A stretch of DNA of 64,000 nt from Ruditapes philippinarum (taxonomy: Eukaryota). A model generated the notes under the pieces. It did no database searches and was not told the DNA's origin. It was given only the letters and a program-made list of their open reading frames with translations. The first letter of the stretch is position 1. Each line of letters begins with the position of its first letter. Of the stretch, positions 1 through 64,000 are shown one piece after another. The translations under genes and the position numbers were made by a program. The stretch is from assembly GCF_026571515.1 (NCBI RefSeq), contig NW_026852213.1:1-64000 (forward strand), in the 5' to 3' direction.

Positions 1-379
1 TGTGTGGTTAAATGTTTTATAATATTTTTGATTGCTTGATGTGTATAAACTTACAAGGGGCACGATTAAAGACATTCCATCCTATACGGTGCCCAAATTG
101 AATCCCTCTTGTGGACCAGTACAGATGATATCGCCGTAAACTTGCCCTCAATTATATCTTTACTCCCATATATTTAGCCACAATTCCCTTCGTTTTTGTT
201 GTAAATCTGATCATTTACGTACGTTACAATATGTATACTTTTAGTAGATTTGTTACCGCTATAAATAAATACCGCTTGCAATTGACTGACTTTTGAAAAC
301 TGTTTTGCATGTGTTTAAAATAGGTGTACGTGCAGGTTGTCAAGCGACCTGTCTTATCTTTAAAGAATGGCTGTCTAGT

Positions 380-3300
380 GATATACTATAAAAACAATAT
401 AAAAGCAAACGACGAATATTTATATTTAGTAGAACAGTATATTGTAAATGTGCAGATTATAGATAAACTAATCTTGCTGCAAGATAGAAAGATTTTTAAC
501 ATGAATAACCAAAAGATATCCGGCTTTCTTTAAATCTTTGAGGCTTTGAAGTACTAACCTTTGTAACATTAACTTATTATAGAAGTGATACAACATGCAT
601 GTTTAGAAAACTTCTATACCCGAACAAGTTTTATGTATGAAAAATTTGAAAGACAGTGTTAAATGTATTACATAAAATATATTGTGTTTTATTCTCATTA
701 TTTTATTTTTTGTTCTTTCTATCTTTTGATTTTTCATCTGCTTTGTGTGTTTGTTTGATTTATTTTTTGTTCCTTTTTTTTCTTTTTCTTTGTTATTTGT
801 TATTTTTATTTTATTTTTTTTATATTTGCAGTTGGTTTATTGCCATGTGCATTTACTTTGAACATTTTGTTAAATGTAATTTGGCTGAATCAATTCTAAT
901 ATTTTTGTGGTGTTTTATTGATAAACTATAATATCAACTTTACAGAGACATGTACACTGAATGGCCTATAACCAGTTCTTACATTCAAGAATTTTCGTCA
1001 ATTAAAGAGCATTTTTTCTATTTGCATATTGCATATCGCACGGCATGTAAATAATTTTAGCTTAATTTAAAAGCTAGCAAAAATTTAATGCTGGCATACT
1101 TTGGGGTTTATTTAGCAGTGATAAAAAGGTAAAAATTCAAACTTTTCTGTAAAGATCATAATGTTTCACAGATCTATATCGCTAATTTAATTTCAGGAAC
1201 ATTTTCGAAAAGAAAATAATGTAGGTCTAAACATTTTATTCCACTCGTTAAAATATTTGAATGATTAGTCAATTTTGTTTTTCTTTCAATATCAAACGTG
1301 AATTTGATTCAATAAGAACATCATATTTTAAAAGGTGTGGTTGATATTTTAAAATTATTTTTCGTAGTAACGTCGTCTTTTAAAAAAATGAAAAACTTAT
1401 AGAAAAATTGATTTTTCTAATAAAATTTTTTTAAAAATCTTAAAAAGGAAAAAGCGCCCACAACAAAAATATTTTCATACCCCTCACTAGGGTTTTAAAA
1501 GATTCGAAAAGATTGACTTTTTTTGAAGAAATTTTGTTTGATAAAATTTCTCATTATGAAAAAATTAAATAAAGGATTTTCGTTTTGCATTGTACCGTTT
1601 GAAAAAAAGGGCGTGAAAAGACGGGCCATGTCTTTAAATTTTCCCTTTATTATTCACTAAAATTAACCCGTTTTTTGAAACCCCAGATCTTAAGAATTTA
1701 AAAATGTTAGTTTAAAAATTATTTTTGCATAATTACAAGTCTTTTTAAAAATATTTTTTTTAAAAACATAAATGAAATGGGGGCAATGTAAATTTTGTCA
1801 TTACAAACGAGGATGGTTTTTTAAATTGGTGTTTTTGATCAGCTTAACTTTTTTTTTGATTACAATATTTCAAAAATTAATTAAAGTCCCCAAAGAATTT
1901 TAGGGGAAATTGTTAAGAAAAAAAATCCCAATATTCATTCTTTTTTCGGAAAAAATGATCAAAATAATTATAATTAAACAAAAATTTTTTTTATGTTAAA
2001 TATTAATTCAGCTTCGATGTACTTTTAAAAAAAATTTATCTAAATCATTTAAAGCTTTCCTCAAATTATGGAATTTAAATATATATGTTTTAAATGTATA
2101 AGAAAGTAAAATCCAAGTTGGGGAAAAAAATTTTCTTGTGCGCGTTTTTAACTGGTATGTTTAAAAGTTTATTTTAATTGTTCTTTCAAAAATGTTTAGA
2201 AAATCCTTTGTATGAATATAAAATCTTACTGAATAGTTTAAATTACAACGAGTTTGTTAATGTAACATAACTCTATGAAATACCTCTTGTTCTGAATTTT
2301 ACATACTGTATTAGCAGGATTGAGATAAATTGTTATCTTCATTCATTTTTAAAACCAAATCTTATCGATAAACCTTGTGTTTACGAGAAATTTCATACTG
2401 ATACAGGTAAACCTTTGATATTTACAGCTAATTCGTCTAATTGGCTTGGGAAAATATAATATTTATCAGAAACCTAAGCTTCAATTGATAAAAGAAATGC
2501 AAGTTCATATTTATTTTTTTTCTAAAAACAATTCAAAACCAGTATTCAATTTAATTCAATATTTTATTTGGCATTAATCTTCATACAACAAAATGCATTG
2601 ATAAATAATATTCATTTGGTGAAAAAAATTTACAATCCTGTGTTTATAATACAGTCATACAAAATGTTTTTAGAGAATATATAACATTATGCCTTTATGT
2701 AGATCCAACAATATACATGTATGAGTCTTTTACTTTTAGTGAAAAACATCCTAAATATCTCGACAAATTATTTAGTTCTTTATTAATTTTATAATGAAAT
2801 TAAAGTTTTTATTTTCAAGCAAGGCCAGCGGAAGAAATATGTTTCAGCGGTTATAGTGTTTTGGACAGACGAGTGAAAAATGGAATTCATTCTAAATTAC
2901 GTTCGAAGTGCTTTATTGACTAATATTATCTCTTAGGAAACAATAATAAGTAACTACATTATTTTTTCTTATCCCTGTACATAGTTATTATTAAGTTTAT
3001 TAATAAGTGCTTAAAATGAGTCGTATCAATAAAAGTAAAGAATATTGAAAATAACTGACTAATATTTGACAAAAGAGAGAGTTTCCAAAAAAGAGCTTTT
3101 TAAGCGTTCTACTCAATCCGTAAAATTTATGTTTAAGTAACTTTTTAAATAAATGGAATGAACTGATAAAATATTGTTTGAACTGATATTTAACATTTAT
3201 TGTGTTATCAAATTAAATTTACGATCTTGCGTATATAAAACATCAAACGATATATTGATTATTGTTTTCATATTGATATTATATTGCAAAACATTATTTT

Positions 3301-4050
3301 ATCACGAGTTTGATAAAATATATACATTTATCATTGAGACGACGCGAGTGAAACTGGTGCCTGAAACTGAAAAAATGTTATACTGTGATTTATAAATTTA
3401 TAATAGATAAAATAGATTTATAAAACAGTAACATTAGTCATGGCTTAAGACAACAATGATAGCTTGAAATTTTGTCACGACTTGTAATCAAGACAGAAAT
3501 GATTCAATGCTATGAAAATTCATTTCTTGTTAATTATTTTTTATGATTCAAACACTTTGTACCGATTGGCTTATCTTATCACAAAAGGTAAATGCAATAC
3601 ATATCTCTTAAATATCCCTGAACACATAACAATCTATCTTTTATTTACCAAACGAGTCATAGAGGAATAAGACCTTGAAATCATTTGCATTAAAGTATTA
3701 TGCAAAGTTATTTACATTACAGTTGTAACCTCTCATGACCGAATTAAATTTACAAAATTTTATAAAGTCTGGAAGAAACCTATTACCAAAATATAAATAA
3801 GTACATTTGCATCTGAATTTAAACCTGGTCCAAACACGATAAGAAGATGTTATCGCGCCAGTCAAATATCAGAATCATGAAAAAGATTGAATGCATACAT
3901 ATAGTTTTTAGCATACAATATTGTTACGAATGTTATGTTTTTACCTGTCGGAGTATTATTCATATTGTTTTGCTTTTTTCTCCTTGAGCAGTGTTGCTAA
4001 CATGTTTTTTGATACGGTAAGAGCTGAATGAAGGTACTTGAAGAAAAAAA
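380..4050 (+). pseudogene. Diverged LRR/TLR-like pseudogene, copy 0
   Basis: 3340-4040 clearly aligns with the 3' ends of the other copies (ttgaaattttgtcacgac, aatatccctgaacac, tttaaacctgg); the 5' part shows only LRR-like remnants and its start is approximate. Confidence 0.35.
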
Positions 4051-4324
4051 TATGAGAACATTTTGTCATCGCTAATGTCAGGACACATTGTTCCTTGTTA
4101 ATGTTCTAAAACTTTTTTATATTATTCCTTTTTTCTTCATTATCAAGAGCAATTTTCTTTAGCATTATCACACACGAGTGTTATACATTTACTATTGATG
4201 TTTCCTTTTTATTAAAATGTCAATCAAATTAAATAATTAATGTGTAAAATAAAAATTGTTTACTTATAAACATTGTACTTTAATTTCATACTTTTATGTA
4301 GGATAATCTTTACGTCTATATGTA

Positions 4325-4790
4325 GGTCAGATACTTACATTGATATTCCCATAGACTTACATTATAAGAAATGGTCCCTAATCCTAGCTTAAAATTGAGT
4401 TTTCATGCTAAAGAGATGATTTTTCTAGCAGAATGAAATGCCTGACACACAAAAATGTTCCTGTTATATAGGGGTAGCCAACCAATTTTTTTGCAAAATG
4501 ACTTCAAAGAGGATTACTCCCCATTTCATTGAAATTTTCAGCTGATCACAGGACTGACATACACTTTTTATAAATGCAAATATCCAAGTCAAAATTATCA
4601 TAGAGACTCATGAAATATTTCATTTTCTTCAGAAAACAATGTAGTGCTACTTTCTAAATTAGTGTTTATACTTAAAAATACCCCATTTCATCCAATCACC
4701 TCATGTATAAATTGAATCATACGGATTTCCCTGCATTTTTTTCTTCAGCCAATCGCGATTTCAGCCATTTTACAATGCGACTCCCTGACC
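4325..4790. mobile_element. Non-autonomous DNA element (short GGTCAG...CTGACC termini)
   Basis: Absent from the paralogous positions near 9470 and 18560. Confidence 0.5.
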
Positions 4791-4794
4791 TTTA

Positions 4795-7700
4795 TAGGTT
4801 TGTGTTTTGTTAAGTTGTGTATTCTTTGTTTGTTTGTGGTTTGGTACTAAATATAGAACACGAGGACAGTTAAAGTTCAACATCTAACTCAAGTCAACAT
4901 TATTCGGAAGAAGAGCTTTTCTTTGTTACATAATATTTTTGTATATGCATTTAATGAAGAAAAGAAGATCTGTTCTATTTGATAAATAATATTACATCAT
5001 AATAACAGTGAGATGTTGTCCGTTAAAGGTCACAGTGTAATTGTTTCAATGATGCAATGTTATTTTCTGAAACAATAACACATTAACAAACATTAACAAA
5101 AGTCTATAGATAACAATATTATTTTATTGAACATAAAACTGTTAACCGGGAAATGTAAACATGTTTTATGCCAAAGCATGAAGTGAACAGAATTATGTCA
5201 AAAGTTTTGAATTGGCGTTTAGACATTTATCCATTGATTCATAAAAAAAATTCTAGACATGGGGGATCCCTAGAAGTCAATGAAAAACAAAAAAGTAGTA
5301 AAAAAAGTTATTTAAAAATCTAGAGGAATAACAATTTGCTAATAAGATTAAAAGTCATATATTCTTTTTATTCATTTTATCATGTTAGAAATATATATAA
5401 CTAACGTTTGAAATGCTGTTCTGTGTAAAAGTAGTAACTTAACTTATAATGTTTTTTTTTCCGAATCATACAAACATTTTGAAAGGTTTCTAATCATTTT
5501 ATTAGAACATACAGGTTTAGAAATGTGGCAGTATTTTTCGCTAAAGATAGTAAATCAAATTTCTGATGATAAAAATTTCTTCCAAATTATATGTTATTAT
5601 CATGCCTACAATTATGACATGAGAGGATTAAACTTTATCAGATTAGGTTTTGTGAATGAAATATTTTTCTCCTTAAAACATATCCTTTATATGTTTGATA
5701 AATTCTTTTGCTATAGCAAACATCTGTTGTGAGGTGCAAACAAGAATGGTTTATTTGCATCCGACCTAAAACCAAATGTCAGTGGTTTGCTAGATATTGT
5801 TTCATGGCGTGTTTATATCTGATAAATTTTGTAAAATATTTGATAAAAATTATCCATATATCGTAAAAGAGATAACATTTTCTTTTGAAATTCTGAGGAT
5901 ACCTATAAATTAAACTGTGCTATCAAGAAAGTAACACACCCAGTAAAATATTGTTGGCGACGCCGGTCAGCGGCTTCGTCTCTAATGGAATGCTTTTTTG
6001 TTTGGCCCATGGAAGGAGTTGTTATTATAAGCAGTTAATATAATGTTGTGTTGATTAGTGTTTATTTTAATTCGTAAAAACAAGTGAACAAACATGTTGT
6101 TATTTTTGTGTTTAATAACTTTATGTAAAAAAACATGTGCATCGTGATATTATTTTAATGAAATTGCAGGCTTAGCTTAACAGCGTGTCCCTTAGCTTTA
6201 TTGGCAATACTAAAAGCCGGATTTCGAATATCGTTGTGGCTGTAAAATGTCTTTGCATCTTGGAAAGACAGAGTATATTCTTTTGGGTTCAAGTGTCATC
6301 CTACCCCCCAGGTCACATGTAATGGTATTAAGTACACATCTTCTGTTAAATAATTCTTGATCAAATATTTTTGGCGTGGCCTTTGATGCTTTGTATCAAT
6401 GCTTTTCTTGTGTTTTTATTAAATCGAATTGGCATTTTTCACAAGAAAGGGATATGAATTTGACAAATCGTTCAAATTTTTTATTTCATGCAATGATTAG
6501 TGCAATGCAATTGTAATTCTCGAAGAATGTTAAGTACAAATTAAGATATAAGTAAAGATGCAAATTTTCGGAAAAGTCTTAAATATTTTACGATATTATA
6601 AACATGTTGCACAACAAAAACTTTGCGTTGTGGTCAAAAAAGTTTAAATCTAGTGTATATGTTCATAGAATTTAAAAAAAAAAGAAATATCTCTCGTGCC
6701 TCTAGCACCAACTTAAGCAGTCGTTAATCCACAACAGTAAAAGAGAATACACTGTACCCATTACTCGTAAAAATACAAAACATTGCCTTTCTACTACGTA
6801 AAAACTGCTAGAAATTTACAAGTCATAAAATGTTTTGAATTTCAATTAACTTTAAAATAAAATGTCCGTGGTAATGAAAACATTTTTTGTGCATTAAAAT
6901 AAAACATTTCGCGCCAGTGATTATGCGTCGTAGCAAAAAGCACGCTGGAATCTTCAGCTCTAGATCAATATCATATTTGTATGAATGAATGTTTATTATT
7001 CTACGTGAGGAAAAAGATGGATCAGTATATATTAGTACGATAAAGTTCGTAAACTGTTATTATCAGAGAAAGCAATTTAGATAGGTAATAGGCTGTAGAC
7101 GCTTTCCCTGGCTTTTTATTGCTCAACTTCTCAGGAAAGTCATTTTAGTCATTCAATAATCGAAAATTTCACATATTTTATAAACACCCGGTCAAACATA
7201 TATTTAAAGACGACATTTATAACGTTATATAAGTACGATGTTGTATTTTCGATATCAATCTTAACAAAAATTTGAAACCCTGAACCAACACTAAATTGCA
7301 AAATAACACTTCAAATTGTAATTTTCCTATCAATAATAGACACTACAGATAAAGAAAACAATGGAAAATCTACATTAACTTGCTTATTTTTTCACAAACG
7401 GGAAAACAAGTTTGTTATACAGAATGTGAAAACATAGATCAAGTAGATCAAGCAACGTTTAATAAACTCGTCCCTACCAATATTCAGCTGCACATGACCA
7501 TTGAAAAGGTTTTCAGTGTCAAACATGATAGGGGCAAAAGGCTGAAGAGAACACTACAGACGGGGTAGAGTGTAGTGTTTGACTTTCCCGGGAAAAAGAG
7601 AGAGCATGTAATTATTTCACATGTTGTTTAGGATCTTGAAAAATAAAAACATGAAAACATAAAACATAACAATGATAACTTGAAATTTTGTCACGACATA

Positions 7701-8250
7701 TAACCGAGACAGAAATAATTAAATTCAAAACGAAATTCATTATTGTATATTATATTATTATTACATTATATATTATAATATTATTCATTATTTTTATGTT
7801 TCAAACAATTCGTACTGATTGGTTTAGCTTATTATCACGAAAGGTAAATGCATAAAATATCTCTTAAATATCCCTGAACACATAATAATCTATCTTTTGT
7901 TTACCAAAAGAGTCATAGAGGAATAAGACCTTGAAATCATTTGCATAATAATTATGAATTAAAGTATTATTCAGAGTTATTTTCATTGCAGTTGTAACCT
8001 ATCATGATTAAATTAGATTTACAGAATTTGATAAAGTCAGGAAGTAACCTATAAACAAAAAATAAATACTTTTGCATCTTAATTTAAACCTGGTTTAAAC
8101 ACGAACAGAAACTGTAATCGCGCCAGCATGAAACAGATTGACTGCATACATACAATTCTTAGTGCAACATATTTTTTATGAATGTTTATTTTTTTTTTAT
8201 TTTTAGGGGTATTATTTTTAATATTTTTGTTTGTTTGTTTGTTGGGGGTT
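4795..8250 (+). pseudogene. LRR/TLR-like pseudogene, copy 1
   Basis: Carries all shared blocks in order (about 4840, 5030, 5720, 6960, 7390, 7555, 7680-8180); many stops and frameshifts. Confidence 0.5.
5955..6407 (+). mobile_element. Insertion containing a CR1/L2-like LINE RT C-terminal fragment
   Basis: Absent from the other copies; TTGT on both flanks; SLHLGKTEYILLGS at 6250-6291. Confidence 0.6.
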
Positions 8251-9479
8251 TTTTTGGGGGTTTTTTTATGCTAACATTGATCAAAGGTACTTTTGTGTTT
8301 ATTTTGAACAAATTATTACATACTTCTTGCCAATATAATATTCTAAATAACGTCTATGATAAGTGTTAGTTAAAGATATACTATGCCCATCTTTTGGTAA
8401 AATATTTCTATCTGAGAAATGTATTGAAATGCATGACATTCTTACTGCGTATTTTAAATTTGAATAAAAGAATGAATAAACTATGCATGGGAAGCTGCAT
8501 TCTTTATTACAGGTCAAGTAAAGTTGGTCTTTTCTTAAAAAACTGCCAGTTTTTTTAATGACACTATATATTCATATTGAGACTACCTATAGTGTGTAGA
8601 GTTCAAAACATAACATACCTACTTTAAATGAAGTCGAAACATGTTTATTTTATACATATAAAGAAACTGTGTAGCAATTAACAATATTTTCAAAAATTAA
8701 ATTTGAGCGTAGTATATCTTTAATAAGCGATATAATGTCCATTTCATATTTTGATTCCATTGCTTTCGAGTCCAGAACTGTTTAAATATATTTAGGAAAA
8801 ACGGACATAAATATTTTTACTATTAGCACCATGCGATACTTCGGGGATCAATTATTGAAAGTATAAGTGAAATTTGATTTTTGTTGTGAAAAATATAGTT
8901 TAAAAAAAAGAAGTTGTTCTATTGAAAACAGGTATAAATAATAAGATGTAACTCACCGACAAAACAATATTTAAAAAAATTGATAATCATTGAAATGTTT
9001 TAAATGTGGTACTGGTAAATGAGTAAAGTTTCCTAATATTTAAAGTATATCACACTATTGCACAAGTTACGTACTAAAATACAATATCATGTAAAATTTG
9101 AAGTGTTTTCGTGTGATTCCGATATTATTACCGTTCTGTTTTAATCAAGGATATATTTCTTTGGAAGATTTATCTCATAGTACAACGGGTAGAAAACAGG
9201 TTCGGTGATCACTTGACATTTCTTTATAATTTCCCTGTGTTAATGGGCTATAACCTTTAAAACCGTTTCTTTTTTCACAATCCAAACAATTTTTATTCAC
9301 CGTTATCACACTCTTTTGTAATACATTTACTTTTAATGTTTCCTTTTCACTAATTGTCAATCGGATTAACATCATTATAGTGCAGAACAAACAAATGTTG
9401 TCTTATAGCCTTCTGTTTTAATTTTATACTTCTTTTCCATTTTTCGTAGGATACTCTTTACCGATACGTCTTTATGTAT

Positions 9480-11605
9480 AAGTTTATGTCTTGTTAAATT
9501 GTGTTTTCTTTGTTTTTGTTTGTGTTTTGGTTCTAAATATAGAACACGAGCACAGTTAAAGCTCAACATCTAACTCAAACCAACATTTTTCGGAAGAAGA
9601 GCTTTTGTTTGTTACAATAATGATGTTTATCTTTCCGCATTTCATTAGGAAAAGAAGTTCTGTTCTATTTGATTAAATAATATTTTATCATAATAACAGT
9701 GGGAATGTGTGTGTATATGAGGTCACAATGTCATTGTTTCAATGATGCGATGTTATTTTTCTGAAACAAACACATTAACAAACATAAACAAAAGTGTATA
9801 GATAACAATATTATTTTTATTAAGCATAAACTACGAACAAGGAATTGTAGACAACATGATTCATGCCAAACATTAAAGTGAATATAAAAAGCGTAATATA
9901 GGAGAAAAAGTATGTCTGACGTTTAGATATTTATCAATTTATCCATGTAAAATTCTGGAAATTGGGGTGCTTCTCAGAATCTTTAAAAATCTAGAAAAGG
10001 TATATATCTCGAAAAAAATGAAAATTTGCCAATATCAAATATGCTTTTTATTTATTTTATCAAGTTAGAAATTCTTCTAACTAACTAATAATAATTTTCG
10101 AAAATGGATGTTTGAAATGTTAATGTATGTAAAAGTTGATACTTGTACTATACTTTATAATGATTTTTTCCAAATAAAAATACAACATTTTGTTAGGTCT
10201 TTTATCAGTTAACGTTAAAAAAACAGGTTTAGAAACGTAGCAGTATTTTTCGCTAAGATAGTAATGATAAATAATGATAAATAATTCTACCAAATGTAGA
10301 AATTCTACCACTATTATGACATGAGATGAATAAACTTAATCAGATTCGGTTTTGTGAATTAAATATTCTATCTATAAAACATATCCTATTTAATTTGGTG
10401 TTTTGCTGTAGCTAACATCTGTTGTGGGGAACAAACAAAAATGGTTTATTTGCATCCGACCTCAAACCAAATGTCAGTGGTTTTATAGATATTGTTTCAT
10501 GACGTGTTTATATATGATAAATTTTGTAAAGTATTTTATTAAATTTATCGATATATCGTTAAAGAGATATCATTTTCTTTTGAAATACTGAGGATACATA
10601 CAAATATAACTGAACTATCAAGAAAATAAAATACACCCAATAAAATAATGTATTTTATGAGTTAAATTGGCATCTTTCTCAAAAAAAGGAAATGAATATG
10701 ACAAGTCTTTCAAATATTTTAAGTCATGCAATGTTTAGTGCAATAAAATCGAAATTCTGGATGAATCTTGGCTGCAAATCAAGATATAAATATAGATGAA
10801 AATTTCCTGGAATGTCGAAAATATTTTACAATATTATATACATTTTGCATAGGAAAAAACCTAAAGTTGTCGTCAGAGTTAAGAATCTAGTGTATAAATT
10901 ATGTTTAATGAAAAATGCAATATATGTCGAGCCTTCAGCACCGACTTAAGAAGTATTTTATTCAAAACAGTTAAAGTAAATACGTTGAACCCAGTACTCG
11001 TAAAAATGCAAAACATTGCAATTCTGCTTACGTAAAAACTGCTAGAAATTTACAGTTCATAAAATTTCTATTAACTTTTTGAACAAAAATAAAATGTCCG
11101 TGGCAATGAAAACAGTTTTTTACATTAAAATAAAACATTTCGCGCCAGTGATTATACACCGTAGTAAAAAGCACCGCTGGAATCATGAACACTAGATCAA
11201 TATCATATTTGTATGAATGAAAATGAATAATTCTACGTGAGAAAAAGGGTTGATTATTATATATCAATACGATAAAGTTCTGAAACAGTTTTTATCAGAG
11301 AAAGCAATGCGAACAGAGGAAAAAACGTTATGTAAATATTTTTGGGATATAAGTAAGAAGTAAATGAAAATTTATTTAGAAATAGAACTGGATGATTAAA
11401 ACGGAACAAACCAACAAACGCTCATATCTAGCTTGCGCGTGTACACAATGGTTATTTTCATAAAGATAGGTTATCACGTCGAATATACTGTATATTATAC
11501 TTATATAATACTATAATGACGAATGTGCTGAAAAGGGCTGTAGATGATATCTCTGTTTTTTTAAAGTCATTATCATTCATTCAATGAATTGACGACTCAC
11601 ATTTA
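9480..11605 (+). pseudogene. LRR/TLR-like pseudogene, copy 2 (3'-truncated)
   Basis: QCHCFNDAM cap-like remnant near 9725; same blocks as copy 1; abuts copy 3. Confidence 0.5.
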
Positions 11606-11614
11606 TGTATGTAT

Positions 11615-14460
11615 GTTTTGTAACTAAAAATAGAGAACATGAGCACATGCGATAAAGGCAACATGTAACTCAAACCAACAGTACTCGGAAGGCGGGTTTT
11701 TGTTTGTTACATTCTGTTTATGTATCCGCATTTCATTAGGAAAATTAGTTCTGTTCTATTTGATAAAATAATATTTTATAATAATAAAAGTGAGGTTTTG
11801 TGTATAAGAGATCACAATGTCATTGCTTCAATGGTGCAATGTTATTTTCTGAAACAACCACATTAACAAACATAATTTAAAGGCTATAGATAACAGTATT
11901 ATTTTTATTTAGCATAAACTACGAGCCAGGAAATGTAAACATGATTAATGCCATGCATAATGTGAATATAAAAAGCGTAATGTAGGAGAAAACGCATGTC
12001 TGGCGTTTAGATATTTATCAATTAATCCATTTAAATTTTCTGGAAATAGGGTAGGTTCTTGGAAGAATCTTTAAATTTCTAGAAAAGGTATATGCCTCGA
12101 GAGTTATTATAATTTTCCGATAAGATGATTAGTAAAATATGCTTTTTATTCATTTTATCAAGTTAGAAATACATATATTAAAAGTAACACACCCGATAAA
12201 ATATTGTATTTTTATTCAATTAAATGGGCACCTTTTACAAGAAAGGGAAATGAATTGACAAGTCGTTCACATAATTTAACTTATGCAATCATTACACCAA
12301 TGAAATAGTAATTCAGGAGAAATGTTGGTTTCAAATTAAGATATAAATGTGGGAAAGTCCAAAATATTTCACAATATTATTCAAGTATTGCATATGAATA
12401 AACAACGTTGTCGTCAAAGTTTAAAATCAAGTGTATATGTTCAAAGAATATAATTAACATGCAATATATGTCGTGCCACTAGCACCGACTTAAGCAGTAT
12501 TAAATCTACAACATTAAAATTTAAAACGTTGTACACAGTACTCGTAAGAATGCAAAACATTGGGCTACTACTTACGTAGAAACTGCTAGGAAATTACATG
12601 TCATCAAATGTTTCTAAATTTCGTTAACTTTTAAAACAATAATACAATGTTCCTGGTAACGAAAACAGATTTTTGTACATTAAGATTTAACTTTCGTTGC
12701 TGTGATTAAACGTCGAAGTAAAAAGCACCGATGTAATCTTTAGCACTAGATCAATATAATATTTGTATGAATGAAAATTAACAATTCTATGTGAGAAAAA
12801 AATGGAATCAGTATATATCAAAATGATAAAGTTCTGAAACAGTTTTTATCAGAGAAAGCAATGCGAATTGAGGAAAAATATATATGATATGTAAAAATTA
12901 TAGGCATACAAATAAGAAGTCCATGAAAACGTATTTAGAAATAATACTGGAAAATCAGAACGGACCAAACCAACAAAAGCTTTCATATAGCTTGCGCATG
13001 TACAGAAGGGTGGTTTTTATAATGATAGGTTATCACGCCGAATATAGATTATACTTTTATAATATCATTATGACGAATTTCCTAAAATGGCTATTGATGA
13101 TATATCTGGCTTTTTATTGCACAACTTCTAATGAAAGTCATTTTCTGTCACTTAATGCATTAAAGACTCACACACATAATTTATTAGCAGCCAATCACAT
13201 ATATCCAGAGACGACATTGATAAAGTTATACATGTACGCTGTAATATTTTATACATTGAGATTAACAAAATGTAAAACCCTAAACCAACACCAAATTGCA
13301 TAAATAACACTTTATTTGTAATTTTCGTATCAGAAATGGCTTAAGATAAAGCAAAGCAATGGAGAATCTTCAATTATCTTTTTCACAAACGGGAAAACTT
13401 GTTACACAGAATTTTGAAAGAAGAGATCAACTAGGGAAAGCAACGTTTAAGGAACACATCCCTACCAATATTCAGAGTCACATGACCAGTGAAAGAATGT
13501 TTTCAGTGTGGCATCAAACATGATAGTGGCCAAAGGCTGAAGAGAGCACTACAGACGGAGCAGAGTGTAGTGTTTAACTGTCCCGGAAAAATACAAGAGA
13601 GCATGTAATTATTTTACATGTTGTTTAGGATCTTCCCAAATGAAAACATGAAACGGTATATATTCGTTTTTGCTTTCAAATTAATGTTATATAGCAAATC
13701 CTTATCTGTTTGTTAAATAGAATCTTTACATTTGTTATTGTAATGACGCACGTGAAATTCGTGCCTGAAACTATCAAATGTGATGATGCCAATCCTTATA
13801 TTTATAAAAAACATTAACATTAGTCATTACTTGAGACAAAACAATAATAACTTGAAATTTTTGTCACGACTTCAAATCAAGACAGAGATGATCAAACTCA
13901 AAGAAAATTAAGTATTTGTTCATTATTTTTATGATTCAAATATTTTGTACCGTTTTGTTTACCTTATCACAACAGGTTAATGCATTACATACCTCTTACA
14001 TATCCCTGAACACATGACAATCTACCTTGAGTTCATCAAATGAGTCATAAATATACGACCTCCAAAATTATTTACATAATAATCATGAATAAAAGAATAA
14101 GAATATTATGCAGAATTATTTTCATTACAGTTGTAACCTCTCATGACTAAATTAGATTTTACAAATTTGATAAAATCGAAAAGTAGGCTATAAACAAAAA
14201 AAAATACGTTTGCGTCTAAATTTAAACCTGGTTTAAACACGATCAGAAGATGTTATCGCGCCAGTCAAATATCAGAATCATGGAAAATGTTGACTGCATA
14301 CATATAGTTTTTAGTGCAACATATTTTTATGAATGTTTTGCTTTTTATCTGTAGGAGTATTATTATAAATGCTTTTGCATTTTGTCCTTTTCTTTTTCCT
14401 TGTTCAGTGTTACCAATACATTGTTTAGTACGGTCAGAGCTGAAAGAAGGTATTTAAAAA
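11615..14460 (+). pseudogene. LRR/TLR-like pseudogene, copy 3 (internal deletion near 12180)
   Basis: Includes ORF 12884-13303, an LRR-like remnant; Cys-cap-like, hydrophobic and TIR-like remnants at 13380-14400. Confidence 0.5.
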
Positions 14461-15350
14461 GGAAGACCAAAATAGAGAGCTTTCATTTTCAACATGTCAT
14501 GCTTACATTGAGCTCGCTTTGAAAAAGTATTAATTTTGTAAAAAGACTATTGCATACGACTTTACAATATATCATTCTAAATAACGTCTTTTGTGTTAAT
14601 AAACGATACAATGTCCATTTCAAATTTCATTTTGAATTCATTGCTTTCAAGTCCAGAACTATTAACAAATATTATTAATTTCAATAACATGTATTTCAAA
14701 CCGTTGCTTTGCAACACATCATTAAACTAAAACAGAAATAATGTTTGGAGATAAACGACCAAATATAGAAAGTAACATTGAAATTCGATTTTACAGTTGT
14801 GAAAAAAAAAATAGTTTTAAAAAAGAAGTCGTCTTACTGAAATATATCAAATGTTGATATAACTCATCGGAAAAACAATATCAATAAATAGAATTATTTT
14901 ATATGACGTACTGGTAAATAGGTAAAAAAGTTTAAAGTATCCCCCACTAGTGCGCATATACATGTGTTTTCATCATGTAAAGTACTAAATATATACAGCA
15001 ATGCCATGTTAAATTTGAAGTAATGTGTACATAGTTAAGAATATGATTAAATGATATTTACACATATATTTGATATTTTACAGATTGCAAAACATCATAA
15101 GAATTAATAACTATGCTGACCAGACAAATTTCATGTAATTCAGGTATCATTACCTTTCTGTTTTAATTTAGGATATGTTTCTTTGAGAGATTTACCTTGT
15201 AGAACAGAGCTAGTGATCACTTGACATATGTTTATGGGAACATTTTGTCATCCCTTATGTTAGGACACATTTTTCCTTGTTAATGGTCTATAACTGTTAC
15301 TTTTTATTAATTCCTTCTTTTTTTCTTCATATCGAAACCAATTTTCTTCA

Positions 15351-17758
15351 TGCAGGCGTCACACTGTCCCGAATTTGGAATCAGATGGACACACGAATAA
15401 GGAAATGTTCAAATTCGGATCTGATCGTAATAACATCGTGCCATTCGTGAGGGCATCTTTTGCCATCGTATGATCCCCGGCTAAATATTACAAGCTCCGG
15501 CAGCAACTTCGTGAGCGGTTCCAAAATGTTTGGCATGCCAAAATATTGCCCGAAGACATTGCGAAGGTTCATTTTCCTGTTGAATTCGTATGTCAATTTT
15601 GCCCTTCGTAAGGCCGTCGTGAAGCCATCTTGTCAATTCGTGTAGTCTTCGTCTTTTCTTCGTGTGATCATCGGTGATATCTGGCATTTTTAGCCTCAAG
15701 AAGACAATACGAAGTAAAACACGAAGATTCCCGATTGTCTTAAGAAGGTTAAATGACTACGTGAAGCCCCCGCAATACCGCCGTGGCGCCATCGTATTTT
15801 GGTACGATATCATCGAGATGGGACCACGATGAGGACGAAGAAGGCAAGTTTTAGTGGCTCAAGCGTTGTTTATGTTCATGTTTATCATGGTGGACATATA
15901 AACGGCTAGACCATCTTCCTCATCTGTCACTCTTGCACATCTCTACAGAGACATCAAAAGCTTCCATTATTTGCAATTAATTTACAATCATTTTCAGTTT
16001 ATTTCCTGCAGAATTACATGCTTTGATGATACGTCAAGCGAGAAAAAGAAGGCAGCAGCAATGCTACTTTAAAGACACCTTAGAAAACATGATGAGACCC
16101 ACAGGCCCACCTTGGGTGGCATGATAAAGTTTTATTAAATATGATAAATAAGGTCAACAAGGAAAGGCAGCGTTCAATGAACGCAACCCCAACACGACCC
16201 AGCAACAAGAACTAAGTAACACAAGAGGACCCCCAGAAAATCGGACAGGGCGCAAGGCAGAGCACGGATAGGCTTATCACTTAAATGATACATAAGACGA
16301 AATAATGGTAAACGACAAGGAAATCAAAGAAAACAAATAAATGATTAATTTATCAAAAAATAAAACTAGGGGGGAAAGGGAAAATACTTACCGTAGACGA
16401 GAAAACAACAAGGGACACCGACAAAAGTGTCACCAAAACAGTATAAAATAACAAAGACATACATCTGAGTAACAAAGAAGGGCGTCGCCTTCGACCGGTC
16501 AGCAGCAATAAGTACTTCTTGGGAGTTTAAACCGGTTAATGGTGCACCAAACCTCACTCTTAGCCCGCCATGTTCCTATAAACGAGACGGTGTAAATAAA
16601 AATGAATCCCCGCCAAGTAAATTTATAAACAGTTGTTATGGTTTCAAAAGGTACAATAAGTAAAACACCTAAATGATCATGTAGATACATATAGAGGAAT
16701 ACCCATATGACCATAACAAAAGTACTCAATATTTTAAAGGAAGACAGAGTAACAAGAAAATTACCTACAAGGGCCAGACGAAGCACGGCAGAAGATGAAC
16801 ATTAAAGCAATTCAGTCCCAAAGGGCATAAAGAACTGTCCGTCAGATTTAATCAAAAGAGGAAAGGACCAACTGTAAAAGTGGTGAACACTAAGCATGCG
16901 GTATATCTTAAAAAGTAGGGTCAAAACCTCTTTTGGTTAAACGTTTAATAATTTTAGTAAAGGCAACAGAAAAATTACAATGACCAAAAATCTTGCGAAG
17001 TTTGTAAATAACATTTCCATTGAAATCATTTTTGAATTACTACTGAATTTTGAGATTAAATCAAAGTATTTACGTAATTTATAATAGCGGTAGCCCTGTT
17101 TGAGAAGCTTGCTAGTAATGAAAATATTTTGCTTGTTAAAATCCTTCACGTTGCTAAAAGCTCTATCGAATCTAATTTACTGATATACATATACCCCGTC
17201 AGATGTTGCATGCGGTACGTCTCCATCTAAATGTGGATAGTTTACTATACCATAAGCAAAGTCATCGCTTTTATCATAGATTTTTGTTTGAATAGAAGCG
17301 TTTTTGATAGTAATATGAAGAGCCAAAATAAAGTTTAAACGTAGTTTAATTAGCTCCCAATACTATCTGCAACTGAAATTTGCCACGGTTGGCCGTGAGT
17401 TGTATACCACCCGAAAGTGGAGGTCACTTGACGCCTTCGTAACCACGTACGAAGGCATCGTACTCAAAATACGACGTCGTGTACCTATCTTGTGACCTTC
17501 ACGTGTCCTGCTGGTAAACGTATTGGTACAAAATTGCATCTTTGAGATGACTTCGTGTATATATCGGATGTCATCGCGTGACCTTCGGTAGGAATCGTGT
17601 GTGGCTCGGATACGATCGCGTGACCTTCTGTAGGAATCGTACTTGTTTCGGCTGTTGAGAGACTGTCGACCAATTTCGGGGCTATCTTCGCACGAAATTA
17701 AAAATTCCATATTCGTATGACCATCTGGTGTCAATTTCGGGACAGTGTGACGCCTGCA
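15351..17758. mobile_element. Non-autonomous DNA transposon, PIF/Harbinger-like
   Basis: Terminal inverted repeats TGCAGGCGTCACACTGTCCCGAA; 3-bp TSD TCA at 15348-15350 and 17759-17761; an empty site is visible near 4135-4150. Confidence 0.8.
16133..17327 (-). mobile_element. 5'-truncated Penelope-like retroelement nested in the DNA transposon
   Basis: IYDKSDDFAYGIVNYPHLDGDVP...GVY...DFNKQNIFITSKLLKQGYRYYKLRKYF (RT C-terminal/thumb motif); ATAAAGTTT direct repeat at 16124-16132 and 17328-17336. Confidence 0.8.
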
Positions 17759-17797
17759 TCAGCATTATCACACACGATTTTTATACATTTACTTTAA

Positions 17798-18417
17798 CCC
17801 ATTACACGATATACACGCCTTTTAACGCCTTCATCACCCCCACCCCCTTTTGTTGTCTCAAAAGGTGAAAAAATGTCTTATTTAGGCCCCCAACACTTGT
17901 TTTTGTTTGAGAAATGTTGTTAAAAAAGTGACCACTTTTTCGGCGCGGCCCCCAACCAAAAGTTACATCAGGGGGTTGCCAAAAGGGGGATGTGCCCCCT
18001 TCTGTTTGGGTGGTTTGAAGGGGGGCGGAGTCCCCCTTATCGCCAAGAAAATTTTGGACTTGTGAGAGGCTATAAATGACCCCAGATTGATCATAAGGTA
18101 ACGTGTAACCAACGCTTAAAAGCATTTGACTCTATTTCAATCCATTGAGAAGTTGCAGCACTTTGAAATCAATTTTGATGGAAAAAATCAACGCAAAATA
18201 GTGATGTTTGGCAATCTTGAGATATCCCCTCGTTGCCATGGTAACAGAAAATTTAAGCCTGAGCATGTTGTTGCAAGGGCAATGGTCCAGTCAACATTTG
18301 TGCCAAGTTTGATTAGTGTTGAAGCAGTTTTTATAGTATAATAGCAATTTGAACTTGTAACGGGAGACTTTTCAATGAAAACAGCCATTTTTCACAAAAT
18401 GCTCATGAAGTAATGGG
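17798..18417. mobile_element. piggyBac-like MITE
   Basis: TTAA|CCCATTAC...GTAATGGG|TTAA; empty site in the paralogous spacer near 9330. Confidence 0.75.
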
Positions 18418-18669
18418 TTAATGTTTTTTTTTGTTGTTTTTTTTGTCATTAATTGTCATTAAATCATTAATGTGTAAAATAAATGATTGTTTCCTCATAA
18501 ACATTCTTTTATAATTTCATACTTTTTCAATCTATGTAGGATTCTCTTTACCGGTATGTCTTTGTGTATACGTTTGTTTTTTGCTAAGTTCTTATTCTTA
18601 TTGTGTTTTGGTTCTAAAATAGAGGATATAAGCACATTAAAAGTTTAAGTGATGAAGATTGAATCTAAC

Positions 18670-18840
18670 TTAACCCTTTCGCTGCCAGAGGGTTATTGTT
18701 TTATTGATCACATATTTGCCAGGGGTTTTTTTTAAGAAATTATTATATTATTAATTAATATAATTATAATTATTTGTTATTAGTATCATAATAATTATAT
18801 ATGTTTCCAAATCTGTCAGTATAATAATAATTATTGTCGA
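18670..18840. mobile_element. Truncated piggyBac-like MITE end
   Basis: TTAACCCTTTCGCTGCC start; sequence absent from the other copies; no right end seen. Confidence 0.35.
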
Positions 18841-20707
18841 TAAACATTATGTTTATGTATCCGCATTTCATGCAGAAAAGAATTTCTGTTATATTTCATA
18901 AAATAATAATTTATCATAATAACAGTGAGATTTTGTGCGTTAAAAGTTTCAATGAGGCAATGTTATTTTCTGTAGCAAACACATTAATAAACATAAACAA
19001 AAGTGTATATACAGCAATATAACTTTTATTTAGAATATACCACGAACCAAGGAAATGTAAACATGATTCATGCCGAGTATGAAGTGAATACAAAAAGCGT
19101 AATTCAGGAGAAAGTTTTTGTCAAATGTTTTTGACATGGCGTTTAGATATTTACCAATTAATCATATAAAATTCTGAAAATTGGGGTTCTCTAGAAGTCT
19201 ATGAAAAACAAAAAGTAGTAAAAAGAATATTTAAAAAATCTAGAAAAGGTATATGTCTCGAGATGTAGTACAATTTGCCAATAAGATGATTAGTTAAATA
19301 TGCTTTTTATTCATTTTATCATGTAAGAAACGCATATCTATAACAAATGATAGTTTCCGAAAATGACCAATTGAAATGTTGCTGTGTGTAAAAGTAATAC
19401 ATTTACTTTAAATGTTTTCTCCAAAAACAAAACAAAACATTTCTTTTTTTAACAATTAACCGGGATATACAGGTTAAGAAATTCTTCGCTAAGAAAGTAA
19501 ATTAAGTTTTTGTTGAAAAAAATCTACCAAATAATACGTTATGATCATATATACTATAATGATATAAGGGGTTTTGTGAATGAAATCATATTCTCCTTAA
19601 AACATTTCCTGTTTAATTTGCTGTTTGATAAACGCTTTTACTATAGCTAACATCTGTTGTGGGGTGTAAACAATAATTGTTTATTTGCATCCGACCTAAA
19701 ACCAAATGTCAGTGGTTTTATAGATATTGTTTCATGGCGTGTTTATATCTGATAAATTTTGTAAAAAATTTGATAAAAATTATCGATACATGGTAAAAGA
19801 GATAACATTTTCTTTTGGAATACTGTGGATACCTACAAATTTAACTGTACTATCAAGAAAGTAACACACCCAGTAAAATATTGTATTTTTATTGAATCAA
19901 ATTGGCATCTTTCACAAGAAAGGGAAGTGAGTTTGACAAGTCGTTCAAATAATTTAATTCATGCAATGATAAGTGCAATGCAATTGTAATTCATGAGGAA
20001 CGTTTGCTACACATTAACACATAACTATAGATGCAAAATGGAGAGAACGTCTAAAATATTTTACAATATTATACACATGTTGCACAGGAATAACTTTGTG
20101 CTGTGGTCAAACTTTAAATTCTAGTGGATATGTCCATAGAATTTAATAAAAAAAATCAATGTACTACGTGTCACATGTCACATGTATTTGTAGAATGAAT
20201 ATAAATAATTCTACGTGGGAAGAAAATGTTGATCAGAATGTATTAATTTCATAAAGAGGAAAAAATGATATGTGAATAAAAAAGTCATACAAATAAGAAG
20301 TCAATAAAAAAACTTGTTTAGAAGTAGTACTGGAAGAATAAAACGGACCAACGAACAAAAGCTTTCATCTAGAAGGGTTGTTTTTTTATAGATATAGGTT
20401 GTCACGCTGAGTATATATTATACTTTTATAATATCATTATGAGCAATGTGCTCAAAAAGGATGTAGATCCTATCTTTGGCTCAAGTTATTGCATAACTTC
20501 TCAGGAAAGTCATTTCAGTCATTCAGTTAATGGAAGCATCAAACACATAATTTATAAGCAGCCAGTCAAACATATATATTTAGAGACGACATTTATAAAG
20601 TTTTACAAATACGATGTTATACTTTAGATGTTAGGCTGAACTAAAGTAGTTAACCCTAAACCAACACTTAATTGCAAAATAACACTTCATATTGTGTTTT
20701 TCCTATC

Positions 20708-21967
20708 GTTGTGAAAATACAGATAGACGTTATCAGCCGAGTACCCATCTGTCACTGGATGTTTCGCCTTTTATCTCGGAACATCATCTAGATGGTGGAG
20801 CAGGTAGTGTTGATCAGGTACTACCTGGTCTTCGATGGCTGCCCGGTTGGTTCATTGCCAGATTCTCAGCCAAAGCCAACTGGACGCTCTCTCTTAGTCT
20901 TGCCAAGAGCATGTGATGCGGTTTTCCGGGCTCCTCCTTTAATGCCCACTGCTCCCAGCATTTTCCAAACTGACTGTGATGGAAAGCCACTGCAGCTAAC
21001 TTCTAATGGGAAGACCCATGACTTCCATCCTCAATCTCTACAAGTGTTCGCCAAGTCTTGGTATTTTCCATTCTTGATCTCATATGACTCTTCTACTCTC
21101 TCTTCCCAGGGGACTGTGAGTTCTACCATCACATCAGCTTCTGAGACCTTGACCACATAACTTTGTCTGGCCGGAGGTATGTGTGAGTCACTTCATCCGG
21201 GATCGTAAGTTTCTTCCCAAGATCAACCAACATTTCCCAGTTCTTGAAATCATGTAAAATGCCGGTACTTGTTGATTTTGCAGACTTCTTCTCCCCCTCT
21301 TTAACAAAGTTGAGTCTTGTTTAACGGACTATCTTTCTTTCTCTCTTTCTCCAGGATGTCAGCCATTTCACGAAGAACTTGGTCGCGGTGACATCTGTAT
21401 TGTCCCTGGGACAGTGCGGTATTACATGATGCCATGAAATGGCGTAATGATCCCACATTCCCGCAAAGTGGTCAGCTGAGATCTTCTGACAACTTCCACA
21501 GTTTAAGATATATCGGGGAGGGTAGTAGGTCGTATACAGATCTAAGGAGAAAGCTCAATTGAAGTGGATCATATCTCCACAGCTCCTGCCAGTTTAATAT
21601 CCTCTCTGGTAAATTCCACTTCATCCAGTTCCCCTGTGATCCAAGTTGAACTGATCTGGATGACCGTGTTTCATCTTCTGCTCTCCTTAGTTCTGTCTGC
21701 ACCATCGATCTTCTGTTCACTTTGTCAGAATCTCTCCATCGCTGATTGAACCTTGTACCTAGTCCTTCTCTGCCCTTGTTTATGGGTCCTACAATATCCT
21801 GGGAGCTTTAAACTACTTTCAGCTTGTCCTACTGCCTGCTTCATTGACCATTTCTTCCAAGTTCTTACTTCAATGCCTGCACCCCTGATTCTTCTCATCA
21901 AACGAGTCATTTAGTGTAAGCAGCAGGCCTGCCTAAGCAACTTTGTACTCTTCAACAAATGAGTCGG
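20708..21967 (-). mobile_element. 5'-truncated HERO-like (R2 superfamily, RLE endonuclease) non-LTR retrotransposon, degenerate
   Basis: VEEYKVA, LSFLLRSVYDLLPSP, zinc-knuckle remnant, MVELTVPWEE...KYQDL, FPLEV; frameshifts; ATC on both flanks. Confidence 0.85.
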
Positions 21968-23049
21968 ATCAATGATAGACACTAAAATAATGAAAACAAT
22001 GGAAAATCTACATTAACTTGCTTATCGTTTTCACAAACGAAAAAACAAGTTTGTTACACAGAATTTGAAAGTATAGATCAACTAGGGAAAGTAATGTACA
22101 ATAAACACATCATAACCAATATCTAGCCGTACAGGACCAGTAAAAATATGTATCCTGTGTAGCACCAAACATGATCTGGGCCAAAGGCTATAGAGAACAC
22201 TACAGACGGAGCAGAGTGTAGTTTTTTACTTTCCTAGAAAGTAATGTAAAGCATGTAAATATTTTACATGTTGTTTAGGATCTTGCTAAAACAAAACATG
22301 ACATTATATATATTCATTATATTTTCCACATTTATATTATATAGCAATTTTTTATCTGTTTATTTAATAAAATATTTACATTTATTATTGTGAGGACTTA
22401 CGTGAAATTCGTGCCTAAAACTATTAAATGTGATACTGCAATCCTAAGATATATAAAACAGTAACATTAGTCATGACTAAAAACATAACAATGATAAAAT
22501 GAAAGTTTGGTACGACTTCCACTCAAGACAGGAATAATTAAATACTATAGAACTTCAAACATTCTATACTGATTGATTCTTATTATCACGAAAAGAAAAT
22601 GTATTAGATATCTCTTGAATATCCCTGTACAGATGACAATCTTTCTTTTGTTTACCAAATGAGTCATAAACAGAGGAATAAGTCCTAAAATCATTTGCAT
22701 AATTATTATGAATTAAAGAATTATGTAGAGTTATTTGCATTGCAGTTGTAACCTCTCATGACTAAATTAGATTTACAAAAAAATGATAAATACAGAAAGT
22801 AACCTATAAACAAAAAAATAAATACATTTGAATCTAAATTTAAACCTGGTTTAAACACGATCAGAAAATGCTATCGCGCCCGTCAAATATTAAAACCATG
22901 AAAAAAGATTGACTGCATAATTCTTAGTGCAAAATATTTTTATGAATGGTTTGTTTTTATCCGTTGGAGAATTATTTAAAATCGTTTGTTTTGTTTTTGT
23001 TTGTTGTTTTTTTGCGTTTTGTGAAGAAAGGCTTTTGTTTGTTCATTCT

Positions 23050-25185
23050 GTTTATCTATCCGCCTTTAATTAAGAAAAGAAGTTATGTTCTTTTTGATGA
23101 AATAATATTGTATCATAATAACAGTGAGATTTTGTGTATGAGAGGTCACAATGTTATAGTTTCAATAATACAATGTTATTTTCTGACACAAACACATTAA
23201 CAAACATGAACAAAAGTCTATAGATAACACTAGTATTTTTATTGAGCATAAACTACGAACTGGGAAATGCAAACAACATGATTCATGCAAAGTATGACGT
23301 GAAAAGAAAAAAACGTAATTTTGAGAAAACATAACGTATGTCAAATGAGTTTGATACGGCGTTTATATATTTATCAAATGATTCATATAAAATTTCTGGA
23401 AACAGGGATCTCTAGATGTCAATGAAAAACAAGAAAGGAGTAAAATAATATTTGAAAATCTAGAAAAGGTATATGCCTCGAGAGGTGTTACAATTTGCCA
23501 ATAACATTAAAAGACACACATGATTTTTTATTAGAAAGTTAGAAATGCATATACCGAACAAATATTTTTTTCCGAAATTGGACGTTTGAAATTCTGAAGT
23601 GTGTAAAAGAATGTGTTTTTTTTTCAAATCCAACAAAGAGATTTCGTAAGGTTTTTTATCAGTTAACCAGAATATACAGGTTTAAAATGTGGCAGTATTT
23701 TCGCTAAAGATAGTAAATAAAATTCCTGATGATAAATAATTCTACCAAAATATGTGATATTATCATGCATACAATTATGACATGAGAGGATTAAACTTTA
23801 CCAGATTAGGTTTTGTGAATGAAATATTTTTCTCCTTAAAACATATCCTCTTTAATTTGCTTTTTGATAAACGCGTTTGCTATAGTTAACATCTGTTGTG
23901 GGGTGCAAACAAAAATGGTTTATTTGCATTCGACCTAAAACCAAATGTCAGTGGTTTTATAGATATTGTTTCATGTCGTGTTTTTATCTGATAAATTTTA
24001 TAAAATATTTGATAAAAATTATCGATATATCGTAAAAGAGATAGCAGTTTCTTTTGAAATACTGAGGATACCTACAAATTTAATTGTACTATCAAAAAAG
24101 TAATACACCCAGTAAAATATTGTTTTTGTTTTTTTTTTTATTGAATCAAATTGACATATTTCACAAAACAAGTCGTTCAAATATTTTAATTCATGCATTG
24201 ACAAGTGCAGTGCCATTGTAATTCATGAGGAATGTTTGGTACAAATTAAGATATAACTATAGATGCAAATTTTCGGGAAAGTCTTTAATCTTTTACCAGT
24301 GAGTATGCGTCGTAGTAAAAGGCACTGCTGGAACCTTGAGCACTAGATCAATATCATATTTGTATGAATGAAAATAAATAATTCTACTTGAGAAAAAAGG
24401 TGGATCAGTATTATTACGATAAAGTTCTGAAACTGTTCTTATCAGAGAAAGCAATGCGAACAGAGGGCAAAATACTTTATGTGAAAATTATAGGCATACA
24501 AATAAGAAGTGAATGAAAACCTATTTAGTATTAGTACTTGCAGTTTAAAACGGACCAAACCAACAAAAGCTTTCATCTAGAAGGGTTGTTTTTATAAAGA
24601 TAGGTTATCTCGGCGAATATATACTATACTTTTATAATATCATTATGACGAATTTGCTCAAAATGGCTATAGATGATATCTGTTTTTTGTTTGTTTGTTT
24701 TTTGCACCACTTCTCAGGGAAATCATTTTACGTCATTCGATGAATTGAAGACTCACATATTTTATAAGCACCCAAACATATACGACATTCATAAAATATA
24801 CAAGCACGATGTTTTATTTTAGATGTTAAGCTTTTAAAAAATATAAAGCCCGGAACCAACACTAAATCGGAACATAACACTTCATAGTGTAATGTTCCTA
24901 TCAAATAAACACTAAAGATAAAGAAAACAATGGAAACTATCTTCACTAACTTTCTTATCTGTTTCACAAACGGGATACAAGTTTGTTAAATAGCATGTGA
25001 AAGCTAATAGATCAACTAGGGAATGCAATGTTCAATAAACACATCCCTACCAATATCCATCCGCACAGAACCAGTGAAAATGTATCCAGAGTGGAACCAA
25101 ATATGTTAATGGCAAAAAGCGGGACGGAGCAGATTGTAGCTTTTAACTTTCCCGGAAAAATACAAGAGAGCATGTAATTATTTTG
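23050..25185 (+). pseudogene. LRR/TLR-like pseudogene, copy 5 (3'-truncated)
   Basis: Shared blocks at about 23147, 23890, 24340, 24435, 24962 and 25120. Confidence 0.5.
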
Positions 25186-25257
25186 AAAAAGTTGAAAAAC
25201 TAATCCATGCTTTTTCACACTATTTCAGAAAAAATGTTGTTTTTAACGGGCTTTTAT

Positions 25258-25332
25258 ATGTGTGTGCGTGCGAGCGTGCGCGTGTGTGTTGGTGCGCGCG
25301 CGTGTGTGTGTGTACATGTGTGTGTGCGTGTG
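25258..25332. repeat. (GT)n/(GC)n microsatellite
   Basis: Directly visible. Confidence 0.9.
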
Positions 25333-25363
25333 AACAATCATATCATTTAGAAAAGGAAGACCT

Positions 25364-25469
25364 TAAGAATTGAGTACCGCTCAAGTCGGTGCTAGGGGGC
25401 GTGAGGGATGTTGCACTCATTCATTATCCCTCATGTACAGACTCAATCAAACCGAGTCTGCAATTCTTA
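25364..25469 (+). other. 106-nt cloverleaf (four-way junction) element
   Basis: Closing stem TAAGAATTG/CAATTCTTA encloses three hairpins, two of them with G-U pairs on the + strand. Confidence 0.55.
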
Positions 25470-25519
25470 TGTAATTTTTTTATGAGTAATGCTTCCGAGG
25501 GATAACTTTGTTTCCAGAT

Positions 25520-27330
25520 TCTTAACATCAAACTATTTATTTCTTAAAACGAAACAATGACCTAACATACTGCCTGATGCATAGTATACAAACATGTCTC
25601 ATCTTTATAGCAAAACTTTAACACTATAAAAAAACATTTCAAAACAAACCATATCTGTTAAATACAGTCCATAGATTAAATGAATCTAACAAGTCATTTT
25701 ACGTTAAAATAGCATAGACTTGAAGAAATAGAAGATATTCTAAATGTGGATTATACGGCATTGATAACCTTGAATAACTTATTTGTTCTAGTTACAATAG
25801 CATTGTGTTAATGATCTAGTAAACTAGTAAATATCCTCAAGTTAATGTTTTACTTGTAACTGTTCGACGTTTTATGGATGAATGAAATAAGAATGTATTA
25901 TGTTCGTCCATTACATTGATTGTGTACAAGTTTAGTGTCAGTGTAAACTGGTTAACTGGTTGACAATAATGTATTCTGGTTTTGGGGAATATTTTAGCCT
26001 TTACACAAGTCAGAAACTTTGGAATGATTTTATTTTAGTTTTAATGGTTTCCATTCAAATTGTAAAACGTAGCATTTACAGTCAAATGTACAATTTTATG
26101 TTTAATGGAATAAAAATTATAAAATATTTTTAATTCGTTAGACATCAACTTTGATGATACTTTTTTCCAATTCCTTTTCCAATAACATAAGGGCAAAGAA
26201 CACTTAAATGACAATATTGAACGGAACTCATCAATGATTTTTTATTGATTTAGTTTATTTCAAGACATTTATGAATAACAACGAATATCTGAATAAAAAC
26301 AAATGAGACAATCTCCTGGAATGTGAACCATAAAACCATACTGAGCATTCAGAAATAGTAAACGTACACATTTTCTACATTTGAAATAGATATCTTTCTA
26401 CAACAAAACTAAACCATTTTTTATCAAATCTTGATAATAAAATTAGAGCATTACAATTTATTTTATCAGACTAGATTTTTTATAAAATGAATTGGTCTGT
26501 AAGGGAAGGTGTGTGATATATTCAATAATTATTTTTATTGTATGTAGCATCAAACATAAGACCAGGAAAGAATTATACATGGATGCTGTTTGCAAATGGG
26601 AGATGCAATATCCGGGTAAAATGTTGTAGAACAAAAATAGTAGTATTCATCATATAAATGTTCATACTAAATCACTAAGAATTTTATCAACATTATTTTT
26701 AAGTAATATTTTAAAAGAATGAATATATTATAAAAATTGTTTTCGTCAATATTTAAAACGCTTATGAAAAACATTTGCCCATTGTAGACCAATCTACTGT
26801 AAAGCATATCATGTTTATATTCATTTGATGATTAATACATCCTTTTGCTATGGCTCACACTTGTTTTGGGACTAAGGAAGAATGATCTATTTGCGTTCGA
26901 CCTAAATCCATATAGATATTGTTTCATGACGTGTGTATATTTGATAAATATTGTACAATATTTGATAACATTAATTGATATATGGCTAAAGAGATAGCAT
27001 TTTCTTTTGAAATGCTGAAGCTACATACAAAAATTAATTGTGTTATCAAGTATGATGCATGAAATATCTGTTTTTAATTAAATTAAATTCACATCTTTTA
27101 TAGGAAAAGGAAATGAATTCGACAAGTTCTTCAAAAAATTAAATTCATGAAATGTTCAGAGAAATTATTAGTCATTATAAAAATGTTAGTTTCAAATTGA
27201 AAAATTATAGACATGAAATTTCACGAAGAATTTCAAATTATTTTATAAAAGTATGGATCATTACGCATATAGAAATATTAATTATATTGAATCAAATGAT
27301 AATCTGCATGAGTATTGAAACGTTAACAAT
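25520..27330 (+). pseudogene. More diverged LRR-like pseudogene, copy 6
   Basis: 26840-27150 matches the conserved central block of copies 1-5; the 5' part is paralogous to 28160-28700. Confidence 0.4.
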
Positions 27331-28099
27331 CAAGTAATTGTCCTTTGAATTTACAAAATTTTAAAGTCAATAAAACGTTTACAAAACTATTTGTAAAACT
27401 GATTTAACATGCAACTTTAAACGGGGACCAACACAGCTGTTCATGGATTAGCACTAAACTTGTACTTATGTCTCTCACTAAAGTCACGCATTTAAGAATA
27501 AATTAAAACTGCCAAATGAATACATATACAGACGTATCTAGCTTCAAAATTTCACGATTTCCATAAATGCTTAAGCCGGTGCTATTGGCCGTGTACGACA
27601 CTTTGCACTTACCTCTACAATCCATGAGCATGCATCATTTTCAATTTAGTGGATTTTTTGTGCGGAGTAAACTGCTTTATGTAGAAGAAAATATAACAGC
27701 TGTAGAAAATTCATTCTTTTGTATTGAGTTCAATATTTTTAAATACACACAGATTTTACACACAGATTTATATTTGTACAGGGAAGTAGGGTTGCTAATG
27801 TCAGAACGTGTTGTTCAGTCATTTTGCCCTTTGTCTTGATTATTGGTATGTGTAAAAAAATGTAAAATGTGTACAAAACTCTATACAATGTTATTAAACT
27901 AAACTATACAAGACATGACATAACTTTTTATACGTTCAGAAAATTATGAATGGTCTATTTAAATTAAAATCGCGTGATATATTATGATATTATAATGATC
28001 ACATCCCACCGACTGAGAGTGACCTGAGACAAGTAATTTGTATCGAAAAAAATAACGTTACATAGAATGATATCTAAAATGACTCAACATTTACATAGA

Positions 28100-30050
28100 C
28101 ACGAAGTTCATACCTTTTTAAGTACCCATAAATTTCTGTTGAAAATGAAAAACTCTCCCATTATCAAACTATATATTTCTTCAAATTAAACAATGACCTA
28201 ATAATTTGTTGTATGCATGATACACAAACATGTCTTATCTTTAAAGCAAATTTTCAGACTATTAAAAATGTTTCCAAACAGTATCTGTTGAATACAGTGC
28301 TTTGATAAAAGAAAAATAAACATCTGAAGTTTAAAATAGAATCAACGTGAAAAAATAAAGATATTCTAAATGCGTATTATTTGAAATGAAATTTCTAAGA
28401 TAACCTAGAATATAATTTATTGTTTTCGAAACAATGGCATTATTTTAATGACATGGGAAACCTCAAGAAAATAGATATATCTAAACGGTTTGATTAATTG
28501 GTACTTTGATGGATTGTATTTTGTTAGCATATAAATTATATTCAAATTGTTTAAGATGTACAAGTTACGGATGGGTGTGAAAAGATAAACGAGTTTGTTT
28601 TGTGGTTTTTTGTTGAATGTTTTAACATTTTTACATCAGCACCCTCTTCGAATGTTTATATTTTCGTTTTAGATGTTTTTATTCACGGTGTAAAACCGTA
28701 ACCACAAATCACCACAACCACCAGTCGAATCTGCAACAGTAATGCCTTTATTTTATGAATGAAAAGTGATAGAGTATATACTTTAAGATAAGCAAAAAAA
28801 AACAACGTTTACAGAACGCAAAATTTAAATACAGTTAAAAACATCCGTTCCTATCGAATTTCATGTGAACGCAATAACTGCAGAACTGAATTGAATGAAG
28901 CTATCAATCGTGAATGCAAAAAAGTAAGAAAGCATTTTTAACAAGATTATAATTGAAAAATAACAAAGAGATTAGGAAACAAAAACATCTTATTTGAAGA
29001 GGAAATATGACTAAAAATAAAGATAAGTAAAATATATTTTAATAAAGGATCGTTGTTTTTCTGTTCTATTTACTATGTTTACATTTTATCTTGGTGCCGT
29101 AAAAACTACTTTCAATATTTTATGACCTTGGTCCTCTTTTGAAGAATTTTATTTTTAGTGAATGAGGTGATGTGTAAAACATTTAGATCTACCGCCTTTC
29201 AAAAATAATGGTCTTGAGATAAAAGAATTAATGGCTTAATATATCAAACATGAAACAATATAGAAATGCTTTATTGTTGATAAAAAACGCATGTAATCGT
29301 GGATTGTTATAATTCCTCCTTCTAAAAGTAATCATTATATAACATGAATACTTGAAAACAAGAAACAAGCACAGATAATATTGTGACCATGTCAATTCTA
29401 TTTTTGATATCCCTTGAACAGAAATGAGGATATGAATAACACTTTATATAATTTGGCATTAACAAATCACATAATATCTTTAAAAAAAATATTCCTATCT
29501 TGGTTTACTACACCTTTAGTTTATACAAATAATTTTACTTCGATTGTGTTGAACGCTATTAGCTTATTGAAACACTCGAATCCGTTGAAGAACCAGTACA
29601 AAGCAACGAGTGTAAAGTTCCTTGCTCAAGGAAACAACGGCTTGCCCCCGACAGGGTTTTAACCCAGGCGGTCAGTAATCCTACGAATACTAGTCAGACG
29701 GATCGACCACTCGACCACGCCGCCACACCATTAACGTCACTCATTCGTATTGGCACTTATTCTTTTTTCGATCAGATCATTAAGTATGCCTAATGCAAAT
29801 TGTATCACATAACAAGCACAAAATGCTACAATTGCCATAGGAAACAATTGACATAAACAAAATTTATAAAATAATAATTTCCATTGATTTCGGTTTTATT
29901 CAAGACAATCATGTATAACAACAACCATTAACATCAGCACTGTATGTAAATATTACGTAACACAACAGCAATATGGCAAATGTTATAATCTCCGACAAGT
30001 AGGACATAAAACATGCTGAGCATTAAGAAATATATAATAATTGTACTAAT
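28100..30050 (+). pseudogene. Fragmentary LRR-like pseudogene, copy 7
   Basis: 28160-28450 resembles 25520-25810, and 29880-30035 resembles 26245-26355. Confidence 0.35.
29510..29730 (-). mobile_element. tRNA-derived SINE (CORE-like family)
   Basis: A-box-like GTGGTCGAGTGG head and TCCTTGAGCAAGGAACTTTA body; related copy at 52805-53020. Confidence 0.65.
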
Positions 30051-31795
30051 TAATACGCTAATTTCTTGACAAAGTTATCACTTAATGTATAAAGCCTATT
30101 ACATTGAATAGGTAATTTTCGGTTCTCGCAATAACTGCAGAGCCAAATGTCATTTAGTACATAAAGATTTTAGCATTCACGAAATACGGATTATCTCCCT
30201 TCCTTCTTTATTAACATGTTACACTTTGAATGACAAGTATTATAATAAACTGATACTAGTACCACACAAACGTTGATCTTACCGACGTAACCAAACAAAT
30301 TTGTTTTACGGTAACAGATCTAAAGCGACTTAAAACAAGCATTCCAAACTATGGAAAAACATTAAATTTTTGTATTCTTTCGTTGCTTATCTTATTTCTT
30401 TTCATTTATTGATGTTTTAAAAATTTTATATAGAGTCAACATCGCAAAGCAGTTACTTCATTGTAGTGAGTTCTGTAGAATTTGAACTGCAATCTGAACT
30501 TGAACGTTCCATGTAGATTCAGAGTAATTGAACGTTATATAAACATTATATAGACCTTTAATCAATTTCACCCTGGCCACCATTAACACAATCCATTCAT
30601 GTCCAATCCATGGTATATTAACAGGTTCATTTAAAGGAAAGTTCATGTAGCGTGTTTCACTAGATGCATATGTATATGTATCTCACAAAGGATGGGAAGA
30701 TAGTTGTTCAAGTCTCCGGCCGATGTCTGGTAAAACTATCAAGAAATCGTTGCACCTTCCCAACTTCTGGTTCTGAAATGTCAACAAAAGATGATATTTA
30801 TGCATTATGATTTATGGTCGTAACATGGTGTACATTTAAAAGACATGTACAAATACTTTTTATATCCTATAGTTATAGACGATAAATAATTTGCTTAAAT
30901 CATAATTTGCCTAAATTTGAATCACACATGTCACTAAATGTCCTAAATTCAACTATCCAGGTTTGGATATAAAATTGTAGCATGTAAATATTAAATACAT
31001 AATCTTGCAAATACACTGATGATACCAAGAATTGTTTCTACCGTCAGAAATTGTTAAATTTTTATTCTAATCTTCTTCTATATATATCCACCTCCACCCC
31101 AATTTTTTCTATACGGGGTCCCACTGGGTGTCAATCGTAATGCCATGTACATATAGATGGAAATTATGGCTGACTACATCCTATGAATTTTGATCTCGCT
31201 TGCTGAACTTTAATTGATTTTATGCTATTTCTTGTTTTAATTGTGTCCTGTTTCATATTCTACCATACATTCCTGAAGCATTTCGAAAGTTAATTGGCAA
31301 GTCCTGTACTTCCTTTACTAAATACATTATTTATTTACGTGCGTTACTATATATACATAATGATAGACTTGTGACAGAAACTTAGAGCAAGATAAGTTTG
31401 CATATTTACCACTTTTAGAACTCTCTATACTCTATATATTGCCGGTTGCTCAGTTTGATAAACAATGACAACAAAAATTTACAATATACGACACTCTTCA
31501 TGAAATGAGATGGCTTCAAAGGCACCGATGATGTATTGAGAGCAGCTGCAAATGCTTGGAAAAGCTTTGAGTGTGTGATGGTTGACGCCATCGCTTTAAC
31601 TATATGCGCCTAACTAAGTTTGCTTAGATATGCATGTGCTGGTTAAGAGTTGTTTAATTGTTATAGTTTTAAACTTAAAAAGATTATCGATTCTGTCTGT
31701 AAGTATTTTATGTGGTAAGATAGTGTTGGGTTTTTTTATATTTCTAGAGTAATTTCAGATATTTCTTGAGAATGAAGTGCGTCAGACCGGTACAT

Positions 31796-32022
31796 TTAGC
31801 AAGACATTGATAATAAAATGGAAGCAGAATTTTCACATATCCCTGTAAGAAATCCTGACAAAGATAAAAAATACGTAGGAATAAAGATGTGGAAGTTTTT
31901 ACCAGAGGAGGCAGACGTGGAAGATGGAGCAATGGTATGTCTTGTGTTTATCTCTGTATGAGCTCTGTGTTCCTCTATGTTGTAGGTGTCGTCACCACTC
32001 TCACTGTGCATTGATGCCATAA
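31796..32022 (-). CDS. LBP/BPI-like terminal exon (Ser/Thr linker plus hydrophobic tail)
   Basis: Phase-1 ttattcag acceptor is in frame with ORF 31796-32047; ends ...SSTSASSGKNFHIFIPTYFLSLSGFLTGICENSASILLSMSC. Confidence 0.6.
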
Positions 32023-35000
32023 CTGAATAAATCAAATAAACTATCATTGTTGTAATATGGTCGGTTACACAAATAACGAAATGTATACATCATTACTTCA
32101 TCTGTTCAGCTGTTCAGCAATAATAATAGAATAAAACATCATCATGCAACTGTTTTGCAATACGTTCGATTACACAAATTACGAAATATATACATCATTT
32201 GTTCATGTATTAAGCTACTCAGCAAAATTCTACATACTCAAGACATGAGAAATATAAAGACATAATCCTTATATTCATTTTTTTTATTGTTGATTAATTA
32301 GTGCGACAATAATGATTGTCAAAATCAATTTTAACATCTAAATCTACATATTTATCTTCACAACAACATTTGAAGAACGCAGCATTCGACCAAATACGAA
32401 CCTATACACAAACAAGACGACGCCAAAACTTAACACACAGTGTGATTAACAGCGGTAAAAATGATTATGTATTGCATTGACATAATGATAAACATTATTT
32501 ACATTGTATAAAAGCGCTGGTTCTTACATGTTTTTTATCTGTGTGTATTTTCTTCACAGTAATGTATCCTTTATTTCATTTTCAAAAGAACAACCTATAG
32601 GCTGATGAAATTCAAATACGAATTAATTCCAGCACGTATGTTGGGCAGTAATTTCCTGCTAAAACTTATCATTGTGTGAAAGGCTTCCGTTCTTTTATTG
32701 ACTTATCGTACAATATTACAGACTGACTCGATGTCTACTTAACGCAAGGAACATGACTGTCAAGATAATTGCAGAAGACTGGCGTGTAGAAATATTAATG
32801 AATAATTTTTTGGCAGAAAACAAGCATTCTTCTAAAATTAGCGTCAGGCATCGCGTGCCAGATTGAGTGTAAAATATATGTTTATCAAATTGACCTTTGC
32901 ATAACGCCTGTCTGGATGCTTCCAGATTGGCATGATTCAAAATTTGATATACATATAAAAAATATTGTTGATTTTTTTTATGAACTTCATAACGTCAGAA
33001 TTTCCCTATATTTCACCAATGGCATGTATTTTGTTATAGAAATTTTCAATGTACAATTCGATCAGTGGTAAAGCATTTTCTGTTTTGCTGATAATACGAG
33101 ACAGAAAACATCAATGTCTTAAAAGGATACACTGTACATATGAAAATAATCCAAATAACATAATGCAAAGGTGATTGATGTGAGTAAAAAGCGTTAAGTT
33201 GATGTTTTAAAAATAATTAAACCTAAAAAAAAAACATTTCGAAATTGTATATAAAAGCGTAAGAGCAAATCATATATTTGTTGAATTATTCCGCCCAGAT
33301 CACACCAGAAACCCTAAGTTATACATGAAATTTACTTTAAATATCATTGATATGCTTGGATTTTAACAGTACATTGAATCTTATAGAAATTGTAATGTGT
33401 GGAAAATAAAATCTTTAAGTATGAATTGAACTTATTGATTTCAAATGAGCATATACTTTTGACTAATGTTTTGTAACAAATATCACTGCATATTATCGAA
33501 AGGACATATAACAAAATAGTTATTTTTTGTTCACTTTATTAAGATAAAAATTAAGAAAGCATTATTTTTTACATAAATAAATAGGTATTTATTTAAAGAC
33601 CTATTTATTTAAAGTGTCCCTAACAATATAATGACATCGATATAAGATTTAAAAGAACATTATTGCTGCGTAAACACAATAAATATAATCCAAAGACTTG
33701 AACAAAATGAAATGAAGCATGTAATTTATATGAACACATACTTTTGCTAAAATTGTCAAAAACGAAATCCCTAAAGAACGTTGTGAATGGCAAAATTGAA
33801 AAATGTTGCAGGATTGGTTTGATTAAGCCTGTTTATTGAAGGCTGTGGAAAGTAAATGAAACTACAGTCCATCAACGTGGCACCGAATTAAGTACAATTC
33901 ACCTTTTGAACACGGAATGGTGCAATTTTGAATGTAGAAATATCCAAAGTTGTGTTCATACGGCGATTATCAAGTAACCTCTTTTAATGTGACACTTTTG
34001 TGCCAGTTCATATAAAGCGGCATTTGGTCCTAGAGTAAAAAGAGTGTGTACCGTAAACTGGAAAACAATGGGCACATCTAAATAAATGAGATCAAAGGTA
34101 ATGAAGACTGTCTGAGATAAAATTTAAAGTTTCGGGTTTTTTTACTACTTGTATAAAGTATAGTACATACCTGTCAGTGCTGACAACAATATTTGACCAT
34201 CATCTTGAACAGCTTCTTGTATCACTTTTGCTATCTGAAACCAAGGCAACGGTTACTATGATATCAAATAAAGTTAGATGATATTTGAATGTGTGATATA
34301 ATTATTATGTTAAAGGACTCTTGCATCTAATCTATATAAACAGCTGTAAAGACATAGAAATAGAGAAATGTCTTAAAACTGACCTCTTTTGGGTACACAT
34401 TTGTGTTTTATTTGTAAAAGATGTAAAACAGTGTTAAAATATTCTCATTATTAATTCAACTTAATAAGTCTTTGCTATTTTCATTCGTTTTGTTTTAAAC
34501 TCATTTTTCATACACATGTACTTGTCAACATGTTATGTAAGTTTGCTGTTGGAAGTATGTCATACAGAACGATTCATTTAAAAAAGATGTTTGTTTTATG
34601 TAAATTTACACATTTTAGCTTTAAACACATACACTAGTTGTATTCTTTTTTCTGATATTCTATGACATTTTCTGGATGAAACAAATTAAATAGGGGGCGC
34701 TTGAAACAAAATAAATCATTAAATTTCGTTTAATTGGCATAGTACATATTGCAGGTAAATCAATACAAAGTGCCAAGAGCAATATGTAGTCTTCATGACA
34801 ATTCGTATGGAAATCAATTATCATGCTTGACTAAACGAAAACATTACAAATCTCTTATTTCAAGCAAGAAACGGTATTTTATAGATCTATTGCGAGTATA
34901 TAAAATCTGGGAGGGAGAGAGAGATCTGCGGTAATGATTACATAGCGACAAGTTAAACACTCAGGCAAAGTGTGTCTCCTCAAAAAGATTAACGTCTTTC

Positions 35001-38000
35001 ACAATCCAGACATGTGTTGACTTTGAAATAGTTGGCCTAATTTTACAAAAAGCAAATGTTTAAAAGGTGCACATTTGATAAAGTTATTCTAAAATGTTTA
35101 AAAATAGATTATCTAAGCACGAACTTTGTGGAGCATAAATATCCATATGTGTACATGTATATGCATTCAAAATTAGTTGTTTTAAAAACTAATAGGAGCA
35201 TACATTATTCTAACAAGCCAATATATCATATTATAGCCTGCAAGTGACATTTAAGTATTTTACGGAATAAGATTATTTTATATGCGGAAACTATTCAACT
35301 AGTTTGCGGAACGATGGTTGTTCTACTCGGGTGACTGTTCGTGCCTGAAATATAGCACGGAAATGCAAAACAATTAACCACCCGGCATAGGACGCCTCTT
35401 ATTTAATATTACCTGAGCTTCTAAATGGCGTCTGTAGACCTTTATGTACAAAGATGTTAAAAACTGGCACAGTCTTGCCGCGCCTCCCTGAAATTTAACT
35501 TTTATAATGCCAACAGTGCATGTGACGTCATGCGGAAGTGGGCGGTGTCTGTGGTGATGGGTCGGGCGATGTTGATTGTGATGTCGGCTGCGACGCGGTG
35601 GTGAAGGTTGTGATTCTAAATATAAAAAAAATCTATATAAAAATTTAAATCACATAAACAATACAAACGATACAACGCATCACACATGAAGTAATAGTTC
35701 TGTTCTGTTTGTATATTAATCAATGCATAATATATGCGGAATATTCCGTATGGTATCTATGTTTATTCCCTATGGTATATGTGTTAATTAAACGGTAATA
35801 AGTCGTCCTTGCCTTATACAAGTATTTCAATAAAGTATACAATGCATTAGGAAAATATATATGTGAAACAATTTAATACAGATAGATGTAAAACAGAAGA
35901 GGGTAAAAATTATAATAGTAAGAAATGGTCTTCATCGACTTTCTATATACATGTTTATTCTATAAAAAAAAAGGACAGCGCCATTTTGTATTATTTACAT
36001 GTTATTATATGAAATTATGTCAATAATAGAATATACAAACAACAGATGTCGAATGCTTGTAAACTATTACATAACTTTTGTTTAGAATTGTTTTCGTATT
36101 ACCATTCTATGTTGCATTTATAAAGAAAACCCTTACAAACGCAACAATAACTCACCTAATGCCAATTAATTATCAGTAAACACTTTCTACAACTTATACC
36201 ATGCCACTATAATCAAACTTTATTATCTAAATTAAATTACTTTAAACTGTTATAAACGTTGGCAATCACATAACTCGAGCATTTCTTACAGAAATAAAAA
36301 AAAATCTATTAATCATTCGTACTGCGTAGGAAAACATTGTCGTCTCTGAAACAACAGTGATTAATAATTAATATAATCAAATTTGTCCTTGTGTTGTGAT
36401 AATAAATACCTAACTTGGTCACTAACCTTAATGGACTAATTGTCAGCATATGGTATAAATATAAGTATCTACGTAAATGAGTATATACGAAGCCATAATA
36501 TCTTATAAATGAATAATAAATAGTCTGATATACCGGGTATGTCATATGGTATAGAACTATGCTTAACAAAAAATCATGATTAAATAACGTCGATAATTTA
36601 AGTAAAAATAAAATACTTGGGTATCGAGAAGTATAAAAGAAATAATAATTAAAATTATAGCAATACTTGAAATAAGTAGTTGTCTTAGGTTCAGAGACTG
36701 GTATCCTTATCAGTAACAAAACATTTATGACAAGTCAAGGTTCCTAAATTATGTGCATATTATATCGATTTATATTATAAATAATTTCATATTATCCGGA
36801 CATCTTCATATGATTGCTTACCTGTACTGTTGTCTTTGATTGTCAGACATATGGCACCAAGATCGAACACAAACTCTCCAGTCTTGTTGTAGCCAAGTCT
36901 GTCAAGGAAAATAGTGAAATAATCTTATCATGTTTTTACCATGTTATAAAATATAACCATCTTATATAAAGAGAAATCATAACATCAATATCAAATAACA
37001 GAGAGAGATACGGAAACCTTATCTTGTGTGACATTAAGACTACGGCTTTGTAAATTGAATTTGGAAACGGTGGTGCTAAGCTACTAATTTAATTCAATTA
37101 ATTTGGGATTTGCACATATATTTTATGATTTAATTATTACCACCTTTTTAGTAGTGAAACAAGTGTCACCTAAATACTGGATATTCAGATTTGATATTAA
37201 AATAGCATAATTATTTCAATTTTGTTCCAATAAGGTTGATTTAAGAACTTCATATTACTTAAATCCAACTCATATCAAGAAATTAACATTTATTTTAGTA
37301 TTAAAATTGCGAAAAAATATATGTTGACAAGATTTTATGAAAGTTAATAAGGACAGAGGTGTGTCTTTTATCTTTTACGATGAAATACCATGACGGAAGT
37401 AGGTGTGTTTGTTGACTGGTAGAAATCATTCAAATATATTAGAGTTAATGTAGCAATAAATAAGGTCGAGTAAATTATTAATGACACACTTAAAATGGTT
37501 ACAAGCACGTTACTAATATTATTGTACTGTGAATGTTATTACTAATTGTCATTCATCAGAAACCTCGATAGAACAATAAACTAGATACATGTAACAATAC
37601 TTTATTACTTGTTGTTATACAATTAATATTGCTATTTATTATATACATTGTACTTGTAACTTAAATATGGAGATATATTGATGAAAAAAAATGCGTATTT
37701 TCAATGCAAATAAAATAATTTTCACTGCAGTGAAACATATTTTCCGTATTTTCAATGGTGTCTTGCCGGACTACTTTCTGCTTAATTCGGCCAATATACA
37801 AAATTTAAGAGAAAGTCTTCAAAAAAGAGATAACAAAAGTATATGATAAACAGAAAATTCAAGTTTTTTTTTATATAAATACAGGATTTATTATCATCTT
37901 GTGGTATGAAACTTATCATATTTCATACCACTTGATGAAAATAAATCCTGTGTTTATAATTCTTGAATATCGTCTGTGCATTCTACGTAGTGTTTATCTA

Positions 38001-41000
38001 AATATAATGAGCGTATATTAGAATATTAAATTTTGTACAGATTAGTCTGAAACTTAATATAATATAATAGTGTTTCAGGTTTGGATAATTTTGTATGACT
38101 TGGACAATAAAATTGGAAGAAAAACAAGAACAATGATTATCAAATGGAGGAAATGTTTTAATCAGAGACATAGATAACATGTTATCTACATCTCTGTTAT
38201 AACCATTTACATGTATTAACATACCAATTGTCACTTATGAATTGTTTCCATTTAAGTCATTTTGGATATTTGCCCGGTAAAAAAGACACGTATTTCTTCC
38301 ATACTTAGTCTATCAACAAATAATATCCTAACAGCTCGTATTCGGCTTAATGCCAAAATGACGTAATCAGACGCAGTACGTGACATATACCATTAAGAGG
38401 GTAGAACGCCATTAACTCTATTACGATAATTACCTATCAAGCACTGATGACAATTTCTTATCTCTGAGATAAATAACGGGCCAGGAAAAAAGCGCCATTA
38501 GTATACCATAAGTATATGCTTTTAATCCAGTCTGTTATTTAATCACAATGCGATGCCTAGTTAATGATGAGGCGAATTAAGAAGTCAAGTGCGATAAAGC
38601 CAAGTTCGTGTCTTAGTATTACGATATATAGTCTTGTACAATTATCATTGTAAAATGTATATAAAAAATGAGATTTTAGATGTTAGGTCAATGTAGGTTT
38701 AGGAAAATGAGATGAAGCCATGTGTATTGCAGATACAAAAGTTTATCTTAATCTATATGATAACAAATGAAAAGCCTAATGTTTAGTGTCAATGTATCGA
38801 AGGATATCGAGATCATATCGTTTCAACGATAATTCGGGTAGCGTGAATGTATAGAGAATAAATGAGCCGTGTCACGACAAAACCAACATAATGCGTTTGC
38901 GACCAGCATGGATCCAGACCAGCCTGAGCATCCGCGCAGTCTGATCAGGATCCATGCTGTTCGCTATTAGTTTCTCTACTTGTAATAGGGTTGGTAAGCG
39001 AACAGCATGGATCCTGATCAGACTGCGCGGATGCGCAGGCTGGTCTTGATCCATGCTGGTCGCAAACGCACTATGTTGGTTTTGTCGTGATGCGGCTAAA
39101 ATGATCAAGCACTGTTTAGATAGTTACAAACTTCACCATTTATAGAAAATAAATGAGCAGTCAATGTTTTGGTAGTTTCAAACGGTGCCATTTTTTATGA
39201 TTTTTCGACAATGAACAACATCAGTTAACGTAACCAATTAGTTATAACACATTTGAGCTGGTCTGGATCCATGCTGGTCGCAAACCCAGTATGTTGGTTT
39301 TGTCGTGACGCGGCTCATTTATTTGTGAAACAAGTATCTGCAATTCATGTTAATCATTTTCGAGACCGATTCTTCATGAACTTAACCATGATGGTGTCAT
39401 ATGGGAAAACATGTGTCATATGGGGAAACATGGCCAAGTATGGCTCGGAGCCAACACGATCGCGATCACTTTAACCACTAAACCACATTTTCCCTTCTCC
39501 CCGTAACTTCAATGGCCAAACATATTTATCAATATAAGATTGTTGCAGCTTTCTTTCCCAGAATACCGAGGACATACCTAAAAACTGGACATGCTATGAA
39601 GATGAGCTTGACGTGTCTCGAAGACAACAATCTCTCCAGCAATACATACTTGTGTACTTGTTAACATTTGCAGAACATAGACCATCATCGAAATGAACCT
39701 TTAATTCTTATAACTGAATATTATGTCAAATCTTTACTTTTGGCTCCGAAAGATGTTTTTATCGTTTATTTTGTTGCAAAAAATCAACATATAGGAATAA
39801 CTAAAATGTGACAAAATGCGTGTTAGAAATGGGCGGCAATGTTTAAGGATCTCCTAATTCATCATCGGAGAATTGGTAGGAACTGTTTTATTTTTTATTT
39901 TATTTTTTGTTCTAACAGGTGTTAAAACATGATCTGAGTTATGCAGTTTATTGCTTTTCGATACCATTATCAAATTTTATGAAATTCATATTTCAACTTG
40001 GGCGAGTTTATTAACAAAAATTGTTTTATATCCGTGGGAAATTTGATTTAGATGCAAACATTGAGGTAATAATTTGTGTCATTTATTGCATGTTACAGAC
40101 AGATATGCAAAGAATGGTTTTGATAAATGACACTTCTGTACAAGAATTTATGATGAATTTAAATTTTATAAAAAATCATTTCATGCCGCAAATCCAGGAG
40201 ATTTATAAACACATTTTGTAACATGTATAGATACTACATTGTATTTGTTTCTGTGGAAAATATTGTGTTTAGAATTGAGAAAATCAAAATATGTTCATGA
40301 CTGATCAATGCGACTATTTAACATCGTAATGAATGTTATTCCATTATTCATATAATGTTAATAATTAAGTGTTTTCATAATGGCCGTGTTATTGGGCCGA
40401 AGACTGTCATATTAGCCTGAGGCCGAAGGCTAATATGAAAGTCTAAAGCCCAATAACAAGGTCATTATGAAAACACTTAGTTATTGACATTTTTTTTAAT
40501 TAACTACTGTGTTATGTATCTAAAAAAAACTTATGTGAAATTCCGTTGTGAGGTATTGCAAATGAGATTCTTGTTTTAAAAATGTCTCGAAACCTACTTT
40601 GCAGCAATTCAAAATGACGACTATTTTTAAATGAAGAAAAAGCAGATTGATAATGACCGAGCTGGAGAGCCAATCAAAATTCTCCAATCTCATAAAAGCA
40701 GAGTTTTTCATAAATTCCGTACTTTTTGCATAATGGCCTTGTTTTATGTTCATAATGTCCTAGTGAACTACATATTAGCCTAACATTAGAAGTGAAAACG
40801 TGCCTTATATTGAAACGTGAATTTATAAGGAAACATAAGAAGTGAACGTAGGTTAATCATGAATATTTCATGTATATATTTAGTTTTCCTTTTCAAATGG
40901 AATATGGTAAGTGATTTAGAGTGTACTTTTCAGAAACAAGATAGATCTAATAGTCGCGTCACGACAAAACCAACATAGTGGGTTTGCGACCAGCATGGAT

Positions 41001-44000
41001 CCAGACCAGCCTGCGCTTCCGCGCAGTCTGATCAGGATCCATGCTGTTCGCTTACCAACTCTATTACAAGTAGAAAAACTGATAGCGAACAGCATGGATC
41101 CTTATCAGACTGTTCGGATGCGCAGGCTGGTCTGGATCCATGCTGGTCGCAAATGCATTATGTTGGTTTTGTCGTGACGCGGCTCATATGTCTCAGTCTA
41201 TAACTATGTGACTGGTAAACATTGGATTTAGCGCCTCTTTAAAGAAACAACTAAAAAGCATGTTTACCAACCCAATGGTTAAATGTGTTCATTAAATATT
41301 CTGCAAAAACTATAAGCACAACATGCTTAATGGTTTGTAAATCTCTTTTCAGAAATTCCACTATTGATGATAAACGTCTACACTGCCTATAGCTAGAAAC
41401 AGACAAACTTACATATTGTAAAGTCGGCATTATAAATTAGGTACACACCAAAAACGTATATGAGTACATGGTGTATATGGGATTTTTCATACATTTGAAC
41501 GACTTTACGTATATAAACACATTAACAATGCCATGCCATTCTGTCGGGTTGTAATATTGTCGCTCCGCCGCTACAACAGCACGAATTGTTGCGTGGACGC
41601 TAAGTCAGACTAGTAAATAGCTGTGTCGTGTTGGCGACATCACCTTTTGTTTAAGTGTTCTTGCGTGGTATAAAGATGGTACCGTGTCATAAATCAGAAA
41701 GACAAATAAACAGTCATAAATGTTCGCGCCAAAACGACAACAACTTATATTTATACTTACACCCCAGGTCTCTGTATATTGTAGTTCCCATGAAGTCTTA
41801 GAGCACCGTTGTTTGCTATAAACAATTTACCAGTGTTTGTTACTTTAGGCCAATGAACATGGACAATGCGCATTCTGGAAAAAAAGAATAGTTCGACAAT
41901 CAGATATATCATACACGAGAGTTAATCTTACAGTATATACCAACCTTATAAACATTACAGAAAAAGTATATTAAACAAATTTACACATAATACAAGAGCA
42001 ATATGCTCAGTAGTTTTAGTTGTTTGTTCTACAGGTATATTATAACACATTTTTGTAAGCAGTAAAAAAGTAAATACAAATATTAACCCTTAACCTTCTG
42101 AATGTCTTAATTGGACTTATCCAGCTACTTTTTACCATCCATTTTAATTTTTGGTGGTATTGACTTGGAGATGAAAATTGTAAGTTGATACAGCATGGTC
42201 CGACTGCAGGGATGTACAGGCTGACCTGGCTCTATACTGGCGGCAAAGGCTGGTCAATGTCGGTTCCAGCATTGGGTGGGTTGATGGAATTGTTTGTTAA
42301 AGGAGATTCTAACATTACTTCTTCCAAAGCATTAAATATACATGACAAACATATACCAGGAGCTCCTGGCGTGTCACATTGATATTCATGGTAGAAAATA
42401 AGTGTGAAACCATCTTGATTATCAATGGCATACGCCGAAAGCCTGTGGTATATACATGTACATACATTCATTTTGAAACTTTATAAAAGGACAGAAAACT
42501 TCCACTTATTTGTCAAGCTGGAAAAACAATTACTCTACTCTCACTAAGCAATCAATATTTTACGATTCATAAAGCTCTATAATTCTCTACATGAAGAAAT
42601 GGCATAATGGTTGTTTTGCACGAAATTTGCGTGCCTGTAGATGACAACTGTAATCAGATAATGTTGATATTTTCAAATCTGTTTTCAAATAAACTGTTTT
42701 CAAAAGCTTAATCACACCATGTCACCAACAGACAAGGGAAAAAATAAAGTTAAAATAATAGAATAATGAGTCTATATTTGAAACATACTGTTTTCTGTAG
42801 AAGAACATGAAAGACAAAATATATAATTAAGTATACTATTTTATGTAAGAGTATTTAAGGAAATTTAAGATATAATACATTCTTTAATGACTTACTATAA
42901 TTTCTGTGATTATTAAAACAAACCTAAGTAAAACGATATCGAATGACTGCTCATAAAATTTAACATTTGCCTACCCTATTTTTTTCATCCAATTTTCTAT
43001 TTATTTATTAAACGATTTGCAATTTGGTCACATTATAGCATCCGAGATTTAGATGGGTATATATGGAAGGGTTAATTGTTTGGGCTGTCCGTAATCTGAT
43101 CTGTAATCTTGAGGTTGAAGAGAATGTTATGGAGCTTTTTTCTTTGTTGTTGTTTTTAATATATTGCATGTGAGTTTTTGTAACGCTTGTACAAGTTAGT
43201 TAACATTATTTATATTATATTATTATACTTAAAGCTGATAACCTTTTAATAACAAATGTCGTAGATAAAAGAACAAATGAGCCGCGCCATGACAAAACAA
43301 ACATAGAGCGTTTGCGACAATAATGAATCCAGACAAGCCTGCGCATCCGCGCAGTCTGATAAGGATCCATCCTGTTCGCATACAAACCCTTTTACAAGTA
43401 CAGAAACTGACAGCGAACAGCATGGATGCTGATCAGACTGCGTGGATGCGCAGGCTGGTCTGGATCCATGCTGGTCGCAATGCACTATGTTGGTTATGTC
43501 ATGGCACGGCTCAAATGATTACAAGACGTTTGACAAACGAATTTGCCGATGTCAAACAGGAAGTACACTCCAGAGGACAATAAATATTTTCATTATTCTA
43601 CATGTGTATGGACATTGATTGATATGCAATGATTTAAGCAATGTAGTAACTTAATTAAAGTCATATTGTTAACGCATACTTATCGCATACAAAAAAGACA
43701 ATATTTTGCCACCAGTACATAGCCATGACAGCCTTTGCACTCATGGAGGTTGAGCTCTACTGTTGGGTGACCAACTTGAGAATTTCGTCCTGATATCCTT
43801 AAGTTGTCTAAAGGCAGTTCCAAAAATGAAGTTGTGCAAGTCGTTTGGGGTTTACAAACCAAATATCAGTTTATCGCGGAAATGTTTTATCCTATATGTG
43901 AATTGCCGCAAAATAGTGTCCTATTAGTTACATTATATTTTACAAAGCAATTTGAATGCTTGAGTATACCTTTTTCGTAATAATAGTTTAGACATGCGAT

Positions 44001-45584
44001 TCCAGATTAGGAGATGTTTATTTTGATTTTTGTAATGTTTTATTTATTTATTGTTGATATCAAAACGTACTATATATTCGTCTGCTTTCCCTATTATCAA
44101 GCAGTATGTATACATGTATATTTCATATACTCGAAAAATCATTTGACAATCATGTATAAGAAATCTAAAACAAGAGATTTAAACTTCAGACTTACTCTGT
44201 GAACCTGTAGTGAACCTTGCCAACTTGGCCAACCTGGTCAGGTACCACATGTTCGAGCAGCTTGTCCTGTAAATTCTCCATCAATTTCTGGTAATACAAT
44301 TTATACAAATACGAAATTAAACAACCCATCTCTATTATTTACTTTATCACGAAAATTAAAACTACGTTGTATTTTATAAACAGATGCTGCATGGAATGCT
44401 AGCTTTTCAATTATACTGGAATTTGTAAAGCATTATATGTATGTATATATTGTATTAAAGTGGTAACATACTGTTGATAATGATTCAAACTTCATTTGCA
44501 TGTACTTTATGTTGTTAATTGTTATACTATTACAATAGTGTTGCTGTATACAACATAGTGTATAAAAACGATAAAGTATAGAAAATACCAATCGCAACTT
44601 TCCGGCCCTTCCGTCAGTCTTCGGATACAGGCACATATTATTGATAACAGCCGAGATGTTCCGATTGAGAAAAAAATCACATTACAACAGATCGAGATAT
44701 TTATTAATTTATAAAATAATTTATTGTGTTTGAGGTTTTCACCTTTTTGTACTAATAGTTCCACCATATACAAATGACCAATGACTGCCTACTGTGTTTG
44801 AAGTCCGGAGTCTGAGTCTGTGCAAATCTGTTCTCAACAATTATGACCAACTTTTATCATCTGAATGAATCAACCATACCTGATTAGCTGGAAATATAAT
44901 GTGTTGCTGACAGTTGTCATTATAAAGAAATAGTTGCATACAGTTTATATTCAATATTTGTAAAAAAAAAAGTTAAAACAGTAATAGTAATCAACTTTCG
45001 CAATTTCTAAATGATTTCAATTACACGTGTATATATAATAATATAAAATTTACAACGCAAAATAATACAGTTAAACGATATACTTGTATACAACGGAATC
45101 ACTTCGGAACAAGCGTACATTTACGCTCAAAGCATAAGACGCAGAATAATTGATGAAAAGGTCCTATCGGACATTGTGACACACGAGTTATATGGATCAA
45201 AACGCTCAAGCATTATATGTATCATAGAATGTAAACAGATATCGATATAGTCTCAAAAATAAACCCATTTCATCAATAGTGCAATTATTACTATCACTTT
45301 TATAGAGTGGTTTGGGCTGTTTCACTATGATTGAAAAAAAAATCAAATTAAGAGTAGAGTCCAATAAACGTATGAAATTTAATAAGAGTACAGTTCAATG
45401 TCTAATTATGCCGGACGCGTACACATACTACCGCAAACATGTATGGACAAGATGCTCAAAAGATGCGTGAGCATACCCTATTAAAATGCGTACATTTAGG
45501 TGTACACACACATATTTTATTATCTGAGTCATTCTTTGAACGTATATGAAGACATAATAACAATACCGTAAACAGAAGAGCCAT
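31796..45584 (-). CDS. LBP/BPI (TULIP) N-terminal-domain-like protein, single domain, about 294 aa, 7 predicted exons
   Basis: Phase-compatible GT-AG exons: 45584-45477 (uncertain), 44287-44196, 41874-41761, 36898-36822, 35615-35413, 34234-34171, 32022-31796. The translation LQDKLLEHVVPDQVGQVGKVHYRFTEMRIVHVHWP...LRLHGNYNI...KTGEFVFDLG...VTCTVGIIKVKFQGGAARLCQFL...YRRHLEAQIAKVIQEAV...LLSALT follows the motif order of the BPI/LBP N-domain. Confidence 0.7.
34171..34234 (-). CDS. LBP/BPI-like exon
   Basis: IAKVIQEAVQDDGQILLSALT; tttcag acceptor, CAG|GTATG donor. Confidence 0.78.
35280..35368 (+). mobile_element. SINE central-domain fragment
   Basis: Degenerate match to the body of the 45952-46213 family. 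Confidence 0.5.
35413..35615 (-). CDS. LBP/BPI-like exon with His/Arg-rich segment
   Basis: GC-rich open frame SQPSPPRRSRHHNQHRPTHHHRHRPLPHDVTCTVG...LEAQ; CAG|GTAAT donor. Confidence 0.78.
36822..36898 (-). CDS. LBP/BPI-like exon
   Basis: LGYNKTGEFVFDLGAICLTIKDNST; CAG|GTAAGC donor. Confidence 0.78.
37874..37958. repeat. Near-perfect inverted repeat (about 38-bp arms)
   Basis: tataaatacaggattta...gtggtatgaaa pairs with tttcataccac...taaatcctgtgtttata. Confidence 0.85.
38862..39100. mobile_element. Palindromic MITE (about 240 bp)
   Basis: About 100-bp inverted arms, ATGAGCCG...GACCAGCATGGATCC...GCTGTTCGCT. Confidence 0.9.
39256..39319. mobile_element. Palindromic MITE, partial arm
   Basis: Matches the right arm of the family. 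Confidence 0.8.
40354..40491. repeat. Long inverted repeat (about 65-bp arms)
   Basis: aagtgttttcataatg...catattagcct pairs with aggctaatatg...cattatgaaaacactt. Confidence 0.85.
40951..41187. mobile_element. Palindromic MITE
   Basis: Full copy; its central spacer is inverted relative to the 38862 copy. Confidence 0.9.
41761..41874 (-). CDS. LBP/BPI-like exon
   Basis: tttttttccag acceptor; MRIVHVHWPKVTNTGKLFIANNGALRLHGNYNIQRPG; GTAAGT donor. Confidence 0.78.
42083..42284. mobile_element. Degenerate TTAA-flanked MITE
   Basis: TTAACCCTT...GGGTTGA ends; related remnant at 62720-62902. Confidence 0.55.
43277..43514. mobile_element. Palindromic MITE
   Basis: Full, more diverged copy. Confidence 0.88.
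44196..44287 (-). CDS. LBP/BPI-like exon
   Basis: KLMENLQDKLLEHVVPDQVGQVGKVHYRFT; GA|GTAAGT donor. Confidence 0.75.
45477..45584 (-). CDS. Candidate first coding exon (signal peptide) of the LBP/BPI-like gene
   Basis: MALLFTVLLLCLHIRS...; donor AGG|GTATGC, phase 0; an upstream tttcag acceptor and a GAG|GTGAGT donor near 45665 suggest a UTR exon. Confidence 0.4.
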
Positions 45585-45951
45585 ATGATTATGAAAATCT
45601 GAAATATCATTACGCGCGCTTGAGGACAATTGTACAGGAAACATATGTTACGTAAGATCACTCACCTCATGTTACAATCCAAATGAAATCCTAAAGGAAC
45701 TACTTTTTCCCCTGAGTGAAATAGTCAATACAATACGTGTAACATACTATATTGTCATCATTTAATCTCTGTATGAATATGCCTTTAACAGATTGATCGA
45801 TATATTTAGCTGGTCTGACTCGAAGTTTTCCATTTTCACGCTGATCGAGAGTTTGTATCGATTATTGCGCTGTGAAATCTTCCTCCGTCGCTGGCGGTCC
45901 TGTAACCGAATGCTCCGCGGTACGGTAAATAAAATAAATAAATATGTAAGT

Positions 45952-46213
45952 TTGTTTGTTTGTTTTGGGTTTTACGTCACATCGACAGATAATAGGTCAT
46001 ATCGCGACGTTCCAGCTTTACTGGTGGAGGAAGACCACAGGTGCCCTTCCGTGCAATATTTCAGACACGAACGGGCACCTGAGTAGAACCACCGACGTTC
46101 CGTAAGCTAGCTGCATAGCTTCCTCACATGAAAGAATCCAAGGTCCCTGTCGGGATTTGAACCCACAGCGGTGAGGGGCAAGTGGTTTGAAGCCACTCGG
46201 CCACGGACGCCCC
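45952..46213 (-). mobile_element. tRNA-derived SINE
   Basis: A box GTGGCCGAGTGG, B box GGTTCAAATCC, (AAAC)n tail, 12-bp TSD AAATATGTAAGT. Confidence 0.9.
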
Positions 46214-46671
46214 AAATATGTAAGTATTAAGTTTAATATATGCTGATATAACAACTTACATTTATCGCTTTCTCCTTTACAATAATTCCCTCTTTCTATT
46301 CACAAATAACAATTGTTTGATTTTAATTTAATGGGTGTAATTGTTATCTATAGTTTTTATCATGTGACAAGGCATTTGTTTATCATTGGATACATCATAC
46401 AACAGAGACGCGTGCCTGATCAAACCTGGCTATCTCATACGTAATATTTGATAACTCTTTATCTGTTGATAACAATGTTGTTATTCTGCATGAATTTTTT
46501 AATTGGTACACAATTACTCTGGTAACAATAACGACTTTCACTTTCATTTGAACCAAATTTACATTATATTAAATATCGTTCAATACTCGATATATAATTT
46601 TTCCAATATATCTACTCATGACCCTTGTAACTAAGTACTTATGATGTTATATTAAGGATGTGAACTATCTA

Positions 46672-48403
46672 AACAAGAGCCATGTCAACAAAGCCATCCC
46701 CCGCCGAATGTGTTTGCTCATTGTAAGAATGTATATGTAGTAGAGCAGAATAATTCAATTTTAAAACGTTTTCTGGTAATGAAAACTGATGGCTGAAGTG
46801 ATTACAGATTTGAAACCTATGTGAATACTGATGGCTGAAAATAACAAAGAGCAATAACTGAAAAATAATGATCGGTAGCGTTATCATTCTTATGCGCGGC
46901 CCTCCTCCTCAATGAGATAAGTTGATACCTCTAACACTTTTGAGATAAGGTCCGGACAAAAAGTATGAAAAATAACAAAGGGCAATAACTCAAAAAATAT
47001 AAAGGGTAGAGTTATCATTCTTGCGCACATCATTCCTCCTCAATAAGATAAATCCACCTATGAAGTTTCATGTTGACATCTCAAATACTTTTTAAGTTAT
47101 ACTCCACTCAGGTGAAAAATTAAGTATGAAAAGTAACAAAGGGCAATAATGAAGGGTAGAGTTATCACTCGTGTGCACTGCAAACCTCCTAAGTGAGATC
47201 TATCCACCTATGAAGTTTCATATTGATATCTCAAATGTTTTTTTTTACTTATGATCTGGACAAAAAATAAGTTTAAAAAAATACCAAAGGGCAATAACTG
47301 AAAAAATTATGCAGGGTAGAAATATCATTCTTGTGCACTGAACTCCTCAATATGATCTATCCACCTATTAAGCTTCAAGTTGATACCTCAAATACTTTTA
47401 GAGATATGCTCCTGAAAAACATGTCAGACGAAAGGACGGACATACTGATGGACGAAAGGACAGAAAGACGGACAGAGACTAAGTTACACTTTGAGTTTCA
47501 AGTGAATACCTTATATCGTAAATACTTTATAAGTTACTGTCTGGACAAAAAATAAGCATGAAAAATAACAAAGGGCAATAACTGAAAAATTATGGACGGT
47601 AGCGTTATCATTCTTGTGCGCTGCCCTCTTCCTCAATGAGATCAATCCACCTATGAAGTTTCAAGTGGATACTTGTAAAACTTTAGAGATAAGCTCCGGA
47701 CAAATAATATGAAAAATAAAAAGGGCAATAACTCAAAAACTATAAATAGTAGAGTAATCATTCTTGCGCACAGCATTCTTCCTAAATAAGATCTATCCAC
47801 CTATGAAGTTTCATGTTGACATCTCAAAGATATTTTGAGTTATGCTCCACTCAGGAAAAAAATTAGAATGAAAAATAACAAAGCGCAATAACTCAAAAAT
47901 TATGAAGGGTAGAGTTATCATTATTGTGCACTGCACACCTCCTGAGTGAGATCTATCCACCTATGAAGTTTCATGTTAATATCTCAAAGGCTTTTTAGTT
48001 ATGCTCTGGACAAAAATTAAGTATAATAATAACAAAGGGCAATAACTGAAAAATAATGCAAGGTAGGTTATCATTCTTGTGCGCTGCACTCCTCTTCATG
48101 GACATATATCCACCTAATATAAAGTATGAAGTTTCAAGTTGATACCTCTAACTCTTTTTGAGATAAGCTCCGGACAAAATAGTATGAAAAACAACAAAGG
48201 GCAATAACTAAAAACTTATGCAGGGTAGAGTTATCATTCATGCGCACAGCATTCCTCCTCAATGAGATACTTTTTGAGATATGCTCCGGACAAAAAAGTC
48301 GGACGGAAGGACGGACTGACGGAAGGATGGATGGAAGGACAGACGGACGAAGATTATTTCTATACCTCCCAACCCCCCCCCCCCCTTTCCGCGGGGGATA
48401 ATA
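46672..48403 (+). mobile_element. Non-autonomous Helentron-like element with an internal tandem array of about 155-160-bp units
   Basis: AACAAGAG start; about 9 units marked by AAAATAACAAAGGGCAATAACT; (GGAC/GGAA)n microsatellite; CCCC..GGGG hairpin and ATAA end. Confidence 0.8.
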
Positions 48404-48916
48404 AACAGAAAATATAACAATTTTCTGTTTTGATATTTAAAATGAACGTGGTACTGTATATATGATTTGTTGGGAATGATTTACATTTAACAATATCATC
48501 ACTTAATTTTTGATAATATTATTTTAAAATAGTTGGAAATGAAGTTATCATACTTATGAGAATTTACGTACATCAAAATAAAAAGGAAACAATTATCTCC
48601 CATAACGTAAACAATACGGATGGTAAAATGCAACACGGTCTGTATTTTTATGTAGCTTGTTGGTAAGAAGTAACTTCACTTACTCTCTTATTTTCAATCT
48701 GGCAAGTGAATGAACTTCTCCATATAAAACATCAAAGAGAGTTATCAACATGTCAATGACACCAACACCATCCATTCTAAATGCTGAATACAATGTATTT
48801 TGTTCCACAGTGTTTTGTGCCTCGTTAATCATTCGCCGGGCATCACAGACAAATTAATTTAAAGACAGTAAATGATAAATTACCGTGTTTAGTAGCAGTT
48901 AGATAATCTTATTTAT

Positions 48917-48978
48917 TGCGGATGCGCGGGCAGGTCTCGATCAATGCTGGTCTCAAACGCACTATGTTGGCGGCTCAT
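48917..48978. mobile_element. Palindromic MITE fragment
   Basis: gcggatgcgc...atgctggtc...actatgttgg. Confidence 0.7.
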
Positions 48979-50339
48979 TTATATTCGATGACTACATTAT
49001 CAATTCTCAAATTTTCATATTATTTTAACGACTTTGGAAATCTGAGTGACCTTGACCTTAGCTAAAGTTTCACTCAGCACGATGCCTTCATATGTAATTT
49101 ATAAAACAATCAATCTATGTATTAGAAGTTTCACTATAGACAAACGTTTCCTCAAACCTCTGTGACCTTGACATGACGGTGAACATGAAGAGCCTTCCAT
49201 GCTTGTAGAAGATATGCTTCGGACAAATTGTGACATTTCACCATGCCTGGTGACATGATATATGCTAAACTCGTTCATAATTCATAGAAAATATTCTCTC
49301 CCTCTTCTATATATTTTATCTATCTCTGAATATGCCAACCCTCTCGTGAGTGTTATAGGCAGTATTAAATTGTCCCTACACCTTTTTTTATATTTTTAGC
49401 CAAATATGACTTTGACTGCAAGGACACGAATTTTGCGCGTGACACACTACCTCTGTGTTTCAATTTTTCATTTGAATGCATGGCACAACACATTTGCTTA
49501 ACTTGTGTAATTGTGCCGAACACATAAATTCTCAAAGGCGGTTTAATTTTGTTCTAAACAACATTCATAAAGAATGAACTATTGAAACTGCTACATTTAG
49601 AAATTTGTATCCTTGTAAATAATAACAATAAAATATGAAATCTACCAAATTTTTACACAAAAAATCAGAACTAGAACCTAAGTAACTTATCCACAGGGGA
49701 TGAAGTTTAAAACATAAAAACAACATTGCCTAAACTAAATTAGTTATAACAATTGTTTCAATTTACATAAAAAATATTCACACTTCTTCAGTTTTGTCAA
49801 CATCTTTTCAGATTATTGTTCAATAAAACAACATTATAAAATGCAATGAATATTTTGAAATCTTACCAATTTAGAACATTTTTGTAGTCTTTGTAAATAA
49901 TAACAATACAAATATTAATATTTTACAATTTATTTTTAATCACAAAAAAAAATCAAGAAATAAATATCCCATACGTAACATTATATTACAATTAATTTAA
50001 AAATATAAAAAACTAAGGGCAATGTTAAACTAAATATAAGTTATCAACAAAATTTCCATTTCAAGTACATAATTATAAAATATTCACAATTCATTCCTCT
50101 CACCTTTTTTTCAACATTCTTTCCAACCATCTCAAAGCCTTATTGGCCTGTTGTAATGGCCTAAACTACCTATTTACCACCTTGCACATCAGTATACAAA
50201 CACAATACAAATTTAGGTACTAAGTAAATACTGTTTATATATTCTCATTCTAAATCATCTATTTTTCATAATAAAACAAAATCATTAAATGTAATGAAAA
50301 TATTTTATCAAAATCTATGTGAAATAAAATTTGACATCT

Positions 50340-50795
50340 TTTATAATTCACAGAAGATGTGGGCATTATAGATATTCATATAGTAGATATGCTCTGGGAA
50401 ATATCTGGAAAATATCTGGTTATATTATCATCTCTAGTGATTTTTTTTATCTGAATTTTGACCCGTGTGACCATGACCGAAGGGACCTAATTTTGCATGC
50501 GACACTGCCTCACAATAGTACACATTTGTGCCAAATTATATTGAAAACCCTCAATGCATGTAGAAGTTTTGCTCTATACAAGTGTTTTTCGATGACCTCT
50601 AAGTGTGACCTTGACCTTTGGCCTAGAGACCTGGCTCATGCACATGAACTGCTTCTCATAGTGGTGAACATTTGTTTGAAGTTTCATTAAAATTCTTCCA
50701 TGGGTGTAGAAGATATGCTCTGGAGAAAAATTGGATGCTGGGGCGGCACCCACCAGGAAGTAAACTATGACTTGTTTTTCAAATAGGCATAACAA
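50340..50795 (+). mobile_element. Degenerate Helentron-like element
   Basis: GTGACCTTGACCTTTG motifs and a GGCATAACAAAA end; related scraps at 49030-49470. Confidence 0.5.
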
Positions 50796-51236
50796 AAAAA
50801 TTCAGGGAACAAAAAACGACTGATAAAATGCTCATCTAAGTGTATTTTACTAAAACACTTTACAAGCACTTACAAATTGTACTACTTTTAAACTAACTTT
50901 CAATCTAAAAATAAATAATTTGATATATTTTGTATCATATAATCAGTGCAAATAATTAAATTAAAATAAAATCACATAATGATATATAGTAAATAATAAA
51001 TGTAACATGAAGCAAAATTGTTACAAAAACATTTACAAAAAGGGCCATGCTGCTACAAAATAACACTTAATATTTATCAAAGATGGGCAAAAAAAATTAT
51101 AAAGAAATGAATGCCAAGAGCAGTCTGTCAAAACACCAGTCAATGTTGCTACACATTACCAGTATTCAAAAGGGTAACTTCACAAAGGGAAGAGTATTTG
51201 ATGTCTGGTGTTACTGTGTTTTTGAAATGTTTTAAT

Positions 51237-51512
51237 TTTGTTTGTTCAATTGGGTTTTACGTCACACCGACACAGTATAGGTCATTTGGCGACATTCCAG
51301 TTTTACTGGTGGAGGAAGTCCTCAGGTGCCCTTCCTTGCATTATTTCAGCCACAACCGGGCACCAGAGAAGAACCACCGACGTTCCATAAGCTAGCTGGA
51401 TAGCTTCCTCACATGAAAGAATCCAAAGTCCCTGTCAGGATTTGAACCCACAGCGGTGAGGGGCAAGTGGTTTAAAGTCAACAACTTTAACCACTCAACC
51501 ACGGATGCCCCT
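51237..51512 (-). mobile_element. tRNA-derived SINE, same family as 45952-46213
   Basis: High similarity to that copy; 12-bp TSD AAATGTTTTAAT. Confidence 0.9.
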
Positions 51513-52266
51513 AAATGTTTTAATACAAATTACATAATTGTTGAGGTGAAATTGGTTCATGTTTATGTATGATAACAGTTTGTGACTTTGCTGCCATTTG
51601 TCATGCATTTTCAATAATAAAAATATTTATACAATTATGTTTTACAATTTTATCTTTGTACAAATTTGTTCTGAATTGAAAATGATGTTAAGCACACAAA
51701 AAATCTTTAAAACTAAAATCCATGCTGTAATACACAAGAATGCAAAAGAGGCAATTATTATATTAAGTTGTCCATGACAACTTAAATACACACAACATAA
51801 GTAAGTTTTAATTTATCATTAAAAATATAACCAATGTGTACAACTTATCTCCATGCAAAACTATTGTCGATTATTTCCTAAAACATCTTTGCATTGGGAT
51901 CTTTCCCACAACTATAAAATATACTTAATACCTCAATACATAAACACATGCTGAAGTTTACCCTCCCCCCTACATGAAAAAACACAAACACGGAGATCAA
52001 CTAGAAATAATAATCATCTTGCTATTTTTTCACTCTTAATGGATTTAGACCAACCAGTCAGATTTCAAAAGCATCTGATTGGTTGAAATAATTCTTTTTT
52101 TAAACTGACCAACAGAATTTCAGCATTTGTATCTTTACCAGACTATGTCACATAAACAACTTTTCATATCACACTAAGGCACTTAATTAAGTAAACTTAA
52201 ATAAATGAAGTTGTCTTGATTGTAGAACTAATTTTTACAGTATATAATAAATGTCCATAGTGATGA

Positions 52267-52345
52267 TCAAACAAATGTGGTTGCTAGGGTAGATATTGTC
52301 CTGTCTTTCAATGGCAAAGTTATACTGTCAAGATAATGATGAAAC
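52267..52345 (-). CDS. ATAD5: ATAD5 last coding exon
   Basis: RFHHYLDSITLPLKDRTISTLATTFV then TGA; tttcag acceptor. Confidence 0.92.
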
Positions 52346-55300
52346 CTGAAAGTAAATCAAATAAGAAAGAGTTAATTTCATAAAAAAAGAGAAACTATTG
52401 TTAAATCTGATTAATCCTACAATATAAAAATTGTAAAAACACTTAGTAAAGAATGTTTTTATATTAATAATGTAGTTTACATGTTCAAATAGAAAACAAG
52501 TCATGATAAAATAACATAATATTAGTAAACAGTTTTTTTGTTTTATATCAAAATGTTTGTATCATACTCCGCAGAAGACTATCAGTAAAATCTGGGTAAC
52601 TAAAATGTGTTAGTTTAAATCAAGCCATCAATTTTTTCTCCAACAAATAAGTTGGAGCAAATATATAATGAGACTCAGAGTCCTAAGACTCAGTCCTCCT
52701 TTATATATATATCTCAGAACTGACAATTTAAGAACAATAGTTTTGTCATGTACCCATATTTTTAAGTCTGACATGCTTGTTAAAAAGTCAAGTGAAAAAC
52801 AACTTTCTTTAGTTTATACTAATTTATTTCCGTTTGTTATGGAAGCTATAAACTTATTGAAACACTCTCGAATCCATTCCTGGAACCAACCAGTACCAAA
52901 GCAATGAGTATCAAAGTTCTTGCTCACAGATACAACACCTTGTCCCTGATAGTGTTTGAACTCACACTGCCCGCAACCCTTAAAATCCTAGACGTGTTAA
53001 CCACTCGGTCACAGTGCCACTAAGTATCTTAAGAACATTAATACTAACCTCCTTTTTGTGTTAGTAACTTGTCTACATTGTTCTGTTCTGCAGATTTCCC
53101 TGAGTGTAGGCAGGTAGTCTAGATGTACTGATCTAAGATGTGAATGTGATACCAGAGGTAGATTATCTACAGTATTGTCACATGCTCTCTTGTACTCACC
53201 AGGAATGCTACAAATAATAATGTAAGAAACCTACATGAAAAATATATTCCTAATTGTTACAAAAGAATATCAGTTTTCACTTAATATGCTTACAATGAGG
53301 GACTTCTCCCTCCTTGTTGGCCGAGTGTAAACACATGCCCTCAGTTGTAAGTCACACCCAAAACTTGTATTATCACCTTTCATAGTACATTTGACAAAAA
53401 TAATCCATGCTTCATATAATTACTTTACTTTACACAAAGTGTTTTTGTTTTGGTTTTACGGCACGCCAAGACTGTAGCACCAAAAGAGGGAAGACAATTT
53501 TGGCTAAACCCCGGTGTTACAAACGACACCAGGTGCAACCCCCAGCCCCTCCACCACAACAGTGTAAGAAATTAGGATTTGAATCTACTAGGCTGGTCGG
53601 ACTACCAGATTGGAATATTCACTAGCCCAAAAGACATTTCACTAGCATGATTCATTTGTTCAAAACAGTTGTTTATATTGCATCTGAAAATACAGTAGCC
53701 TGGTCCGGCTTGTTACTGTGAAAAGTTGGTAGCCCGAGGAGAAATTTAGTAGTCAGGGGCTATAGGACTACTGCTAATTTCGAAAACTGCCACAAGGGGC
53801 ACAAAGTGAAAACTTTAAACTGAAGATAAATGCAAACTTAAACTTGTATTACCACCTCTCATAGTACATTTGACAAAAATAATCCATGTTTCATACTTAA
53901 ATGCAGCCAGTATCCATTTTACATAACTTAGGTGAAATATTTGTCCACACCAATTTTGCCGGCGGTCACATTTTACTGATTATCCAGCCCATTACAGTAC
54001 TAATTATTTGTGAAAACTGGCTCAAATTACTGTAACCATCTTAACCATCACTTTCCACTTGAAGGATAACCCTTTGCATTTTTACCTCTTTATCTTGACC
54101 ACAGCAATCATCAAACATTTCTGAAAGTCCGAAAAAACAGGTTCTTCTGGCTGTGGGCAATTTTATTACAACTTGTACTATTAAATCGTAGAAATTTTAA
54201 AAGAAATCTTTTCAGACTTATTCTTACCTGATAACATTATTGTCAACTAGGGTGAAATGTTCATTCTGCCTGTTGACTGGAAGGATAAAATTCTCCTCAA
54301 ATGTCTCATTCTCCCTGCACAACTTCTCCACTTCCTCCTTCACCATACCACAACCACTATACATCTTACACATGCTCCTAGTTCCTATTTCTGAGCTATA
54401 ATCCCTACTTGTTTTGAGATCTAATTCACAATGTGTTGGAAATTTAGCAAGTTCATTTCCCATACCAGACACTAGAGTACCTTTAACGTCCCTACCATTA
54501 AAACCCTTTAAATTATCACAAACTTTCTTTGTATCGATAGCTTCTAACATATCTAATGATGACATTGTGTCGTAAAATTGTGTAAAATATGACAAACTTT
54601 TGGCTAAACATAGATTTTCCTCTTTGCATCCTTGCTTTGAGCTTTCTACATTGGTCTGATTGTCCAGATTGTCTCCCTTAGGTTCAGCAGTATCTTCAAC
54701 TTGACTGGCATCATTTGATGCCTCACTGTCATATAAATCACTTTCTATTCGTATTCTTTGCCTCGTTTTATTTTTACTCTTGACCTGAGACGGTTTGAAT
54801 ACTGAGTCTACAACTGTAGAAGTAAAAGGTAAGATACAGTGTAGGTTGTTATAAAAGAGATCACTCCCCGAGTTCTGTTTAACATTACAGCAAGTACATA
54901 TCATCTCTTGAAGGGTGGACTCTGTCTTCGCCTGTAAAACAGAATTTAAGAATATATATACAGAAATTTTTTTCACACTTCTCAAACAAGGATCAAAAGT
55001 GCTACTGCTTTATTTCTTGGATTTTCAGTTGCATTATATAGAGGATATATATATATATATATATATAAACTTAAAATAAATCCATACCTACATCAAACTT
55101 GTTGCATTTTTTCAGCTTCAAAGTAGAGTTTGCTACATTAGTGAATATATTTTTTTTTCCAATACATTTTTTTAAATTGCCAAAAAACCTTTCTTGGCTT
55201 CTGTTTAAGCAGTTTAATTTCCACTTTTGTGTTATTTTGTGCTACAATAAGGTATAGATTAAACGAAAGTCTTCAGCACTGATGTAATATATATTGCTGG

Positions 55301-58300
55301 AAAAAATACTAACCTTAAGCCCCTGAGATAGCATATCAGCTATGCAAATGCTACTGGCACTTATCAATGACTCCAATCCTAAACTATGAACTAAAGGATA
55401 ATTTTTACACTCCTCATTTGTCTCCACAGGTATCGATTCTGACATGACTGGCGTAACAACTTTGCTACAAGCATCCACAGAATTAGAACTTTCGTCTTCC
55501 AAAACCCGACGTCTTTTCCGAGATGGTTTAATGGAAACAAAGTCATCATCACTGTTGTCTACATCTTTATCTATTGTATCAGTCACTTGTCTATTTTCCG
55601 TTACTACAGTATCACTTTGTGAACAGCTTTGAGAGTTTTCCGTTTCTAATCCAAGCAAGTTTGCAGTCTTTGTCCGATCTTTAACAGCTGGAATAACTCG
55701 ACTAGAGGTCACATGACCTCCTCCTGACTCTAGAAGATATTGTAGAGTTATCAGACATTTCCTCATATCACAGTTGTAAAATTGTGCCATTTCTGCGAAC
55801 ATCAACGGGTCGGTGCGTACGTTCTCAACCAGTGAGACTGTTTGAAGGTGAGATGTAATACTTGCCTAAAATAAAACAGAGGACAAAAACTGAATACCTA
55901 CAGGACAAAAACTGAATAACTAAAGGACAAAAACTGAATTAGTGAATACCTTCAGCACAAAGAAAAAACAGTAGCCATCTTTCACCATCAAGCCAATGTG
56001 AAATATGTTGATTTCTTATTAAGAACAGTTATCGTTATAAATAATATTAAAGTAAATCTTCCTTTAATGAGTAAAAAACAGACACAGTACAACATTTATA
56101 GAGTACAGAATAAAATTTGTTTACTTAAAAAAAAACCCTAGTCATGAAACATGGCAATGCCATGAAACCAGAATTTTACAAACTGGAAACCATTTTTCTA
56201 TTTTTAGAAAGAGTGACTTTGACCCTTGTCTCAAGCTAGGTCTTCACAAAAGCTTGCTATAAACAAAGTCTGATTACAATTTCTCATTCAAACTCTAGTT
56301 ATCAACAGAAAACCACCTGTTTGATGCCCAAACAAACTCAACCAGCCGAACGCCTGCCATTCCGCATGATTAAAAGCAGGATTTTCAAAACTGAATCCTT
56401 GGTGATACATAATAGTTTTCTGAAAATTAGGCTTCAAACAAACAAAATCATACCACTGAAGGTCTCTTTAAGATCATTTGTTCGTATCTTCCCTTAAACG
56501 TGCTAGTAAAGCCCGGATCTGCTGTTGTTAGAATTATTGGAATCTTTGTTTTAGACATAAAGCTTTGTATAGCTGATAAAAATCCCTTGTCTTCATCAAA
56601 TACCACATCCACCTAGAAAATAATACAGCTTTGTGAAATGTACGCATTAGCACCATCTTTAAGTCTTTAATGTAAGTTTGTGTGTTTGGATTTTCCGAAT
56701 TTAGGGTGCACAACACAATTTAGGTCATATGATGCGGAAACAGGAAAGATAATTTTGGCTAACTTTGGGTGTTAAAAACTTGAAGCAACACCAGGGGTCA
56801 AACTACCTCACCTGGAGCTAAGAGATGCATAGAATCCAGTAATTCAAACCCATTTAATCGCCTAATATAACCACGCTGATTCTGATGTCTTACCTGTTAA
56901 AAGCAAGTGCTCAGCTTCTAGCAGACTTTCATGTCAGAGGTTGACAAAACTGGTTGAAATACAAAATTACACTTAAATATAATCAAAAAAGTTAATCAAG
57001 TTTCAAGGGAAAATATCTAGGACTAAAGATTAATGGAGGTCTCTCTCAATTTATCCTTTATGGGCAAAATGGATGTTTAATTTAAGAGATTGGGTAATAC
57101 AAATAAAGAGGTCATACATGATCTGTTGAATTTATTTTAAAGACTGTACAGTCTAACTTGCCTATGCGACCACGTGTATTAAGCGACTTTTGTCTTAAAC
57201 GACCACTTTAAATTCCCCCCGATCATTTTCTCTCTATATCTTTAATGTATTAAGCGACTTTTGCTCAACGCGACCAGCGACCGCTAATTAGTCACCTAAT
57301 TGACATCAATCTTTTCATTAAACAACCACTTTTACCTGTCAAGTAATTGTGTTTTAAGAGAACGCCACCTCGTTATGTCACAAGTGTCAGCAATCAAAAC
57401 ACAACAATAAACGTGTGAAAAACTCTATTTCCCATACCGTTTAAGCGTATGCAAATGAAGTTAAGTATACGCGTGACGTGTTTTATCCAATAATATCGGA
57501 TAAACAATGCAACGCTCCGCCCATACTGAGATGGTGTATACGCTTCGCTTGTTGACATTTAGACTGCATTGAATTGACCTTGAACTTGATCAGCCATTAA
57601 ATTAATCGTAACAAATAGATGTAGTTTGTTTATTTCAAATGAAAAAATGCACAACAGAAAACATCTTCACTAATAGGGTTTTCGTGTTGGAGACAAGGAA
57701 AAACAACGGAGAAGTTAAAAAATTCTGGAAAAAATGTCAAACATGTATGTAATGGATCAAAACTGTTTTGTCAATAAATATCGGAACGTTATTTTTACAT
57801 TTGCATCCGTTTAGATTTTCGGACCGTACTTATTTTTCAACATTTATATAAAAATGAAGTTGAAAAACAATCCCATCGAATAAAAAAGATGTCATTTATA
57901 AATTTTGACTTTTATATCATGCTGACTGTCTTAAGAGACCGTTTCATTAAGCGACCGTTTTTGGTGTTTCCCTTGCCCGGTCGCTTAATACACGTTTCAC
58001 TGTATTTTCCATTAAAGTTCCTTCTTTGCATTACAAATCACAAAACCATTGATAGTTTTGAATAATTTTGAATAAATAAAACAGGTACAAAATTCAATTT
58101 GCAATGTTTATACCTTCAACAAGAGGGCCATGATGGCCCTGAGGTCGCTCACCTGTATATAGCCCCCCCCCCCCCCCCAATTTTTACCCAAGGGCTTTTA
58201 TTTGTTTATTTGAACAGACTTGGTAGACACCCATAAGAAGATGTTTCATGCTAAACATCTAAGTTCTAGCTCATTGGGTTTTTTAAAAAGAAGATTTTTA

Positions 58301-61300
58301 AGTTTTTGCTATACACATATAAGGAAAATCAATGACCCCCCGGGGCAGGGCCAGTTTTGACCCCAGGGCTTTTATTTGAACATACTTGGTAGACACCCAT
58401 TAGAACATGTTTCATGCTAAATATCTTAGCTCTAGCTCTTTGAGTTCTTTAAAAGAAGATTTTTTAAGTTTTTACTATATGCATATAGGGAAAATCAATG
58501 ACCCCCTGGGGCGGGGCCAATTTTGACCCCAGGGCTTTTATTTGAACAAACTTGGTAGACACTCATTAGAAGATGTTTCATGCTAAATATCTTAGCTCTA
58601 GCTCTTTGGGTTCTTTAAAAGAAGATTTTTTAAGTTTTTACTATATGCATATAGGGAAAATCAATGACCCCCTGGGGCGGGGCCAATTTTGACCCCAGGG
58701 CTTTTATTTGAACAAACTTGGTAGACACTCACTAGAAGATGTTTCATGCCAAATATCTAAGCTCTAGCTCTTACGGTTGTTTAAAAGAAGATATTTAAAG
58801 ATTTTTCTTTCGGTTGCCATGGCAACCAGAGTTCTGCATGGAATTAAATTCTTTGAACAATTTTTAAAGGTGACCACCAAAGGAACATTCCTGTGAAGTT
58901 TGGATGAAATTGGCTCAGTGGTTTATGAGGAGATGTCATTTAAAGCAAAAGTTTACTGACGGACGCCGGACGGACTGACGCCGGACGAAAAGTGATCACA
59001 AAAGCTCACCCTCACTTTGTGACAGGTGAGCTAAAAAAGAAGGATTTTGCATTCAAAATAATTACTTCGACAAGGGAGGCAATCAAAAGGATAAAATCTC
59101 TGAACTCCAAACTTCATTACAAGGGAGACAACCATTTAAGTATTGTTCATTGAAGAACATACCTCATCAAACAAAATCAGTGTTGTACTGGACAGGTTGA
59201 GACTCTTCGCTACACTTTGGGAATTACTGTCTTCTATAATTAACTGTAAACTTTTGTGCTTCAACTCTGCTTCTTTCTTCTCTCCCTTAGTCTTCGTGTT
59301 GCCATCTGCAATAGAATTGACTTTTTATTTATTGTTTGTACAGTAGATCAGTCATGCTTATGTTGCAAAGAATTTAAAATTATTTCCAGTACAATGGACT
59401 CTGTTTGATAAAGATGATGTTCAAAACAAATTTTCAATGTGACTTATATTCAGTGTTGTTTTATATAAGAAATATAGGATACAAATCCTTTTTTCAACCA
59501 CTGTTTTGTTGAAAACTTGAACCTTCGTACATTGAAAATACAGTAAATGCTATTCTAAATACCTTTGCAAATGCCTAATACAAAATTGAAAAATTTAAAC
59601 TTCCTTATGAAATCTTGAACAGAGATTTTAACATATCCAGTTATTTACAGGGTGAATATTAGCAATAAACAAGACTCTAATAAAAGAAATTGACATACTT
59701 GATATCATTAAAACATATAACCAAATCTATACACCTCTACCAATTTCTTGATTAAATACATTCTGAATAGGTGTTGTAACACCTAGCTGGTGTTGTAGCA
59801 CCTAGCTGTCCAAGTGTTTGAATTTTCTAGATTTACAATGAGAAAAATTCAGCAAGAATTCATGCCTGAGAGTTTCATACTGTGACCTAGAACCACGTGA
59901 GGTTTCAATTGAAAAGCTTCATGAGTAAGATGCAATATCATGTTTTTAGAACAAGCAAATGCATCTAAAACGATTCCATCCCACTTTGGTTTAGATCCAG
60001 TAAACCTCCTTACAAGCAAATATCACAATACTGTATACCACTGAGCCAAAGTATCGAACTCTGGTGAAGAGGCTGTTTATCAGAGGAGTATCCTCATACA
60101 TAACACAAGCAGAACCTTACAAACGTCAAGTATTATACCAATGCAAAGGAAAATGATAGTCTCGTTTTTCTTCAAATAATTAAGATAATATTTGTGGGAA
60201 AAATTGTCCAGCATTACCTTTATCAGATTTGTGTCTTTTCCTTTTCCTCCCAGCTGGTTTTTCCTCTTGTTTACTATCATCAGAAGGTGCTGCTTTCTTG
60301 AACAGATTTGTAAATGCTGTAGGCATCTTGTTTTCTGGTTTGGGCTTGTCACCAAGAGCTTTAATATCAATATACATGTATCTTGTTTAAACTGACAAAA
60401 AACATTGCAAGATAAACACCCCTCTGTTTCTTTACAGAAAACTCCTAGAAAATGAAAGCCCTGGTCTTTGTTAACAGAAATTATCTAAAATTGCACTATG
60501 CTTCAGTGTTCACAGGAAAATATCAAAATTGTCCTTTTTGAAATACATTAATCTTAAAAAATTTATTTTGCAAGTATAAAATATTAAAATCTTACAAAAG
60601 ATGGCATAAACATTTTTTAAACGTAGCACTAACACAGTATAGGTCATAAGGCCACTTTTAAGCTGTACTGCTGGAGGCTGCCCCTCTGTACATTATATCA
60701 GGCACAAGCGGGCCTTGTAGAACCACATATGTTATTTTGATATAAACTGATTTTGAAGTGTCTGAAAATCTATCTACAAAAATGTCAACAATGAAGTTAT
60801 CAAGACATTAATCACAAAATGAGGTAAATATCCACAACCTCATAAAATCTTCATACAACATGACAAAAAGTACAGCAGTGTAAAAACACATTTCTTTGTT
60901 ACTTATGCTTTAAATTTGATTTGCAAAAAATATACAAATATAAAACACAATTAAGAGTAATCTCACTGTTACAATAGATATACATGTATTGATAACATGC
61001 AACAATTCTTTTAAAGCTATCAATTCTTTGCTTTGCTTTCAATAAAAACAAACATGTTTCTGAACATTTCTCTACACTACCTGTGTTTTTCCTTGGTGTA
61101 TGATTTCCCTGACTAGAGACTTGATGGGACTGTGTGGCTTCCTGAAGCTGGGACAGAATCTGTTTACCACTTCTACATGATGATGCATTTACTTCATGTA
61201 CCTGACAGCAGTAATGTTGAAGTTAATATTATTCATTTTTCCGTTCTTGAATGGGTATTAAGTCACCAAAGATTCAAATGAAAATGAAAAATTTAAATTC

Positions 61301-64000
61301 TGAAAAAAGTCCACAGGCTCATTTATGTGTATTATAGAAACAATGAATGAATAAAACCATCTTTCTTCCATTAGGTATCTGAGAAAGAATAATATATTTA
61401 GCTTAACTCAAATTTACAATAATGATGGCAAGTAATGCAATTAAAATATTTTCTGTAATAAATGAGAGACATGAGGGCCCTTAATCACTAAAATGACAAG
61501 ATTTTATTACCAGGATATTCCTTGTTAACTGACCAAAATGATTTGCACAGTTTTTGTAAAGGATAACGATCATTGCTGTAAAGTTTCATCAAAATCTAGT
61601 AAGTTGTTGAGGAAACATTTTTTTATTTTTAGCTCAGTTGACCATCTTGTTTAGCAGATCAGAACCATTTGCACAATTTTATAGAGAACCATCTAGAAAT
61701 CATTTCTGTATAGTTTCATCACTATTGGCCAAGCAGTTTAGCAGATCATGTTTAAGTAAAAATATTTACAACAGACTGTCACTCTGTTTGACAGACACAA
61801 GGTGATCACAAAAGCTCACCTTCAGCACTCAGTGGTTTGGTGAGCTAAAAAATGAAGATAGGCAGAGCTTAGAGTTCAACATTCCAATTACTTCATAACA
61901 ATGACATGCAGAACTAAGATCAAACCAGTTCTAAAACGGCAAATTTACCTTAAATCCTAATTCCAGGGCAAGAGCATAGACTGAGCTAGTCTTGCCACAA
62001 CCATGTGGCCCTGACAAGAGCATAGTATTACACAAGGAGTCATCATCATCACTGTCATCACTATCCATTTCAAAATCACTCCCATCATCCCATAAATCAT
62101 CATTACCTGTAACAACAAATAATTTTACTCCTGTGATTAAAATGTAATGTTTATTTCAGATAAGACGATGTAAATAAATCATATATATTGTGTGAATAAT
62201 TAAGAACTTTTTTTTTCTATGCTTTATTGGCCCCTTTCTTTTTTTTTTCTTGGGGTCTCAGGTCACATCAATAAGGTCAAGGTTATACTGCAACCTTTCA
62301 GCTCTTGTGTGTGGGAAAAAATCCTTGTAAAAAATATGCAATCATTATTACATATTAAACAAAGTATTCCTGCATTTATATTAAGTTTCAAAAAGTACAG
62401 GTCCTAAATGGGTGTTAACTTGCTACCTAAGAAAACCTTATGAGCTTCTTTTTGAGCCTTTAAATAGGAAATAACAAAAAATCCTATATCATACATTTCT
62501 TATTTAGTTGCTTCCCTTTGTTTTTCTTCATCAGTAATTTTCTAGCTTTTCTTGCCTCCTTGTCAAGTAAATGTTTCCATTCTGTCAACCAGGTCTTCAA
62601 TTTCTTCAAAACTCCAGAGTTACCCAACACTTCAGCAGTTTTAGAGGGGCAATACTTCTCTGTCCACAACAAACTAGATCCTAAAATAGTAATGCAAATT
62701 ATGTTATACAAAATTTTAAGCTTAGCAGTGAATTTCTTCAATGGACTTTTACAACTTTAATTTTTAGAACTGGTCATAATCAAGTTATGGGATATTCATT
62801 TGTTCAGCCAAAAGAACAGAGCCCTGTCAGTGTGCATGCTGACCCAGCTATATACTGATGGCAAAGGCCAATTTCTTTTCTTTTCAGCAGGATAAAGGCT
62901 CACTAATTATAATATAAACTTTTGCACTATTCATTTACATAAATACTTTCTTAAAGTCACCTTCCATATTCCCAAATGATTACTTTTTACAACATGAAAA
63001 TTTCTTTTATATAATGAAGATATTCTGTCTTCTAGACAATGAAATTTTTAATCTGTTGATATAATAATAGATTATAGTATAATTCAATATTTACAATTAA
63101 AACACATAACAATTCATTAAAACATCTGTACAACATCAAACTTACCAACAGCTTTACATTTATCATCAACTTTGGGTTCTTCATTCTTTTCTTCTATTTT
63201 ATCTCTTTTCTGTAGTTTCAGATTTTTCTTCTTTTTCCTTTTTCCCTGTTCTTCTTCCTCATCATAAATAACCATCATATCTGTACAACCATCCAGTATA
63301 CCTGCCATGTCTGTCTTTAACATAGACTCTAGAGGAAAGTTTATACAAGGTGTTTATTTTTGTGGTTTTGGTTTTATGTAAAAACGACACAGTTAACTCG
63401 AAGTTATGTGGCATCATACAGGCAATATCAATGTTATATGATATCAAATAAAAATGTTAGTTATATGGTACCATACTAACAATGATATATGGCATCATAC
63501 AGGCAATATTAATGCTATATGATATCAAACAGACAATGTTAGTATTATGGTATTATACCAATAATTTTAGTCATATGGTATCATACAAAGTTAGTTATAT
63601 GGTATAATACCAACAATTTTATATGGTGTCATACAGGCAATATTAGTTATATGGTATCATACCAACAATGCGAGTTATATGGTATCATAACAACAATATA
63701 ACCTATTAGTTACATAGTATCATACAGGTAATGTTAATGTTAAATGGTTCCATACCAACAATGTTAGTTATATGAATATGGTATCACACCAAAAATTTTA
63801 TATGGCATCATATGTGCAATATAAAAGATACATGGTATAATACCATCAATGTTAGTAACATGGTAGAAAAACCAACAATTTAAGATGGTATCATACTGAC
63901 TGTCAAAGTTTTCATTAAAAAGCTTTAGTGGAAAATATAGCAACTATAAAAGTTCACAAACTTACCAGATTTTGGTGGTGGTCTCTCTGTTTCAATTTTC
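52267..64000 (-). CDS. ATAD5: ATPase family AAA domain-containing protein 5 (ELG1, PCNA unloader large subunit), 3' part, 11 exons; 5' end lies beyond the window
   Basis: GT-AG exons join in frame: 64000-63966, 63328-63146, 62680-62495, 62106-61949, 61201-61081, 60358-60218, 59305-59163, 56612-56454, 55865-55314, 54931-54228, 53207-53049, plus terminal exon 52345-52267 (the first segment is cut by the window edge). Motifs: LWTEKYCP, Walker A GPHGCGKT, EVNASSCRSGKQILSQLQEATQSHQV, Walker B LILFDEVD, DYLPTLREIC...KRRFHHYL. Confidence 0.95.
52805..53020 (-). mobile_element. tRNA-derived SINE, same family as 29510-29730
   Basis: Shared agcttattgaaacactc, aaccagtac and cttgctca blocks; GTGACCGAGTGG head and GAGTTCAAAC B-box-like motif. 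Confidence 0.65.
53049..53207 (-). CDS. ATAD5: ATAD5 exon
   Basis: LDYLPTLREICRTEQCRQVTNTKR. Confidence 0.92.
54228..54931 (-). CDS. ATAD5: ATAD5 exon
   Basis: Lies inside ORF 54224-54985; tttacag acceptor, AG|GTAAG donor. Confidence 0.88.
55314..55865 (-). CDS. ATAD5: ATAD5 exon
   Basis: ASITSHLQTVSLVEN...NCDMRKCLITLQY; overlaps ORF 55242-55805; AAG|GTTAGT donor. Confidence 0.9.
55879..55940. repeat. Three 21-bp tandem units
   Basis: AGGACAAAAACTGAAT x3 beside an ATAD5 acceptor. Confidence 0.8.
56454..56612 (-). CDS. ATAD5: ATAD5 exon
   Basis: VDVVFDEDKGFLSAIQSFMSKTKIPIILTTADP...KRPSV. Confidence 0.95.
57149..58002. mobile_element. Tc1/mariner-like MITE
   Basis: TA|CAGT...ACTG|TA; imperfect TIRs and subterminal ATTAAGCGAC repeats. 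Confidence 0.75.
58118..59038 (+). mobile_element. Non-autonomous Helentron-like element with a 166-bp tandem array
   Basis: AACAAGAG start; AAAATCAATGACCCC at about 58325, 58491 and 58657; GGAC-type microsatellite; AGCTCACC...GGTGAGCT hairpin and A tail. Confidence 0.85.
59163..59305 (-). CDS. ATAD5: ATAD5 exon (Walker B start)
   Basis: ...SSTTLILFDE; ttgcag acceptor, GAG|GTATG donor. Confidence 0.92.
60218..60358 (-). CDS. ATAD5: ATAD5 exon
   Basis: LGDKPKPENKMPTAFTNLFKK...RKRKRHKSDK; phase 1-1; the acceptor (aaag) is less certain. Confidence 0.75.
60620..60727 (-). mobile_element. SINE 3' fragment
   Basis: acacagtataggtcat...gtagaaccac matches the 51237 copy. Confidence 0.55.
61081..61201 (-). 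CDS. ATAD5: ATAD5 exon
   Basis: VHEVNASSCRSGKQILSQLQEATQSHQV. Confidence 0.95.
61462..61852 (+). mobile_element. Degenerate Helentron-like element
   Basis: Same 3' end: GTGATCACAAAAGCTCACC...GGTGAGCTAAAAA. Confidence 0.7.
61949..62106 (-). CDS. ATAD5: ATAD5 exon (Walker A)
   Basis: NTMLLSGPHGCGKTSSVYALALELGFK; ttacag acceptor, AG|GTAAAT donor. Confidence 0.95.
62495..62680 (-). CDS. ATAD5: ATAD5 exon (RFC box, LWTEKY)
   Basis: SSLLWTEKYCPSKTAEVLGN...LKTWLTEWK; ttttag acceptor, GTATGA donor. Confidence 0.92.
63146..63328 (-). CDS. ATAD5: ATAD5 exon
   Basis: ctag acceptor, G|GTAAG donor; SMLKTDMAGILDG...KCKAV. Confidence 0.8.
63400..63900. repeat. Degenerate minisatellite (about 28-bp TTAGTTATATGGTATCATACCAACAATG-like unit)
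   Basis: Recurrent ATATGG(T/C)ATCATAC core within an ATAD5 intron. Confidence 0.8.
63966..64000 (-). CDS. ATAD5: ATAD5 exon (partial, window edge)
   Basis: KIETERPPPKS followed by donor G|GTAAG; phase 1 matches the next exon. Confidence 0.7.

What the first reader, a model, noticed from the sequence alone, without database searches (positions are those of the whole stretch)
31796..45584. Single-domain LBP/BPI-like gene with a probable GPI-anchor tail
Seen: six to seven short exons, mostly missed by the ORF track, splice in phase into a protein of about 294 aa. Known: canonical LBP/BPI proteins are secreted and have two TULIP barrels. Inference: this protein has only the N-terminal barrel. 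The last exon encodes a polar linker, a small-residue run (SSTSASSG) and a hydrophobic end, which suggests a membrane-tethered LPS/lipid-binding protein, functionally reminiscent of a CD14-like co-receptor.
Basis: partly seen in the sequence, partly recalled or inferred. Interest (0 to 1): 0.78.

Follow-up and report, generated by a model that had tools for sequence, protein, structure and literature searches.

The report
Truncated BPI-like clam gene, no anchor
This is a real, expressed Manila clam gene for a small protein that keeps only the first lipid-binding barrel of the BPI/LBP immune-protein family, but the proposed signal peptide and GPI-anchor tail are not in its mRNA.

Summary

**Splicing.** Spliced transcript contigs confirm the junction 34171>32022. 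They also show that the "last exon" is internal. It ends at 31903, directly after SSTSASS, and splices to 30772. The hydrophobic "GPI tail" (31902-31796) is therefore intron.

**Identity.** Seven exon translations are exact substrings of RefSeq "uncharacterized protein LOC132752632 isoform X2" of Ruditapes philippinarum, 242 aa.

**Single BPI-like barrel: supported.**
- PF01273 is the only Pfam family hit. It is below the cut-off (22.0 vs 28.8 bits) and is matched by 11 of 13 homologues.
- The AlphaFold model (pLDDT 66.7) matches the N-terminal barrels of LBP and BPI best (Z 16.0 and 15.5).
- Five consecutive intron phases equal those I read in a canonical BPI/LBP gene of the same genome.
- There is no second barrel.
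- The second cysteine of the family's conserved disulfide is missing in 13 of 13.

**Distribution.** Named homologues come only from Venerida and Myida clams.

**Verdict.** This is a lineage-restricted, probably non-secreted, single-barrel BPI derivative, already annotated but unnamed. The scan did not find it on other DNA.

The parts
44196..44329 (-). First coding exon. Acceptor at 44287 (used in isoform X2, whose 5' UTR exon lies upstream and is unmapped). ATG of X2 at 44281 (MENLQD...). In-frame ATG of isoform X1 at 44329 (MGCLIS...), reached when the exon runs on upstream unspliced. Donor after 44196, phase 2.
   Evidence: sequence and splice sites; exact substring of P0012 at residue 1. 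P0025 (isoform X1) begins with the upstream in-frame extension.
41761..41874 (-). Coding exon, 114 nt, phase 2>2. Encodes the beta-strands MRIVHVHWPKV...NGALRLHG.
   Evidence: substring of P0012 at residue 30; tblastn-type match of P0001.
36822..36898 (-). Coding exon, 77 nt, phase 2>1 (LGYNKTGEFVFDL...).
   Evidence: the loose end at 35617 equals window 36824 onward..
35413..35615 (-). Coding exon, 203 nt, phase 1>0. Holds the His/Arg-rich loop (about 35613-35530), then two strands and the start of the long helix. It is 48 nt longer than the canonical paralogue's exon 5 (155 nt).
   Evidence: in contigs of X1 and X4.. Single copy in the assembly. The loop is disordered in the model.
34171..34234 (-). 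Coding exon, 64 nt, phase 0>1. Same length and phases as exon 6 of the canonical paralogue. Ala replaces the disulfide Cys at codon 2.
   Evidence: joints 35413>34234 and 34171>32022..
31903..32022 (-). Coding exon, 120 nt, phase 1>1. Variable, polar, predicted disordered. Ends with SSTSASS. It is an internal exon, not the last one.
   Evidence: joint 31903>30772 in X1 and X4; depth falls to zero below 31903 in the contigs. (donor G|GTAAAA)..
31796..31902 (-). This is the start of intron 7 read through in frame (35 codons to a stop).
   Evidence: skipped in both spliced contigs. (read-through translation). Absent from P0012, P0025 and all homologues.
30708..30772 (-). Last coding exon: 21 polar residues (PEVGKVQRFLDSFTRHRPET) and TGA at 30710-30708. 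A 3' UTR probably runs on to about 30088 or beyond; its end is not fixed.
   Evidence: the contigs reach 29 and 49 nt into it, so they stop before the stop codon. (reading); substring of P0012 at residue 223, running to its end. The downstream depth is not linked to the gene by one contig.
45477..45584 (-). It is unsupported as coding sequence.
   Evidence: absent from all isoforms and homologues. (no similarity to the canonical exon 1). Its donor phase is 0, against phase 1 in the canonical gene.

Best explanation
The locus is Ruditapes philippinarum LOC132752632. It has seven coding exons on the minus strand (44329/44281 down to 30708) and encodes 242 aa (isoform X2) or 258 aa (X1).

The protein derives from an LBP/BPI-type gene. 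It has lost the signal-peptide exon, the first beta-strand, everything after exon 7 (the central sheet and the second barrel) and the second cysteine of the family's conserved disulfide. It has gained a disordered His/Arg-rich loop and a short, conserved, polar C-terminal motif (QRFLDSF).

Shown: the gene structure, its transcription, the single BPI-like TULIP barrel, the absence of a hydrophobic tail, and conservation across Venerida and Myida clams.

Inferred: it works as a soluble carrier or sensor for a hydrophobic ligand held between the curved sheet and the long helix, as other TULIP barrels do. It most likely acts inside the cell, because it has no signal peptide and lacks the disulfide. 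The basic His/Arg loop would be a candidate contact for anionic head groups or metal ions. It is not GPI-anchored.
For: Gene structure.
- joints 35413>34234, 34171>32022 and 31903>30772, all GT..AG on the minus strand, in contigs of X1 (1080 nt) and X4 (875 nt).
- exon 5 is single-copy in the assembly, so the spliced form is not a retrocopy in this assembly.
- all 7 exon translations are exact substrings of P0012, in order (1, 30, 68, 94, 161, 183, 223 of 242).
- 7 of the 8 genome matches of the Mercenaria orthologue are collinear on this contig. The eighth is noise (E 0.48).

Family.
- PF01273 is the only Pfam family hit: P0012 22.0 bits, P0025 24.6, P0001 21.1.
- 11 of 13 aligned homologues hit it at E<=0.1, best 3.1e-7.
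- Foldseek: the 7 matches at E<=0.001 are LBP, BPI, CETP and JHBP chains.
- VIA-align: LBP Z 16.0 (151 aligned, rmsd 3.5), BPI Z 15.5 (model 2-175 on BPI 23-188), CETP 12.6.
- Intron phases 2,2,1,0,1 after exons 2-6 equal those I read in the canonical gene on C1136. Exon 6 is 64 nt in both.

No anchor, no secretion signal.
- first 20 aa have mean hydropathy -0.35 and last 20 aa -1.13. The maximum 19-aa window is 0.88 for P0012, and 0.88 to 1.28 in the 9 family proteins tested.
- none of the homologues has a hydrophobic start or end.
- Disulfide: the residue aligned with the second Cys is A, S, T or V in 13 of 13. The canonical paralogue has Cys there. The family disulfide C135-C175 is described in passages of PMC4620459.

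Selection.
- 55 invariant columns and 48% mean column identity across 13 sequences.
- Three allelic 242-aa variants have intact reading frames.
Against: - Every Pfam score is below the curated cut-off of 28.8 bits.
- Exon-by-exon Pfam gave 0 hits for 8 of 8 pieces.
- Exon-by-exon BLAST against the canonical paralogue found none of the expected exon pairs.
- hhalign of the family profile against the paralogue's exon 5 aligned the right place, but weakly (E 0.027, probability 1.8%).
- The profile found no PDB sequence at E<=10.
- The model is of middling confidence (pLDDT 66.7, pTM 0.51, from 13 sequences).
- The paralogue's exon boundaries are my own reading, without RNA support.
- The 5' UTR exon or exons were not seen. 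The contigs run 159 and 384 nt upstream of exon 2, but that part lay outside the stretch laid. A minor isoform with a signal-peptide exon is therefore not excluded.
- Only 2 of 4 runs showed the transcript. X2 and the raw RNA run X21, of which 4% was read, had no depth on the exons.
- Ligand, localisation and function are all untested.
Confidence: 0.8

Rival explanations
1. One reading: a secreted, GPI-anchored single-barrel LBP/BPI protein. It would use a signal peptide from an exon at 45584 and a hydrophobic tail ending at 31796, and would act as a CD14-like LPS co-receptor.
For: The junction 34171>32022 is real. In-frame read-through past 31903 does give a small-residue run followed by a 35-codon stretch with a maximum 19-aa hydropathy of 1.38. 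The exon at 45584 is in phase with 44287.
Against: - Both spliced contigs leave the exon at 31903 for 30772, and contig depth below 31903 is zero.
- All 3 RefSeq protein accessions, the 3 further Logan proteins of the species and all 13 homologues end in the polar motif and lack the 45584 exon.
- Hydropathy of 1.38 is low for a GPI signal or a TM segment.
Confidence: 0.03
2. The protein is secreted like other BPI-family members, either through a signal-peptide exon that every annotation and assembly has missed, or by an unconventional route. It would then act extracellularly on microbial lipids.
For: - The nearest relatives by fold (LBP, BPI, CETP, SPLUNC1, JHBP, Der f 7) are all extracellular by my recollection. 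Their titles are; their localisation was not tested here.
- The protein is basic (pI 9.17).
- The 5' exons of the transcripts were not seen here.
Against: - RefSeq models in 4 species (Ruditapes, Mercenaria, Mya, Dreissena), a GenBank model in Mactra and the transcript-contig proteins mostly start at the same Met (M-E/D-x-L-Q). This holds for 9 of 13 aligned sequences, and for cluster mates of 3 of the other 4.
- The one long N-terminal extension (P0021) is not hydrophobic.
- The family's stabilising disulfide is lost in 13 of 13.
Confidence: 0.12
3. It is a transcribed, decaying fragment of a duplicated BPI gene with no function of its own.
For: The gene is truncated at both ends relative to the canonical gene. 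Its Pfam scores are sub-threshold. Exon 7 is highly variable and disordered.
Against: - It is conserved with intact reading frames across two bivalve orders, with 55 invariant columns concentrated in the barrel and in the C-terminal motif.
- It is single-copy.
- Allelic variants stay open.
- Contig word depth is about 43-46 in two runs.
Confidence: 0.05

Closest known systems
LBP / BPI (Pfam PF01273 N-terminal domain; mouse LBP 4M4D, human BPI 1EWF and 1BP1)
   Same: - These are the best structural matches (Z 16.0, 15.5 and 14.4, on BPI residues 23-188).
- PF01273 is the only Pfam family hit.
- Five intron phases and a 64-nt exon are shared with a canonical gene of the same genome.
- The first disulfide Cys is kept (C125).
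   Different: - No signal peptide and no first beta-strand.
- No central sheet and no second barrel (PF02886).
- The second disulfide Cys is lost.
- An extra 16-residue His/Arg-rich loop.
- About half the size (242 aa, against 456 aa for the BPI chains listed).
- Pfam score below the cut-off.
BPIFA1/SPLUNC1 and latherin (vertebrate single-barrel BPI-fold proteins)
   Same: A single TULIP barrel of about 200-250 aa derived from the BPI family. Structural matches Z 8.0-8.8.
   Different: They are secreted with signal peptides (recalled). They are structurally more distant from the clam protein than LBP/BPI is. They arose independently in vertebrates, whereas the clam gene keeps the intron pattern of a clam BPI/LBP gene.
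Arthropod Takeout / JHBP / Der p 7 / Der f 7 single TULIP proteins
   Same: Single-barrel carriers of hydrophobic ligands. Z 8.3-11.5.
   Different: They are extracellular with signal peptides (recalled; the bioRxiv preprint 10.64898/2026.06.25.734463 was seen as a listing and the start of its abstract only). There is no detectable sequence relation here.
SMP-domain proteins (E-Syt2, TMEM24, Mdm12/Mmm1): the intracellular TULIPs
   Same: Intracellular TULIP barrels without signal peptides. This is the closest analogy for how a non-secreted barrel might work.
   Different: Only weak structural matches (Z 5.3-7.0). No Pfam SMP hit. The clam protein has no transmembrane, C2 or other tethering domain.
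CD14
   Same: Nothing tested here is shared.
   Different: CD14 is a GPI-anchored leucine-rich-repeat protein (recalled). The clam protein has neither an anchor signal nor that fold.

Membership tests
LBP/BPI/CETP family, N-terminal domain (PF01273) | Score at or above Pfam's gathering cut-off (28.8 bits) | tested here: not met
   P0012 22.0 bits (E 1.5e-4), P0025 24.6, P0001 21.1, P0007 15.8, P0002 15.6. It is still the only family hit, matched by 11 of 13 homologues at E<=0.1, best 3.1e-7. Three homologues carry a precomputed PF01273 mark.
LBP/BPI/CETP family, N-terminal domain (PF01273) | TULIP fold (curved antiparallel sheet wrapped round a long helix) most like the N-terminal barrel of LBP/BPI | tested here: met
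   Model of P0012 from alignment A1: pLDDT 66.7. Foldseek: LBP 2.4e-6, BPI 3.0e-6. VIA-align: Z 16.0 and 15.5 on LBP 45-211 and BPI 23-188.
LBP/BPI/CETP family, N-terminal domain (PF01273) | Gene structure shared with canonical family genes | tested here: met
   Phases after exons 2-6 are 2,2,1,0,1 in both genes. Exon 6 is 64 nt in both. The paralogue's exon boundaries are my own reading, anchored by Pfam hits on that locus.
LBP/BPI/CETP family, N-terminal domain (PF01273) | Conserved N-domain disulfide (human BPI C135-C175) | tested here: not met
   The first Cys is kept (C125, invariant). The position of the second is A, S, T or V in 13 of 13. The canonical paralogue has Cys there. The disulfide is described in passages of PMC4620459.
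Canonical two-domain LBP/BPI proteins | Second barrel (PF02886) after a central sheet | tested here: not met
   Stop codon at 30710-30708, 21 codons into exon 8. None of the 5 PF02886 matches in the genome is on this contig. C-terminal exons of the paralogue find nothing in the window (best E 0.63).
Canonical two-domain LBP/BPI proteins | N-terminal signal peptide (secreted) | tested here: not met
   Mean hydropathy of the first 20 aa is -0.35 (X2) and 0.25 (X1). No homologue has a hydrophobic start. No SignalP was available; this is hydropathy only.
GPI-anchored proteins | C-terminal hydrophobic signal after a small-residue omega site, present in the mature mRNA | tested here: not met
   The hydrophobic stretch is intron 7, skipped in both spliced contigs. 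The real last 20 aa have mean hydropathy -1.13. NetGPI was not available.
GPI-anchored proteins | ER entry through a signal peptide | tested here: not met
   As above.
SMP-domain intracellular TULIP proteins | SMP domain by sequence, plus membrane-tethering modules | tested here: not met
   No Pfam SMP hit. Structural Z only 5.3-7.0. No TM-like window.

The most novel reading that the evidence does not exclude
This family would be the first intracellular branch of the LBP/BPI lineage. It would be a cytosolic, disulfide-free, single-barrel derivative confined to neoheterodont clams that carries or senses a lipid, possibly bacterial LPS or lipid A, inside the cell. Its His/Arg-rich loop would act as a pH- or metal-dependent membrane contact. 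In Ruditapes an alternative start (isoform X1, MGCLIS...) fits the N-myristoylation/palmitoylation pattern as I recall it. That would tether the barrel to the cytosolic face of a membrane: a membrane-tethered BPI after all, but from the other end and the other side.
Probability: 0.25. Interest if true: 0.6.

Novelty: new variant of a known kind. Interest (0 to 1): 0.35.

Why it matters
BPI/LBP proteins are the classic extracellular LPS-handling proteins of animals, and single-barrel offshoots are so far known as secreted proteins (SPLUNC, latherin, Takeout/JHBP). This clam family is a conserved offshoot that has lost the signal peptide, the stabilising disulfide and the second barrel. That suggests the BPI barrel was re-used inside the cell in a group of commercially important clams.

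It is currently only an "uncharacterized protein" in RefSeq. Naming the fold gives a direct handle for lipid-binding and localisation tests.

For the scan, it is a cautionary case: an in-frame read-through of an intron produced a convincing but false "GPI tail".

Tried and rejected
**Searches on exon pieces.**
- Exon-by-exon Pfam on 8 stop-free pieces gave nothing. Only four of those pieces held true exons. My guesses at 45459-45584, 43683-43865, 42235-42480 and 41440-41604 were later shown not to be coding exons.
- Own-genome scans with PF01273 and PF02886 found canonical genes on other contigs but not this gene.
- BLAST of window pieces against the paralogue loci was swamped by interspersed repeats.
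- Exon-by-exon BLAST against paralogue A found none of the expected pairs.
- A word search with exon 5 alone found no candidate. The length window makes that uninformative.

**Searches with the family.**
- A profile word search with A1 added only fragments.
- A PDB sequence search with the profile gave 0 hits.
- hhalign against the paralogue's exon 5 was weak.
- No paralogous exons lie elsewhere in the window.
- Rfam found nothing in 30000-46000.

**Literature.** Searches listed no paper on a signal-peptide-less single-domain BPI-like protein of bivalves. That rests on listings and abstract starts only. Supplements were closed, so differential-expression tables that may list LOC132752632 were not seen. 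One search (Cys135/Cys175) found nothing. led to PMC4620459, of which I read passages.

All full-length analyses (Pfam, alignment, fold, hydropathy) used database proteins returned by the tools. The link to the window was made exon by exon.

**Not obtained.**
- The 5' UTR exons of the transcript. The single read-laying run covered 30000-35999 only.
- Tissue or condition of expression (run names are coded).
- SignalP, NetGPI or myristoylation predictors (none on hand).
- Model coordinates, so the Cys125-Cys142 distance and the cavity could not be examined.

Full report
**The region.** The window is AT-rich (GC 0.26-0.40 in 2-kb windows) and belongs to a 1.41-Gb assembly of 15,874 contigs. The finding describes a minus-strand, multi-exon gene from 45584 to 31796. 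The short exons are mostly invisible in an ORF list, so I listed all stop-free stretches of the minus strand and read candidate exons with their splice sites.

This raised the possibility that the hydrophobic "tail" was only an intron read in frame.

**First family tests.** Pfam on eight candidate pieces gave no family for any of them, even at E<=10. Six-frame scans of the whole genome found canonical genes on other contigs (C1136, C14785, C1543, C587) but nothing on this contig (C700):
- PF01273 (N-terminal barrel): 4 matches.
- PF02886 (C-terminal barrel): 5 matches.

**RNA evidence.** The look-up of sequencing runs listed 24 runs of one coded organism. I laid three contig runs (X1, X2, X4, typed "RNA?" by the tool) and one raw RNA-seq run (X21) on window 30000-35999.

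Two of the four runs (X1, X4) each hold one long minus-strand contig (1080 and 875 nt, word depth 45.8 and 42.8). These contigs contain 35617-35413, 34234-34171 and 32022-31903, and show three joints, all GT..AG on the minus strand:
- 35413>34234
- 34171>32022
- 31903>30772

The exon it leads into, however, ends at 31903 and is spliced to a further exon at 30772. Contig depth between 31902 and 31800 is zero. The bin mean of 22.2 in X1 is what 97 exonic bases at depth 45.8 give.

X2 and X21 (about 4% of the run read) have no depth on these exons. Their silence shows only that the gene is not expressed everywhere.

Exon 5 occurs once in the whole assembly (1 match, the window itself). The spliced form is therefore not a retrocopy present in this assembly, and the two contigs are best read as mRNA.

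The loose end above 35617 matches the window at 36824 onward. This places the next exon upstream at 36898-36822 and not at my earlier guesses.

**The real C-terminus.** With the one base carried over from 31903, exon 8 reads E-PEVGKVQRFLDSFTRHRPET and then TGA at 30710-30708. The contigs end 29 and 49 nt into this exon, before the stop, so the stop rests on the protein evidence below.

**Finding the protein without joining exons.**
- The word search with exon 5 (67 aa) found no candidate. Its length window (about 37-117 aa) could not have found the full-length protein.
- The exhaustive phmmer search with the same exon found 9 proteins at E<=0.001. The best was a 239-aa protein at 92% identity, named by NCBI [quoted passage not shown].
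- Word searches with that protein and then with an alignment gave 14 and 20 proteins. Among them was P0012, 242 aa, [quoted passage not shown].

In one search each of seven window exon translations is an exact substring of P0012, in order, at residues 1, 30, 68, 94, 161, 183 and 223. Single split-codon residues lie between them at four of the six exon boundaries, and the last exon runs to the protein's end. The exon after 44196 is 41874-41761.

The window is thus from the Manila clam or something indistinguishable from it, and the gene is already in RefSeq, unnamed. All seven exons have AG|..|GT boundaries and consistent phases. The Mercenaria protein maps to the same seven places and to nothing else credible in the genome: 7 of 8 matches are here, and the eighth has E 0.48. 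The gene is therefore single-copy.

**The N-terminus.**
- Isoform X1 (P0025, 258 aa) starts 16 codons further up, at 44329, in the unspliced extension of the same exon (MGCLISYLYKLYYQKL-).
- Three further 242-aa proteins from transcript assemblies of the species differ from P0012 by one residue each and start at the same Met.
- In the 13-sequence alignment A1, 9 start M-E/D-x-L-Q.
- Two begin a few residues later, and their cluster mates begin MENLQD and MESLQD.
- One is an alternative-first-exon isoform whose sister isoform begins MESLQE.
- One GenBank model has an 83-residue, non-hydrophobic extension.

If 45584-45477 were joined to 44287 it would be in frame, and a longer protein would have been called. 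That exon also shows no BLAST similarity to exon 1 of the canonical paralogue, and its donor phase differs (0 against 1).

I could not see the true 5' UTR exons.

**Is it BPI-like?** Four lines of evidence agree.

*Pfam.* On the full-length database proteins, PF01273 is the only family reported, always below the 28.8-bit cut-off:
- P0012 22.0 bits, P0025 24.6, P0001 21.1, P0007 15.8, P0002 15.6.
- 11 of 13 members of A1 match it at E<=0.1, best 3.1e-7.

*Predicted fold.* AlphaFold2 on A1 gave a middling model (pLDDT 66.7, pTM 0.51) with these elements:
- a short helix, then strands over residues 16-88;
- a disordered stretch 89-121;
- two strands, 122-136;
- one long helix, 139-187;
- a disordered stretch 188-224;
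- a short low-confidence helix, 225-236.

*Structural matches.*
- All seven Foldseek matches at E<=0.001 are LBP, BPI, CETP or JHBP chains, followed by Der p 7, Takeout and SPLUNC1.
- VIA-align gives LBP Z 16.0 (151 residues, rmsd 3.5), BPI Z 15.5 and 14.4 (model 2-175 on BPI 23-188), CETP 12.6, Der f 7 11.5, JHBP 9.4, SPLUNC1 8.6-8.8, and SMP-domain proteins 5.3-7.0.

The match is to the N-terminal barrel and begins at about residue 23 of BPI, so the first strand is missing.

*Gene structure.* I read the first seven exons of the canonical gene on C1136, whose exons carry the Pfam hits.

| Exon | Canonical gene (C1136) | Window gene |
|---|---|---|
| 1 | 115 nt, phase 0>1 | not comparable |
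| 2 | 100 nt, phase 1>2 | 92 nt, phase >2 |
| 3 | 123 nt, phase 2>2 | 114 nt, phase 2>2 |
| 4 | 71 nt, phase 2>1 | 77 nt, phase 2>1 |
| 5 | 155 nt, phase 1>0 | 203 nt, phase 1>0 |
| 6 | 64 nt, phase 0>1 | 64 nt, phase 0>1 |
| 7 | 92 nt, phase 1>0 | 120 nt, phase 1>1 |

(Window values.) Five consecutive intron phases agree and exon 6 has the same length. After exon 7 the two genes part.

Against this stand several negative results:
- BLAST found no exon pair.
- hhalign of the family profile on the paralogue's exon 5 aligned the expected place (TVGhIKVrFhGGAA on NIDHVNFHFKGGMS), but at E 0.027 and 1.8% probability.
- The profile found no PDB sequence.

The sequence relation is therefore remote. 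The case rests on fold, the single weak family hit and gene structure together.

**What has been lost and gained.**
- *Lost: the second barrel.* The stop is in exon 8. No PF02886 match lies on the contig. The paralogue's C-terminal exons find nothing in the window (best E 0.63).
- *Lost: the signal peptide and first strand.*
[quoted passage not shown] The clam family keeps the first Cys (C125, invariant). At the second position, codon 2 of exon 6, it has A, S, T or V in 13 of 13, whereas the canonical paralogue has Cys. Another Cys (C142) is invariant, but I could not measure whether it could pair with C125.
- *Gained: a His/Arg-rich loop.* Exon 5 is 48 nt longer than the canonical one. The loop varies in length between species and is disordered in the model.
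- *Gained: a conserved C-terminal motif.* It reads (G)xIQRFLDSF, with Q229, R230 and S234 invariant.
- *Exon 7 is degenerate.* In BPI it would encode the strands after the long helix. Here it is variable and disordered.

**No anchor.** For P0012 the highest 19-residue Kyte-Doolittle window is 0.88. The first 20 residues average -0.35 and the last 20 average -1.13. Across the nine family proteins tested, the maximum windows lie between 0.88 and 1.28.

**Distribution and selection.** Named sources are Ruditapes and Mercenaria (Veneridae), Mactra, Mya and Dreissena. Ruditapes and Dreissena share the clade Neoheterodontei; the orders of the other genera are from recollection. No oyster, mussel or scallop protein appeared. 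However, the exhaustive search used only exon 5 and the other searches are word-based, so absence elsewhere is not shown. A1 has 55 invariant columns and 48% mean column identity, and allelic variants keep the frame. This argues for a functional gene.

**How it probably works.** This part is inference. A TULIP barrel binds a hydrophobic ligand between the sheet and the long helix. This one has no signal peptide, no anchor and no stabilising disulfide, so it most likely acts as a soluble intracellular lipid carrier or sensor. The basic His/Arg loop is a candidate contact for anionic head groups or metals, and the C-terminal motif is a candidate partner-binding or capping helix.

Isoform X1 begins MGCLIS. 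As I recall the pattern (G at 2, small residue at 6, Cys at 3), this fits N-myristoylation plus palmitoylation. It is not seen in other species and was not tested.

**Literature.** Searches for bivalve BPI/LBP and for single-domain, signal-peptide-less BPI-like proteins listed nothing on this family (listings and abstract starts only; supplements closed).

**Verdict.**
- The single-barrel BPI-like reading is supported.
- The GPI-anchor, secreted and CD14-like readings are refuted for the transcripts and annotations seen.
- The gene model is already public. The fold assignment and the loss of secretion features are, as far as my searches reach, not in print.

Noticed in passing
window 44287-44329 (minus strand): RefSeq isoform X1 (P0025) starts MGCLIS... 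in the unspliced upstream extension of the first coding exon. Gly2, Cys3 and Ser6 fit the N-myristoylation/palmitoylation pattern as I recall it. This start is not seen in homologues of other species.
   Followed up: partly
window 38816-39123, 40919-41208, 43218-43583 (both strands): Copies of an interspersed repeat with pseudo-ORFs (…SMDPDQPAHPRSLIRIHAVR…) sit in the introns of this gene, in both orientations. The same repeat lies in the introns of the canonical BPI loci on C1136 and C1543, at 65-95% amino-acid identity. It also inflated one 'open frame' of the Pfam genome scan.
   Followed up: partly
window 33792-33833: A 42-base element in intron 6 is covered in all four runs (depth 27-34 in contigs; raw reads too) by records whose flanks are unlike the window. 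Its minus-strand reading (…NRLNQTNPA…) recurs in the C1136 and C14785 loci. It is therefore a fragment of a common transcribed repeat, not part of the gene. There is no Rfam match.
   Followed up: partly
G000 C1136:317000-330000 (minus) and C14785:12000-31000 (plus); loci L010, L014, L018, L011, L015: Two canonical two-domain BPI/LBP genes are near-identical even in their introns (mostly 75-100% in translated pieces). They are either a very recent duplication or two haplotype copies kept apart by the assembly.
   Followed up: partly
window 58301-58939 (minus): A tandem array of roughly 166-base units. Its translated pieces match an array in C1136 (L010 5296-6254) at 78-97%.
   Followed up: no
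window 54224-54985 and 55242-55805 (minus): Two long open frames (253 and 187 aa, Ser/Asp/Glu-rich) upstream of the gene on the same strand have no Pfam family. They are probably large exons of a neighbouring gene.
   Followed up: partly
window 30000-30650: Contig depth downstream of the stop codon is high in X1 and X4. It is also present at 30000-30120 in X2, which lacks the gene's exons. Part of this signal may therefore belong to a repeat or to another transcript rather than to the 3' UTR. The 3' end of the gene is not fixed.
   Followed up: no
window 17805-18391 (minus): Translated pieces are 78-91% identical to C1136 332016-332436 (L018). This is another dispersed repeat or transposon fragment in a locally GC-richer stretch.
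   Followed up: no
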